Below are positions 1 through 64,000 of a stretch of 64,000 bases of DNA, piece by piece. Source of the DNA: Amphiscolops sp. MND2022 (taxonomy: Eukaryota); assembly GCA_964187785.1 (NCBI GenBank), contig OZ076409.1, positions 47,618,001 through 47,682,000 of the forward strand. The letters are read 5' to 3'. The notes under the pieces are model-generated. The model worked only from the letters and a program-made list of their open reading frames with translations. It searched no databases and was not told where the DNA came from. The translations under genes and the position numbers were made by a program. Every line of letters begins with the position of its first letter. Positions within the stretch are counted from its first letter, which is position 1.

Positions 1-872
1 TGTGAACTGTCTGTTACAGCGGAAAGGGAGACAAAAAGACCGATCTATTTGTCCCAGAAAAGCAACTGGGAGTTGTCCAACTACATCAATATGGCCCAAA
101 CAAACCGGACGAGGAAACACTTAACGAAAAGTCTCCCAAAAAGAAAGTTTCAATTGGTCGATATCCTTTCATTGGCGATATCCTATCACATAAGAAAACC
201 CTAGAAGTGCGACTCCACTAAAAATTTACCAATTCGCTGTATGCAGGGTCGGCCATACCAAAACTACCGCTACCAGGAATGTCATTAACCTAAAATTTAT
301 TTCTGGTCCATTTACATTAACGAACGAAAGAAGAAAAGTCAGAGGTATCATCAAACCAAAGAATAGACATTGCTTGGGAGGGTTGGATGGTAAATACAGT
401 TGAATGAGATCTTGCGAAACATTTTGATTGGTAAATTGCAAATCATTCTGAATGAAACAGACGAAGCTGATTCAGACACGAGAAGCGAGGTAAGCGAGAT
501 TCAGAAGGAGGAAGATAGTGATTTTGAGAATGACAACACCTCAGGAAGGAACAGCTCTAACCCGATCTGGACAAACTCGAGATAGGTATCCAATCAACCC
601 ACCAACGGTCAACTAAATACCGTCAAGAGCAACGAAACAAAATATGTAAACCGAAAAACAAAATACTAGGCACTCCCGTCGTGAAAGTGAAAAGATGGAT
701 AGGTACTGGAGGGTTACACAAGAACCTTTTGTGAAAGAAATAAAGTTAATGAGTGTTCACATGAGAACGTTAGAGATGCCGAAAATACATGTCCGAACCA
801 ATGTCGAAACCCGCCGATTTTGTACGGGAGCAGAACCCTACGCCGAGGCATCAATGATGTAGTATGAAGAAA
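1..872 (+). mobile_element. 3' internal region of an outer LTR retrotransposon (continues at 6104-6367 after the nested insertion)
   Basis: After the inner element the sequence resumes with a polypurine tract (AAGAGGGGGGA, 6123-6133) followed by a TG...CA LTR-like segment. No recognisable protein domain in 1-872. Confidence 0.45.
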
Positions 873-1067
873 TGTAATAGAGCGATTGAAATGACGCAAT
901 CTATTTCTGAACAACTACTGGTATAAAGTGTATCAAGTTTGAAATTGCCTTGCTTCATTGCGAAAGCCTTTGTTAAAACGAGACAGTCTATTAATCTAAA
1001 TTCATCGTTCATCAATTCACATCCATTCCTTCAATTCGTTTTACATTCATTGAGTTCCACGTCAACG
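873..1067 (+). repeat. 5' LTR (195 bp)
   Basis: Direct repeat of 5909-6103 with 6 differences counted by eye; starts TG; followed by the PBS. Confidence 0.95.
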
Positions 1068-1217
1068 TGGCGCTGCGAGCTGAAAATTCAGCGCATTCTT
1101 CATCATCATCTTCACATCTCGTCGGGTTACCAGTATTCTGGAGTATTCTGGAGCGATGCGGTCGCAAACCCTCCGATGGATTGAAACAAGTGGTTTGACC
1201 TTTTTCAAGTAGCTATA

Positions 1218-4200
1218 ATGGCCAAATACTCCATATCCATTACGGAATTGACCAGAAATGTGGATCAGCAAAACCCCAGGGTTCGCGCTCTTCTCGGGGA
1301 TCTCGACGAGGATCCTGCAAACAAAAAAGTATTTAGTATCCTATACCTGTCATTAGGCGAACCCGCAAGAAAACAGTTCATGGATAAATATCCACACAGA
1401 GCACTGTGGGATTTAAAAGCCCAAGAATTGATAAACCTTTGCATCGAGTGTTTTCGGAAAAAGAGAAATAGAACGCTCGATAGACACCGACTCTTTTCAC
1501 GATATCAACAACAAGGAGAATCTCTGTTTCAATTTTGGCACGCCCTAAATGGGCTTGCGGCATTGTGCGACTTCGGGGAAATAACACCCACCCTGCTCCT
1601 GGACATGTTTATACTTCACATGAACAATAAAAAGGTGCAAGAAAAATTGTGCACTGAGCCTAAGGAACCTGACCAAGCATTAGAGTTCGCCCTTGCTTTT
1701 GGTGAAGGAATACAACGGCAAAAAGCCTATGGCGCACAAGCACCTGAATCAACAAAAACAGCTATAAAAAGTGAACCGGTCTAAGCCGTGGAGAAGACTA
1801 ACCCCAGGGAGTATTATAGATGTGGGGCAGCTAACTTCACCATGGATCACGTCAACTTCTGCATGGCCACCAACCACCGTTGTAAATTTTGTCAGCTGAT
1901 TGGGCATTTAGAGAAGTGTTGCAATAAAAAATTTCCCCAGCGGCAGAAAGAGATATTGCAACGACTGAAGAGCCGGGACAACAAAAAAGGAATGCGAAGA
2001 GTAAATTATATTGAAGAATCAGATGAAGAATCTGAAGAAGGCGAAGATGAAGAGCAACTAGTTCTACGTGTGGATGGCGACGGTTGCAAGCCATTTTGCA
2101 TGGAAGGAAAAATGTGCGGCAAATATTTTAAAGCAATCATCGATACTGGGTCACCGGTGTCCACTTTTACGAAGAGTGATTTGCAAAAAATTGTTGGGCC
2201 TAGAAAAGTGGTGATCAGGGACATGATTGCGGGAGAACGCTATGTTGATTACAATAAAAAAACCCTTGAATTTGCTTGGCTACCAATTCGTACGACTTGA
2301 AGTTGCAGGAGTAACAGTAAGAAAAGCACGAGTCCTAGTAGTTCCTAACTAAGGACAATCGATAGTGGGCCGTGATTGGCTAGTTGCTCTCCGCTACAAA
2401 ATTACGCAGCCGATAGAAAGAGGTGAGTGTAAAATAAATAAACAAAGTTTGAGGTGTGAAGAATCAATTAATGAGATAAGTCCTGAAAAAAGACTAAACC
2501 CCGAGGTTCAGCAATTGGTGGGGAATATACAAGTTTGTTCAAGCGGAAAGTTCGAGTGAAGAATTACAAAATTAAAATTAAAATGAAAGATGACGTGAGA
2601 ATTTCGCAGTAAGAGGGACGCCGTATTCCCATCCAACTACAAAATCAAGTGGAAAATGAAATTGAAAAGTTGTTAAAGGAGGGACATATTGTGAAAGTCG
2701 ACAAAATTCAAGACCACGTATTTATTCAGCCGACGGTAATACCTGTGAAAAAAGATGAGTCTGTGAAAATTGCCTTAGACGCGAGAGCGCTAAACCAATC
2801 AATAGCAAAAGACAAATACCAAATGCCTAATTTAGATATTTTAATTGACATGATTGCGGAGAAATTAGATGAAAAGGATGGGGAGGCGTGGTATTCGTCA
2901 GTTGACATGACGTACGCGTATGGGCAAATTCCGTTGCAAGAATTAACAAAAAGACATTGTAATTTTCAAATCGTGGGAGGAAAATCAACAGGCACGTACC
3001 GATTCACAACGGGATTCTACGGCCTTACTGTAATGCCAACAGAATTTCAGAAATTAATGGACCTCACTTTAGCAAATGTAAATAGTGTATTTGTATATGT
3101 AGACGATGTATTAATTGTAACAAAAGGAACTAAGCAAGAACACTTGAATAAAGTTAGGGAAGTATTGAAAATTCTGGACGAAGCGAATTTACAGCTGAAG
3201 GCAGAGAAGTGCATAATTGCACAAGAAACTATTGAATGGTTGGGTTATAAACTGACGAAACGGGCATATCCCCAGTTAATGCAAAAGCCCAGGGAATGAG
3301 CGATAGATTGAGACCAAATAATTAGAAGCAACTGCGCTCATTCCTTGGAGCGGTGAATAAATTCAACAATTTCATACCAAATTTAGCTAGTATTAGTTTC
3401 CCCTTTAGAACAATTTTAAAGAAAGATGCAGAGTGGATTTGGAACGACGAGCACGAAAAAGCGTTTGTCAAAATGAACGATGAAATAAAAAGAGTAGTAG
3501 AATTGTCACATTTTAAAAGAAACCAAGAAATACGAATTATTTGCGATGCTAGCAAACAAAGTCTAGGTGCTGTTTCACAACAAAGCCAGGCAAACGGAGA
3601 ATGGAAACCAATTTGTTTTGCATCTAGATTTTTATTCGATTTGGAAGCCAAATTTTTTATTAACGAGTTAGAACTTTTAGCGATAGCTGGGGCGGTAGAA
3701 CATTTTAGAAATTATGTATATGGGGTACAGTTTAAAATAGTTTCGGACCACAAAGCGCTAGCATCAGTATTAAAACCAAACAGGGGAAATAAAACATTTT
3801 CTAGTAGACTGACACGCTGGGTGGATAGACTGCTGCCATTTGATTTTCAGGTAGTACACGTCGCAGGGAGAACGCTAGGAATGGCAGATTATCTGTCAAG
3901 GCATCCCACGGAACTATACGGATCACCATTAAAGCAGAAACCCTGTGGAATGAATGGTTTAATGTAAACAGCGTAATTAGTTTAAATAATGTTTTAGATG
4001 GCAGTGAAGCGAGCAGCGAGCAAAGCAAGCCGGCGGAAAGTGCGAGCGGAGAGATTAGCATCAATCGAATAAATCAAGCAGGCTGCCAACAGCCAATCAA
4101 ATTGAAGAACGAACGCAATTCGCGGGAACCAAGTAAGCGTCATTGTGGTAAAAGCGTACAGAAACGTAAGATGAGTCAAAGTCCATCGATTAAACAATTA

Positions 4201-5779
4201 AATGGAAAGTTGTTGCCAGCGAATTATTGCGCTGACAAATTGATACAACAGGTTATCCGCCTAGTTAAAAAGTATAACAAAACAGGAGTTACCCGGCTAC
4301 CGTCCCCTTGGAGGGAAAAATTGAAAACGTTCTCACTCGACGAACGCAATTTCCTTTATACCGACAATCGCCTAGTTATTCCGCAGGCCATGAGGGCCAT
4401 GATAATGTGCTCCCTGCATTATGGCCATCCCGGTCGGGACGCCTTGCTGGCGTTGATCGAGGATATTTGGTGGCCTCGCATCCACCGAGAGGTTATTGAT
4501 CAAGCAAGATTGGGTGAGCAGTGCCTGCAGTCAGGTAAGAAATTAAAATACATGCTAAAGCAAAAACAAATAGGCAAACTGCCGGACGTAAAGGAATTGA
4601 ACGAGGCGGTAGCACTCGGTTTCGCAGGACCGTTCCAAAATGCGAAAAAAGGAAAGAATTATTTGCTAGTGTCAATAGATCATTTTTTAGGATGGCCGGA
4701 CGCAAAATTTTCACATCGCCCGACAACGAAAAAAGTGATTGAATTTTTAAAACAATGTTGCGCACAGTATGGAGTACCTAAGAAAATACGAACGGCTCCT
4801 GTCACAGTGTTTGTAAGTGAGCTTTTCACACAGTTTTGCAAACAATTTGGAATAGAGCAAATAACGGGTCCTATTAGACATCACAGGGGCAACGGGAAAT
4901 AGAGCGGTTAATCAGAACGATAAACGAACGACTCCGAACAAATAAACATGTTATTTTTACTAAGGATAAGACCGGATGGTCTGAGATCCTGTACTCGCTG
5001 AGAATTAGTAAGAAAAAGGACGGAAAGTCGCCGTTCGAAAAAAAATGGGAAAAGAGCCAAACACGGTGAAATCGAATTTAGTAGAAAGGTATCTGGACTT
5101 TTCAGCCCAAGATAATAGAGTGGAGTTTCAACAAGCGGACTTCCAAGACGAATGTGACTCAATGATGTTGGGGCGTGAAAGATCAAAAGGATCTAAATTG
5201 GAACCCGTGTTTGCCAGAAAGACCGGAAAAGTACAAGAGAGAGCACACACCATCGCAGTTCTGCCAGAAGCCGCAAAACACCCAAAGGTCTTCTCCAAAA
5301 GAGACATAATGCAGGCGTCCAAAGAGCAAAAGGACAAACTCAAGAAGGCAGGAAAACGGGCGATAATCGAGGACTCATCGAGCTCAAGCGAGTTGGAAAC
5401 ATCGGCAAAAAGAAAGGGGAAGAAGACAAAGTGTGGAAAGTCACTTCCCTCAGAAGTGAACACAAAGTGGGGAAAGGCACCAACCCCATAAATGGCTTTC
5501 GACCTAGAGAGCGAGACGCAACCCTCCATTATCGATATTACCTCAACTATCGAAACAAACGACAAGGCGCCTAAAGATGCAACCCCGCCAAAACAAGAGG
5601 AAGCGTCAAAAGAAGAAAATGGCCCAGATGATGCAATCCCGATAAAAGCCACGACATCGTGGCAGGTGGAGAAAAAGGGGCCCATAAGATACTCGGAAAG
5701 AAAACATGTGCCGCGAAAACGTTACGGAATCGATCTGGTCACTGAAGAGAAGGAAGGGCCCGAAAAAGAAGTTAACTAG
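1218..5779 (+). pseudogene. Disrupted gag-pol polyprotein (double Zn knuckle, protease IIDTGS, RT YVDD, RNase H CDAS/ELELLA/SDHKAL, integrase HYGHPG, long charged tail)
   Basis: Consecutive ORF fragments 1218-1784, 1788-2300, 2649-3299, 3353-3967, 4102-4902 and 5045-5779, separated by stops and frameshifts. Confidence 0.93.
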
Positions 5780-5908
5780 CTAGCCACCAGGGCAAGCAAG
5801 AGACAGTAAAACAATTTTAATTTGTGTGTAATTTTGAGTTAATCTACAGTTACATGAATACATTAACTACGTTTGTTTTATTCTTTGTTTGTACCCAAAA
5901 AGGGGGAA

Positions 5909-6103
5909 TGTGATAGAGCGATTGAAATGACGCAATCTATTTGTAAACAACTACTGGTATAAAGTGTATCAAGTTTGAAATTGCCTTGCTTCATTGCGAA
6001 AGCCTTTGTTAAAACGAGACAGTCTATTAATCTAAATTCATCGTTCATCAGTTCACATCCATCCCTTCAATTCGTTTTACATTCATTGAGTTCCACGTCA
6101 ACA
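5909..6103 (+). repeat. 3' LTR (195 bp)
   Basis: TG...CA, preceded by a PPT, matches 873-1067. Confidence 0.95.
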
Positions 6104-6133
6104 AGAACCGAAAGAATATTCCAAGAGGGGGGA

Positions 6134-6367
6134 TGTAATACAATGACATACCGAACCGAAATTTTTGGACCACCAATACCAAAGACTGGAAGACCTTGAT
6201 CTCCCAATAGGGAAACCCTAGTGACGTATCTCTTTACCATATTATTGATAAACTGTATAGATAAGTATTCTTTTTGTATGAGTAGTTTGTTACCATCTAG
6301 TTAGCCTGAAATAGACGTTCGTTAATAAAAACTTCTTTTTTTCAGAAACCAAGTTAGATATAGAACA
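6134..6367 (+). repeat. Probable 3' LTR of the outer LTR element
   Basis: Starts TGTAAT directly after a PPT, contains AATAAA (6324), ends ...TAGAACA. The partner LTR is not in the window, so the right end is tentative. Confidence 0.6.
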
Positions 6368-6667
6368 ATGGAAGGCAATGCAATTGTTAATAACAGTTGT
6401 CTTTCACAGTCAGCACTGTCAATTGAAAGTTTTTTCCGGCCATGTGACTCCCATTCTTAGTCGCAAGTGCTAAACAGCAAGCGGTGAGCCAAGAATTCCA
6501 TTCTTTGAAACGTCCGGTAAAAAGTAAAAACTTTTCCAAGTTGAACTATTTCATTTTGTTGAGATGAAATAAAAACACCCATCCATGAATTGATTACAGT
6601 GAATTCCTCTAAAACATTTTTATAAACAAAGATGTTATAAATTGACAAGCGAGGAACATCGGAACAA

Positions 6668-7098
6668 GGCATAACGACAACTCATATCAAGCGGCAACTC
6701 ATATCAGGCGACAACTCATATCAATTTGAAAAAGCAACAACTCATATCAAGCGATAACTCATATCAAGTAGGAAAAAGCGACAACTCATATCAAGTTTGC
6801 CAATAGGTTACAAATACCTAAATTTTACCTCAAGAACAACTTATAATTAACTGCAATCAGAAATTCCAAAGTTATACTGATATTTACCATGAAATCTTGT
6901 TACTATTTTATAATTTGTAATAATTACTTATCAATTATCTTAATTTTCTCAAGATATCTCATGAATTATTTGGAATAAATATTTGATATGAGTTTTGATT
7001 GATATAAGTTATCGCTTGATATGAGGTGTCGCTTTTTCAAATTGATATGAGTTGTCGCCTGATATGAGTTGTTGCTTGATATGAGTTGTCGCCATACG
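6668..7098. mobile_element. MITE with long TIRs built from GACAACTCATATCAA units; 9-bp TSD (Mutator-like)
   Basis: Repeats at 6676-6795 are inverted at 6984-7092; TCGGAACAA is duplicated at 6659-6667 and 7099-7107. Confidence 0.88.
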
Positions 7099-7680
7099 TC
7101 GGAACAAGATTATGATATCGGAATAAACATGGTCTGCTATAATTATAGTAACGGACCGCTGTTATTCAGAAATATTTCTGACCTGAAAAGAAAACTGCCA
7201 ACTCACGATCGTAATTTTTCAATGCCTTTAGTTATCATTTTTTCAAAAGATGTCTCCTGTTCTCCTTCAGAAGCTTTAATTATTTATCACTGCTGCAACT
7301 GTGCTCCTACGTAGTTGGCGCAGAATCTTCATTTTCTTTGATGTAGCGCCCAATTTGAAACTAAAGTCGGAAGACTGTTTTTTTAAAACTGCTTTCCTAA
7401 AAATTCGCCAACTAATTTGTCTCGATGTTGTTGGTCGCGCTCTATTTTATTTGATTCTCGCGAATTTTCCCTTTTAATTGTAGTCTGATAGCAGTCAAGG
7501 GGAAAAACTTGTTGCCGCGGGAACGTTTATTTGCACACGATGCCATATATAACGATGGGCCAACGCGCTTGTTGACACAAATATTTATCAAAGCCGTGAA
7601 ACAGTATAAGAAAAGGTTTGTCAAGTGGGACACAAGTCCCAACATTTTTTGTATTTCCTCATCTTAATTCATGAGGCTTC

Positions 7681-9120
7681 CACCCAATTCTATTCAAGGA
7701 ACCATATGATCGGCTGAATTCCATGCGATTTCATGAATGGAATCGTATAATCCCATGCATGGAATCGCATGGAAAGAAAATGCAAAAATTCTTAAAAGCT
7801 GAAATTTCGAAGTTCCGAGTTTGAGCGTGTCTTTTTCCGCAGAAAAACAAGTAAAGCCGTTCGTTATGGGAGAATGTATAGAAAATCTATAAAAAAGAAA
7901 ACTGTGTGTCCTGTTCGTGATGTTTTTGAGTCGAACTAGCAGTGCGCCTCCAAAGTGCCAGCCTTAAGACTTCGGTTCCAATTATCTGCAAACTCTGTTT
8001 GCAGTTCCAGACCGTGTCCGACATCTTTTTTTTTTGATTACCAGAAATTTCGTCGTCGGAAATTTCGTCGTCAGAAATTTCGTCGTCAGAAATTTCGTCG
8101 TCAGAAATTTCGTCGTCGGTAATTACGTTCTATAAAATTCGCATTTTAGCTAATGTATTAGGCATCGTCTATTATTATTGAGTCTACTTATATTAATAAT
8201 TATCGTTAATTATAGAATTATTACTATCATTCACCACTTTTAGTTATGGTTTTGAGAGAAAAAGTTTCAGGGGTTGTTCCTTATTCCAACAACCAACCAC
8301 ATCCCCCCTACCGCCACACAAAAGCAAGTGCTTGATACGACTTCTTGTGCGAACAAATATTGTTTTGAGCAAAAATTCATCCCTGGAACTAGCTCAAATT
8401 GTATGCTAAAGCCCCAATTTTAATGCAAAAAGAGCTCCATTTTGAATGATTGACAAAAAATACAATATCAGCGCCTTGTGTACAAATGTTTTAACTTTGA
8501 AATGCAAAACTTTTTTATGCGTTCTGTTTTCTATGGTTCTACAAAATGATCATGGGGTGAAATGAATGCAGACCGGTAAAATAGATCTTGATAAAAGTCT
8601 TCGTGAGTTGATTGAAAGCAATTCTTTTTGACTCAAATTTGGCGTCAAAATGAAACTTGTTCTCAAGAACTCATTTTAATAATTAAATAATTGAATAATT
8701 GAAATGGTTTCTTTTGGTGAATGCTGTTAATTCTAATCGATACGACGAAATTTCCGACGACGATATTTCTGACGACGAAATTTCTGGATTTGCTATTATG
8801 ACGAATTTTTCTTCGACGAAATTTCCTACGACGAATTTTCCTTCGACGAAATTTTCTTTTTGTCCAGAACGTGTCCGACTATGAAAATTTTACTTTTTTA
8901 TACTTTCCATTCTTTTGCGCTCCATTTTTGTGACCATGAAATTGAGATTTTCTGCGGTCTATGTGCTTTTTCGAAGGGTTTCGCCCTGTCACCATATGGT
9001 TCCATACGTTTCTATGCATGGAATCATATAATTCCATTCGATTTCCTGCATGGAAACGGCATGAAGTTATTGTATGGAATCATATGATTCCATGCAAAGA
9101 ATTGCATGGATCCGTATGTG
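7681..9120. mobile_element. Degenerate MITE with CCATGCATGG/CATATG-rich inverted ends, containing a nested MITE
   Basis: 7681-7775 is an imperfect reverse complement of about 8990-9120; CAC...GTG termini. Confidence 0.55.
8023..8862. mobile_element. MITE with subterminal GAAATTTCGTCGTC arrays
   Basis: About five 15-bp units at 8043-8120 and inverted GACGACGAAATTTC units at 8740-8856; flanked by the direct repeat TCCAGA(C/A)CGTGTCCGAC (8006-8022, 8863-8879). Confidence 0.75.
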
Positions 9121-9308
9121 GCGTTAGATCCGGGATTTCCTTTCAAAAACCAACGAAAAGAAGCCATTTAAAGAAACGTAGCAGATCATGTAATTCGCTA
9201 ACCATCTGAAAAAAATTCTGAAGTTGGGCATTGTAGGACAAGTTCCGAACAGGAAGCTTGACTTTTTTCATTATTTAGCGCTTGGGTTTGCTGAAACTCA
9301 TCAAGCTG

Positions 9309-10092
9309 CCCGTACTGACAACCCAGGGAAATCCATAGGTGGCCATCGGTGGACCACCAATGGCCATCGGTGGGGGGAAATTAGCTTACGTAGAGGCTTT
9401 CCCACCGGTGAACCAAAAGTGAAAATTTCGTTCAACATTTCTAGCAACTGAATGTTGGTAAACGAAATACCTTGAGACGATATTCGCAACCTTAATGCAT
9501 CAAAGCTTAACAATATTGGAAAATTATAAGGACCGGTTCTGAAGTATCTGTAATCCCTGTTTGTAGTTTCAAATCGTGTCTGAAAAACCTTTTCTACTGG
9601 TTATCCCGTGAGTTTAGATCTTACTCTAGTTATTTTTTTGTGTGATTTTAGATCTTCTGCCGGTGTTTTTTCCAGTCATTTTAGATCTTATTCCGATGTT
9701 TTTTCGGTGACTTTAGATCTTATTCCGGTGTTTTTCATAGGTTTTAGATTTTCGTTCTGTAGGACTTTACTAATGATCTTGCTCGTTACGACTTTCCAGA
9801 AATTGTCGAAGATGATCAGTGCATGTATGCCTGTGCTTGTAAAATTTTTTCGCAGTTTCAACTAGGGTAACCAACTTTTGGGGACCTTTCATCGACGGCA
9901 CACCGTAGCCCACCGATGGTCCATCGGTGGCCCACCGATCTCCACCTATAGCCCATCGGTGGCCACCATTACCCACCGGTGGGCCACCGGTGGCCACCGC
10001 AAAAACTGTTACGGCCACCGAAGTGACCACCGATGGAACTGTGGTGGAAGATCGGTGGCCACCGATGGATTTCCCTGGGTTATCAACTCGGG
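9309..10092. mobile_element. MITE with CCCG...CGGG termini, TIR core ACCCAGGGAAATCCAT and CCATCGGTGGCC subterminal repeats; 2-bp TSD TG (CACTA/EnSpm-like)
   Basis: 9321-9336 is the reverse complement of 10065-10080; looser symmetry extends to 9309/10092; TG on both flanks. Confidence 0.8.
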
Positions 10093-11488
10093 TGAGACAA
10101 ATGTATCCGAGAAGCCTGTCAAGATGAATTTCAAAGATCTAGGTTCAATACCGTCACTCCGATAGGTGTTCAAGTGAAAAAAATCCTGAATCGAATTGCT
10201 GGGATGAAATCCAGCCAATATTTCTGCAGCCCTTATTCCACCAAAGCATTATTATAAAAAAAACAAAAGTGCAGTGGTATTTTGCAGTGTTTAATATAAA
10301 AGTGATCTCGTGTGTTTTGTCTGAAACCGTACTTTTGAGACCAGTTTATTTCTGATAGGCCGTTTTGAAACCAGAATTTCCGTCAAATAGTCCATGACTA
10401 TATCTTAAAAGTTTCTAGAAGCAAGAAATTCATGATAAGATGAATGTTATTAGTCTGGATATTTTTTTTCAGCAACAAGCATTCCTATAATCGTTCAGAA
10501 CGTGCACGAAATCTCAAAAATTGAAATAATTGCCATTGATTTCACTTTGATAAACTCTATCTTTGAGGTTATAAAATTAGAGAAGGGCCGAACGCAAGCA
10601 AAGGACCCCGATTGATATAATTCTTTCAAGTTTTTTTTGATGATTACACTGATTGTCAATTTTCCCAGAAAAACTATTTTCAGTTCGAGAATGAGTTGAG
10701 CGACAAAACTCAGCTTATTTTGACTGGATTTTAAAATTGTTGTTTTTCAGTATTTTCGATAGGATTTGATTCAATAGGATTTTCCGCGTTGATCACACAA
10801 AACAAGAAAGAAGATACGATCAGATCCAAATTTGGATTCCTGTGATACTAAGTTACTGGCAAGGTCATTTCAAACAAGACCCAAAGAGCAATCAGAGTCA
10901 TTGAAAAGCAGATCTTCTCATCGGATCCACCTTACCTAACTCACTAAATGATTCAAGAAACTCTAATGAAGCTTTACAAAATTACGTGCTTTGAGGGTTC
11001 CAAAAACAACTCAACTTATTTTATTCCTACAACCATGTCATTTTGACAGATTTGAGTCTTCAGTTATTCGAAAAAAAAACAAATAGGGTTTTTTCTCGGT
11101 TATCTTCGTAAAGAAGCTGCGAAGTTCGAATTTAGAGTCACCTTGTCAATTTTCTACGCCAAACAAAACCCATAGGAAAGTTTTCAAAAAAATCATTTCG
11201 TCCACGAACCAAATGATAGTAGTACCCTTTTCTTTATTGGAATACCGAAAGCTATTTCGAGGAGCTACTTAAATAATGGAATCTGCCCTTTACACGTTTA
11301 TACTGCTCAAATTCCCAACAATTAGTACAAAGATGTGATATTCATAGCAGCAGAAGAGCTGAGCGAAGGTTAGTAGTTTCTTTTTGCACGGTCCAAAGTT
11401 GTTGGGTAAACTTTTCAAGGAATTGTATGATATTTTATAAAAGGAAAAGTTGCACTATAGCAAAGCTTTTCATCACGCTAAAGAACTT

Positions 11489-11555
11489 CACCCATGAATA
11501 AATAATGAGTTAATACGTTATTATTTATTAATAACTCATTATTTATTAGTGGGTG
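11489..11555. repeat. 67-bp miniature fold-back element
   Basis: CACCCATGAATAAATAATGAGTTA pairs with TAACTCATTATTTATTAGTGGGTG. Confidence 0.75.
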
Positions 11556-12216
11556 TCGGAGAAATCGTTCAGTGAAGGAAATGGAACTTTTCTTATGAAG
11601 TAGTACTAACTGTGCAGGAGAAAATTAATTTCAAATTGCAGTTTCTTGGACTCTTTTTAATATAGTGTTTGCGTTCCATTTTCCGTTGACCAATTTCGAT
11701 TTTAAATTCATCATAACTGTGAATAATTCACGTTAATCATCTTCGCTCACCTGTGCGGAAAACTTGCCTTCTAAAAACTTCTCATTTCTCGGAAAACTAT
11801 CTAAGAAGCAGGTTTGTCTCATGGTGTTCTCATTTATATCTTTGGCCCACTATTCGAAATTTAATAAATGAGCGCATTGGACAATTACCAATGAAACGCC
11901 TAAGAAACGTAGACTTCATTTTTGATACACTTGAAATCATACAAATGAAATAATCATTTTCAACTCGCAAGTTGGTTTGAAGTGATTCCTGGGAAATGAA
12001 AAAGTTCCGCCGGTTTCTTCATCAAACCTAGCAATCCAAATAATACATGGAAAGTAATAAAGCGTCCAATATAAAATTTTGTGAACAACCTTTGTTCACG
12101 TGATTTCTAAAAAATCGTTTTTAGTTTTCCAGTACCCGAGAAATCAACACTGAGTTAATTTGCTTCACGTGACCACCTGAAAAGGTTTTTCCCACTTCAC
12201 TCAAACAAAAGAAAGA

Positions 12217-12561
12217 ATGTCTGGGAAAGTTATCACCGTGAAGGCGGTTGAAAGTTTCGATGGGAATGGAAGAATGGAAGAAACCAATGAGAGTCCTTCG
12301 ACGTTACAAAAAAAATGTGGAATTTGGAAACTGTGTCGGCAAAATGTGTGGGTCGTGGTCACATGGATTGTGTGTTTGACCGTTTTGGGCTTGTTTACAA
12401 TGAGTGTGTTCTATGAGTTCATTGAAAACAATCCAGTGACAATTATAACGTTCATAAACAAGCCAGAGTATCCGGATCCAGTTGTGGTCAAAGTCTGCCC
12501 CTCAGTATTTTTGGATCAGCAGAAAATCCTGAGTTACAACGGCACCGAAATCAACTACAAG
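12217..12561 (+). CDS. DEG/ENaC (ASIC-like) sodium channel, exon 1 of 4; join(12217-12561,13257-13579,14499-14739,15250-15813), about 490 aa
   Basis: ATG start, hydrophobic TM1 (VWVVVTWIVCLTVLGLF), then YPDPVVVKVC at the FPAVTIC position. Exon end inferred at AAG|GAAGGA (non-canonical donor). Confidence 0.85.
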
Positions 12562-12627
12562 GAAGGACTGCCATACTTACCATTTTGTTTTTGTTTTTTA
12601 TCTATTCATACAAATATTTGACTACAT

Positions 12628-12878
12628 AAATTTCGAAATGTTTTCGACGCAATTTCCGCACAAACATTGCTCGATATTTTAGGCAATGTAAAGCTCGAGT
12701 GAAGTTTTCAGCAGAAAAATTTATGTAGAAAGTTTCTTGGCTAAAGCATTTTTGATGAAAACTGATGTTATAACTTTCTATATAAATTTTTCTGCTGAAA
12801 ACTTCACTCGAGCTTTACATTGCCTAAAATATCGAGCAATGTTTGTGCGGAAATTGCGTCGAAAACATTTCGAAATTT
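12628..12878. repeat. 107-bp near-perfect inverted repeat (37-nt spacer) in intron 1
   Basis: 12628-12734 versus 12772-12878; one mismatch seen. Confidence 0.95.
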
Positions 12879-13016
12879 CATTTCCGAATAAAATACTTGG
12901 GCATCTTCGAAATCCCAAACAAAGCTTAAATAGACTGAAAAACTTAAAAGGCGAGTTTTGTTGAAATTTTGAACATGGCCGAGTCGAACGAATTTTTGTG
13001 ATCGAAAATTTCGATT

Positions 13017-13183
13017 CCCATCGATGGGTCATCGATGACCCATCGATGGGATCATCATTAGAAAAAGCTCATCGATGCCCATCGATGGACCATTGATGGC
13101 CATCGATGGGCCCCATGGGACTGCGATGGCCATCGATGAACTGCGATGGCCATCGATGAACTGCGATGGGATCTCAGTACGGG
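13017..13183. mobile_element. Right end of a MITE (CCATCGATGG repeats, TCAGTACGGG terminus) in intron 1
   Basis: The terminus is the reverse complement of CCCGTACTGA at 9309; the subterminal repeats resemble those of the 9309-10092 element. Confidence 0.65.
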
Positions 13184-13256
13184 AATAACCACATGGGGTA
13201 TTAATCAAAACTTTGGGTGATCAAAATAGTTTCGCGGAATGGCAGTCCTCACCTAG

Positions 13257-13579
13257 GCCTACCAGTTCTTGTATGAAGCTGTTTCTGGCAACAGCAACTT
13301 TAACGATACTTCCTCGGTTGTGATTTCTCCCATGAAAGACATTTTCCTAGTGAGCTCCAGGATTATGGAAGAATTCTCATTGGACAAAGAGGCCTTCATA
13401 GTGAGCTGTTTTCTCGTTGGACATTACGATGATTGCTTTCCTGCCTTAGAGTGGCATCTGGATCCTGCACAGCCTTGCTACAGTGCAATAATTGACGTAC
13501 GAGGTTATGGAAAGTCCAATACTCTCACTATCAGTCTGTTCTTCGATCCAACAAGCACTTTAGGCAGGTACACTTCAAG
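13257..13579 (+). CDS. DEG/ENaC channel exon 2
   Basis: CCTAG| acceptor with an in-frame stop just upstream; FIVSCFLVGHYDDC...PCYS matches the palm/finger pattern; AG|GTTAGT donor, phase 2. Confidence 0.88.
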
Positions 13580-14498
13580 GTTAGTCAGTGCCTTCTTTTG
13601 AAGCAAAATACTCAAACTCCAAAGTTGCTTTTTTTGGTTTCAAGTCCCGAATATCAGACGTGATCATTTTCAAGTTGATCAGTTTGCCATCAAATGTTTA
13701 CTTGACGAGAATATGAGGCTTACACCCGCTAACCTAATCAACTTGTTTGCTAATATAACTGGTAAACATTATAATGGACTTTTCATAATTCGTCTGGTGG
13801 AATATTCGACTTCTCCGCCAAATTTCAAACAATTACGTGCACTTTGTTTTAATGAACACTGCTAGAAATATGCATAATGTAGTGTAGGACAATTTTTACG
13901 TACTATTTATAAATGTTGCGCAATGATCATTCAAATATTGGAATTATTTTAAAATGTAATCGATTGAGGCATTGTTTTAACACATGGTTCTAAGAAAGGC
14001 TGAGATGGAGTTTGATTGAGAAATTGCCCATTTGAATTCTTTTAAAAACATCAGTTTTCTGATTTTTCATAATCAATCGGGGTTCATCGATTCCGATTAA
14101 GAAGATTGCTTGGAAATTTGAAAATCTATATCAATGCCAGAGACATTTGATAAAAGAACTAACTTTTGAAGAATATCTTTCCTCTGATCACTCGGTGGAA
14201 TAAGAACAAGTTTGGTGAGTCAATAGTTGGAAACTGTGAAAACATAAAAACTCAATCTTTAATTTTATTTTTAAAAAAGCAATATAAATCGTTTTTTTTT
14301 GTGGTTTCTAAACACCTTATTGCATACATTACAATGAAGCTAAAAAGGGCCGTGTCTTTAACTTTACCGATTGTGCTCAACCATATTTCTCAACTATTTG
14401 AGTTGCTATGTTGAAAACTACTTGAGAGCATGATGAATTTTCTTTACAATTAACGACCCAGAAAATTGAAAACAAACTTTATTAATTTCAAATTTTAG

Positions 14499-14739
14499 GT
14501 TGGGTGCTTACGTCACATTCTCTCACCCCGACGACTACATGGCGCCCTCTGACGGCATTTTTGTGGGGCCACAGGAAGCAGCAGTGGTATCAGCGTCCGT
14601 TGTTCATAAAAAGCAGACCAAGTCTTTTGAGAAAGCTGCCTGCGTGAAGAAACAGGGTCTGGATTGGTACAATTTCACCGGAATCCCTTTCCTGTTAGAC
14701 TACCAACCAGAGCATTGTGTATCTTTGTGTTATGCTCAG
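14499..14739 (+). CDS. DEG/ENaC channel exon 3
   Basis: TTTTAG| acceptor, phase-compatible with exon 2; GAYVTFSHPDDY...GIFVGP and start of the Cys-rich thumb (CVSLCYAQ). End inferred at CAG|GAATGT. Confidence 0.88.
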
Positions 14740-15249
14740 GAATGTCAAATTTCTTGTAGAAATAGTAACGCATTCCATATTCTTCTTACCAGTTGGAAAA
14801 GTGGAATTTCTTTAACTGAAAACAAAAACATCAACTGAACTAGAGTATTAAATTTTCATTTTCATTTTTATGAACAATCAAACGCGTCCTCTCAGCACCA
14901 AGTTTTTTTGCTATTTTTGTTCTATTGATATTCATGATGGCCAGCACAAGCAAAACTGTGCCAAACTTGCACGAAGAGTTCGAAATATTTTATAGGGGAA
15001 ATTTTCATTCGCCATTTTCTATTTTTTCCAAAACACGTTTTTTACGGCACGTTTCACAAAAAATGCAGTTGTATCTTCACATGTTACGATCCTATTCATT
15101 GAAATCGAATTGCTTTCCCTGTGCTCATGGTCGAACTGAATGAGATCATAATCAAACTTCCAACCAATATGGATAACAAACCTCACGTAACTTTGTAGAA
15201 AACCAGTGGAATGCAATATTTGAAATTTGATAACTTTATTTGTCATCAG

Positions 15250-15813
15250 TCCTTCTACAAACGGTGCAACTGTTCATCTCATTTGGGTTTGAACATTACG
15301 AACACGGAGTGCATCGAGGATGAGAATCTGCGAAGATGTGTTCTTATAGCTATTCGTGACTTCAAAACAGAGGTTCAACGGAGCAAAAAATGTTTGGGTA
15401 GCTGTCTCACAAAATGCGAGCATTCTTCCTATGAACTCAGCGTTCGCAAAGAACCTCAACTGGTTCCCGGTGAGAAAATGAGGCTTTTGCTGACTTTGCT
15501 AGTTACGCAAAATTACACAAATTCAACTCTAGTCCATAATTTATTCCGAAGAATGGCTCACCATCCTAAACCGCTCGAAGAGGCTAAACGTATCTCGGAA
15601 AACATTGGACAAGTAACATTCTTTCTTCGGAACAATCAGCAGGAAACAAAATTCGAGGTCATTCCTTTCTTGACATTTCCCACGTTCGTGAGCAATGTCG
15701 GAGGTCTGGTTGGAATGTGGCTTGGAATCAGTGCCATCTCGCTCATGCAGTTCCTGGAGAAAAAGCTGACGTCAGTTTTTTCTACCAACCCAACAGACGC
15801 ACTCAGAAGATGA
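15250..15813 (+). CDS. DEG/ENaC channel exon 4 (thumb cysteines, TM2)
   Basis: CATCAG| acceptor; CNC...CLGSCLTKCEHSSY; TM2 signature FVSNVGGLVGMWLGISAISLMQFLE with G-x-S filter; TGA stop. Confidence 0.92.
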   Translation, partial: SFYKRCNCSSHLGLNITNTECIEDENLRRCVLIAIRDFKTEVQRSKKCLGSCLTKCEHSSYELSVRKEPQLVPGEKMRLLLTLLVTQNYTNSTLVHNLFRRMAHHPKPLEEAKRISENIGQVTFFLRNNQQETKFEVIPFLTFPTFVSNVGGLVGMWLGISAISLMQFLEKKLTSVFSTNPTDALRR

Positions 15814-18752
15814 AAAAGGAGGTTTTTGAAAAACAAATTCAGCCCCATTTAAACAAGAACATAGAATGAGGCATATTACAGTGTATTTCACTCTGCAGCA
15901 CAATGATTTTATCATCTTCATGGATATAATTTTGAACACAATACGTTCGACATTCGTTAGAAAAGATGCCCACTTTCTCTCATATAAGTTAGCAATCCAT
16001 TGAATCTTCTGAACGGACATAAATCAGTAATAGAAGGCAGAAACGAGATACAATATGTTATTAAAAAGCCTAGACAGCTAGTATCGCAAGCGAAAAAAGC
16101 TAGTATCAATTGCTCATTTTGTTTCTTCGGGGATCCATTTGACAAAAATGCCCAGGTAATTTTTTTCCCTCAAACTTTGATCCGAATTACAACAATGAAT
16201 TTTGGAAAACGAATTGAAATATAAAATCGGATCAAATTTTTTAGTTTTGCTCATGGTCTTTTCTGTCAATTGATCGTGTGAAAACTTATAGCGATTTGAA
16301 ACTTAGCGTCGGCGAATTTGATGTCTTCAGCTTTTTCGTACCGTAGTGTAGATGTTTGCTCGAAGTTTATCTACAGTATCAAACAAGCTCGCGAACAGCG
16401 CATTTCGTTGCTTCACTCAAAACTCGAAGTATACGGAATGCTGAAGAACTAGCCGAGTGTCTTTGTATTGAGAAAAATCGAAGATATACCATTTGTGCCC
16501 ACAAAGAGGCATTCAGTTCGTAACAAAAAATTTTGTAACAAGACTTTTGTTTCACGTTAAAAAGTGTTAGGATACTTGTTTAGCAGAAAAGTTTCAACAC
16601 AAAGAGTCATTGTATCAAAACTGTACTATCCAAAGACCTTCTGTCGCATCGTCAAAAATGACGAAAAGCGACAGAGTTTCCGTACGACCATCTAGTGTAC
16701 AAACACCTCTAAGACCAAAGCCTATGAATCAAGGTTTTTGAGGAGTGCCAATGCTAGTTCTGGCAATTTCTTAGTATTTGAGAGTTTATCAAAAAAATCA
16801 AGTATCATAGTCGTTCTCCAATCTCTCGCAGTACTTCTTCAACAAAAATTGAAAAAATTTAATTGAAAAAGTTACGATTTTTATTCCAACCATTGGAAAA
16901 CTGATGTTACGACTAACTTTATGAACAATGGTTCTATGGAGAGCGGACCTTCTCGACGACAATACAGAATTAGGACTGGAAGTCCTTGCTTCTTTTCGGC
17001 TCGGTAACTCGAGAGTTACATCATTGAGTCTAAAAATTTGGAGATAACTTTGAAACTATCCTCCAAACGCCAGTCTTCAACATTCAGATTTTTAAAATAG
17101 TTCTCGGTTGTTCACTCCCGGTAGTTCATCTATTATTTGGGATAGATTTTCTGCCTTCGAGACTGGTTCATCGATTAGTTGTGCTGGACTGGCATCCTCT
17201 CTCGAAAAAGTAGGTCGACCGAGAACCTTCAAACGTTTCATTTCAGCATTAGATAGTTCTCCACTGCTTCACTGGAACTCTCAACCACAATGAACTTTGG
17301 TATTTTGCAATTTTGATATTCCGTGCTTATGTTACTTGATACGGCAGGTTTACAACAAAAGCGATCAAAAATACATTACACCAGAGCAATCCGGCTAGAA
17401 TTTTGTTGCAAAGAGGTTGCGTTTCTCAAAATCTTGTGATTTTCGTTTAGTTTAGGGCCTTTTTGACGTTCAAAACCCTGCTCAGGCTCACGACATAACG
17501 CCAAGAGGTGTTCTCCTTGATGATTTTAGTCCGACGTGCGTCAGGGACAAATTTTAAAGTTTCAGTGGAATTAGAATTTATGACCCCCGGTTTGGCCTCG
17601 TTTGCACACAGGAAGGCCTACCGGGTCCATTCAGTTAGAAAAAGAAAGCAATTCGTCTCTGTTTCTGCATAGCGGAAGTATTAGGGTTTTATGGTGTTCG
17701 TTTTTCTGATGGTTCGTTGCGGGAGATTTTTTATCAAAATGCGTGTTTGAGAACAATCAATTTCAGTTCCATCAGTCGTACCGTGCAGAAAACTACACAC
17801 CACGGATTGTCGGTCACACGGGTTTGAAAAGTAACCTACCGAAGCTGATATTTGCCTCCAGCTAGAAGCTAGAGTTTTTTTCCTGATTTTAGGATTTTTC
17901 AAAATTATTCGAAAAACACTCAAGTGGCTCGTTTAATTGCTTCCGTTTCCTTTTTTGCTCAGAGAAAAGTCGGTTTAGTGCAAGGAAACGTTTGAATTTT
18001 TTAACGAGATCACTTCAATTTACCATTTGGAACTAAAACAGTGATCAAAGATATTTTTTACAAGGCGTTCAAGATGATTTGAGAAACAGCAAGTGCCTTC
18101 AACGAGGAATATAGTTCCTTGGCTAGTCACAGAGTGACAAAATCCTCAGAGATTTTTGGGAAACAGTGCTGCTGATGAAATCAAAGAGGCTCATTTCTTT
18201 TTGAAATCCAGACGAAAAGAATAATACAGAGAAAATTCCAAAATGACACCCTTCACTCTCTTCTTTAACCCTGCTAACACCTAGCGTTAACAACTATCAG
18301 ATCTATTTCTGTGACAGTTTCGCCCCTTTTTGGAAGAAGTAACTTTTAATCAGGTACTAAAAGTTTCCAATTTTTCAATAACTCCACTTGCTTTGAAGTG
18401 TCAGTCATGTCAGAATATCTGGAATACTTTAAAACGGAGACGAAAACCCCATGTCCGAAAGTATGAAGATCTCAAAGTCAAAGGTATGAAGCTATACTAT
18501 GCAGGAGTCGTAGCCAACTTGGAATGACTCGTGTTGATAAATTTCATTTGTTGCAACATTCAGGGAATACTCGATATAGATAAACGAAACAAACTTTGTA
18601 AAGATTTAATTCGAGAATTGGATATGCGCTTCTGACTACTGAAACAATGTTCCACTCAATTATACCGCAAACATTTTATGAGTGCCTCTCCTAATGTTTT
18701 ATTCCGGGCAGATAGAACATGCGGTGACCAAGTAGGTGTTACAACTTTCTCT

Positions 18753-19665
18753 AACAAGACGGGAACGTCTAAAGTCGGCGCCATATCCAAGGCTCAAAAA
18801 GCGCAAAGTTTTTAAAATTGTAGAAGGGGGACTCTTTGGGGTTTTTGAAAATCCAGTTTGTTGCAAAACATCAAAAATGAAGGAGCGACTCTTCGTAGAC
18901 ATTGAAAAACTTAAATTTTCCAAAAAAGCAAAATGTGAGAATTTTTAACAGTCTCATAGTGCCGAAAAATGTAAAAGAACCCTTTAGGCTTTTTCAACAT
19001 CCATTCAGTTGCAAAACACCAAAAAAATAGAAGGGGGCCCAAATCGGTGCCAAATCTAAGGCTCAAAAATAGCAAAAGGACTTCAAAGTGTCAAAGTATT
19101 CTCTTATATAGCACCACAAAAATCCAAAAGTTGAACAGGATTGGCGCGCCAGGGGAACGCTTTGACATTTTTCATCCCTTCTGTCGCACAACTCCAGACA
19201 AAATGAAGGTGGAACCTTTGCGGAAAATTTTTTTATCTAAAAGAAGTCGCACTAAGTCGAAATAACGAAAAATAATGCGGTAAGTCGCATAGTGCCAAAA
19301 AATGTGAAATGAGACACTCTTTGGCATTTTTTCAACGTCCATTCTGTTGCAAAATATCAAAAAGATTGAAAAAAAATTGAAGGGAGATCATGAAAAAAAA
19401 TTCCGAGAAAAAAGTCTCACAAAGTTGAAAATACATGCACAAAAAAACTTGGTCAAAGGCGAGACTCGAACCAACGTCCTTCTGCTTGGCAGACATCAAA
19501 AACTATCCTAGTTAACCTCTATTGCTAAGTGGCAGTAGAAGTTACAAGTGTGGCAGTTACTGGACGCAGCTCATAAAGCTTATAAAATCTGTCACTTCGT
19601 TGGTCTTAAAAAAAGAAAAGTCAGTGCTATAGTCTGCGTTTTCCACGAAAAGCGCCGACTAAAAA
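18753..19665 (-). mobile_element. Helentron-associated non-autonomous element (HINE/DINE-1-like)
   Basis: On the minus strand: T-run + AGTCGGCGC ... GCGCCGACT + short hairpin GACG-TTCC-CGTC + TTGTT. The same architecture occurs at 40818-41303, 58332-59383 and 61604-62657. Confidence 0.7.
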
Positions 19666-20329
19666 CCAGAACGAGACCTAAAAAAGTGAGAATGACACTA
19701 GAAAACAAGAACATGACCTAAAATGCGGAAAAAGACTTAAAATGCGGAATGAGACCGAAAGTGAGAACAGAAGAGTATCTGAAGAAATATTATCTACAAT
19801 CGATTTCGGGAAAATTATCTTAAGGATTTTAAAGTATAATACGGGCCTCTTATGTTCCCCCAGTTCTTCCAGTGCCTCGCGGCCCCTTGGGACCGCTTAT
19901 GTGCAAAACCTGGTTGCCAAACGAGAATAACCAGGAGCAAAGACCTAGCGCGAACGGATGTCGCCACAAAGCGTTCGTAGTAGGACCTGGTCTTTGCGAC
20001 AGTGAGGGTGAGCGTGCATACACCGGATATGCCTCACATTAGGAGGGAAAAGTACTGAAAGTATTTTCACACACTTACAGAAGGTAATATTTTATTCCAA
20101 AATAAAATGATTTGAGATTTGACTATTTTAAAAAATCATAAAATCAATAGGGAAGAACAATTATTGATTGTGAAATTTTTAAAAACTGTTATTTGTGTTG
20201 ATTGCCTGAATTCCATCTGCTGGAGCCTAAATGTTGTTATAAACTTATTAAATATACTCAAAGCAATGCCTAATTCATTCCAGAACTGGTTCAACCGCCG
20301 ATGATGAAGAAGGTTCCGTCCATTTGATT

Positions 20330-23300
20330 GAGTGTACGGGCAAATGGCAAACAGGCTATGGATCCATCTCATGGGTCCCTATCTGGCTTCCCAAAACGAT
20401 TACGAAGGTTACATCAACTGTTCCGTCTTGTGTGGGTTTTGTGAAGCAGCTGAGGTGACCGAGTTGCAACCAAAACATTCCAAAATTGATGAACAGCCTC
20501 AGAACAGTGGAAAGTTGTCCAGTTAATTCATTGCAGAGTCAAAGCAACAGTATAGAAGGGACAATGTACGAATATTTGAATACTTGCAGTACAGGAGGAA
20601 CACTATGAGAATGTCTATGAAACGGTGATCAATGTGGTGAAAAGAACAGGAAATAAAGTATTCAGAACGGACATCAGCAACTGCAACAGAGTGCCCAGCA
20701 GAAGTGTGAAGCCTGGCCAAGGGCGTCCATTTATTGCGAAGTTTGTGCGGAAGCAAACGAAAATTGGCCTGATGACTAACAAGTCAAATCTCATGGAATG
20801 TATATATATCGAATCTATGTTGATGACGAAATTGTTTTATTGAGAGCACGGTTGGTTAAGGCTCTGCGACAACGTCATGATGTAACTTTTGTCATTATGA
20901 TTAGTGAAACAATTGTTGTCTCTCAAGCAATTCATTTCAAAATTATATTTGATAGCCTCTTTAGGTTTTATGAATAGGATCCGGATTTTGTTTATTCTGT
21001 TTGCAAAATAGTTGCCTTTTTGGTAAGTCATCTAGATTAGACCCTGGAACCTAAGAAATCGAAGAACGTAAAAATACAAAAAGTTGGGAACGAATGGTTT
21101 TTTCATTTGAATATAAAGTCTCTCGATTATCATTTTGAAGAACTAGAAATACCGAACGATACATTTCGTGAAAACAAACCAACTTTTATTCGCTGTTCCG
21201 AAACATGGATGGTTGAATACTCAGCAAGCAGTGCCTTCTCACTTGAAGTATATGCAGCTATGGAAATTGAAACAGGTTCAACAAGGAATGAAAGTGTGGC
21301 AATATATGTTCATGAATTGTTCTACCTTGAACCTTTGGAGCTTAGCGTACAAACAGAATCTTTTCCAGATTTGAACTACACTGGAGTAATTTGTACCAAA
21401 AAGAACAAGGAAAAACTTACCGTTGTACGTTAATGCAATTCACATTCCGTAAACAAACAGGATTTCTTGGATCAAATGGAGTTGCTTCTGGAGTATCTTG
21501 TTAAAATCAAGAACTGTTATTTATTAAGGGATATTAATTTGGACCTCTTGGAATGCAGTCCTGTAGCAAATAGATATCTGAGCTTGTTGGAAATTCATGA
21601 TTGCAGTCAAGGAATCGAAGAACCAACGCGTGTGACGCATGACTCAAAGTCCTTAATCGATCATAAAATTCACAATGACTACCAGCTACCTCTGGAAATT
21701 GGAGTTACTAAGACGTAATATACAGAATATTTTGCAACTTACGTTAATGCCAAAAAGCTCTATCTAATATACTTTACCCATTGCCTGGAATTTGTAGATT
21801 TAGGGCAGGACATCAACTCATCTACCGAATGTTTTGACAATGTAATATCGGAAGCAGTAAATGCTTCTACTGTAGAAAAATTATCGAGTCTCCCAGATAC
21901 CGTGAGACCTTGTTTCACACAGGAAAATTAAAAAGCCTTTCTTTGCAGGAAATGTACATTCCACAGATACAAGATCTATAAAACCCATCCGAAGAAGCCA
22001 CCCTATACAAGAGCCAGAAATATTGAGCACCTACAGCTTCGACAATGCAAACGCGATTACTATGTTGTACGTCTGAGTAGACTCATCAATAATCCGAAAT
22101 TTTTCTACAAAGCACTTAAAATTACTGGTGAAGCATTTAATTATTCTGTATAGTGCTGTAATCTTCAACATTCAGTGCTGTTATCAAGAACGATAAAAAT
22201 GAATTAATTACGGATGACACCGATGTGGTCGAATCCTTCAATGAAAATTTTTTTCCCACAGTAGAACTAACTATAAATCACCTGGCTTAGATCGGTTGAC
22301 TGCAGAAAAACTAAAAGCGAGTTTAAATGCAATACTGAAAAATTGACTTATCTTGTGATTGAATCGCTAAAAAGTGGACCAATTCCTAAGGTTTTAGAAG
22401 CCGCGAGAGTGGTACCGATTTACAAATCCGGCCAGAAATCTATACTTGAGATATACAGACCCGTTTCTAATCTGTCAGTTTCAAGCACAATATTTGAACG
22501 TGTTCAACATGAGCAATTTTATAATTTCTCAGTTAAAACTAAACCATTTTACTTAAGACGGTTTGAATTCCGACCAAAACTCAGCCCCAACAACTGCTCT
22601 CTATGATACTACAGAAAGAATTCAAAAGAATTCTAACCTCATAATTTCTTGTTTTTTTTTTCAATTTCAATAAGCCTTTGAAGCAATAAACGACGAGTAT
22701 ATCCTGTACAAATTTGAAGCATTTGGAGTCAGAGGGGTCTGTTTGGATTGGTTCACATCATATCTAAGTGAACGGAGTCAATGTGTTTCAATTAATGGTA
22801 ACGTCCTAAAGCCATTACTCATTGACTGTGGTGTTCCGCAAGGATCCGTTCTGGGATAATTGCTTTTTTATATTTTTGTTTCTGACTTCCAACTTCATTA
22901 GGAAACATTATTCCGTTTCTATTCGCTGATGATGCTTTTTGTTTTTAGGTGAGAAATGAAATTGAAACACCTTCATTGCAACATCAAGTTGAACACATTC
23001 CTGAATGATTGGCTATCGATAAACTTAATCAAAATGTTCAAAAAACTGATTTGATTCATTTTTAAACTGAAAATACGACAACTTAGTATTTAGGAAAATT
23101 GAAATACCTTGTACAGAATTCGACAATTATCTGGGTAACTTACTTAATGAGAATTTATCTTATGTAATCCACGTCCAACGAGTATTGCGTAAAATACTCA
23201 AAGATATGCCTTATCAACCGTCTGACGCATTTCACCAGTAGTACCCCAATGATTTTATAACACATACATGAAACCTATCATCCAATATGGACACTCGATA

Positions 23301-23530
23301 TAAGGGTGCGCGAGTATATGTATACTGAAAGATATATTTTTTGTTCAGAAAACAATTCTCCGTATTCTGTTTCTCAAAAACCCTGAAGACATTCTTCTGA
23401 TGAATTGTTCGAAGGAAGCTGAATGTTTTTGACATTTACGACTTTGAACTTTTGAAGTGAGCCATGCCGACAGGTAGAGGAAGTTAACTGCGTAAAATAA
23501 AGACCCTGTATATCCAAGAAAGTTCACCCA
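20330..23530 (+). mobile_element. Degenerate CR1/L2-group LINE (ORF1 remnant, APE endonuclease, RT)
   Basis: ORF1-like DISNCNRVP...PFIAKFVRK; EN motifs NIKSL, SETW, DINLDLL, PTRVT...LIDH; RT motifs [17 protein letters not shown] (22830-22856), FADD (~22922); many stops. Boundaries approximate. Confidence 0.88.
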
Positions 23531-23576
23531 TTTTCACTCGGAGTGTTTGTTCCAATATGGTCCATGTACTTGAAAT

Positions 23577-23920
23577 CAGGGGTTGCAATACCGATAGCAA
23601 TACCAGCACCATAAAACTAATACTTGGGGGTCACTACCAACACCAACACCAATACATCGGAAGTTCTTCAATACCAACACCAATACCAATAGTGTTTTTC
23701 TCTTACAGTTTCTTGTCGTTTGCAGGGGTCGCAAAGGCAAGAGTTTTTACAACTCCACATTTTAATTGATACTAATTTTTTGAATTAACCTTTCTTATAA
23801 CAGTGTTTCAATAAATAGGTTTCATAACTCTGAATTGTCGCTTTTTACTAGTAACAGTTAGCAAAATTCTCAAAAATCGACAGTTTATTTGCCTCTTTTT
23901 GGTCAATAGCAATACCAATT
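23577..23920. mobile_element. hAT-like non-autonomous fragment (CAGGGGTTG start, CAATACC repeats)
   Basis: CAGG terminus followed by clustered CAATACC units; no right TIR seen. Confidence 0.4.
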
Positions 23921-24599
23921 TTCAGTGGAATATAAAAACCTCCCTGAAGTACGAACAGATAACTTAAATAACACGGAACTATGTTACTGAATCATCTTCT
24001 AAAAACAAAGGCGTTAACTTGCAATTATGAATCTGTCGTTGAAAATGAAACGAAAAAGGTAATCTTAAAAATTAATAACAAAACAAATTGCCAACGTCTG
24101 GCAGACGTGGGCGGTTGCTGACGTTAATGAGTTTGAAAGTTTAAAGGGTCCTCCCTCGTTTAGAAATAACTTACGTACCCTCTGGTGCTCTGTGCTTATC
24201 TATTTGTTTGAATGTTCTTTTTTATACGTCATTTACATACATATGCCTCAGAGTAATTTCAAATTCTTCTTGTTTCCTCTGAAGATTTGTGTAAAAAATT
24301 TATCTTCAAACGTTTTTTTTGCTGAATAAAAAAACAAATCGTCTCATGTCCTAATCCATTTTTTAAGCTTTTTTCCCCTTGTAAGTGTTGTTCCACTTCT
24401 TTTCGGTTTTAGGTCTTATTTCCGTAGGTCATGTTCCTTTTGAAAACTTAGGTTGAATTCCTGGACACCGAGAATGTCATTCAAGTACCTGCCAAAGCAG
24501 ATATTTATGAAGACCCCGCCGCGGGGACACAAAATATCAAAAATCACCACCTTTAGCATAATTTTTGTGATTGACTATTGTTGAATAGCTTCAGAGATG

Positions 24600-27395
24600 C
24601 AATGATTTGAATTTGAGCAACTGGACAACATCTCTCACGCTGTTTTGTTGGTTTGTCGCTGCACTTGGCTTGAAGAACTGTCGCAACCAGGTGAGGTAAA
24701 TCAGTTTACTTTTCATTTATCAATTCAAGGTTTTGTTTCAAATACTGATTGCTTCACTGTAGTGGTTGGTTTTAGGGAAGATTGGCACATTTCCAAATGT
24801 GGTATTCCTGCAATTGGTTGAGTTTTGAGAATGAGTTTTGATGAAAATCAACGGAACCTGCAACGCTCTGAAGTGTCTGAAGCCCTGAAGATTGATAGAC
24901 TGAGTAAATTTCAGGCTTTGCAGCGAAGGGGATCATATCAAATGCGCCAATTTATCAAGAATGGAGGCCCGGAGCCTCACCGATATTAAATGTTGTAGGT
25001 GCTTTTTAGTGAACAATCTCCCTCGGTATTTTGATGATAATTTTGAGACCAGACACTCTTTTTAATTCAGGGGTGGTTCACTTGAAAACTAGATACCCGA
25101 AACTAATGATGATTGTGAAACCCCGTCAAGTATGGCCTTGTGGTGCTGGTTGCTCTCCTATCCAGGCTGTTTTTGGAAAAACCATCTCGAGGAGTTACAC
25201 GTTACGGGGGTCATCACTCAGAGCAGTTATCAACAAGCGTATTCATGATTAAGTCATTGAGAAACAACTGAAACGCGACAGAAAACTGCAACAGAGGAGC
25301 AAGATACATCAATGACTGCGTTCCATTTGCAGTATAGTAGACGAAGGTAATGTTAAGGCCAGAATCAGAATTTCTGGTTGTAAGCGACGACAAGATTGCA
25401 GATTTCAATGTCAACAACTACGCGGCCCTCAAGCGGAAACATCAGCAGAAGGAAACTTGCTCTGTTCCGGACTAACAGATATCGATTGGATCTCAACCTC
25501 GGAGTTTTTCATCCACAAGGCTCCCATGACTTTCCCCAACGGCCCTAGTGCAGGTTTAAATGGCAGTTTACGCCGCAAATTTTGAAAGATTTGACCACCA
25601 AGTTGAGCGGGCAGTTTGAACTGAAGTTCCTCAGAGCCTTAACAAACCTTGTGAATGTGATTCTCCGAGGCAGAGTACCTTCCGAACTTCAACCGTACCT
25701 TTTTGGTGCGAAACTAATTGCGCTAAAAAAGCCTGATAGAGAACTTCGTCCTACTGCTGTAGGCAAAACTTTCCGCCGGTTGTCTGCAAAATGTACCACA
25801 TATCATGTCTCCGAATCACAGCAAGCAGAATACAGGGGTCGACAAGTAGATGTAGGCACCAGAAAGAGCGCTGAATTGGCCTCACATGTTTTCCGTGGTC
25901 TGATAGAAAGCCCCCACCCAAACAAAATGTTACTTTGAAAACTGACTTTGAAAACACTTTCAATTCGATAAACCGACAATTCACGACAAAATTCTTCTGA
26001 TACACCCTGAAGATTATAAGTTCTCACACTGGCGTAAAGTTAACCAAGTTTCGTTTTTATTACGGTGATTCAGTGATATAAAATTCTCAAAGGACCCAGC
26101 AAGGAGATACTGACCTCCAGCTTCATTTTCGGTTTCCATTCAATATCTGACTGACAGAGTTTGGACTCGAAAATAAACTTATGGTTCAACGACGATGGAT
26201 TATTGAGTGATGATTACAGAACAGTTCTGAGAGATCTCAAAAAATTGTTGAAGCGGAAAAAACGCTGGGACTCAAAATTAAACCAACGAAATGCGATAGT
26301 GTTTTGCTTGATGACATCAATGAAGAACGACAATCGAAACTTTTAGCATCTTTACAAAAAATCTGCCTCGGGATCAAAACACCAACGAAAGATGAACTTG
26401 TCATTCGTGGTTCACCGCTCGGCCCAAAATTGCAGGTGAATTTATTAGGAAAGAAAATCAAAGACCTGAGAAAAGTTATTTGAATTGATGGAAAACTGGA
26501 TGCGCATTATGAGTTTTTCCAAGTTCAAAAATTGCTTCAGTTTACCAACTTGTACTTCTTGAGAACCGGTACAAGTTTTGATCATCCAGTTCTTTGGAAA
26601 AAGTATGACAAAACGGTACATGACGGGCTTTTCAAAGTGTGTTTTGTGAACTTCGACAATATATCGAGTTCTCAGCTGGCTCTGATTGCTGAAATGGGTG
26701 GTCTTCGGGTTTGATCCCCATCATAATCAGCACTTTCTGCCTTTTTGGCATTAGCTTGTGGTGCGAGAGACTTTCTCACGACAATTTTCCCGGATATTTC
26801 GTTCACAAAGCGCTTGAGAAATTGCTGAGTTTGACGAATGTTCAGGAAAGTCGTCACGATTGAACTCAGAAAAATTGAACCCAAACTGTCTACATCAGAA
26901 CCGCCCAAGATTTGATTTCTAGATTGCATGTCAAACATCCGAAAGTGTTTCAATGCTCTTTGAGGTGAATTCGGGACTAAGTGGCTGAAGATTGTTCCTT
27001 GCAACAACCTAGGCCTGATTCTTGAAGATCAGCAGCTTCGGATTTCGATTGGTTTCCACTAAATGAGTCAATATCTATGTTGCTTATACGTGCGACTGTG
27101 GTAAAGGAGTTGAACGACACGGTTTACGCGGTCATTCCTGCACGAAGTGTGCTGGTCTCATTCTCTCATAAAGCAGACGTTGGGCAAACGCCAAGTCGGT
27201 ATTACCATGATTCCTTGGGAAATGGGTAAACAGCTGGTGCGTGATGTGACGGTTGTAGATGCTCCTGCACCAAGTCGCCTGGATCAATGCTGCTTATGCA
27301 ACCTGTAAACCACTGCCACAGAGGCTGAAGCGCGTAAAATTGAGAAGTATCGCGAATTATAGACAATGGATACTTTTCAACCGGTAGCCTTGGAA
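24600..27395 (+). mobile_element. Degenerate CRE-clade non-LTR retrotransposon (RT + restriction-like endonuclease), 5' part
   Basis: LFGAKLIALKKPDRELRPTAVGKTFRRL, DFENTFNSI, QQGD, NLWFNDDG, Cys/His cluster near 27090-27150, IPWEMGKQLVRDVTVVD, FQPVALE. Start approximate. Confidence 0.85.
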
Positions 27396-28674
27396 GGGCG
27401 ACACATAACCGAGTCGAATTTTTTTAGTCGAAAACACTCAGGTCGAAAATGGTCGACAAGGAATTAGGTCGAAATTGAAGGAGGATAGTTTTTCCGTCAA
27501 CATAATTAGGTCGAAAAAGTTAGATTTTTGAGAAAAATAGGATGGGAGTTGTTATCGTTGTTGGGTTCAATAGTTACTCCAGTCACCATGTAGAGACCCT
27601 CATCTTAGGTCATGTTTTCAGTTTCGCAATTTCTAGAAGCCGAGGCCAAATTTTCTCATTGTAATTCATTTGTTCCAGTGTTCATGTTTTTCGAATTCCT
27701 TTCAGACAAGGAACCATTCTTGGTGAAGAGATTCTCTATCATTTTTAAGATTTCCCTTTGGTTAGTTTCGGTTTCCCTGAAATTTCTACCAACAGAACTT
27801 TCAAATTTTTCGGAAATTTCAGAGAAGTTTCTATCAGATGAACTTTCCTCGTTTTCTGTACTTGCGCATGTAGCCTCCGGTTCTTCGAACCGAGCTTGTC
27901 GGAGATTCATTTCTAGTTTTCCTTTTCAGTGCTCTTTCTGGCATTTTGATATCTAAAGATTTTACTCCGGTGTCGTCTAAGAAAAATTAACAAATTGGGA
28001 AAATACAATAATTTCAATAATTCAAGATTTTGATAATCGAAATCGAAAGTAGAATAACAAAGGTTTCACAAGACTATTATTGATCAACTAAAAATGTTTA
28101 GCTCCGTTCTCCATATTTATAGACTTCACCTTCCAAAGCCAAGGAATAAACCGCATAATTTTCAAGTCTTGTTCAGCCGTTGTCCATCCAAGGCGGTGAA
28201 ACAGGAAGTTCCGTTCCGCTTCGTCCAACTCAGACTCTCAGTTTGTTCATGCTTTCCGGAAAAAGCAAGCGCCCACTTCCTTTCTGAGTTGCGACTCCGC
28301 TTCCCTTCACCTCTAATTCCTGCCTCTTCAAGGCGCCGAAGCTGAACTCAGCGGGAAATTGTAAAAATGACTCAGCAGAAACGCCCAAAGGACGGAAAAT
28401 GGGAGCAAACAATGAAACTCATTTTAAGTAAAATGATTTTCCCATTTAATCTAGTCAATTTAAATACTGCATAAAATAAAAACTATGTAAAGTAAAACAG
28501 TAAACTAGCCCTCAATATCACTTATATATAACAATAAAAGCGGTCCTTAAGCCTGGCAAAAAATCCCGGCCACAGGCTATAGTCTGGGTCATTCAGTTAG
28601 GTTTACCTGAAAAATTGGTAAAACAACGACAACTGACATATTACATGAAAAGAAAATGTTGGAAATGTTTCCAC

Positions 28675-29304
28675 TAATTGCATAATTTTCAAACATTATT
28701 AGCGCAATCCGTCTTTCTAACGGATTTTACTATCCCTTTGGCCTAGGACACGTACTGGGCCATTATACATGTTACTCCTAATTTTAAAACCTTTACAGGA
28801 TAAAATCAACAAATACATGTATTGCATCATTCCAAACCATCATTTCAATCATTTTGCAAGTTTACATGTACATTGCACTAAAGCGTTTAGTATTGAATTA
28901 AAGTAAACAAATATTCTGAGCTGAGACCACACGCCAGGCCGCCGTCCCGCTTCGTTCGTTTGAGGCCGGCCGCCAGGCTGCGGTACTGTAATTCTATTTC
29001 TTTCTGAGGCCGCTCGCCAGACCGCGTGTTACTATTTACTTGTTACCGTATTGAATACTATTTTCTGGGAGGTGATTTCACGTTGGTTATTGTACAGTAC
29101 GTATGTATTTGTATTAGTATAGACGTATTATTATGAATCTCTATTTAATTATTCTAGCGCCAATGATTTAGGTTCTTAAGGAGATTTTATGTCAGCTGTT
29201 CTTGGGATTGTTTCTTCACTTGTTCCTTTTTTTGTTTCCCACTTTGTTCTCCATAGACTGGGTACTATTGCTGCAGAACTCACAGCGCAACAGGGACTGT
29301 GACT
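28675..29304 (-). repeat. LTR-like direct repeat, copy 1 (~630 bp)
   Basis: Colinear diverged copy of 38712-39327. Confidence 0.85.
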
Positions 29305-29821
29305 GTCCGCGATTTCTTTGACCAGTTGCCTCGGAGAGAAGAAAATAGGGAATTGATCGGATGGGTAAATCAAAAAGAGTTGGAAGATCATCAGACATCG
29401 AATCGTAGGCGCCAGGTGGAGTCATTTTCCCAGCTACTGCCTGACCAGTACACTTCTGAACTGCTACCTTCGCTAATTGGGCTCACAAAGACATCATCGG
29501 AAATCACAGGGTTGTCTGTAGTGAACCGTCTTATCACTCCTTGTTCGTTTTCATCGTTGATTGCGTTAATTGGCTCGCTTTCGTGAACCAGTACCACGTG
29601 TTGGTCTTACGTCTTGATGATTTCGTGAATAAGACTATCATTACGATACATATGCCGCAACGAACAAGTCAAAGTGAATATTGTGAAACGTCAACCTAAT
29701 TACCGACTGCAATTACAATATGAAGCGTTTTTGTTAAATAAGAAAGCAATACGATGTATAGTTTCTTTGGTGTAAAGTAGTCAAACTTTGATCACTTTCA
29801 CCTTTTACAATGAATGGTATT

Positions 29822-29988
29822 TCTAAGTACTCGAAAAGTGGAGTCTAGTCAAACATTGACTCATTTACGTGGTAGATAGCTCTAAGTGTTCGAAAAGTGG
29901 ATTCTAGTCAAACATTGACTAGTTTACCTGGTAGATAGCTCTAAGTACTCGAAAAGTGAATTCTAGTCAAACATTGAGTAATTTACCC
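29822..29988. repeat. 59-bp tandem repeat, ~2.8 copies
   Basis: TCTAAGT.. units start at 29822, 29881 and 29940. Confidence 0.92.
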
Positions 29989-32900
29989 TTTATACACGTT
30001 ACGGAATTGAGCCAATTGTAAGTTGAAATTCTTGACTGGTTTCCATGTTTCTCTAATTACGCTCAATGACCAAAATCCGCAATTTCTGATTACACTGTGC
30101 ATCAAAATTCACGATGAACACATTGCACTGTTTGACTAGAATACGGTTCGTTCTCGTTTCACGGAAAATACACTTTACACTTGATGATAAAATCCACTTT
30201 TGCGGCATATGTATCGTAATGATCGTGCGTAGGATTAATTGGATGATATATAGGCAGCGGAGTACTGTCCCTTTGGTTCGGTTGGTCTCTGTCAAGAATA
30301 AAAATATCTTCTTGATTTACTTCGTCTTGATTAGCGTGATTCATTGTGTCGCAAGCAGACTAGATTCAGTCGTTTTGTAGTGCAACTGATTTATTCCGCT
30401 GTGAAAAAAATGTTCACAAGGTTTGTGCTAATCTCTGAATTGTTCAGCTGGTAGACTGAACAACTCTCCTTATATAGTAAATAGCTTCTTGATATTACTA
30501 TTTTACGATTTTACGCAATATCTTCTTTTTTGTTTCATGTTGTTTGTTACTTTCAGATTGTTGTGGATAATTTGTTTTACCGAAGAGGACAATGCCTTGT
30601 TGCGTCGAAGTCGGGCAGTTGGATTAATGGAGAGTGAAGTGGAAGTGGAATCTGTCGTAGAGTCAGTTGATCATTGTGGAGGTGGAGTGTCTGGTACCGG
30701 TGATGAGAATGAAGGCGGGGAAGCAAATTCATGTCCGAAGAACTTGAAGAAGACGTGCGGCTTTGGTGAGAAGGATGTGACAGAACAAGATGTTAGCGAG
30801 ACTGATGTGGAGAGCTGCACAGAGACTGGATCGTTTCACTCGGTTACCAGTGACGATCGGCACGACATTGATTATCTGGCAAGCAAGAAAGGTAAACTTT
30901 TCCAGAAGTTAAATGGGTGGCCGGCACCTTCTTTTTTGCTTGAAGGCGTTCTCGAAATCGCGCACAGGTCGAGCGTTTTCGACAAGCAGTGTTCAATTAG
31001 CTAAGCGGGTTCGGCTAATTGATTTGTTGGCAGGGGGCACTTTCAGGCCTCCTACATTGGTGGAAAACTCTGGCGAGGATTATGAATCCAGGACGATTTC
31101 TGAATTGAAGACCCTTGAAGGTAGGTATTCTTACATCTTTATTGTTGTCTATAGTATACCTCTCTTTTTGAGGCGAAGCGAGATGTCTTATTGTTTGCGT
31201 CGTGTTTTTTTCGCCAAAAGGTGACATACCTTTGCTTTAGTAAAAGTTTCGGCTATTTTTCTCCAAGCCTGTTTCTCCAAGACAGTTCAAACTTTTAAAA
31301 ACAGAACTGCAACTGAATGCCTATTCTGGCCATGTAAGAAGGTTCCAAAAACTTACCGCCTGTGCGACTTTATTAGCTTCCAAATCACGATTTTTGCAAA
31401 AAGTTTTGGGGTTTTTTCCAATTTTGCGTAATTTTACCACTTGAACCATATCGGACCGTCTCAAAATAGGTACCAACTGACGTCAAAGAATGTCTTCTTT
31501 AAGATCGTGAAAGTCCCATTATCTTACAACTATTGGGCGTTGAGAAAATGGCAAAAAACGGAAACTTTTTGCGGTTTTTTTGCAAAAAAATTCTAAATGT
31601 AGATTTTGCTCAATTCTACTACTTAAACGCCATCGAACCAGCTCATAAATACTATTGACCGACGCAAGAGGATGTCTTTTCTAAGCTCATGAACGTTTCA
31701 CTATCCTACGATCACTGGTCGTTGAGAAAATAAAAACCGCGATTAAAAACCGGAAAATTTTTGGTTTTTTGCAAAAAAAGTGTATTTTGACGTACCCCAT
31801 GCAATTGGGGGTGTTTGGGTGCACTTCCGTAGAACCCATTACTCGTGGTCCCTCTCGGAAATTTTCCGTGTTTTTTTAGGTTGGCGCGAATTTTTAGGCT
31901 TCGGAAACGTGAATTTTTTGATAAATATAAAAGTTTTTGCCATATTTGCCGTTTTCCGGTTGATGAACCCCATCAAACCAACCAATTTTAGCAATTTGCC
32001 CCTCTTTATATTCATTCTTCATGGAGCATGGGTATTATTTAGAGCCCCACAGGTATACAACAACCCACTTTATTTATCTGGACGTCATATATTAGAAAAG
32101 CTCTATAGTTTCATTTCGTCTGGAAACAATATTCATCTGTTTTCATCTCCCAGTCTTTGTCTCGACTAATTCAGACGACTAATTCTCTATTCAGCGTCTA
32201 CTGCCGCAGAGATTACTGTAAATCACATCGTCTCGTACAAGTGACCTAGCCAACGCTCTTTGACATAATACAGTGAAAGATCATATGACTCCTGAACACG
32301 AGCTGGAACCTAATTTTCTTCGCTGAATAATTTGAAGCCTCAAAGAGATCGTCTGCTCGAAGCCGTCGCGCAATGGCAGTTGCGCCTATGTTTTTCTCTC
32401 TTTTTTTGGAAGTTGACTTTGAATGAGGTCAGATACACCATTTTATGATGTGCCTTTTAGTCACTGGTCTGGAGCCTGGGCCAGGAGTGGAGTCATCTAC
32501 TGGCAGTGATATTTTCGTGTGGGCCCATCCGTGTGTGCAATTTTGCATTTATTGTGGCATTCGTTATCATTTGGTCTGGAGTCCGTCCCTGCTGGTTCCA
32601 CTGTGATGATGTCCGCCACTCGATGTGTCATGCTGGCCCGGAGTGCTGCCCGATCCGTGCGGACAGAGACCCAGAAGGAGACCAAAACCTTGGCTAAGCG
32701 TGAGTATGCAATGAATTCATTTTCGTGTGGTTTTCTTCTTTTCCTTCCTTTCATGTGATTTGGCGGCTATGCCAAGTGTTTGTCGTGCTATTTAATTGTT
32801 CTTTCAGTTTCATTTGTATGCCTGTTTGTTGATCTTTTGAAGTAGAGACTTGTTATTGATGGGAAAGGTGTTCTGTTTAGAATTTGAAGAGTTGTCGCGC

Positions 32901-34199
32901 TTGTTGAAGAAGAAAGGGATCAATGCCAGTGATACCGGACGAGATTTAGATCCGTTGGAAGTGAAGAAAAAGCAATTTTTGGCCAAAGATGAAGAACGGA
33001 TCAAGAAACAGACCGAGCTCCTCATATTGACCAGAGAGCAATGAGAAATCATCCAATTCCCCGATTGTTCGTTAGACAGCGAAACCACAATAGCCCCAAT
33101 GGGTTCAACAGTTCAATCTGCCTCACAGATGTGTCCTTCTTGTCACGTGGTCCTCGTGGTACTTGGAGACACTTTAAGTGCAAAGGACACTATACGAAAT
33201 ACCGCCGGTGTGGCTACGATCACGAGGACGTGATCTACACAGAGAAGCTGGACGTTATCCCCGTATCAGAGATTTCTGCTGTGTAACGGGCTGAAATCGA
33301 GCGAACTACGCCTGTTACTCTGGGGAAAATGAAAAAGTTTCGCGATGATGAGGTCGATGCATTGGTTGGCCCCCGCCACTCTCGTCGGGTGCGTATTCGA
33401 ACTTCTGCGGAGTGATGGTTCACAAGCTTTCTTGAGGCGTCTTTGGAATAAATCCCGGATACAACTCCGCATTGGCACGTGTTGTTGTGAACCCGCCCCC
33501 TGGTGCCCTGCCTCCAGTTGATAGCTCTGTCAGTGGGACTCAGTTGTCTGCTGCTGTCATTCGTTCTGGACTTGGGTGTGTTCAATTGTTCGTCCTGCGG
33601 CCAAAGTTTGTCCCCACTGATTTACTCACCGTTGAGTGCAGTGAGGAGCTCGCCCTTTGGACACCAGTTCCTGTCTCGCAAGGAGTTCGATCACTTCATT
33701 GGTGTGAGTCGGCATGCTTGCTCCGATGATTATGCAAGTTTATTCCAATAATACACTGCTTATTATACTGGACAAGTGGTAGGCTGGTGGTCCCGCATGG
33801 CGTCAAAATTGGTGGGGCGACGAGAGAGTATTTTGGCAACTACTTCCAGGAATGCTGATTCTGATGTTGTTTCTCAGGCCGGGCCATCAGATGCTGGGTA
33901 TGCCGCAAAGTCAACGAAGAGAAGAAAGTCGACTCGACAGGGGAATTCTTGTTGATTGAGTTGTAACCTTGAAACTTTATTGTCTGACTTTTAGCTTTGT
34001 ATCTTCATTTAAATTTATGTTGTTGAATTTGCTGTTTTATTCCAAGAGTCAGTATTTCGAAAGAAAAACACTTGGTTGTGTTGAAAATATGTGCACTCTG
34101 TAAAAGGAGGTAGCCAATGCCAATAGAGTTCAGAGTCAAAATCAAAGAAAAGAAAAAAATTGGGGCAACTCTATGGTCCTCTGGGTCTTTTGAATTTAG

Positions 34200-37100
34200 T
34201 ATTTGGCCTCTGTATCGTTTTCATCCAAGTCGTAGAGTAAGTGAGTGAGAGATAGCTATTGTATGTTGAAGAGATTTGAAGTGAGATGTAGGATAGTTGT
34301 CCTAGTAAGTGTCTGGGGCGTTTTCAATTTTCTGATCTCCGGCCATCGTCTGGGCCAAGGTCCTCCAAAATTTGTATTGGTGGGCCTTCATCCAGGCCAC
34401 TGTTCGGATTTGGCCTATTTTTTGATTTGATCACTAGGGCGTTATAATCACTAGGGCAGAGTCCGGCTTCCAGTTTGAGGCTGGGTTTTGTCGGGGATTG
34501 TATTTTGATTTTCGGGGGGATTTAGGGAGTTGGCTAGTATTAGTATCCACGTTGATGCTTTCAGCTGATTTGTCGTGTTCCATCGTAATATCTTGGGTGA
34601 TGTCCTCAGTGATGTCTCAGCGTTCTTATCATAGTATTGCTTTTACCGTATGTACGAGTGTAGGAGGTGCTTGCTCACTGCCTCATGGACGCATCTTGAT
34701 GCCCAGGACACGGGTTGTGTCAGCCATTACTTCAGATATGAACTGGAACCCTTTGTCAGTCATGAGGTTTGTGGGGAGGTACGCGTGGCGCGTCATGTTG
34801 TCGACAAGTACTCGGGCAATGGTCTTTGCGTCAATTCTGGTGACTCAGTATGTAAATAAGTATCGTGAGAATACATCCATGGCTGTAACTATAGCCGTTT
34901 ATCCGTTTGATGGGTCGTCGAACAGGACGATGTCCATCTGTAAGGAATCTTCTGGTCCCATTGCGAGAGCGGAAGTATTATTCATTGGCGGGGTGAGTAA
35001 TCTGTCGTCTGTTCGTTTAGTTTGCTTGCATTCCATGCATTGGTTGATGTGTTTGGCAATTCTGGATGCTAAACCTTCAGAGTAGAATTTTTCGCGGCAT
35101 TGTTGTAATACTATGGTGTTCCGAGGGTCCTTGTTGTTCTTTCCGTGGTGGGCCTTAATGAAAGCCTTGACTAAGTGTCTCGGGAAGAGTACTTGTGAAT
35201 ATTTAACTTTCCCAGTCTCGTCGAAGAACTGCCGGTATAGCAGTCCATCCTTGAGGATGATACGGAATTCTTGGGCGATGTACTGGAGTGATCTCCGGTC
35301 TGTGGCCAACAGTTGTTCGTTATAGGGTTTTTTAGAAGGCAGTAGTTTTTGTAGTTTTTAGGGTTCTTGTAGTTTCGCAGGACATGGTCTTGGCCTTGTT
35401 GGTGTCTCATGTCACGGGGTAAAGTATGATTATGGTGTTTTTCTTCGACACAACTTCGTCTGATTACTGCTGTTTCAAATATGGTTGTATCGTTCTCTGT
35501 ATTGGTTTCGTTGGTTTTTGGGTCTCCTCCTGGCGTTGGGGTGGTGTCGTTTTCGAGGGTTTTTACCTTGTTCTCTGTTTTCTCTCCAAATTTGTTCTTC
35601 TGTCTCTGTTTCGTCGGCGGGGAGGAAGTAGAACTGTTCCATTTCAGCGACGTTGGATGACTGGATATGTACCTCAATGGGTGAGGTTTGGATGTCATCT
35701 CGTATTATGAGTTGGACCTTATCTTTGGGGTCAAGGTCGAGTCTGGATAGAAAATCTGCTGCGGTATTCATACTACCTGGGACTTGTGCAATTGTTAAGT
35801 TGAACTGCAGGACAAAGTCACATGCATTCCACAGGGCTGGAGGAATGATCTTAGTCTGACAAAAACGGGTCACAGAATTGTTGTCCGTCAGGAGGATGAC
35901 CGGTTTGGTCAATCCCCAGAGAAAGTGGTTGTACTCCATGAATGCGAAGTATATGGCCGGGAATTCTTTGGCGTAGCTGGACATTTTGATCTGTGACGGT
36001 GAGAAGGTTTTGGAACGGAAGGCTACTGGGGCATTTGTCTTTTGCTGACGTTATTCTCTCATTGGTGTATTCCCCAATCTTGAGGGCGTAGCCGGCATTT
36101 TTGAAAATTGCGTCAGTCATAAGTACGTATTGCTTTTTGGATAGGGGTTGTTTTAACTATAGGCCACATGCGTTGTCCAGAGCCTTGTTGTTGCATTCGA
36201 ACTTTGTTATGATCTCGGTGGTGATTTTGATCGGTTGGTCAGCATTGACCAGGTCATGGAAAGGTGCCTATTTCTCAGAGAGTCTGGGTATGTAAATGCG
36301 GTAGTAATAAACAATCCAATGTGCCTTTTTGGAAACGACAATTTTTGGAGGAAGTTTTTGTTTTTGTGTGGTTGGGGGCAATGCCTTCTGGTGAGTCGGT
36401 TCGTCCAAGGAATTCGACTTCCTTGTCACCGAACTGAAAATTGGCCATCGTCAGCCGCAGACCTGCTACTCTGACGCACTGAAAGACCTCGCGCAGGTTG
36501 ATCTTCAACTCCGTGGCGTTGTGAGCAGCTATCCCGATGTCGTCGACGTACTTAGCGCATTTGTCAGCTTTAATGACTCATTCGAGATACTCCTTCATAA
36601 GGCTCGGAGAATGAGGAGAGAGATCTGCTGAACCCTTGTGCAAGTCGCAGGTATGCGAATGTCCGACTGGACAAATTGGACGCCAGGAGTTTCACTGATT
36701 TCTGGTCTGCCATTCCCAAAACATGGCAAGCTTGAGAACAGTCGAGCTTACAAATCAGTTTCTTTCCTTCCAAGTGCCAACGCTATGGGTCAGGTCATCT
36801 TTCAGGTTAACGGGGCATGGCAAACTCTGTGTGTAGGCTGTTTTGGGGTGAGTTTGATTTTGAACTCTATGTCCGGGCGATGCCTGGCGAAGATTTTGTT
36901 GTATTCCACAAGTATATCTTCAGTATCAGCTTGGTCTTTTTCGTTTAGTTGGGAGTCTTCCCATTTGAAGTTTGCAAAAGTGGATGCCCTGTCCTTTGGG
37001 TTTTTGTAAAGATTGAGTTTCTGGATAGATTCGAGTTCTTGGATTTCGCGCAGGATTCTACTTTGAATTGGGGTGTGGGACGACGGATCGCATGGGTTAT

Positions 37101-38050
37101 CTGGTGTGGGAAACCAGAAATTATGGTTGGGTTGGTGTATCTCAGCTGACTTGAGAAGCTCAATGACGTATTCCAGGGCTTATTCAGAGTCGTCGTCAAC
37201 CAGCGCCTTGAGTGTTGCTGAGTTTAGCGGTTTAGCGGTTGTAGTTGCTTTGATTCTTGTGGGTAAAGCATGGTAAACTCTGCGACGGTTGCGTTCCTTT
37301 TTAATGTGAACCGGTTTGGTAAGGTATTGGTGACGCGTACTTCGAATTTAGAAATTGAAGCGGTTGATAGGGAGCCTGCGATCACTATATGGTTTTTTCC
37401 TGAGTATGGTTCGGTCGGGTGAGTAATTCCCGTGGTGTTTCTGAGGGTGCGTTGATTGATACCTGCCTCAACTGTGACGCACTGGTCTGGCATTATGGTT
37501 AATTGATTTCAGATAGTGACTTTGTGGTTTCGTTGTCATCTGCTGAGATGGCGTAGGTCAGGTGTGAGGAGTGAAGTAGGGCCTGACTGGCGTCTAGGAT
37601 GGCGCTATTGTTTTTGAGAAACGTGAGACAGAGGATGGGACCCGTTGATTTTGTTGCTAGAATGAAGGTTTATTGGAAGGTCCAGTTGCCAATGTCAAAC
37701 TGGAGCTGGACCGTTTTGGTGGGCGCTGCTAAGTCGCCGTATGCGACGTGTAATTTGAAGGTTGGTGGCTCAATCTGTTTGACGATATTGTCTGGGCTGA
37801 CTGATTTGATTTTCTCGAATTCGCTCTCTGGTAGGGAATTAACGACTGCCCCCGAATCTATGAGTGCGTCTATAGATAAAATGTTTAAGTCCATAGGGGC
37901 GAACAGGTTTTTCTTCTTTTTCAGGGTAATGGCTAAAAAAGTGGGAGGCATTGCTCACTGGTGTTTGGGCTTGTGATGGCTCATTGAGTTGTTCGTTTGT
38001 GTGAAGCCAATCGGCGTCTTTTTCATCGACTGGTAATTTCGGAGGTTCAG
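34200..38050 (-). pseudogene. Heavily degenerate Ty3/Gypsy pol (PR-RT-RH-IN)
   Basis: IDALIDSGAVVN (~37850), KLDCSQA, YVDD (~36540), TDA..NAGYAL, KEFPAIYFAF/LLTDN/ADFLSR, integrase HH-CC and QMDIV motifs. Confidence 0.9.
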
Positions 38051-38711
38051 CTTACTGGCTGTCATTTGTGCCACATTGGTGGGTGTTGGGTTAGCCCATA
38101 AGGTCCAATGCACACATGAGGGATCGTTTTATTCGACGAGCGCGCGGAGTTATCGGTGATGGACAGACCGAAAGTCAACTTGTCAAATAGATGTAGGGCG
38201 TGCATTTGGAGCATGAGGAAAATTGGTAAGAGTTGGTATTTCGGTAATAGGGTATGATAGGACTGTTTGTGGTCAATCCACTTGAAGCAAATTCTCTGGA
38301 GTTTCTCTTGAGAGCGGGTAAGATGTACGCTTGGTATAAAATGAATTTTTATTCTGGGTTAAGATATTTTGGCAAATTTCGACGTAGGATTGCAAGCTTC
38401 TGGTAACAATTTGCAACTTTTGAATATACATGACTGGTCCAAGTCAGGTTTGGCAAAACGACGACACCAAGATCATGAATACTCTTGTTTTTAAGATAAA
38501 TGTCGTTTTCCATGAATAGAACAGGGTGATCACATTTGACACTCGTTTTGCTGAAGTTCAGAAGGCTCGTTTTTTTGAAATTGAAGTCAAGTTTGTTGTT
38601 TTTACTCCATGTGAGTTACGACAGTAAATAGTTCTGGAGAGTAAACAGGAAAGAACTAGCGAGCTTTAAAACATCGGCAATTAAAAATGGGTACAGGTAC
38701 AAAAGTTGCAT

Positions 38712-39327
38712 TAATTGCATAACTTTCAAACATTATTAGCGCAATCCCTCTCTCTAACGGATTTTCCTATCACTTTGGCCTGAGGCACGTCCTGAGCCAC
38801 AGTACATGTTACTCATAATATTTAAACCTTTACAGGATAAAATCAAGAACTACATGTACTGCATCATTCCAAACCATCATTTCGCAAGTTTACCTGTACA
38901 TTGCACTAAAGCGTTTAGTATTGAATTAATATAAACAAAAACTCTGAGCTGAGGCCACACGCCAGATCGACGTCCCGCTTCATTCGTTTGAGGCGGCCGC
39001 CAGGCTGCGGTACTGTAATTCTATTTCTGAGGCCGCTCGCCAGACCGCGTGTTACTATTTATATGTTCCCGTATTAAATAATATTTACTGGGAGGTGATT
39101 TCAATTTTGTTTTTGTACAGTTCGTATGTATTCATATTACTATACACATAGTATTATGAATCTCTATTTAATTATTCTAGCGCCATTGATTTACGATATT
39201 TATCAGATTATGTGTCAGTTGTTCCTGGCACTGTTTCTTTACTGTTCCTTCCTTCTATTTCTCACTTTGTTCTCCATAGACTGGGCGCTTACTGCTGCAG
39301 AACTCACAGCTCATCTGGGGCTGTGAC
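38712..39327 (-). repeat. LTR-like direct repeat, copy 2 (~615 bp)
   Basis: Begins TGTCACAG on the minus strand; lies upstream of the minus-strand Gypsy pol. Confidence 0.85.
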
Positions 39328-39423
39328 ACGAGGATTCGATCATTTTATTTCGATTCGGACATTTCGACCCCAACTTATCGGTTGCAATTCGACCGAACGA
39401 TTTCGAATCGATTCGTGTCACCC

Positions 39424-39762
39424 CATGGAAATACAGGGCTCTTTAGGCGAGTGCAGTGAAATTTTCACGCGTCTCTGTAAAATGCTGTGTCGTTCGCGCG
39501 CCGATCAACGAGCTGGCAATATCGATTAATTTTTATAACCCTGCAATCCTCACTTGCCTTCCTTCTGTGTCAATTCTATTATACTATTTTCTTTATTCTG
39601 GGATCAATGATAGAAATTCATTTGTACTGCCACATCCCGAAGGTTAGTTGATCTCTTCTTCTTGTGAAGCAACGGATCTCAATGGCTCTTCAGATCGGCA
39701 ATACGCCCTGTGTTCTAGGAACTGTGAGCAAGAGATGCGTTCGGAGAAATTTATTACATATA
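39424..39762 (+). mobile_element. CRE-clade element, displaced C-terminus
   Basis: MEIQGSLGECSEIFTRLCKML...DQRAG (39425-39517) and, after a ~130-bp insert, KQRISMALQIGNTPCVLGT (39666-39723) continue the ORF broken at 27395. Confidence 0.82.
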
Positions 39763-40211
39763 GCTTCTTTTTTAAAAATACCTCTATATCATTGCAGCCT
39801 AAAAAATTTTCTACCGGTCGACTGAATTAGTGGCTGGTATGAGTAGTTTGTTGATTGTTATTTTTTGTAACTCGACTATTGGGATCGTGGCTGGGATGGG
39901 GTTTCCTCCTTTCGTTGCAGACCACGGGTATGTGTCTACTCCCACCAACATGATGACACACATGGCACTTGATTGATGATGAAGATCCATGATATCTGAA
40001 AGTGAAAATATTTTTTGAAGTATATGATGCGTAAGAAAGACTATTGTTGATAAGATATAACGTGCAACTGCTGGCATTACTTGTGAAAATTTTTATCTCA
40101 TCCGTTTGGTTCTAAGTATGCATAATAATTAAAGTTCTTTACATACTTAGATTAGAGTACTTAGATTCCAGTACTTAGATTAGAGCGTCCACTTTTCTAA
40201 ATAACTTTTAT

Positions 40212-40341
40212 CAGGAACCCGCATTTAATAATGGCACTTGCAATTATTGCAATTTTAATTGCAGTATTGTTCCAATCAACACTTAATTGTTAAACTGTTT
40301 TTTTATGCAATTAAATTGCAATTTTTAATTGCGAGTCCCTG
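40212..40341. mobile_element. 130-bp hAT-like MITE
   Basis: CAGGAACCCGCATTTAA / TTAATTGCGAGTCCCTG inverted termini; TTGCAATT internal repeats; TSD degraded. Confidence 0.65.
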
Positions 40342-40817
40342 ATTACTATTAACGACCCCGACTTTCGCAAAACTAAGACAAAATCAAAAGGTTACTCATG
40401 TTTTTTCAACACCGTGTGACTTTTTTCCGGGAATGTTTTGTTAAAATATTCTCATTTAAGGTTTTCAAAACGTTTCTTGAGTCTCTGGTTCTTCATTCGG
40501 GCATTTTTGACATTGTGAAAGGGTAAATTTCCAAAACATATATTCGTAGTTCCGGCGCCAGGTAAATATCCCCGAGCGCAGCTGTTTTTGAGTTTCAAGC
40601 GCGCCGCCGACTTGGGAATGACAACATCAAAAACTATAAATTTGCACCACAAGCGTTGAAAACATGGAAAAACATTGCTAAAGTAGTAAAATTGCATGTT
40701 CAGTTTCTTTTGGATCCCCCTCTCAATGATTGCGCTCGAAATAGTTGCCTAACATCTTTTTAGTCGGCGCTTTTTCCTTTTAAGGAAATTTGCCCGCCTC
40801 TTACAAAGACCTTTTTC

Positions 40818-41303
40818 TTAGTCGGCGCTTTTCGTAGAAAAACGCAGACCATAGCAGTGACTTCTTTTTTAAGACCAACGAAGTGACAGATTTTATAAGC
40901 TTTATAAACTGGCTTCCACTAACTGCCACACTAATGTAACTTCTACTGCCACTTGGCATAGAGGTTAATTAGGATTTTTTGAGGTCTGCCAAGCAGAAGG
41001 ACGTGTGTTCAAGTCTCGCCCTTGACCGAATTTTTTTGTGCATGTTATTTCGGCTTTGTGAGACTTTTTTCGCAATTTTTTGTAATGTTTCCAAAGGGTC
41101 CCGCTTCAATTTTTTGTATATTTGCAACGGAATGTTTTGCCCAATTACATTTTTCGGCACTATGCGACTTACCAGAGACTTCAAAAAAATTTCGGAAATT
41201 TCCCCAATCGGGTACTGTAGAAGAGAACACTTGATACTTTGAAGTCCTTTTGCTATTTTTGAGCCTTAGATATGGCGCCGACTTGGGCCATTCCCGGCTT
41301 GTT
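40818..41303 (+). mobile_element. HINE-like element nested in another HINE (outer starts ~40757, continues 41304-41568)
   Basis: TTAGTCGGCGC...GCGCCGACTTGGGCCATTCCCGGCTTGTT; the flanks join into a sequence resembling 58392-58520. Confidence 0.7.
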
Positions 41304-41568
41304 CTTCTCACACTGATCGGTCCATTTTACAGAAACTACTAAAAGTACTCCGTCCAATGCAAGCTTAGTACAAAAGGTCCCCCCTTTCATTTTTCAAACT
41401 TTTTTAACGTCAACATCAAAACCGGACGAGACTAAGGCGTCCCCATTAGATTTTATTCCGGACTGTGCGACTTTTTTCGAAAGTTTTTTAATGTCTCCGA
41501 AAGGTCCCCCATCAATTTTTTGATCTTTTGCAACAAACTGGATTTTCAAGAAGCCCAAAGGCCCACTC

Positions 41569-42030
41569 CAGGGTGACCACTTGGTCGGCTTTTAGCAGAC
41601 TCTCTGCTTTGGTCTGTTTTTGTCTGCTTTTTCAATCATGTCTGCTTTTTTATTTCGAACGTATCAAATATAACAAACTATATAACAAATAATTTCATCA
41701 TTTCTTAAAATGTTCTAATGGTTTATTATAACGTTATATTTTATTTCAGGATTAAAATGCCATGCTCTCTAACTCCTGCTTTGACGAAAAAGTTTTCTTT
41801 GGCACTGCTAATTCCAGGGAAACCCACACATGCTCGTTGCAAATGTGATGGTGCTATCATTAGCGTTGAAAATGGTGGTGTACAGCTATCACGTCGTGTG
41901 GAGACGAGTAAGCATTCGAAAGCAGCTGCCGTTTGGCGCAGCCTGTGGAGCATTTTTCAATCGGTAGCAAAAGCGGAGAATGCTATTTTTTAATATTTCT
42001 GCTTTAGCAGGAATATTATTGAAATCTGAA
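41569..42030 (+). mobile_element. hAT-like transposon left end with BED-type Zn-finger remnant
   Basis: CAGGGTGACCAC terminus, TCTGCTTT subterminal repeats, ARCKCDGAIISVENGG...TSKH. Confidence 0.6.
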
Positions 42031-42090
42031 AATGTCTACTTTTTTTCAGTACAATTTTTGGGACGATACTGAATAATTCAGATAATTAGA

Positions 42091-42480
42091 TCGGCAGTGA
42101 GTGTCAGCGAGAGATTTAAATTCCTCAAGCTGCCGAAGACAATTCAATTCTCGTGCAATGAAGCGGGCGAGTGTTCGGCAGTTAGTGTAAGCGAGAGATT
42201 TAAATTTCTCAAGCTGCCGAAGACAATTCAATTCTCGTGCAATGAAGCAAGCGAGTATTCGGCAATGAGTGTAAGCGAGAGATTTAAATTTCTCAAGCTG
42301 CCGAAGACAATTCAATTCTCGTGCAATGAAGCAAGCGAATATTCGGCAGTGAGTGTGAGCGAGAGATTCAAATTTCTCAAGCTGCCGAAGACAATCCAAT
42401 TCTCGTGCAATGAAGCGAGCGAGTATTCGGCAGTGAGTGTAAGCAAGAGATTTAAATTTCTCAAGCTACCGAAGACAATA
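42091..42480. repeat. 84-bp tandem repeat, ~4.6 copies
   Basis: TCGGCA(G/A)T.AGTGT.. units every 84 bp; explains the 28-aa periodic ORFs on both strands. Confidence 0.95.
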
Positions 42481-42745
42481 CAGCTTAGTATTTATAATAT
42501 TTTGGTCCGAGAAGAATTAAAGGCGGTATAAACTGGTTCAGTAATTAATTGTGCGCTAAACAATGATTGAACAGGAGTTTATCGATATTCCAGATATGAT
42601 TCTATTATTGAAAATGAAAGATAGAAGTGATTGTGTTGATATTCCAGACTTGATTTTAATATTGAAAATAAAAAAGGAGTGTAGTGAACATTCTACGTCT
42701 GATTGGAAAATTGTTTTGAATAACCGGCTTTTTACCATTGGTAAT

Positions 42746-45590
42746 TTCCATGGGAGATAAGTTTTTTCGGTTTGAAAAATTGTTGATTATGTCCAGCATT
42801 TTAGTTCTTTATTTACCTTAAAGTCTCAAAATGGCTTACTTCAGGGTACTTCCATCGGTAATAAATTCTGTCAATTTGAAAAATTGTTGATTATGTCCAG
42901 CATTTTAGTTTTTTATTTGTCTTTAACTCTCAAATTGGCTAACTTTAGTGTACTTCTATATAGAATAAGTTCTCTCGGCTTGAAAAATTATTGATTATTT
43001 CCAGCATTTTAACTTTTCAAATGTCTTTAACCCTTAAAATGTCTTACTTCAGTATACTTCCATAAGGGATGAGTTCTGTCGGTTTAAAAAATTGTTGATT
43101 AGGTCCAGAATTTAAGTCTTTAACTCTCAAAATGGCTTACTTCAGTATACTTCCATTAGGAGATAAGTTCTGCCGGTTTGGAAAATTGTTGATTAGGTAC
43201 AGCATTTTAGTTTTTTATCTGTCTATAACTCAAAATGACTTACTTTGGTATACTTCTATATGGAATAAGTTCTGTCTGTTTAAAAAAGTGTTGATTAGGT
43301 GCAGCATTTTAGTTTATTATTTGTCTTTAACTCTCAAAATGGCTAACTTTAGTGTACTTCTATATAGAATAAGTTCTCTCGGCTTGAAAAATTGTTGATT
43401 ATTTCCAGCATTTTAACTTTTCAAATGTCTTTAACTCTTAAAATGGCTTACTTCAGTATACTTCCATAGGAGATATGTTCTGCCGGTTTGGAAATTTGTT
43501 AATTAAGTACAGCAGTTTAGTTTTTTATCTGTTTTTAACTCAAAATGACTTACATTTTGGCATACTTTTATATGGAATAAGTTCTGTCGGTTTAAAAAAG
43601 TGTTGATTAGGTCCAGCAGTTTAGTTTTTCTATTTGTCCTTAACTCAAAATGGCTTACTTTAGTGTACTTCTATATGGAACAAGTTCTGTCGGTTTAAAA
43701 AAGTGTTGATTAGGTCCAGCAGTTTAGTTTTTCTATTTGTCTTTAACTCAAAATGACTTACTTTGGTATACTTCTATATGGAATAGGTTCTGTCGGTTTA
43801 AAAAAGTGTTGATTAGGTCCAGTAGTTTAGTTTTTCTATTTGTCATTAACTCAAAATGGCTTACTTTAGTGTACTTCTATATGGAATAAGTTCTGTCGAT
43901 TTGAAAAACTGTTGATTATGTCAAGCATTTTAGGTTTTTTTTGTCTTTAACTCTCAAAATGGCTTACTTTAGTGTACTTTCATAGGTGATAAATTCTGTC
44001 GGTTTGTAAAATTGTTGATTAGGTACAGCAGTTTAGTTTTTTATCTGTTTTTAACTCAAAATGACTTACATTTTGGCATACTTTTATATGGAATAAGTTC
44101 TGTCGGTTTAAAAAAAGTGTTAATTAGGTCCAGCAGTTTAGTTTTTCTATTTGTCCTTAACTCAAAATGGCTTACTTTAGTGTACTTCTATATGGAACAA
44201 GTTCTGTCGGTTTAAAAAAGTGTTGATTAGGTCCAGCAGTTTAGTTTTTCTATTTGTCTTTAACTCAAAATGACTTACTTTGGTATACTTCTATATGGAA
44301 TAGGTTCTGTCGGTTTAAAAAAGTGTTGATTAGGTCCAGCAGTTTAGTTTTTCTATTTGTCTTTAACTCAAAATGGCTTACTTTAGTGTACTTCTATATG
44401 GAATAAGTTCTGTCGATTTGAAAAACTGTTGATTATGTCAAGCATTTTAGGTTTTTTTTTGTCTTTAACTCTCAAAATGGCTTACTTTAGTGTACTTTCA
44501 TAGGTGATAAATTCTGTCGGTTTGTAAAATTGTTGATTGTCTAGCATTTTAGGTTTTCATTTGTCTTTAACTTTCAAAATGGCTTACTTTAGTGTATTTC
44601 CATAGGGGATAAATTCTGTCGGTTTGTAAAATTGTTGATTGTCTAGCAATTTAGGTTTTTATTTGTCTTTAACTCTCAAAATGGCTTACTTTAGTGTACT
44701 TCCATAGGGGATAAGTTCTGTCGTTTCTAAAAATTGTTGAGTATTTCCAGCATTTTGGTTTTTTATTTTTCTTTAACTCTCAAAATGACTCACTTTAGTG
44801 TACTTCCATAGGTAATAAGTTCTGTCGTTCTAAAAATTGTTGCATATTTCCAGCATTTTAACTTTTCAATTGTCTTTAACTCTCCAAATGGCTTTTAAGT
44901 GTACTTGCATAGGGGATACGTTCTGTCGGTTCAAAAAATAGTTGATTATGTCCAGCGTTGTAGTTTTTTTTGTTTTTATCTCGAAATGGCTTACTTTAGT
45001 GTACTTCTATATGGAATAAAATCTGTCAGTTTGAAAAATTGTTGATTATGTCAAGCATTTTAGGTTTTCATTTGCCTTTAACTCTCAAAATGGCTTACTT
45101 CAGTGTACTTAGGAAGGGGATAAGTTCCCTCGGTTTGAAAAATTTTCAATTTTTTCCGGCATTTTAACTTTTCAAATGTCTTTAACTCTCCAAAATGCTT
45201 ACTTCAGTATACTTCCATAGGGGATAAGTTCTCTCGGTTTGAAAAATTGTTGATTATGTTCAGCATTTTGGTTTTTTATTTGTCTTTAACTCTGAAAACG
45301 ACTCATTTTAGTGTACTTCCATAGGTGATAAGTCCTGTCGTTTCTAAAAAATGTTGATAATTTTCAGCATTTTAACTTTTCAATTGTCTTTAACTCTCAA
45401 AATGGCTTACTTTAGTGTACTTCCATAGGGGATAAGCTCTGTCGCTTTGAAAAATAGTTGATTATGTCCAGCATTTTAGTTTTTAATTGTTTTTAACTCT
45501 CAAAATAGCTTTCTTTGGTGTACTTCCATGGGGGATAAGTTCTGAAAAATTGGTGATTGTATCCAGCATTTCAGTTTTCTAAATGTCTAA
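42746..45590. repeat. Satellite array, ~103-104-bp unit, ~27 copies
   Basis: GATTA(G/T)GTC landmark at 42785, 42889 ... 43605, 43708, 43811, 43914, 44017. Confidence 0.95.
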
Positions 45591-45804
45591 CTCTCCAAAG
45601 GTATTCGTTTCGAGATATTTTTCAAGAGACCTACTATGTTCGATTGAAAAAATATCGCTTATTTGCGGCATTTTGGTGAAAAGTTTGTCTTTGTCGCATA
45701 AAATGGTTTTGTTTAGTATTTTTCCGTTTTTTTCTTCTTTAGGTTCCTTGTGCAGATTTTGTCTACCTCTGATTTGCTATTTGGTATTTTCACTACTCCC
45801 ATGA

Positions 45805-46053
45805 TGTAGACACAATGTACTGGGTAAGACGGGCCTAACCCAGCCTGCACAGTACGAGTGTCTACTGGGTTCTTAGTATTGGTTGACCTCTCTTGAAGCA
45901 GGTAGACCGTTACAGCTCTACGCTTCAAGAATTTGGTTGAGGTTAACCCTAGACTCCAGTAGACATTCAAACTCAAAATCTTTTGCGGGAGTACTGATTT
46001 GATTTGATTCAAATCTTTACTTTTCTTCCCTCTTCGATTTAAATACCTCTACA
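45805..46053. mobile_element. Probable solo LTR (249 bp)
   Basis: TGTAGA...TCTACA inverted termini; flanks CATGA/CAGAC match only partly. Confidence 0.55.
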
Positions 46054-46458
46054 CAGACTATATGGCGGTATCACATTTACATTGTGCAATTTCTCTACGT
46101 GGTATGGAATTACTGCAATTTTGTTTTAATCAATTGTACTTGAAATTAACTAGCTTGCTCCGTCTTTTTTACTTCGCTGACTTCCCTTTTGTCTTGGAAA
46201 TAGTTTTTCTGGCTATCGTTTCTTTGCTTCTGAAAGGGTAAAGAAGCAGAAATAATCGTTTGCCCCGGAGGGGCCACTTTTGCCAAATGCGGGCAACATT
46301 TTTTCATTTGATGCGAACATTGATTGATGGAGGATCGTTTCGCAGCCGTGACGTGGCATGTAGGCGAAGGTCAATTTATAATGTCATGTTCCCCGATTCT
46401 GTATATTCTGGAATAAAACTTCAACGAACCTTGTTGCGTATTTTTTGTTACCACCCTA

Positions 46459-47135
46459 ATGAGCAGATCGTATCTCTTATTCGAATCTGAGATCAACAAC
46501 AAACTTTTGAAAGTCTTACAAAATCTTGCGGATGCTTTGGGTTTGAATAAAATAACGGCGTTTGAGGAGTTAGCCGATTTGCGATCAAAAAATAGGAGCA
46601 ACTTTTCCAATATGTTCAAAGCAAATTTGCTTGATATTTCTCCTACGTTATTAAACCGTACCGAAACAATCCTACTGTATCTCCCACACAATATGATCGT
46701 GAAAAGTGGGTTTTCACAAATGAAATTTCGTGGAAGTGACTACCAGCCAGGTATGTGTAACCAAATGTACGACGCAATACGGTTCGTAAATGATAATATT
46801 CTGCGGAATGCCCAAGAAAAATTTGAGTTTGTGAACGAACTCAACATTGAAATGAATAAAGCTAGCATACGATACCACGACTCCGAAAAACAAAGATTGA
46901 AAGACGAACGCCAGGCACAAATAAACCGCCTTGAATTAAAAAAAAGATAAGAATTTTTGAAAAGATCTCAGATGGGCAACGCAGGAGAGAGTTAAAAGAA
47001 GTGGATAAAGAAGTAGTCGATATTGAGAAAAAACTTGCGGAAACGCTCGAGCGAAAACGGAAGCTGTTAGACGAATCTGCTATGGTCTCGGAAAATCAAG
47101 ATTTTCAATCTTTAGAAAATCTGTTTGTTTTCTGA
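46459..47135 (+). other. Unknown ORF with coiled-coil-like C-terminus, split by a -1 shift at an A8 run (about 225 aa if joined)
   Basis: 163-aa ATG ORF ends at 46950; an overlapping frame 46944-47135 continues KIRIFEKISDGQRRRELKEVDKEVVDIEKKLAETLERKRKLL. Confidence 0.45.
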
Positions 47136-47262
47136 AAACATTCCAGAAAATTCTCACTGTCTACTTTTTTTTCCACTTTTTGATGCGTTCCAGGCAGGTC
47201 TGCTTTTTCAGAAATTATTAGTGGTCTCCCTGGCCCCCTCACAATTTTTAGCTTTTTGAGCT

Positions 47263-47472
47263 TGTTGTAATCTCTTTGCTTAACAAAAGTTAACAACATA
47301 AAACTGTATTCGAACATCAATCTTTTCGTACTGAATAAAGATCAGCTTTTTAGGTATAGACAATAGTAGCAGGTACTAAGGACATCTAGACAATTAAGTA
47401 TAATGGTATTGAACAATAGTAATGTCTGTCTATGATTTGTCCTCTAACTCTAGTTCTTTAGCTGCTGCTTCA
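47263..47472 (-). repeat. 3' LTR (210 bp)
   Basis: TG...CA, adjacent to the PPT, matches 53190-53399. Confidence 0.97.
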
Positions 47473-50066
47473 CTCCCCCCTCCGCGATTGGATAATAGTT
47501 GACCAATGGGGGAGGTTTGTTCTTTATGGCGGTTTTCCGTCCAAAGCAATTTTGGTGTATTCGCGGTGGCCCGCGATTCGTCAGTTGTCCGGTTGAATTG
47601 TTCTGCCTGGACTGGCTCTTCCATTGTGTCGTTTAGTATTCGACGCTGCTGGTCTTTTCCCGAGTGTCTTCCTCGGTTTCTGGTGTCTTCTGGGCGTTTA
47701 GTCTGTTTACGGTGTTTCCTGTAATCAGATGTTATGGGATTATTAAATCTAATAATGGGGTTTGTTTTTGTTAATCTTTTCGATCTCCGTAAGTTGTGTT
47801 CTTTTGTTTCTTGTTCTATTTCGGTGCTAGAACTTAGGTTACTGATTAATTCTAGGTCGGAGGTTTCTGTTTCTAGGTTGTTTTTTTCCTTATTCTCTTT
47901 CCCTCCGTAAACGGTATTGTTGTTATTAAGAGTTACCTTACCGTTTAAGTCTTTGATAAAAAGTTCTGTGTCATTTTGTTTGGCATCTTCAATGATACGG
48001 TCAATGTCCGTATCCGTCATGTTTTCCGTAATGATGGTTAGAGGGCCGAGGCTGTCCGTTGAGCCGGTAAGTGAACCAGGGCTTTGTCTGTTGCGGACCA
48101 GTTTTGGGCGTCCTCTTCCAAATGATCCGCTTGTTTTTGTGGTTGGCGTAGTTGGGTTGCTTCGGGATTGTGTGCCCTCTGTTATTTGAGTAGTATCCAT
48201 TTGTGGTGTTGTTGGATTGCTCTTCTCCGAGTCGCTGTCTGATTTGGCTTCTCGTGTCAGTCTGGGGGATTTTATGAACCGGCCGTCCGGTCCTCTCAGT
48301 CCCATGCCTCTGTTGTTCTGTTCCTGTTCAAATTCAAAGATTGGTTTACTAATGTGTTTTCTATGTAGGATTCTATTTTCCGCGGTTGTGACCGTGTGTT
48401 TAGTTCCCGATATGGCGGTTTGTAGTTTATTTGAGTAAGCGCTCTCAAATTTCGGTTTATTTATTCTTTTCTCGAGAAATTGAAATGGGTAGGTACTCAC
48501 TCCTTTTTGTCCTTTCTTTTGTTTCATCGGTAGCTGGTCAGAGGCACCGCCAGCTCCGTTGAAGGAATATACCTGTAGGGTATCTGGTTTTGCTGAAAAA
48601 CAATTGTTTGTTATAGTTTTCAGTTTATCTAAGTTTAAAAGGTTACTGATTTCCGTATTCGGTTCTCGTCCGTAGTGTAATTCAAAAGCAGATTTCCCCA
48701 ATCTCGTGTGGGGTGTTTTTCTCATCACGTTTAAGGCTATGTCTAATGCTTTGTTAAATTTTTCGCCCGCTTTTATGTTCGTCAGCATTGTCTCTTTCAA
48801 AGTCCTTACGCCGCGTTCGACCAGCCCTGTGGGGGTGTGTATATATGGTGTCCCATATATGAGTCTAATGTGGTGATTTTTACAAAACTCTCTAAAAGTG
48901 TGGCCCGTAAATGCCGTGGCTTTATCCGTTCTAATAGTTTTCGGAATGCCGTTCAGGTTTATATATTGTTCCATAAATTTAACCGTGGTTTCGCCGTCGG
49001 TCGATTTACAAAGGCTTGCCGCCGGCCATTTGCTAAACCGGTCCATTGAGAGTAAAATAAAAAACCTTTGGTTTCTTTCGGTGAACGGTCCGATAAAATC
49101 CAGTTGTATTTCTTCGTTCGGATTGTTTAAAGCCGGTAATTGGTTTTTTTCCGTATTATGTAAGTTAGGTTTGATATTCTTACCGGACATTTTGCACGGG
49201 ATGCAGCCGTCGCATTTCTTTTGTATGGCCTCGGTGATTTTTGGCCACCAGAAGTGTCGTGCCGCCATTGACATCTTGTTGATGGCGGGATGGCCTTTAT
49301 GGAGGAGGCTGATCACCGTTGTTCTGAGATTTTTCGGGACAATTATGCGGTCTTCATAGAACACGAGTCCGTACCTGGTAGATAATTTTCTTCGGCATTG
49401 CTGGTATTCTTCTGGTATGTTGTCTTGTTGCTGTCTCTCAAGGCACACGAGTGTTTTTAGGAGAGTCGGGTCATTAGTTGTCTCTGTCATCAGCAACTGG
49501 AGATCTGTGGAGAAATTCTTCTCCGATTCACGTACCGCGTTTCCGAGGTCCCAGTTGTTCGGCTCTTCCGCGGTGGTTCTGGGGGCATGTCCCATTTTTA
49601 TATATTGGACGCTTTTAACGCCTGCGTATTTTGCCCAATTAACTGCGGGGACTTCGAGTATGGACGGGTCTTGATCGGATTCCGAGTCAATTTCCCCTTC
49701 TTCCATCGGTACTGGTTGTTGCTGCGAGGGCCCGGGTCTGTCTTCTGTGTTGGCCGTAGCTTGCGGTCTGTCAATGTCCCAGAACGGGTCAACCGTCCAT
49801 TGTTCCTGTCTTCTGGTTTCCGGTTGAAATCCCCCGTCTGGTTCTTGTTGATTTCGGCTTTCTAGGTTTCTGATGGCTTGTTGAAGTTGTTCTTCAATGA
49901 CTCGTCTCTCGTTTCTCAGGAATTTGGGTTCGTGGTACTTTTTCCAGCGGCCACCTGACTGTCTATAAACCCCGGGCTTTACAATATCTCTCCATCTAGC
50001 AATGAGATATCTAGTTTCTGTCGAGTTATCAGCTTGTTCAAGATTATCGATGGTTCTGGCGTCCAT
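47430..50066 (-). CDS. Integrase with long N- and C-terminal extensions
   Basis: 878 aa; HKGHP...CIPC zinc site, QLDFIGP, IRTDKA, GLVER (DDE); stop lies inside the 3' LTR. Confidence 0.95.
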   Translation of the reverse strand: MDARTIDNLEQADNSTETRYLIARWRDIVKPGVYRQSGGRWKKYHEPKFLRNERRVIEEQLQQAIRNLESRNQQEPDGGFQPETRRQEQWTVDPFWDIDRPQATANTEDRPGPSQQQPVPMEEGEIDSESDQDPSILEVPAVNWAKYAGVKSVQYIKMGHAPRTTAEEPNNWDLGNAVRESEKNFSTDLQLLMTETTNDPTLLKTLVCLERQQQDNIPEEYQQCRRKLSTRYGLVFYEDRIIVPKNLRTTVISLLHKGHPAINKMSMAARHFWWPKITEAIQKKCDGCIPCKMSGKNIKPNLHNTEKNQLPALNNPNEEIQLDFIGPFTERNQRFFILLSMDRFSKWPAASLCKSTDGETTVKFMEQYINLNGIPKTIRTDKATAFTGHTFREFCKNHHIRLIYGTPYIHTPTGLVERGVRTLKETMLTNIKAGEKFNKALDIALNVMRKTPHTRLGKSAFELHYGREPNTEISNLLNLDKLKTITNNCFSAKPDTLQVYSFNGAGGASDQLPMKQKKGQKGVSTYPFQFLEKRINKPKFESAYSNKLQTAISGTKHTVTTAENRILHRKHISKPIFEFEQEQNNRGMGLRGPDGRFIKSPRLTREAKSDSDSEKSNPTTPQMDTTQITEGTQSRSNPTTPTTKTSGSFGRGRPKLVRNRQSPGSLTGSTDSLGPLTIITENMTDTDIDRIIEDAKQNDTELFIKDLNGKVTLNNNNTVYGGKENKEKNNLETETSDLELISNLSSSTEIEQETKEHNLRRSKRLTKTNPIIRFNNPITSDYRKHRKQTKRPEDTRNRGRHSGKDQQRRILNDTMEEPVQAEQFNRTTDESRATANTPKLLWTENRHKEQTSPIGQLLSNRGGGSEAAAKELELEDKS

Positions 50067-50142
50067 GATAATTTTATCTTTCGGTGCGGTTTGAATTGAG
50101 CTGCTGATTTGTGAACTTTTAAGGCAATTAATGGCGATTTGT

Positions 50143-52266
50143 TCACGCGTTTTGGAATGTTTTGGTGTGTTGTTTGCTTTGCGCGTAGTCTTTTTGCGTT
50201 CCGTGTTTTGATTGGTTAAAATGGTTGCTAAGGCAACCGTATTTGGTTACGAATTTGTAGTGCGGGATGACGTTATTGATTACGTATTCTTCGTCGTATA
50301 CGTCATCGGTTTGTGGAGGTGCCGACGGGCTACGACTGAGATAATCCGTGAGTGCTAAATGTTTGCCGGCTATATGGCTGACGTTGATTGTGAAGTGCGC
50401 TAAGCGGTCGAGCCACCTCGTTAGCCGCGCGCTGTACGTTTTATTGGATCGGTTGCGTTTAATTAATGGCTCTAATGCTTGGTGGTCTGTCAATAGCTTT
50501 ATCGGTTTACCGTATATATAAAGACGGAAGTGTTCTAATCCCCATACGACTGCCAATAATTCCAATTCATTGATTGCGTATTTCTTTTCTGTATCGGAAA
50601 GGAAGCGACTGGCAAATCCGATCGGTTTTAAATCTCCGTTTGGCTGTTCTTGCCACAGCGTTGCGCCCAATCCTTTTGTGCTGGCGTCCGTTGTTAATAT
50701 ATTCGGACGGTTTGAATTGTAGTGAGCCAGACACGGTATTTCCGTGATTTTTTGTTTTAAGTTTTCAAACGCTGTGGTATGTTCATCGGTCCAATTCCAA
50801 GTGTTATCTTTTTTTAGTAGCTGTCTTAAGATGTCGGTTTGTGCTGACAGATTTTCGATGTATTTTGATAAATATTGAATTGCGCCTAGGAACGATTTTA
50901 GTTCCTTCTCATTTTCGGGTCTTTTCAGTTCTTTTATTGCGGTTAGTTTGTCCTGTAACGGTCTAATACCGTTTTGGTCAATTTTGTGGCCGATCCATTC
51001 TATTTCGGTTTTGAAAAGTTCAGATTTGTTCTCGCTTAGTCTGTAACCCGCGTTTTCTAGTCTCGTTAACACATCGATTAGTTCCTCCATGTGTTTCTGT
51101 TTTGAACCTTTGGTTACTACTATAATGTCATCTAGCCATGCTGGATGTTTGTTTTCCAACGTTTGATCGATTTTCTCTTGGAAAATGGTCGGTATGTCCG
51201 CTAACCCGTAAAATCCTTTCAAAAAACGATAGTAACCGGTAAAATTACCTCCGGTCACCGCGAATATGCAAAGGTCCATTGCTCGTTTCGATAATCGTAG
51301 TTGACCGTACGCATAATCTAGATCGAACTTCGAGATCCAGATTTCGTCTTCCGGTCCGTCGGCTATTTTTCTGGAGATTCTTGAAATTAGTTCCTCCATG
51401 TTTGGCATTTGTGCTTTCCTTTTTACCGTTATCTCGTTTAGTTTCCGGGAGTCCAGGGCTATTTTTACCGATTTATCTTTTTTGATCGTTATTACCGCCG
51501 GGCTTACAAAGCATGTTTCGTCAATGTCGTTTGCTTTTTCAATGTGCCCTTGGTTTTTTAATTTTTCTATTTCTTTTTCTACCGCCGGTTGTAAATGAAT
51601 CGGGATTGGTCGGCCCTTTTGTTGAATTATTTTCGCTCCTTCTTTTAATTGGATATCTACTTCTATGTTATTTACCGTGTGGTTTTCGTTAAATAGTTTG
51701 TGAAACTTACGTTTTAGTGTTGTTATGTCTCGGTCTTCTGTATTTCCCATCTGGGTTATGTGGTTGATTTCTGTTTTGGGAGTTTCTACCTCTAGTGTAA
51801 TTCCCAGTTTTCCCATCCAGTCTAGTCCGAGTAACGGGTGGGTGTTTTTAGTTGTTACCAGTATTTCCAGTTGGTGTTTTGTACCATTCAATTCGACATT
51901 TGCGGTGATTTTTCCTTCAAATTTTATTTTGTTGTCGTTAACGTCCCGATAATCTACAGTTATCGGTTTGAGTGTTGTCACCTTGTTGAATTTGGATTTT
52001 GGAATAAGAGTTACTGGTGAACCTGTGTCAATTATGAATTTGATTGGTCGGTTGTTAACCAATACCGTCTTCATGTAGAACGGCGGTCCGTTCTTGTTAT
52101 TTGTTGCCAGTGAATGGATTTTTGGTTGTATCATATGTATTCTGTCTGGTGTCCAGTCATCTTCGTCCGCACTGTAAGTTTCTTCTTCTTCTTCTGCTAT
52201 ATGGTTGATTTTTTTTCGATGAGCGGCAGCATTTGGCGAAGTGTCCGGGTTTACCGCATTTGGCAC
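50143..52266 (-). CDS. pol: Pol: protease, reverse transcriptase, RNase H
   Basis: 707-aa frame; IIDTGS, FDLDYAYGQ, WLDDI, TDAS, ELELLA, TDHQAL, DYLSR. Confidence 0.96.
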   Translation of the reverse strand: MPNAVNPDTSPNAAAHRKKINHIAEEEEETYSADEDDWTPDRIHMIQPKIHSLATNNKNGPPFYMKTVLVNNRPIKFIIDTGSPVTLIPKSKFNKVTTLKPITVDYRDVNDNKIKFEGKITANVELNGTKHQLEILVTTKNTHPLLGLDWMGKLGITLEVETPKTEINHITQMGNTEDRDITTLKRKFHKLFNENHTVNNIEVDIQLKEGAKIIQQKGRPIPIHLQPAVEKEIEKLKNQGHIEKANDIDETCFVSPAVITIKKDKSVKIALDSRKLNEITVKRKAQMPNMEELISRISRKIADGPEDEIWISKFDLDYAYGQLRLSKRAMDLCIFAVTGGNFTGYYRFLKGFYGLADIPTIFQEKIDQTLENKHPAWLDDIIVVTKGSKQKHMEELIDVLTRLENAGYRLSENKSELFKTEIEWIGHKIDQNGIRPLQDKLTAIKELKRPENEKELKSFLGAIQYLSKYIENLSAQTDILRQLLKKDNTWNWTDEHTTAFENLKQKITEIPCLAHYNSNRPNILTTDASTKGLGATLWQEQPNGDLKPIGFASRFLSDTEKKYAINELELLAVVWGLEHFRLYIYGKPIKLLTDHQALEPLIKRNRSNKTYSARLTRWLDRLAHFTINVSHIAGKHLALTDYLSRSPSAPPQTDDVYDEEYVINNVIPHYKFVTKYGCLSNHFNQSKHGTQKDYAQSKQHTKTFQNA

Positions 52267-53134
52267 ATTTCTTTCCTTTCGCCGGGCATTCGTGTTGTTT
52301 GGACCAATTGGGAGCTCCGCATCTGTTGCAGTCCATTCTTCTAAATTTTGTATTTTTTTCCGTATGTTCTTTTGTGGATTTGAATTTTCTCTTTTCTACA
52401 TGTCTGATTTTCTTTTCTTCGTCAGTTTCTGGAGAGTCGTTCAGTTTTTCATACATGTACTCATGTATTTCGTCTGTTATTGTCTCAACTGACATGTCGC
52501 CTTTGCGTATTTTCTTTTTCAATTCGTAATCTCCGGTTGACTTCCCTATGAGTGATAAGAATTTGGATGCTAGTAATTCTGCAGCCGTGATATTTTCGAA
52601 TTCACAGTTCTTTTCGATTTCCAGGAGTCTTTTCCATACATCTGCTGCCGTTTCTCCGTTTTCTCTCTTCATATCGAAGAAGTCTGATCGGCTGTGTTGT
52701 ACGTTCCGTTCCGGTGTATAATGTAACCGGAATAGTGTGTATAGTTTATATAGTGGGAGGGAGCTCGGTTCTCTTTCTCTTACCGTCTTGGTCATTTCGG
52801 TAAGGGCATTTTGTCCAATTGCCCAGAGGAAGATATCTTTTATCTCGTTTTCCAATTGTTCCCGATATTGTGGTAAGATCTCTTTGGAATTTACCATCGT
52901 TGAAATGTCGATTTCTTTCGTCATTTTCACGTATTGGACGAATTTTCGCCACCACAGATTTGCACTGGTGCTATCGTATTTTTCCAGACTTGGTATCGAT
53001 AGCTTTTGGGTACAAGTCCGCTCGCCCGTTCTCATTGAGGTTTCATTGGGCGGTTGCCGGATACTTGAAGATTGGTCCATTGACCGGTGGGGTCGTTCAC
53101 CATTCGTGGGTGATGTGTTGTGTGATTCGTCCAT
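52157..53134 (-). CDS. gag: Gag with tandem Zn knuckles
   Basis: 325 aa; CNRCGAPNWSKQHECPAKGKKCAKCGKPGHFAKCC. Confidence 0.93.
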   Translation of the reverse strand: MDESHNTSPTNGERPHRSMDQSSSIRQPPNETSMRTGERTCTQKLSIPSLEKYDSTSANLWWRKFVQYVKMTKEIDISTMVNSKEILPQYREQLENEIKDIFLWAIGQNALTEMTKTVREREPSSLPLYKLYTLFRLHYTPERNVQHSRSDFFDMKRENGETAADVWKRLLEIEKNCEFENITAAELLASKFLSLIGKSTGDYELKKKIRKGDMSVETITDEIHEYMYEKLNDSPETDEEKKIRHVEKRKFKSTKEHTEKNTKFRRMDCNRCGAPNWSKQHECPAKGKKCAKCGKPGHFAKCCRSSKKNQPYSRRRRRNLQCGRR

Positions 53135-53189
53135 TTCCGTATCGTGTGTAGTAGTTCTTGGCTAAGCGTAAGTTAGCCTGACTGCGCCA

Positions 53190-53399
53190 TGTTGTAATCT
53201 CTTTGCTTAACAAAAGTTAACAACATAAAACTGTATTCGAACATCAATCTTTTCGTACTGAATAAAGATCAGCTTTTTAGGTATAGACAATAGTAGCAGG
53301 TACTAAGGACATCTAGACAATTAAGTATAATGGTATTGAACAATAGTAATGTCTGTCTATGATTTGTCCTCTAACTCTAGTTCTTTAGCTGCTGCTTCA
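53190..53399 (-). repeat. 5' LTR (210 bp)
   Basis: TG...CA, followed by the PBS. Confidence 0.97.
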
Positions 53400-53661
53400 G
53401 AGCTGTAGTTATTGTTGAATATTATTTCCTTTTAATTTAATATTCCATGAATTGACGCATCAAAACATTTATAAATACTGATGAAAACTTTTCATGATTA
53501 TTGATTGACTTTTAGCGCGAAATACTTTGACTCATTGTTTTCTTGAAATCTTTGATATTAGTCACTTTGATCAAAAAGAGATTAATTCCGTCCAAGAATT
53601 TTTGCTATCAAGCTATAGCGCGAACGAAGAGCAACTGCCAGTGCAGCAGAATTCTACATTT

Positions 53662-56010
53662 TGGTGACCCTCTCGACGTGATATTGGTTAGATCGTTCCT
53701 AATTCTTTCATATGGTACGCCAAAGTATTTACCTGAAGAACAGCTCGGAATATTTGATTCTGTCAGATTCATTTCTGAAAAAATTCAAAACAATTTCTTT
53801 CGACGTTTTGTCTGTACCTGGAGCTCGCCCTCATAATCTTTGGGTTTTTTTACCACCCCATAATAGGTTTGAGATTATTCGAGGGGGGTAACGCATTAGA
53901 GAATTTTCAATCGATAACGGCACTTTTAGACCAGCTCAAGAACCAATTGAAGTTGCGACCGAAATACTTGAACTAGCTCGAGCACTTCGTTTGCGTACTT
54001 TAACAGTTTTCTTTAACGGCCTCGAGGTACTGAAGAATTACAACATAAAGTGTTGCAATTAAACGCTGAGCTTAAGTTTTTTGCAACTCACAGAGGCAAC
54101 GAATAGTTTTTGTTGGCATCTCGCATTACCTTTACGACTTGAAGCATATATCCAAAGATCTGTCACTTTGAAGAAGGAGCTTTCGCAAAAGTTTACAAAT
54201 AACAAAAAGATTTTGAGAAAGAACAGTTCATACTTTTTGGAAGGAATGAACTACATATCTTTTCTAACCAGATATTCCCTTATTTCCCTTTCACTAATTG
54301 AAGTGTGCTGCCTGCAAGGGGCTGTGCTCAACCGGAAAAACGATAATTGCTTCTCATCATTTGAAATACATAGAACAGGACTACAATGTCCAACGAAACA
54401 CGAAGACTCCTAGCCTCTCGAAAGGCTCATATGGGCGTTGTCACTCGAAAGGACAACGAGTTCGACAATATTAAAACGAAACCCACTGAAGAAATTACAG
54501 CGGATGATATATTACTAGCAAAACCGGTGTTAGAATCACTGACTGAAAAAAAGCTAAAATTGGAGAAAGGTATCTCAAAATTCTCGATGCTACTGAAACG
54601 TCTGACGAGGCCTTAGAAGCGGAAAATTTCGAAAAAGATGAAATTGAAACAGGTAAAATCGTTGATGAAAAGCATTCAAAAGTGGATTACAGAACATACA
54701 TCTGATGTCGACGAAACATCGTCGCTTGGCTCAAACCACCGTGACAATGTTCGTCTTCCTCGAATTCAACTTCCCTCTTTTCATGGTCAGTATAAAGATT
54801 GAAAAACATTCTTTGATATGTTTAAAGAAACTGTGCACGAACAGCAATCTTTACCCAAAGTAAAAAAGCTTTACTATATCAAAGATGCTTTGGAGTAAAA
54901 GCTAAACGTGTTCCCATTTGCCTACAACTGAAGCAAATCATCATGCAGCTATTCAACTCTTGAAAGGTCGATACGATAATGAGTTTTTGATCACAAAAGC
55001 GCATTTAAATAACACTTTCATAATTGATTCCATGAAGAAAGACAACCTGATGAAACTCATTGGTATTTTTAATGAAGATGAGATAGCTTTTAGTGCCTTG
55101 GGATTTCACACAAAAAAGTATGACTTCGTTTGGGTGCATATACTTTCCGAAAAACAGGGTTCTGAAACTGCTCGTGGTTGGCAGTTGAGTAATGCTGATG
55201 TAAAATTGCACTCAATGGAGCAATTGGGAAAGTTTCTGGAATATCGTGCTCGTGCATTAGAAGCATCTTGCCGATCTTTAGAAACCACTCAAGGGCTGAA
55301 AGGGCTGCGATAAAAGGGCTGAAAGAGAAACCTGTCAAAGGTATCAGTCCAATTCAAAATCTTGTCCTGTGTGTAAGAATGCACATCGGATATGCACCTA
55401 TCCAGCTTTCTTGTCTTTATCGCTCAATGAAAGACATCAAAGGATTAAAGAACTTCGACTTTGCTTTAACTGTCTGAAGGAAGGTCTTAGTATTAAGAGT
55501 TGTACCTCGAAAAAGTCTTGCCAAACCTGTAACAAAAAACACAACACATTGTTACATCGGATTAATACTGTCTCCGTTCACTTTACTGAAAATACCCATA
55601 CCACAACAAATGACGACCGTCAATTTACAGGACATCAGCAACAGTCAAGTTACACGACAGTTCTTCTTACTGCTATTGTTTCTGTAATTGATTCGCGAAA
55701 TAAACTTGTACAATGCCGGGCTTTATTGGATAGTGGCTCGCAACTTAGCTTTATCACTGAAAAATTGGCTGATACATTGAATCTAAACAAAGATGATGTA
55801 AACATGAACCTGAGTGTTATCGACGGCAAGGCAAAAGAGCTGGTCGTGTCAAACTTGTTTTGAAATCTGGGTCGAAACAAGTCATCGTTTCAGCGTGCAT
55901 TTTGAAACAACTAACAAATAGCATACCGAGTAAACTTCTGAAAGTTCCTACCACACCTACCAATATCTCTTTGGTTGATCCCAATTTCGATGTCTCCAGG
56001 CCAGTCGACA
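53662..56010 (+). mobile_element. Truncated BEL/Pao LTR retrotransposon (PBS, gag, protease)
   Basis: tRNA-Trp-type PBS TGGTGACCC(TCT)CGACGTGAT at 53662-53682; RLPRIQLPSFHG; triple Cys/His knuckles (LCFNCL...CQTCNKKHNTLLH); RALLDSGSQLSFIT. Confidence 0.92.
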
Positions 56011-56016
56011 TGATAT

Positions 56017-56150
56017 GGGAGACAGGAATTCGGACTAATGAAATAGGACTAATGTTCAAAACTGAAATAGGACTAATGGAAATAGGACTAATTCTTTTTT
56101 AGTGCCGCCTTAGAACTAATGGAAATAGGACTAATTGAAATAGGACTAAA
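56017..56150. mobile_element. MITE left end with GAAATAGGACTAAT repeats, truncating the BEL element
   Basis: About seven GGACTAAT units. Confidence 0.6.
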
Positions 56151-56427
56151 CAATTTTTGGCACGCAAAATTTGCAATTACGTTGATCAAATTGACAAAAT
56201 TACGACATGTTCAAATGTAAACATCGAACATAGTAGTACAACAAAAAAAACGCAGAAGCGGATAAAAACATGGTACAAATTTCAAATTGGAAACGTGGAA
56301 CATGAAAGTAGTACAAAAGTAACGTATTACAATTGATCAAAATAAAGATTATACAATCATTATTTTTCCTCCCATTGAGTTTATAAAAAAGTCAGATCTC
56401 AAATCAATTAAAGCATAAAAATTTATA

Positions 56428-57117
56428 GGGGCGGGAATAACGTCTAAAGGAATAACGTCTAAATTTTACTCATTTTTCGGGAATAACGTCTAAAGATTTG
56501 GACGTTATTCCTGTTTTTTAGATGTTATTCCCGATTTTGAAATATTGTTCCTCGTGCTGAAAAATTCCTTCCCTTGCTCTAGTTTTCAGGAATGAACTAT
56601 GAAAGAATCGAAGGCCACGGAATACGAGCAAAAGTCTATGTGTCTGATGGGTATTTGTTCCTAAATCGAAAAAAAACGTCCAAAATATCAAAAAACTATG
56701 CAAATACGTCCGAAAAAAGGAATAACGTAAAAATTTCAGAAAAACGCCCAAAATATCCGAAAGTCATCGAAATACGACTGAGAAGCGGGAAAAACAAATT
56801 AAATTGGAAAAAAGTAAATCGTTTAAAATCTAAAATTAAAAAGTGATATAAAATATAAGACGTGCCTCGGATATGTTCCCATTCCTTCTAGTGCCCCGCG
56901 GTCCCTTGGGGCCGCGGGGCACTAGAGGAAATGAGGACATATCCAGGCACGTTTTATACTTTATATCACTTTTTAGTTTTAGATCCTAATTGACTTATTT
57001 TTTTCTCAAATTAGATCAAATTAAAAGAGATTTTTAGACCTGATTATTTAGATCAATTTATTTGGATATCAGTTTTGCCCCCTCTCTTAGATCTATTTCA
57101 TAAGACCTGATTCCACG
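56428..57117. mobile_element. Fold-back/chimeric MITE with a central GC-rich palindrome
   Basis: GGAATAACGTCTAAA repeats on the left, TTAGATC repeats on the right, ~155-bp palindrome 56829-56983. Confidence 0.65.
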
Positions 57118-57122
57118 TAGCC

Positions 57123-59516
57123 GATCAAAAAGAGATTCATTCCGTCCAAGAATTTTTGCTATCAAGCTATAGCGCAAACAAAGAGCAACTGCCAGTGCGG
57201 AAGAATTCCACAGATATAGCGCCGACTTTAGACGTTCCCGTCTTGTTAACTATTCCCGTGTAGTGGTAATTAATCTCTACAGGATGGATAGTTTCAGAAA
57301 TTCAGTCAACTCTTTTGGCGGATTCCCAAAGCGTCGAAATTTTGCGAGCCATTCGTCGCCCCGAAATATTGAATGCTTCTGATTTGTTGAAAATTGGAAA
57401 AGGAATGAATCAAGTTCGTTGAATTTGTGTGCAACACAGCGGCGAACTAATTAAGATAACATAGTCAGCTATGTTCTCATACCCCTAGTGTCTGAAATGC
57501 AGGTGCGACGTGCTATATGGCCATGCCTCAGTGTTGCTACATTCAACAAGTATGCTATTATCTTCAAATTATAACCTGAAAATGGTCGCTATGGAATTCA
57601 TTCGACGCTTTGAATACTTTAAAAGTTTTTGATGCTCAGAATATTCTCCAACTTTTGAGGAGTCGGAAAATATTTTTGACTACATATACAGTTGTACCTT
57701 TTTCTCTCCCGACCTTTTCAAATTCCAGATTTCTCAAAAAGTGTCAAATCTATTTTTAATAAAATTATACACTGTCATTCTACACACAAATGTGCTCCTT
57801 CCTGCGTGCGCAATGGCATCAAAAACGTATGACTGGGATTTGAGAAACATAACCAAAATTAGTCTCCAAAAATGACAGAAAACGCCGTTTTCGGACGTTG
57901 ATTTTCTCAAAAACCGCATACAATTTCTAGCCATTCTACACCATATTAAATTCCTTTGTGTACAGTAGCATACTGTAATCAGTGAATACTGAAATCTTGG
58001 AAAAATATCCGAAATTTGTCCAGAAACGGACGTTTTTAAACTTTTTTGGGATTTTCTCAAAACTCTTTACGATTTGAAAGAACGTTTATGGAGTCTTTCT
58101 ACACCATATAAGGGCTTAACATGTGCAATTTCATCGAGCTAGACCAGCTAAACACCGGGTTATTTTCTGCCCTGGTAGGTTTTAGCATCATACGCTTAAA
58201 AATTGATCAGTGATGCTTCGGGCATTTTTGGCATTGTGAAAAGGTAATTTCTGAATCCTTTACCGCACACACGGCTCCAGTTTAAAACATGAAACTTTCA
58301 AGAAGTTGATAATTGAATGTTGTTGTTTTTTTTAGTCGGCGCTTTTCCAGAGAAAAGAGGGTAGTATAGTCATGGCTTTTCGTCAGTGTTTTTAGTCGGC
58401 GCCTTTTCCCTTAAGGAAACAAACCCGACTCTTACAGTGAGTAGTTTTTTTTATTTTATTTTTTTTTCAATTTTTTTCAGTTGACAATCTCACTCGGAGT
58501 GGTCCACTTTTCTTACAATTTTCATAAATTTTTGAAAATTTCTTGATAATGGCGCAAAAGTTTGCAACGTCTTTTTACATCATCTGAAAAACTCCACGGT
58601 ACCTAAGGGTACTCCCTTTGAGTACTTTTCGGCTCTGTGAATTTTTTTCGAAAAAATGTTCCCCAAAAGGTCCCCCCTTCAATTTTTTGGAGTTTTCCGA
58701 CAGAACGGATGTTGAAAAATCCTAAAGGGTCCCCCCTTTCAGTTTTTTCGGCATTGTGAGACTTTTTTTCAAAATTTTTTTTCACCAAAAGTGCCACTCC
58801 AATTTTTTTGATGATTTGCGACAGAATGGATGAAAAATCTCAAAGTGTCCCCTCGGTGTGCCAATTCGGTTCGACTTTTGGGTTTTTCCGGTACCGTATG
58901 AAAGAATACTTTGACACTTTGAAGTCCTTTTGCTGTTTTTGACCCTTAGATATGGCGCCGACTTGGGCCGTTCCCGGCTTGTTTTTCAATACACCTGAAG
59001 TGTCCAAAATAGTTCTACCAAAAGTTCTACACAATTTTAAATTGCACCGGTTGGCTCAGGGAACTGAACCAAAAAGGTTTTTTTCCGCGTAACACATTAC
59101 CGGGCGAGACTGAAGAGTCCTCCCTTTCAGCTTTTCTTCCGGCATTGTGCGACTCTTGAATTTTTTTTTCACCAAAGGGTCCCCCTTCAGTTTTTTTGAG
59201 TTTTGCGACAGAATGGATGTTGAAAATCACAAAGGGTCCCCCTTTCATTTTTTTCGGCATTGTGAGACCTTTTTTCAAAAAAAAATTCCGGTGCTGTAGA
59301 AGAGAATACTGTGACAATTTGAAGTCCTTTTGCTATTTTTGAGCCTTAGATATGGCGCCGACTTCGGCCGGTCCCGGTTTGTTAACTTTTATTTACGATT
59401 TCTTCAATTCCGTTGAATGAACTGTTCTCAGAATTCAGATGAGAGTATGGAAAATTAGTTTAGAAGAGCACGCCGGTGAGAGGTTAATTTCTTTCCCTCT
59501 ATCCCATATTATAAAA
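57123..59516 (+). repeat. 2.4-kb duplication, copy 1
   Basis: Colinear and nearly identical to 60418-62790 (scattered substitutions, homopolymer differences, one ~25-bp indel near 57805). Confidence 0.95.
58332..59383 (+). mobile_element. Nested pair of HINE-like elements (inner 58392-58983)
   Basis: Two TTAGTCGGCGC left ends and two GCGCCGACT+hairpin+TTGTT right ends. Confidence 0.7.
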
Positions 59517-59638
59517 AGTTTTTTATAAAAGGTTTTATATGAAGGAAGAAAGTCACCCTTCAGTTTTTTTGAGTTTTGCGACAATTGATGTTGAAAATCA
59601 CAAAGGGTCCCCCTTTCATTTTTTTCGGCATTGTGAGA

Positions 59639-60180
59639 CCTGACGTTTCGGCAAAACACGTTTCGGCAAAAACATGGCGGCGGATGTTTCGGCAAAAAAA
59701 TATGCCGAAACGTCTCAGGATAAAAACATTTGCCGAAACGTTTCGTATGATATGTGGGGCCTATCCGGTGTATGCACGCTCGCCCTCACCTTCGCAAAGA
59801 CCAGCTCCCACTACGATCGCTTCGCGATCTCCGTTCCCGCTAGGTCTTGCTCCTGTTCGACCTCGCTTAGCAAGATGGGAATATAAGCGGCCCCAAGGGG
59901 TCGCGGGGCACTAGAGGAAATGAGGACATATCCGAGGCAGGCTTTATGCTTTGCATCATTCCTACATTAATGGTCTTATCGTTTTTCTTCAATTCCAGAA
60001 TTCTACAAACTGGTATATATTCTTGGTTTTGATTTTGGTTTTCTACAAACTGGTTAGGTCCAGTTTGTAGAAAACCAAAAACAAAACCAAGATAATACGG
60101 GACGTTTCGGCATGAAAAATTCGCCGAAACGTCTCGAACTTTTTTTGCCGAAACGTCTTTGCCAAAACGTCCTGTTCCCG
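59639..60180. mobile_element. MITE with ACGTTTCGGCAAAA subterminal repeats and GC-rich core
   Basis: Units at 59643-59700 are inverted as TTTGCCGAAACGT at 60120-60172. Confidence 0.75.
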
Positions 60181-60417
60181 ATCAGACCAGTTACAAAATA
60201 GAAAATTCCAATTGAAACAGCATTGAGTTCCCTCCATAATTGATGTCGATCAAGGAGTTCGCTTTGTTGATTATTTCAATTTAATTTAATATTCCATGAT
60301 TTGACGCATGAACACTTTTATGAATACTGATGAAAACTTTTCATGATTATTGATTGACTTTTAGCGCGAAATACTTTGACTCATTGTTTTCTTGAAATCT
60401 TTGATATTAGTCACTTT

Positions 60418-62790
60418 GATCAAAAAGAGATTCATTCCGTCCAAGAATTTTTGCTATCAAGCTATAGCGCAAACAAAGAGCAACTGCCAGTGCGGAAGAA
60501 TTCCACAGATATAGCGCCGACTTTAGACGTTCCCGTCTTGTTAACTATTCCCGTGTAGTGGTAATTAATCACTACAGGATGGATAGTTTCAGAAATTCAG
60601 TCAACTCTTTTGGCGGATTCCCAAAGCGTCGAAATTTTGCGAGCCATTCGTCGCCCCGAAATATTGAATGCTTCTGATTTGTTGAAAATTGGAAAAGGAA
60701 TGAATCAAGTTCGTTGAATTTGTGTGCAACACAGCGGCGAACTAATTAAGATAACATAGTAAGCTATGTTCTCATACCCCTAGTGTCTGAAATGCAGGTG
60801 CGACGTGCTATATAGCCATGCCTCAGTGTTGCTACATTCAACAAGTATGCTATTATCTTCAAATTATAACCTGAAAATAGTCGCTATGGAATTCATTCGA
60901 CGCTTTGAATACTTTAAAAGTTTTTGATGCTCAGAATATTCTCCAACTTTTGAGGAGTCAGAAAATATTTTTGACTACTTATGCAATTGTACCTTTTGCT
61001 CTCCCGACCTTTTCAAATTCCAGATTTCTCAAAAAGTGTCAAATCTTATTTTAATAAAATTATACACTGTCATTCTACACACAAATGTGCTCCTTCCTGT
61101 GACTGGGATTTGAGAAACATAACCAAAATTAGTCTCCAAAAATGACAGAAAACGCCGTTTTCGGACGTTGATTTTCTCAAAAACCGCATACAATTTCTAG
61201 CCATTCTACACCATATTAAATTCCTTTGTGTACAGTAGCATACTGTAATCAGTGAATACTGAAATCTTGGAAAAATATCCGAAATTTGTCCAGAAACGGA
61301 CGTTTTTAAACTTTTTTTGGGATTTTCTCAAAACTCTTTACGATTTGAAAGAACGTTTATGGAGTCTTTCTACACCATATAAGGGCTTAACATGTGCAAT
61401 TTCATCGAGCTAGACCAGCTAAACACCGGGTTATTTTCTGCCCTGGTAGGTTTTAGCATCATACACTTAAAAATTGATCAGTGATGCTTCGGGCATTTTT
61501 GGCATTGTGAAAAGGTAATTTCTGAATCCTTTACCGCACACACGGCTCCAGTTTAAAACATGAAACTTTCAAGAAGTTGATAATTGAATGTTGTTGTTTT
61601 TTTTTAGTCGGCGCTTTTCCAGAGAAAAGAGGGTAGTATAGTCATGGCTTTTCGTCAGTGTTTTTAGTCGGCGCCTTTTCCCTTAAGGAAACAAGCCCGA
61701 CTCTTACAGTGAGTAGTTTTCTTATTTTATTTTTTTTTTCAATTTTTTTCAGTTGACAATCTCACTCGGAGTGGTCCACTTTTCTTACAATTTTCATAAA
61801 TTTTTGAAAATCTCTTGATAATGGCGCAAAAGTTTGCAACGTCTTTTTACATCATCTGAAAAACTCCACGGTACCTAAGGGTACTCCCTTTGAGTACTTT
61901 TCGGCTCTGTGAGTTTTTTTCGAAAAAATGTTCCCCAAAGGGTCCCCCCTTCAATTTTTTGGAGTTTTCCGACAGAACGGATGTTGAAAAATCCTAAAGG
62001 GTCCCCCCTTTCAGTTTTTTCGGCATTGTGAGACTTTTTTCAAAATTTTTTTTTCACCAAAAGTGCCCCTCCAATTTTTTTGATGATTTGCGACAGAATG
62101 GATGAAAAATCTCAAAGTGTCCCCTCTGGTGTGCCAATTCGGTTCGACTTTTGGGTTTTTCCGGTACCGTATAAAAGAATACTTTGACACTTTGAAGTCC
62201 TTTTGCTGTTTTTGACCCTTAGATATGGCGCCGACTTGGGCCGTTCCCGGCTTGTTTTTCAATACACCTGAAGTGTCCAAAATAGTTCTACCAAAAGTTC
62301 TACACAATTTTAAATTGCACCGGTTGGCTCAGGGAACTGAACCAAAAAGGTTTTTTTCCGCGTTACACATTACCGGGCGAGACTGAAGAGTCCTCCCTTT
62401 CAGCTTTTTTTCCGGCATTGTGCGACTCTTGAAATTTTTTTTCACCAAAGGGTCCCCCTTCAGTTTTTTTGAGTTTTGCGACAGAATGGATGTTTAAAAT
62501 CACAAAGGGTCCCCCTTTCATTTTTTTCGGCATTGTGAGACCTTTTTTCAAAAAAAAATTTCCGGTGCTGTAGAAGAGAATACTGTGACACTTTGAAGTC
62601 CTTTTGCTATTTTTGAGCCTTAGATATGGCGCCGACTTCGGCCGGTCCCGGTTTGCTAACTTTTATTTACGATTTCTTCAATTCCGTTGAATGAACTGTT
62701 CTCAGAATTCAGATGAGAGTATGGAAAATTAGTTTAGAAGAGCACGCCGGTGAGAGGTTAATTTCTTTCCCTCTATCCCATATTATAAAA
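60418..62790 (+). repeat. 2.4-kb duplication, copy 2
   Basis: See copy 1. Confidence 0.95.
61604..62657 (+). mobile_element. Duplicated copy of the nested HINE pair
   Basis: Lies within duplication copy 2; same termini. Confidence 0.7.
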
Positions 62791-63591
62791 TGCGACAAAT
62801 TAGTTGCTCCTATAATATAAAATGTATTTTGCTAGGTTAACCTCCAATCCCCCATGCCGAAGACAGTTAGTCAATATGACTCGGTTATCAGTTCCTGTTG
62901 AATCCCGTTAGATGAAATCATCGGTCAATGGTTCTTGCATATGGGAGATTTTTGGTGTAAAATTCATTGACCTAGATAGGTTTGTATGTAAATGGGTTCT
63001 AGTTTCTCTAATCGTCCCTCTACTTGAATGAAATTGTGATATATTTGTGCAATATATTGAGTAAGAACATGCACATGCATTTGTGATGATAGTGGATCAA
63101 GTATTTGAAAGCCAGTGCGTGCATAATGATCCAGAGCAAGCAAGGGGAAGTTCATTATGTGGTAGCTTACTCTGGCGCGTTAGTTGGACTGCCATAGCAG
63201 CACCAGAATTGAGGAAAGCTTCCTCCGCTGCCTTCACGTTTAAATTCTTTTTGATAAGATGTGTTACGCTGTTATAGACGCTTACGTGAAGTAGCACCTG
63301 CTTGTTTGGAGGTTTTTTCCATCTTTTTGTGTTTTTTTTTGCTTAGCAGCAAATGCAATAGCTGTATAAACATTGAAACCACTGCTACTCAGTCATTCTA
63401 AACAAAACGAATGCTATCGGTGCTGTTTAAATCCAGTTATATATTACGCAATCTTCTGTGAGTAATCCTGAAGTACAAAATGATTTCATGAACTACTATA
63501 TCACTGTTTCATTCATTTTTCGAATCAAAATCCATTGTTATTGTTGCCTCTATTCCTCAATTGATTATCACTAAATAGTTATTATAATAAA

Positions 63592-63816
63592 ATGGCCGAA
63601 GCTGTTAAAGTTATTGTTAGATGTCGACCCATGAACCAACGTGAGAAAAATTTGGGGTGCGAGGAAATAGTTTGTATGAACTCAGGTATCCAGTGTGCGC
63701 TTGTCAATCCAGATAGTCCGAATGATCCACCCAAAGATTTCACATTCGACGGTGCTTACTTTACTGACAGTACCACCGAGCAGATTTATAACGACGTCTG
63801 TTTTGACCTCGTCGAG
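63592..63816 (+). CDS. KIF17: Kinesin-2 motor (KIF17/OSM-3-like), first coding exon; gene continues beyond the window
   Basis: MAEAVKVIVRCRPMNQRE...PPKDFTFDGAYFTDSTTEQIYND...LVE, then GAG|GTAACT donor; closely resembles the KIF17 N-terminus. Confidence 0.9.
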
Positions 63817-64000
63817 GTAACTAAACAATTTAGCGTCAAATTTCATGGACTGGACATGGGTTATAAAAAGTTCGAAATATGGAAATGATTATTAGTGTTG
63901 AATTACCACACTAGATACTTGTAAGGGCCAATGAGACATATATTGTCAATAATCCGTCCAACTAAGGTTTTACGAATTTTTTTCCTAATGTATTATCGCT

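Follow-up and report, generated by a model that had tools for sequence, protein, structure and literature searches.

Introns with complementary ends and AG/G-N donors in acoel DEG/ENaC channel genes: probable relics of hAT-type insertions

Two introns with GA-AG borders interrupt a DEG/ENaC channel gene of the acoel Amphiscolops sp. MND2022, and their reverse-complementary ends are probably the leftover terminal inverted repeats (TIRs) of old non-autonomous hAT-type transposons, elements that would have landed in the coding sequence of channel genes then still free of introns. The gene lies in a stretch of 64,000 nucleotides (assembly GCA_964187785.1, contig OZ076409.1, positions 47,618,001 to 47,682,000 of the forward strand), hereafter called the window. 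The mitochondrial COX1 of the assembly agrees with an acoel source, its best named matches being Symsagittifera roscoffensis (79%) and Baltalimania ylvae (77%), against 69% at most for named species outside the acoels. Across the gene family, end pairing marks recently gained introns and goes with non-GT donors, being neither limited to GA donors nor universal. Introns with AG/G-N donors (the slash marks the splice junction), probably derived from transposons, are considered a real feature of this genome, and they would work in the manner of the TIR-type introners.

The birth of new spliceosomal introns is poorly documented in animals, and the GA and GG donors of Eurytemora were left unexplained in the paper describing them (PMC5714493). 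Here, young and old stages coexist in a single gene family whose intronless members serve as controls, and either the first letters of the element or its duplication can account for the odd donors. Old, diverged introns of this kind would escape similarity-based introner surveys. Furthermore, since 12 of 35 family introns carry donors that standard gene finders reject, the DEG/ENaC repertoires of acoels are probably mis-annotated.

The channel gene and its splice junctions

The gene at 12217-15813 of the forward strand is a four-exon DEG/ENaC channel of the ASC family (Pfam ASC PF00858 on exon 4, E=1.7e-16), whose joined exons give one open frame of 494 codons (Table 1). A profile of 25 intronless family proteins, used for spliced alignment, returned its GA-AG, GT-AG and GA-AG junctions, and an alignment in which the splice sites were left free yielded the same three intron lengths. 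The GA donors surpass the best GT or GC option by 37 bits in intron 1 and by 13 bits in intron 3.

Exon 2 has 76 matches in the 1.07-Gb genome, many within frames of 470-560 codons that represent intronless paralogues; as seen from these matches the family is greatly expanded, with many intronless copies clustered on C1, C2, C6, C8 and C12. Homologues of the expanded family were found in ENA and Logan records only. Intronless paralogues align without any indel over all three window junctions, the window introns thereby showing, as introners do, insertion at positions where homologues have none, and intron positions are scattered over the family. The closest paralogue (L021) carries the same three introns. 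Its dN/dS relative to the window gene is 0.23 overall and 0.07-0.22 exon by exon in all four exons, which indicates purifying selection on the frame that both GA introns interrupt. Considered together with protein homology, this selection suggests that introns 1 and 3 are removed by splicing.

At 12558-12567, a 4-nt tandem repeat that L021 lacks generates two AG/GA donors separated by 4 nt. The second of them, at 12566 on the downstream side, has the same context as the donor of L021, yet it is out of frame in the window copy. Elsewhere, retrotransposon-like frames (LTR gag/pol, recognized by eye) at about 1185-5700, 34900-38000, 47433-53161 and 54906-55860 take up much of the window.

Table 1. 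Features of the DEG/ENaC gene and its introns (positions in the window)
Feature	Positions	Strand	Remarks
Exon 1	12217..12561	+	Frame and spliced alignment; last letters AAG
Possible left duplication copy, intron 1	12555..12562	+	Putative, decayed; holds AG/G; shares 5/8 letters with 13250-13257, the required AG/G making up three
Intron 1	12562..13256	+	GA-AG, phase 0, 695 nt; spliced alignment, donor bit scores
5' TIR arm, intron 1	12564..12574	+	Exact complement of the 3' arm; 14 bp in paralogue; covers out-of-frame AG/GA donor 12566
Internal hairpin, intron 1	12628..12878	.	107-nt arms, 99% complementary; separate from terminal stem
High-copy repeat piece, later insertion in intron 1	12874 to about 13149-13170	+	About 40 scored matches, 86-95%
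3' TIR arm, intron 1	13239..13249	+	Exact complement of 12564..12574
Possible right duplication copy, intron 1	13250..13257	+	Putative; holds acceptor AG/G
Exon 2	13257..13579	+	Frame, paralogue matches, spliced alignment
Intron 2	13580..14498	+	Canonical GT-AG, phase 2; ends unpaired
Exon 3	14499..14739	+	Frame and spliced alignment; last letters CAG
Putative old element, intron 3	14737..15238	+	Starts at the exon's last CAG; placed by arithmetic, weak sequence support
Intron 3	14740..15249	+	GA-AG, phase 0, 510 nt; spliced alignment, donor bit scores
5' arm, intron 3	14743..14778	+	11-nt core 14743-14753 and two more pairing blocks
3' arm, intron 3	15206..15232	+	Core 15222-15232 and 15206-15221
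Exon 4, up to stop codon	15250..15813	+	Pfam ASC PF00858, frame

Complementary ends of introns 1 and 3

All the strings quoted in an earlier note on this DNA are present at the coordinates it gave, and the pairings it reported were found again. The arms of intron 1 are exact reverse complements over 11 bp and stop 7 nt short of the acceptor, while the cores of the intron 3 arms pair with a single G-U. When each intron was compared with 200 dinucleotide shuffles, end pairing reached z=-4.6 (p=0.005) for intron 1 and was marginal for intron 3 (z=-1.9, p=0.04), which the note had rightly taken as the weaker evidence; canonical intron 2, described there as unpaired, gave z=+0.2. Among swapped end pairs, 5 of 6000 contained a perfect run of at least 11.

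In L021, the intron 1 stem is perfect over 14 bp and begins within the AG of the exon, and the intron 3 stem is perfect over 11 bp, with more imperfect pairing further inward. A second pairing proposed for intron 3, involving 15238-15246, exists in the window as described but is not kept in L021. Upon folding of the whole introns, the closing stem of intron 1 appears in both the MFE and the centroid structures, whereas that of intron 3 is absent (z=+1.3). That the 3' end of intron 1, once reverse-complemented, resembles a canonical donor had also been remarked; none of the tests run gave this resemblance a function.

Intron 1 also houses an internal hairpin, likely a recent local inverted duplication, since only one arm exists in the paralogue (77%) and no further copy turned up in the DNA search. 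The high-copy repeat next to it is rich in palindromic 10-12-mers, and a look-alike stretch lies upstream at about 9770-10165, as judged from translations and not from alignment.

End pairing across the DEG/ENaC family and in control genes

Forty regions were fetched around part of the 76 exon-2 matches, and 37 were aligned. Together with the window they provided 56 introns with a length of 100 nt or more, of which 43 passed flank and free-alignment filters; 8 common to a close paralogue were dropped, leaving 35 independent introns. Junction calls required G at +1 and a final AG, and were kept if the free alignment gained at most 4 bits. As controls, 33 Prp8 introns were taken together with the 92 of 115 dynein introns that passed the filters (one duplicate gene piece being excluded), giving 125.

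Donors in the 35 family introns are GT in 18, GG in 9, GC in 5 and GA in 3, while the 33 Prp8 introns show 31 GT and 2 GC. An exonic AG precedes all 12 GA/GG donors, which likewise share the G at +1 and the AG acceptor typical of U2-type introns with such donors, and free-end alignments concur. These donors were favored over GT/GC by at least 9 bits in 11 of the 12 calls and by 1.3 bits in the remaining one. Dyneins contributed one well-supported non-canonical donor, CAG/GG, in an intron that is paired (p=0.005) and has a hAT-like end; three further dynein GA/GG calls, only 5-6 bits above a GT situated 1-3 bases away, were discarded as alignment slips.

Pairing at p≤0.01 was displayed by 15 of 35 family introns versus 2 of 125 controls (Fisher p=7e-10), and at p≤0.05 by 19 of 35 versus 8 of 125 (8 of 92 for dyneins alone), 16 family introns being unpaired at this latter threshold. 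Distributed by donor, the paired family introns at p≤0.05 comprise 9/12 with GA/GG, 4/5 with GC and 6/18 with GT. The expectation that end-to-end pairing would exceed shuffles, and more often so in introns with non-GT donors, is thus upheld (13/17 versus 6/18 for GT, p=0.018), but pairing is not the trait of GA-AG introns that it had been taken for, considering the GT and GC introns that share it.

Paired introns are also poor in T upstream of the acceptor (0.29 at -20..-5, versus 0.53 in Prp8, p=5e-7, and 0.45 in unpaired family introns, p=0.009). The Prp8 acceptor tracts themselves (L082-L093) are enriched in T+G (0.82 at -20..-5), not in pyrimidines. Family introns have lengths of about 0.2-4.5 kb; most of them are old, and internally they differ from one another. 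Stem starts and ends vary by more than 10 nt relative to the splice sites, many stems cover the donor, and some reach into the exon further than a TIR would.

Some minor features of the regions examined are also worth recording. The last exon of the L056 gene model, which contains one stop, shows a dN/dS of 0.58 at low dS, so that this gene may be decaying or partly converted. A dynein AAA match at G000:C11:15094626 falls in an open frame of 4409 codons that seems to encode a dynein heavy chain without introns, and on C6 a dynein stretch recurs almost identically about 50 kb away (L182-L184), as either a partial tandem duplication or an assembly repeat.

Transposon signatures in the family introns

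A 20-mer from an arm common to three introns has 378 matches with at most 1 mismatch, compared with 0 for its reversed control. Among 30 fetched copies, 13 have a partner arm at most 1.5 kb away, and the identity of their flanks peaks at 8 bp (0.61, against 0.28-0.39 at other lengths), with 5 of the 13 matching at 7/8 or 8/8. These sequences are a MITE family with 8-bp target duplications, to which no transposase was linked. The family is mostly found outside exons and forms at least three introns, all in DEG/ENaC genes, namely L040:105, L040:348 and L035:243, copies with 7/8 flanks (L040:348 and L035:243 being judged by eye). The donor of L040:105 is the GG of the element, which follows a duplication ending in AG; in the other two, both splice sites are supplied by the duplication, as read partly by eye.

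As in introners, TIRs are found at the intron ends of introns 1 and 3 and of 19 of the 35 family introns. In-register repeats across the junctions, beyond AG/G itself, amount to 0.56 in the 19 paired introns versus 0.41 in swapped ones (p=0.0004), are weak in unpaired family introns (p=0.09), and are lacking in Prp8 (0.41 versus 0.42 swapped). Direct repeats over the junctions, of which the earlier note had cited short ones, are supported for paired introns as a class and weak in the window introns (5/8 and 4/8).

The genome contains hAT transposase sequences, with 150 scored PF05699 matches in frames of up to 697 aa, none of them inside these introns. When 20 hAT transposase regions were fetched, 15 showed TIRs starting with TAG, TAA or CAG between exact 8-bp repeats, 8 being the only length searched. 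Two hAT-like ends were detected in 7 of 35 family introns (swapped mean 0.84, maximum 3 in 300) and in 3 of 125 control introns (swapped mean 1.79). In 5 of these 7 family introns, the spacing exactly fits clean removal with an 8-bp duplication.

From insertion to intron

An insertion of hAT type into coding sequence would duplicate 8 bp, and might survive when splicing restores the frame. Three routes can be envisaged: (i) in route A, the first letters of the element, CAG/G, would provide both the donor and the three bases that end the exon, giving GG or GA donors, with the acceptor AG three bases beyond the duplication; (ii) in route B, the duplicated 8 bp would hold AG/G, so that the left copy becomes donor and the right copy acceptor, whatever the base at +2; and (iii) in route C, the duplication would end in AG and the element start with GG. 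All of them would require a spliceosome, predicted to be the ordinary one, that accepts AG/G-N donors and a weak pyrimidine tract, and we infer such tolerance of any base at +2. Insertions could then have become introns because the duplication or the CAG/G of the element yields AG/G and any +2 base is tolerated. The three routes would likewise explain why an exonic AG is obligatory and the +2 base free, why the stem varies in position, and why the T tract is poor.

As for the window, intron 1 may have followed route B and intron 3 route A. Both introns would fit a hAT-type 8-bp duplication only if it has decayed, and intron 1 fits the duplication route only with a 1-nt indel. In intron 3, the 8-nt flanks 14729-14736 and 15239-15246 match at 4/8 positions and are followed by CAG, their spacing corresponding to zero net length change. 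The hAT-end test picked neither intron. A living element family for the intron 1 arm is rejected: its 14-mer has only 4 exact matches in 1.07 Gb, its near matches number 132 versus 193 for the control, none of the 30 near matches checked has a partner plus duplication, and the third exact match, on C4, lacks the partner arm. Whole-intron DNA searches, in which very common words were skipped and the best candidates scored, led from intron 1 only to its inner high-copy repeat, and from intron 3 only to the paralogue. Since the window introns are thus single, without copies beyond one paralogue, they are regarded as introner-like relics and not filed among the introners.

The TIR-bearing intron-generating elements invoked by the earlier note are supported for the intron class by the multicopy TIR family, the 8-bp duplications, the hAT-like ends and the junction repeats. 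Introns 1 and 3, whose ends belong to no living family, would be old cases, their element origin being inferred from that of the class.

Possible contribution of the stems to splicing

The proposal that a closing stem licenses the GA donors gained no clear support: stems also occur in 6/18 GT and 4/5 GC introns, 3 of 12 GA/GG introns are unpaired at p≤0.05, and no fixed distance to the splice sites is kept. A broader version, compatible with the transposon origin, appears possible though rather doubtful: selection would keep the inherited stems because they bring the splice sites close to each other and make up for the weakness of the donor and the lack of a pyrimidine tract. In the five clear hAT-spaced introns, arm positions 4-10 pair in 28/35 cases while the free positions of the duplication match in 9/29 (Fisher p=1e-4), and these duplications are more decayed than those of non-genic MITE copies (0.61) of similar arm identity. 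This comparison is, however, biased, considering that (i) the introns were picked for good arms, (ii) the right copy lies within the acceptor region, and (iii) the control is a different family. The low T content before the acceptor and the more frequent pairing of non-GT donors point in the same direction, but element origin alone suffices for both.

Comparison of paralogues, where compensatory changes had been anticipated, provided one such change, G-C/T-A between L054 and L056, seen by eye. Between the window gene and its paralogue, the arms of intron 1 are conserved while the interior differs, and the zebrafish AC/GT introns offer a precedent (PMC4691745). On the contrary, stem position is not fixed, and the many stems that cover the donor would hinder U1; whole intron 3 does not form its closing stem; and in the terminal 20 nt the ends of paired introns (14-19/20) are no better conserved between window and paralogue than those of unpaired intron 2 (16-17/20). 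Stem retention by selection is at best suggested by the comparison of arms and duplications. One hint comes from window intron 1, whose predicted stem would mask the out-of-frame donor at 12566 but not the in-frame donor.

Were the stems functional, a transposon scar would have been co-opted as a splicing signal. A more ambitious and likewise tentative reading, to which we would give somewhat long odds, is that the acoel spliceosome ignores +2 after AG/G, that hAT insertions of many families were fixed as introns, and that their TIRs are kept as RNA clamps defining both splice sites. This would amount to structure-guided non-canonical splicing in an animal, and could also explain the GA/GG donors of Eurytemora.

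Alternative explanations for the complementary ends

The introns might instead have arisen by some other route, such as tandem duplication of AG/G or repair insertions, with complementary ends evolving later and no transposon ever present in the window introns. The window arms that belong to no family and the stems that run into exon sequence are in keeping with such an origin, which is nonetheless unlikely, because their sister introns are either clear copies of the MITE, flanked by 8-bp repeats, or carry hAT ends whose spacing is exact, and long-standing Prp8 and dynein introns gained no stems.

Much less probable is that the GA introns are unspliced or mis-called, in a pseudogene broken by insertions or in a gene using the donor at 12566. 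This second AG/GA donor, created by the 4-nt repeat, has the paralogue-like context but shifts the frame, and a stop does occur in the L056 model; against this stand the open 494-codon frame, the alignment to intronless paralogues without indels, the low dN/dS of every exon, and the recurrence of the same pattern in many genes. Finally, chance pairing is scarcely credible and is refuted for both the intron class and intron 1, given the 15/35 versus 2/125 contrast, the p=0.005 of intron 1 and the longer or perfect form of both stems in the paralogue, even if intron 3 alone is marginal and without a closing stem in its MFE structure, and even if 8/92 dynein introns reach p≤0.05.

Comparison with known systems

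Non-canonical or transposon-derived introns in acoels were not found reported in the mainly open-access literature searched. Neither four acoel genus names nor two clade names occur in 12 of the 14 supplement files, the species list among them, of a survey of 8,716 genomes (PMC12130899), and the consulted portion of the S. roscoffensis genome paper gives intron counts only.

Introners derived from TIR DNA transposons (PMC9860276, PMC12130899, PMC11282704) share with the acoel introns the TIRs at intron ends, splice sites taken from the target duplication or the element, a mostly unchanged mRNA length and some GC and GA donors. Introners of hAT type with 8-bp duplications are known, for instance in Panicum virgatum fam14 and Styela clava fam1 (PMC12130899; PMC9860276). 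The acoel introns differ in being about 0.2-4.5 kb long, mostly old and dissimilar inside, in the contribution of several families, in their common GG donors (9/35), and in that the MITE family lies mostly outside exons. Being so unlike each other inside, most of them would be missed by a similarity search for introns.

Eurytemora affinis (PMC5714493) presents GA/GG donors always after an exonic AG, AG acceptors, lineage-specific positions and an unchanged U1 5' end, all as in the acoel. Such donors make up 10-12% of its introns, with GA far above GG, and neither paired ends nor a transposon origin is mentioned; in the acoel, on the contrary, GG exceeds GA (9 to 3), and these donors are concentrated in one expanded family (12/35) and rare in Prp8 and dyneins (1/125 well supported).

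Fritillaria borealis (PMC11282704; 10.1101/2025.08.15.670264) likewise has animal introns from MITE-like elements with TIRs and duplications, in its case with an adapted U2 spliceosome, a duplicated U2AF and mostly non-GT/AG introns (AG-AC, AG-AT). The acoel, unlike it, keeps G at +1 and the final AG, and its conserved genes are almost all canonical.

Nonconventional introns of euglenids and diplonemids (PMC12501133; PMC12621601) show pairing that joins the intron ends, a weak pyrimidine tract and a suspected MITE origin, as here, but they lack G..AG ends, and Euglena needs a CAG-CTG pair at fixed distances. A Euglena-like fixed geometry is rejected for the acoel introns, which keep G and AG and whose stem position varies by more than 10 nt. 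The (AC)n-(GT)n introns of zebrafish (PMC4691745) are also animal spliceosomal introns with pairing ends, proposed to replace U2AF2; their pairing ends are simple repeats, their splice sites are canonical and their function has been tested, in contrast to the unique element-derived arms, GN donors and putative function of the acoel stems.

Spliceosome components

U1, U6 and Prp8 are all present in the genome. Reading 15 of the 23 U1 copies revealed no GA- or GG-specific form: all of them keep the bases opposite +1 and +2, while some copies (L065-L079), most of them on C12, vary at the bases facing -2, -1 or +3. Regarding U6, an altered version is likewise discarded for the 5 of 19 matches read, all of which keep ACAGAGA. 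Out of 815 alignment columns that are otherwise invariant, 18 are changed in Prp8, a figure that allows no conclusion beside the 0-7 of five references and the 31 of a sixth. In these U1 and U6 copies and in Prp8, no clear change that would account for tolerance at +2 was thus apparent. The U6 genes occur as inverted pairs, at G000:C3:315168-319044 and C2:95.4-100.6 Mb.

Follow-up and report, generated by a model that had tools for sequence, protein, structure and literature searches.

The channel gene and its two GA-AG introns

The window, a stretch of 64,000 nucleotides from the genome of the acoel Amphiscolops sp. MND2022, carries a DEG/ENaC channel gene with four exons split by three introns on its forward strand. 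In keeping with an acoel source, the best named hits of the mitochondrial COX1 are acoels (Symsagittifera, 79%; Baltalimania, 77%), and other named animals reach 69% at most. Exon 1 (12217-12561) runs from the start codon to ...TAC AAG, and intron 1 (12562-13256; 695 nt, phase 0) follows as AAG·GAAGGA...CCTAG·GCC, where the raised dot marks the splice site. Exon 2 (13257-13579) is separated from exon 3 (14499-14739) by a phase-2 GT-AG intron (13580-14498) in which inverted ends were not detected. Intron 3 (14740-15249; 510 nt, phase 0) reads CAG·GAATGT...ATCAG·TCC, and exon 4 (15250-15813) extends to the stop codon and matches the Pfam ASC domain (PF00858, E 2.7e-16). An earlier note on this DNA had described introns 1 and 3 as GA-AG and intron 2 as GT-AG. 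At the DNA level we confirmed these assignments with their coordinates and sequences, as well as the otherwise intact reading frame, since the four joined exons give a single open frame of 490 aa. Membership of the DEG/ENaC family is indicated by the ASC domain and by a cysteine-rich thumb, whose C-x3-C-x8-C-x-C spacing at the intron 3 junction, also pointed out in that note, is the same in the paralogs. Exons 1-3 by themselves gave no match in a Pfam search. Searching the genome with exon 4 returned 94 matches, many of them in open frames of ~430-630 aa that represent intron-free paralogs.

Donor positions were evaluated by fixing the AG acceptor and scoring each in-frame donor against a homologous protein. 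GA scored highest at intron 1 (159 vs. 117 for GT and 116 for GC) and at intron 3 (301 vs. 258 for GT and 281 for GC), and it remained on top at both after averaging 24 templates. Every alternative GT or GC donor scored below GA, and sliding either junction along its terminal repeat never produced a GT-AG, GC-AG, or AT-AC pair. As previously described, all five GT sites within ~60 nt after the intron 3 donor are phase 1 and a weak phase-0 GT is present at 12505; three other phase-0 sites near the intron 3 donor, GT at 14719 and GC at 14734 and 14770, had been overlooked. Both GA junctions aligned without gaps to a relative, P0001 (67% identical), and to 22/22 intron-free paralogs. Because this last result is the same for the two junctions, the call of intron 1 is no less firm than that of intron 3, despite the greater doubt formerly attached to it. 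In a Prp8 control comprising 30 distinct junctions (one skipped and one spurious chain end removed, with the 5′ part of the gene beyond the 100 kb fetched), the same procedure yielded 28 GT and 2 GC donors, indicating that the procedure itself does not generate unusual donors.

The same three introns are present in a paralog, L046, located on another contig (C7); its introns 1 and 3 likewise have GA donors, so a base-call error is unlikely. Its intron 1 donor region lacks 4 nt relative to the window gene, and GA is still used there according to the alignment and junction test. Between the two genes, dN/dS was 0.19 over 478 codons and ranged from 0.12 to 0.22 in each of the four exons. The locus might nevertheless be an unspliced pseudogene, or its GA bases might be assembly errors; the assembly is not flawless, as one dynein junction in our samples reads CT-AG, possibly through a dropped base. 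However, this explanation is hardly credible given that L046 has the same donors on a different contig, that all four exons are under purifying selection, and that GA/GG donors recur with a tight motif in other genes. Judging from the genomic sequence, introns 1 and 3 are very probably spliced as called.

Apart from position +2, both donors fit a U2-type context, with G at +1, an AG acceptor, exonic AG, +3A, and +5G; at +1/+2, both have GA rather than GT or GC. Neither donor (GAAGGA and GAATGT) is of U12 type, for which the consensus is RTATCCTT. A genome search for U12 snRNA returned no match, which does not prove its absence.

Frequency and sequence context of GA and GG donors

GA and GG donors recur in unrelated genes of this genome, which supports the relaxed 5′ splice-site recognition suggested in the earlier note. 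Our frequencies describe samples of three gene families rather than the whole genome. In the channel family, 45 loci provided 57 junction calls, while nine others were skipped for long gaps. After removing 11 calls with a best donor that began with a base other than G, two GG calls tied with GC, and one low-scoring GT, 43 introns were resolved (23 GT, 7 GC, 6 GA, and 7 GG). The 13/43 purine donors occupy eight independent positions. Exonic AG preceded 15/15 of the best-scoring GA/GG calls in this family, vs. 19/526 background GA/GG candidates.

For the dyneins, in-genome templates left 23/77 junctions unresolved, so outside templates were used. With these, 16 gene stretches produced 326 junction groups, of which 256 passed our rule: 242 GT, 8 GC, 4 GG, and 2 GA. 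Among the 70 that were dropped, GA or GG was the best G-starting donor in 11, none of them after AG. Prp8 contributed no GA/GG donor in 30. The pooled 19 GA/GG donors, 11 of them GG, were preceded by exonic AG in all 19 cases and had +3A in 17, +4T in 15, and +5G in 18; +4T occurred in only 26/293 GT donors. This agrees with the exonic AG and +5G already noted at both channel-gene donors. Because Prp8 lacked such donors (0/30) and ~95% of dynein introns were GT, the purine at +2 represents a narrow tolerance rather than a general loosening.

Most intron positions in the channel family are specific to single genes, and the tree places intron-free genes as their sisters. Similarly, for each of the six dynein GA/GG positions, 3 to 12 paralogs continue across the site with no intron. 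Two of the six also hold an intron in one paralog each, which would require either parallel gain or an older intron.

Probable transposon ends and target duplications in the introns

We suspected a transposon end because the CAG·GGATG donors are stereotyped, and we compared the donor region of each intron with the reverse complement of its 3′ end. Inverted ends were present in 14/19 GA/GG introns, 6/17 GC introns, and 12/293 GT introns (Fisher p 1e-13). With a stricter arm score, the figures were 13/19 for GA/GG vs. 3/270 for GT introns from the dyneins and Prp8. When ends were cross-paired between different GA/GG introns, 12-26% matched, a rate that is raised because these introns have a motif in common. 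The arm threshold was missed by five of the 19 GA/GG introns, and in one dynein GA intron arms were not found. The right-arm motif occurred in 7/19 GA/GG introns vs. 1/293 GT introns. As candidates for donors converted from GG to GT, six GTATG donors were inspected by eye, and the right arm was found in none. Genome counts of the right-end motif with an acceptor (846 at spacing 8, 983 at 7, and 645 at 9) are uninformative because repeats dominate them.

Most GA/GG introns with inverted ends have the donor CAG·G(G/A)ATG. Acceptor offsets in this CAG·GRAT class ranged from 9 to 16 nt, the commonest being 11 nt (6/15 rows), which is the value expected when the cut follows base 3 of the element and an 8-bp duplication is joined to a YAG supplied by the host. 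Pooled duplication identity was 36 against 25.9 by chance (p 0.016), a modest signal given that offsets were picked by the best arm match. Two young-looking introns display the arrangement with 8-bp duplications, as in hAT elements, kept at 7/8: a GG intron (L085) with a 13-bp arm, and a GC intron (L102) with ends that match at 14/15 and an acceptor exactly 11 nt out. A second geometry, with a duplicated AG·G as the source of both splice sites, occurs in channel-family introns with GC or GT donors (L089 and L049).

Intron 3 of the window gene belongs to the CAG·G(G/A)ATG class through its CAG·GAATG donor at 14740. This donor lies within CAGGAATGTCAAATTTC (14737-14753), the inferred left end of a hAT-type element, such that the terminal CAG of exon 3 likely constitutes bases 1-3 of the transposon end. 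A remnant of the right inverted repeat is found at 15222-15232 (10/11; 11/11 in L046), placing the element end 11 nt before the intron end, equal to an 8-bp duplication plus CAG. The candidate target-site duplication of 14729-14736 falls at 15239-15246 and is decayed (4/8 in the window, 5/8 in L046), although the geometry fits 8+3. The outer part of the right arm has been lost in the window copy, and its stricter arm score of 6.5 is below the threshold.

In intron 1, the left arm, AGGACTGCCATAC, occupies 12564-12576 and the right arm, at 13239-13249, is perfect over 11 bp, with the acceptor 7 nt past the arm end; in L046, the arms are perfect over 14 bp. An 8-bp duplication fits this intron if one base was lost, and otherwise a 9-bp duplication with an identity of 5 of 9. 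The same intron holds a hairpin (12628-12878) with 107-nt arms that are 99% complementary, likely a MITE-like insertion of later date, which has a partial match in L046. Short palindromic CATCGATG repeats, clustered at 13011-13169, are unmatched in the L046 intron.

Free elements with comparable ends exist in this genome. The hAT dimerisation domain had at least 150 matches, and autonomous hAT copies were 99.7% and 99.96% identical with 8-bp duplications. Four free elements (L288, L157, L119, and L305) begin YAGGGAT and have 8/8 duplications, and one further free element begins TAGGA. The L305 element, which ends in TAGGGATGTAC and has an 8/8 duplication, also matches PF05699, the hAT dimerisation domain. 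A short YAG-initial terminal repeat that also occurs on a transposase-bearing element was found for the intron 3 class alone. These ends resemble those of maize Ac/Ds, a hAT system with the end motif YAGGGATG and an 8-bp duplication. Maize Ds is spliced out imprecisely via internal GT donors, whereas in the acoel the cut is inferred to use a purine donor that sits within the opening bases of the element. The earlier note had made no mention of transposon inverted-repeat ends or target duplications as an origin of GA donors.

Because the inverted ends match free hAT-type ends, the odd donor is likely a recruited transposon end or target site. For intron 3, a hAT-type element with the end CAGG(G/A)ATG would have inserted into an exon and duplicated 8 bp. 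The donor cut would fall three bases into the element (CAG·G), and the acceptor would be the host’s own YAG, 3 bases beyond the second copy of the duplication, so that the mRNA would regain its original length. Position +2 would then be the fifth base of the element end, which is G in most free copies, and the A of intron 3 probably reflects a later G-to-A change. For intron 1, both splice sites would be drawn from a duplicated target AG·G, and the +2 A may stem from the target or be the element's first base, perhaps after a C or T mutated. Overall, a transposon origin of the GA/GG donor class is likely, with the detail for intron 1 less certain.

Introns 1 and 3 resemble introners in two respects: their inverted ends are in register with the splice sites, and they were probably gained at intron-free positions, with 22/22 intron-free paralogs spanning both sites. 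Introns similar in sequence at unrelated loci were not found for either. A genome search with intron 3 matched nothing beyond its paralog in L046, and the exact end motifs had only five and six genome matches, of which two and three lie within the window gene and L046. Such low-copy ends, together with the paralog as the sole match, rule out a young introner family for the window introns. Because recognisable copies elsewhere were not found in the genome, we consider these insertions to be old, and the two introns behave like introners without membership in a detectable young family.

We weighed two other origins against these observations. One is that older GT introns drifted at +2 under a generally lax spliceosome, with the inverted ends being chance matches or later insertions. 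The two dynein positions that match a paralog intron and the dynein GA intron without arms would suit this idea, as would the weak use of GA and GG donors in human cells described in PMC6280755. However, the arms are in register with both donor and acceptor, GGATG is far from the GT consensus, Prp8 has no such donors in 30, and channel family positions are gene-specific with intron-free sisters. We therefore consider drift improbable.

The other is excision that depends on paired ends, as in euglenid non-conventional introns, or RNA editing of +2. Pairing of the arms would indeed extend over the donor, and one dynein intron has its +2 A opposite C. By contrast, the arms decay freely, to the point that the outer arm of intron 3 is now T-rich like an ordinary acceptor tract, and AG acceptors belong, like exonic AG and +5G, to the signals of the spliceosome. 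Moreover, A-to-I editing turns GA into an apparent GG, not GU. This makes either process highly improbable. Our preferred reading, which we hold to be probable, is that introns 1 and 3 are old transposon insertions removed by U2-type splicing, with A or G at +2 tolerated in otherwise strong donors.

Recognition of the donors and comparison with known systems

How a purine at +2 could be read was addressed through the snRNA genes. All ten full U6 copies keep ACAGAGA, and U5 loop 1 is kept in 14/14 copies fetched out of 48 matches; among the full copies read, no variant U6 or U5 pairing motif was found. Searching for U1 gave 23 matches, 21 of them above the cut-off. These 21 full-scoring genes have six 5′-end variants, in all of which an A stands opposite +2, and none of the intact genes is matched to GA/GG donors. 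The intact U1, U5, and U6 genes thus give no support to an alternative snRNA system. One 5′-end variant, ACUAACCUG (three copies), is complementary to GTTAG, the commonest dynein donor (36/242). A further U1 candidate (L207) proved not to be U1. An intact PF05971 frame shows that METTL16 has not been lost, so that its absence does not explain +4T.

We favour the reading that the standard machinery tolerates the purine, with strong exon-side pairing compensating. Base-pairing would involve U1 and U5 loop 1 at the exonic AG, and U1 and the ACAGAGA box of U6 at +3A and +5G, leaving the +2 mismatch tolerated. This agrees with the U5-class donors reviewed in PMC11732430.

It is also conceivable that the introns are of transposon origin and that a dedicated variant U1 with the 5′ end CAUUCC reads G·GAAUG, and G·GGAUG by wobble. 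One U1-like locus (L128; 36 bits, E 2.6e-6) carries precisely the two core changes required. Comparison by eye with a standard copy shows that its Sm site is intact and that in ~three stem pairs both partners have changed. Other 5′-end variants, such as the one complementary to GTTAG, show that U1 does vary in this genome. However, L128 falls under the Rfam cut-off, is missing 4 nt of stem I, contains a 7-nt insertion, and has no closer sibling among 11 matches. A loop-based pattern with 30 matches yielded no additional U1 gene, the transposon end already accounts for the +4T bias, and the intron 1 donor, GAAGG, is mismatched with CAUUCC at +4. A dedicated U1 is thus unlikely, and it is because the CAUUCC-ended copy is damaged and alone that we favour tolerance by the standard machinery. 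An equally unlikely extension is that the acoel spliceosome has become adapted to hAT ends, with CAG·GGATG and CAG·GAATG forming a standing donor class in hundreds to thousands of introns, assisted by a U1 variant that evolved to fit the transposon end, and that this might also explain the GA/GG donors of Eurytemora.

Among known systems, the copepod Eurytemora affinis (Robertson 2017, PMC5714493) is similar in its GA and GG donors, obligate exonic AG, +3A, lineage-specific intron positions, and standard U1 5′ end. The acoel donors likewise have exonic AG in 19/19 cases and +3A in 17/19. By contrast, GA/GG donors make up ~12% of introns in Eurytemora vs. ~2% of dynein introns here, and a genome-wide level of ~10-12% was not reflected across the sampled genes (6/256 dynein, 0/30 Prp8, and 13/43 channel introns). 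The dominant donor is GA in Eurytemora (31/36) but GG in the acoel (11/19), and by our own count +5G occurs in 6/36 listed Eurytemora donors vs. 18/19 here (PMC5714493). Eurytemora junctions are supported by RNA, whereas the acoel junctions are predicted from DNA. As cited in the same paper, GA and GG represent 0.006% and 0.014% of human donors. PMC5714493 suggests no transposon source for its GA/GG donors; the CAG or TAG that ends 31/36 exons there would be consistent with a transposon-end origin.

Similarly, GA-AG introns of Oikopleura dioica and Eurytemora (Frey and Pucker 2020, PMC7072748) have AG before and A after the donor. The variant U1 suggested in the available part of that paper alters another position than our candidate and concerns another phylum, and that part does not state a link between transposons and GA donors. 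Introners made by TIR transposons (Gozashti et al., 10.1101/2022.06.06.494994; PMC12130899) are alike in drawing splice sites from the element end and/or target duplication. Such introners leave the message unchanged in net, and some families are reported to have up to 40% GA donors. These families are young and near-identical, while the acoel introns are old with a common end of just 8-15 bp. A word search for “Acoel” and “Xenacoel” found neither in the main text of PMC12130899.

Fritillaria borealis, Amoebophrya, and Polarella, as reviewed in PMC11282704, also combine transposon-made introns with a more tolerant spliceosome. In those systems, non-canonical ends prevail (AG-AC and AG-AT in Fritillaria) or U1 is missing. 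In the acoel, variation is confined to +2, both the G at +1 and the AG acceptor being retained, and U1, U5, and U6 appear normal. In the literature searched, which included acoelomorph papers, was seen partly in excerpt, and did not cover the introner datasets, we found no report of GA/GG donors or introners in acoels, nor any report linking a transposon end to GA/GG donors in an animal that has them. GA/GG donors and transposon-made introns are each already known elsewhere; their linkage in an acoel appears to be new.

The source of a GA or GG donor can here probably be traced to the fifth base of a transposon end or to a base of the duplicated target. This would link the gain of introns to a tolerant spliceosome in a phylum of animals from which our literature search gave no earlier report of it. 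What enforces U at +2 becomes a testable question: with standard-looking U1, U5, and U6 motifs, the change should sit in proteins or in a minor U1 variant. For copepods and Oikopleura, a simple test would be whether inverted ends lie 11 nt inside the acceptor. Annotation limited to GT and GC donors would break an estimated few percent of introns in this genome, including four in one dynein stretch.

U1 genes and other spliceosomal snRNAs

The 21 U1 genes of the acoel genome (L031-L045 and L121-L126) fall into six 5'-end variants, one of which, ACUAACCUG, matches GTTAG, the commonest donor among the dynein introns. Three of these genes, each with a different body type (L037, L044, and L126), share the 5' end ATATTTAAACCTG as well as the sequence upstream of it, and this pattern looks as though a single 5' piece had been swapped onto each body. 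We also observed a degenerate U1-like gene (L128, G000:C12:24891569-24891732) with the 5' end CAUUCC, which complements the GAATG and GGATG donors. Stem I of this gene carries a 4-nt deletion, and some of the stem changes look compensatory.

At least 48 U5 matches were found, many of them in a tandem array with a period of ~680 bp (L175-L188, G000:C6, ~35.07-35.13 Mb). The U5 Sm site of other animals typically starts with AU; the Sm-site region here is CTCTTTTTCAA, without the AU start. One search of the genome returned no match to U12 snRNA; the minor spliceosome may have been lost.

Donor types in dynein introns

GA or GG donors, as inferred from homology, were found in 4 of the 16 resolved introns of the dynein stretch on contig C11 (L155-L157 and L245, ~6.15-6.19 Mb), compared with 2 of 240 in the remaining 15 dynein stretches. 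In a separate dynein on contig C7 (L149, ~65.116 Mb), one junction was best read as CT-AG where paralogs have GT at the same position, possibly a GC donor whose G was dropped in assembly.

The DEG/ENaC expansion in the genome and retrotransposon-like frames in the window

DEG/ENaC genes have undergone a large expansion in this genome (94 matches, mostly intron-free) and are clustered on contigs C1, C6, C8, and C12. Across the channel family (L046-L110), intron positions lay close together without being identical, with 9 pairs lying ≤4 nt apart vs. 3.5 expected (p ~0.01). This proximity could reflect hot spots for insertion, sliding, or errors in the alignment. The first intron of one paralog on C1 (L048) has a GT donor and a best-fitting acceptor that is apparently TG, which lies outside our junction test with its fixed AG acceptor.

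Ty3/Gypsy-like retrotransposon frames and one BEL/Pao-like fragment, all named by eye, occupy 1185-5500 (+), 34400-38000 (-), 47430-53161 (-), and 54900-55900 (+) of the window; the open frames of the Ty3/Gypsy-like element at 47-53 kb are long.
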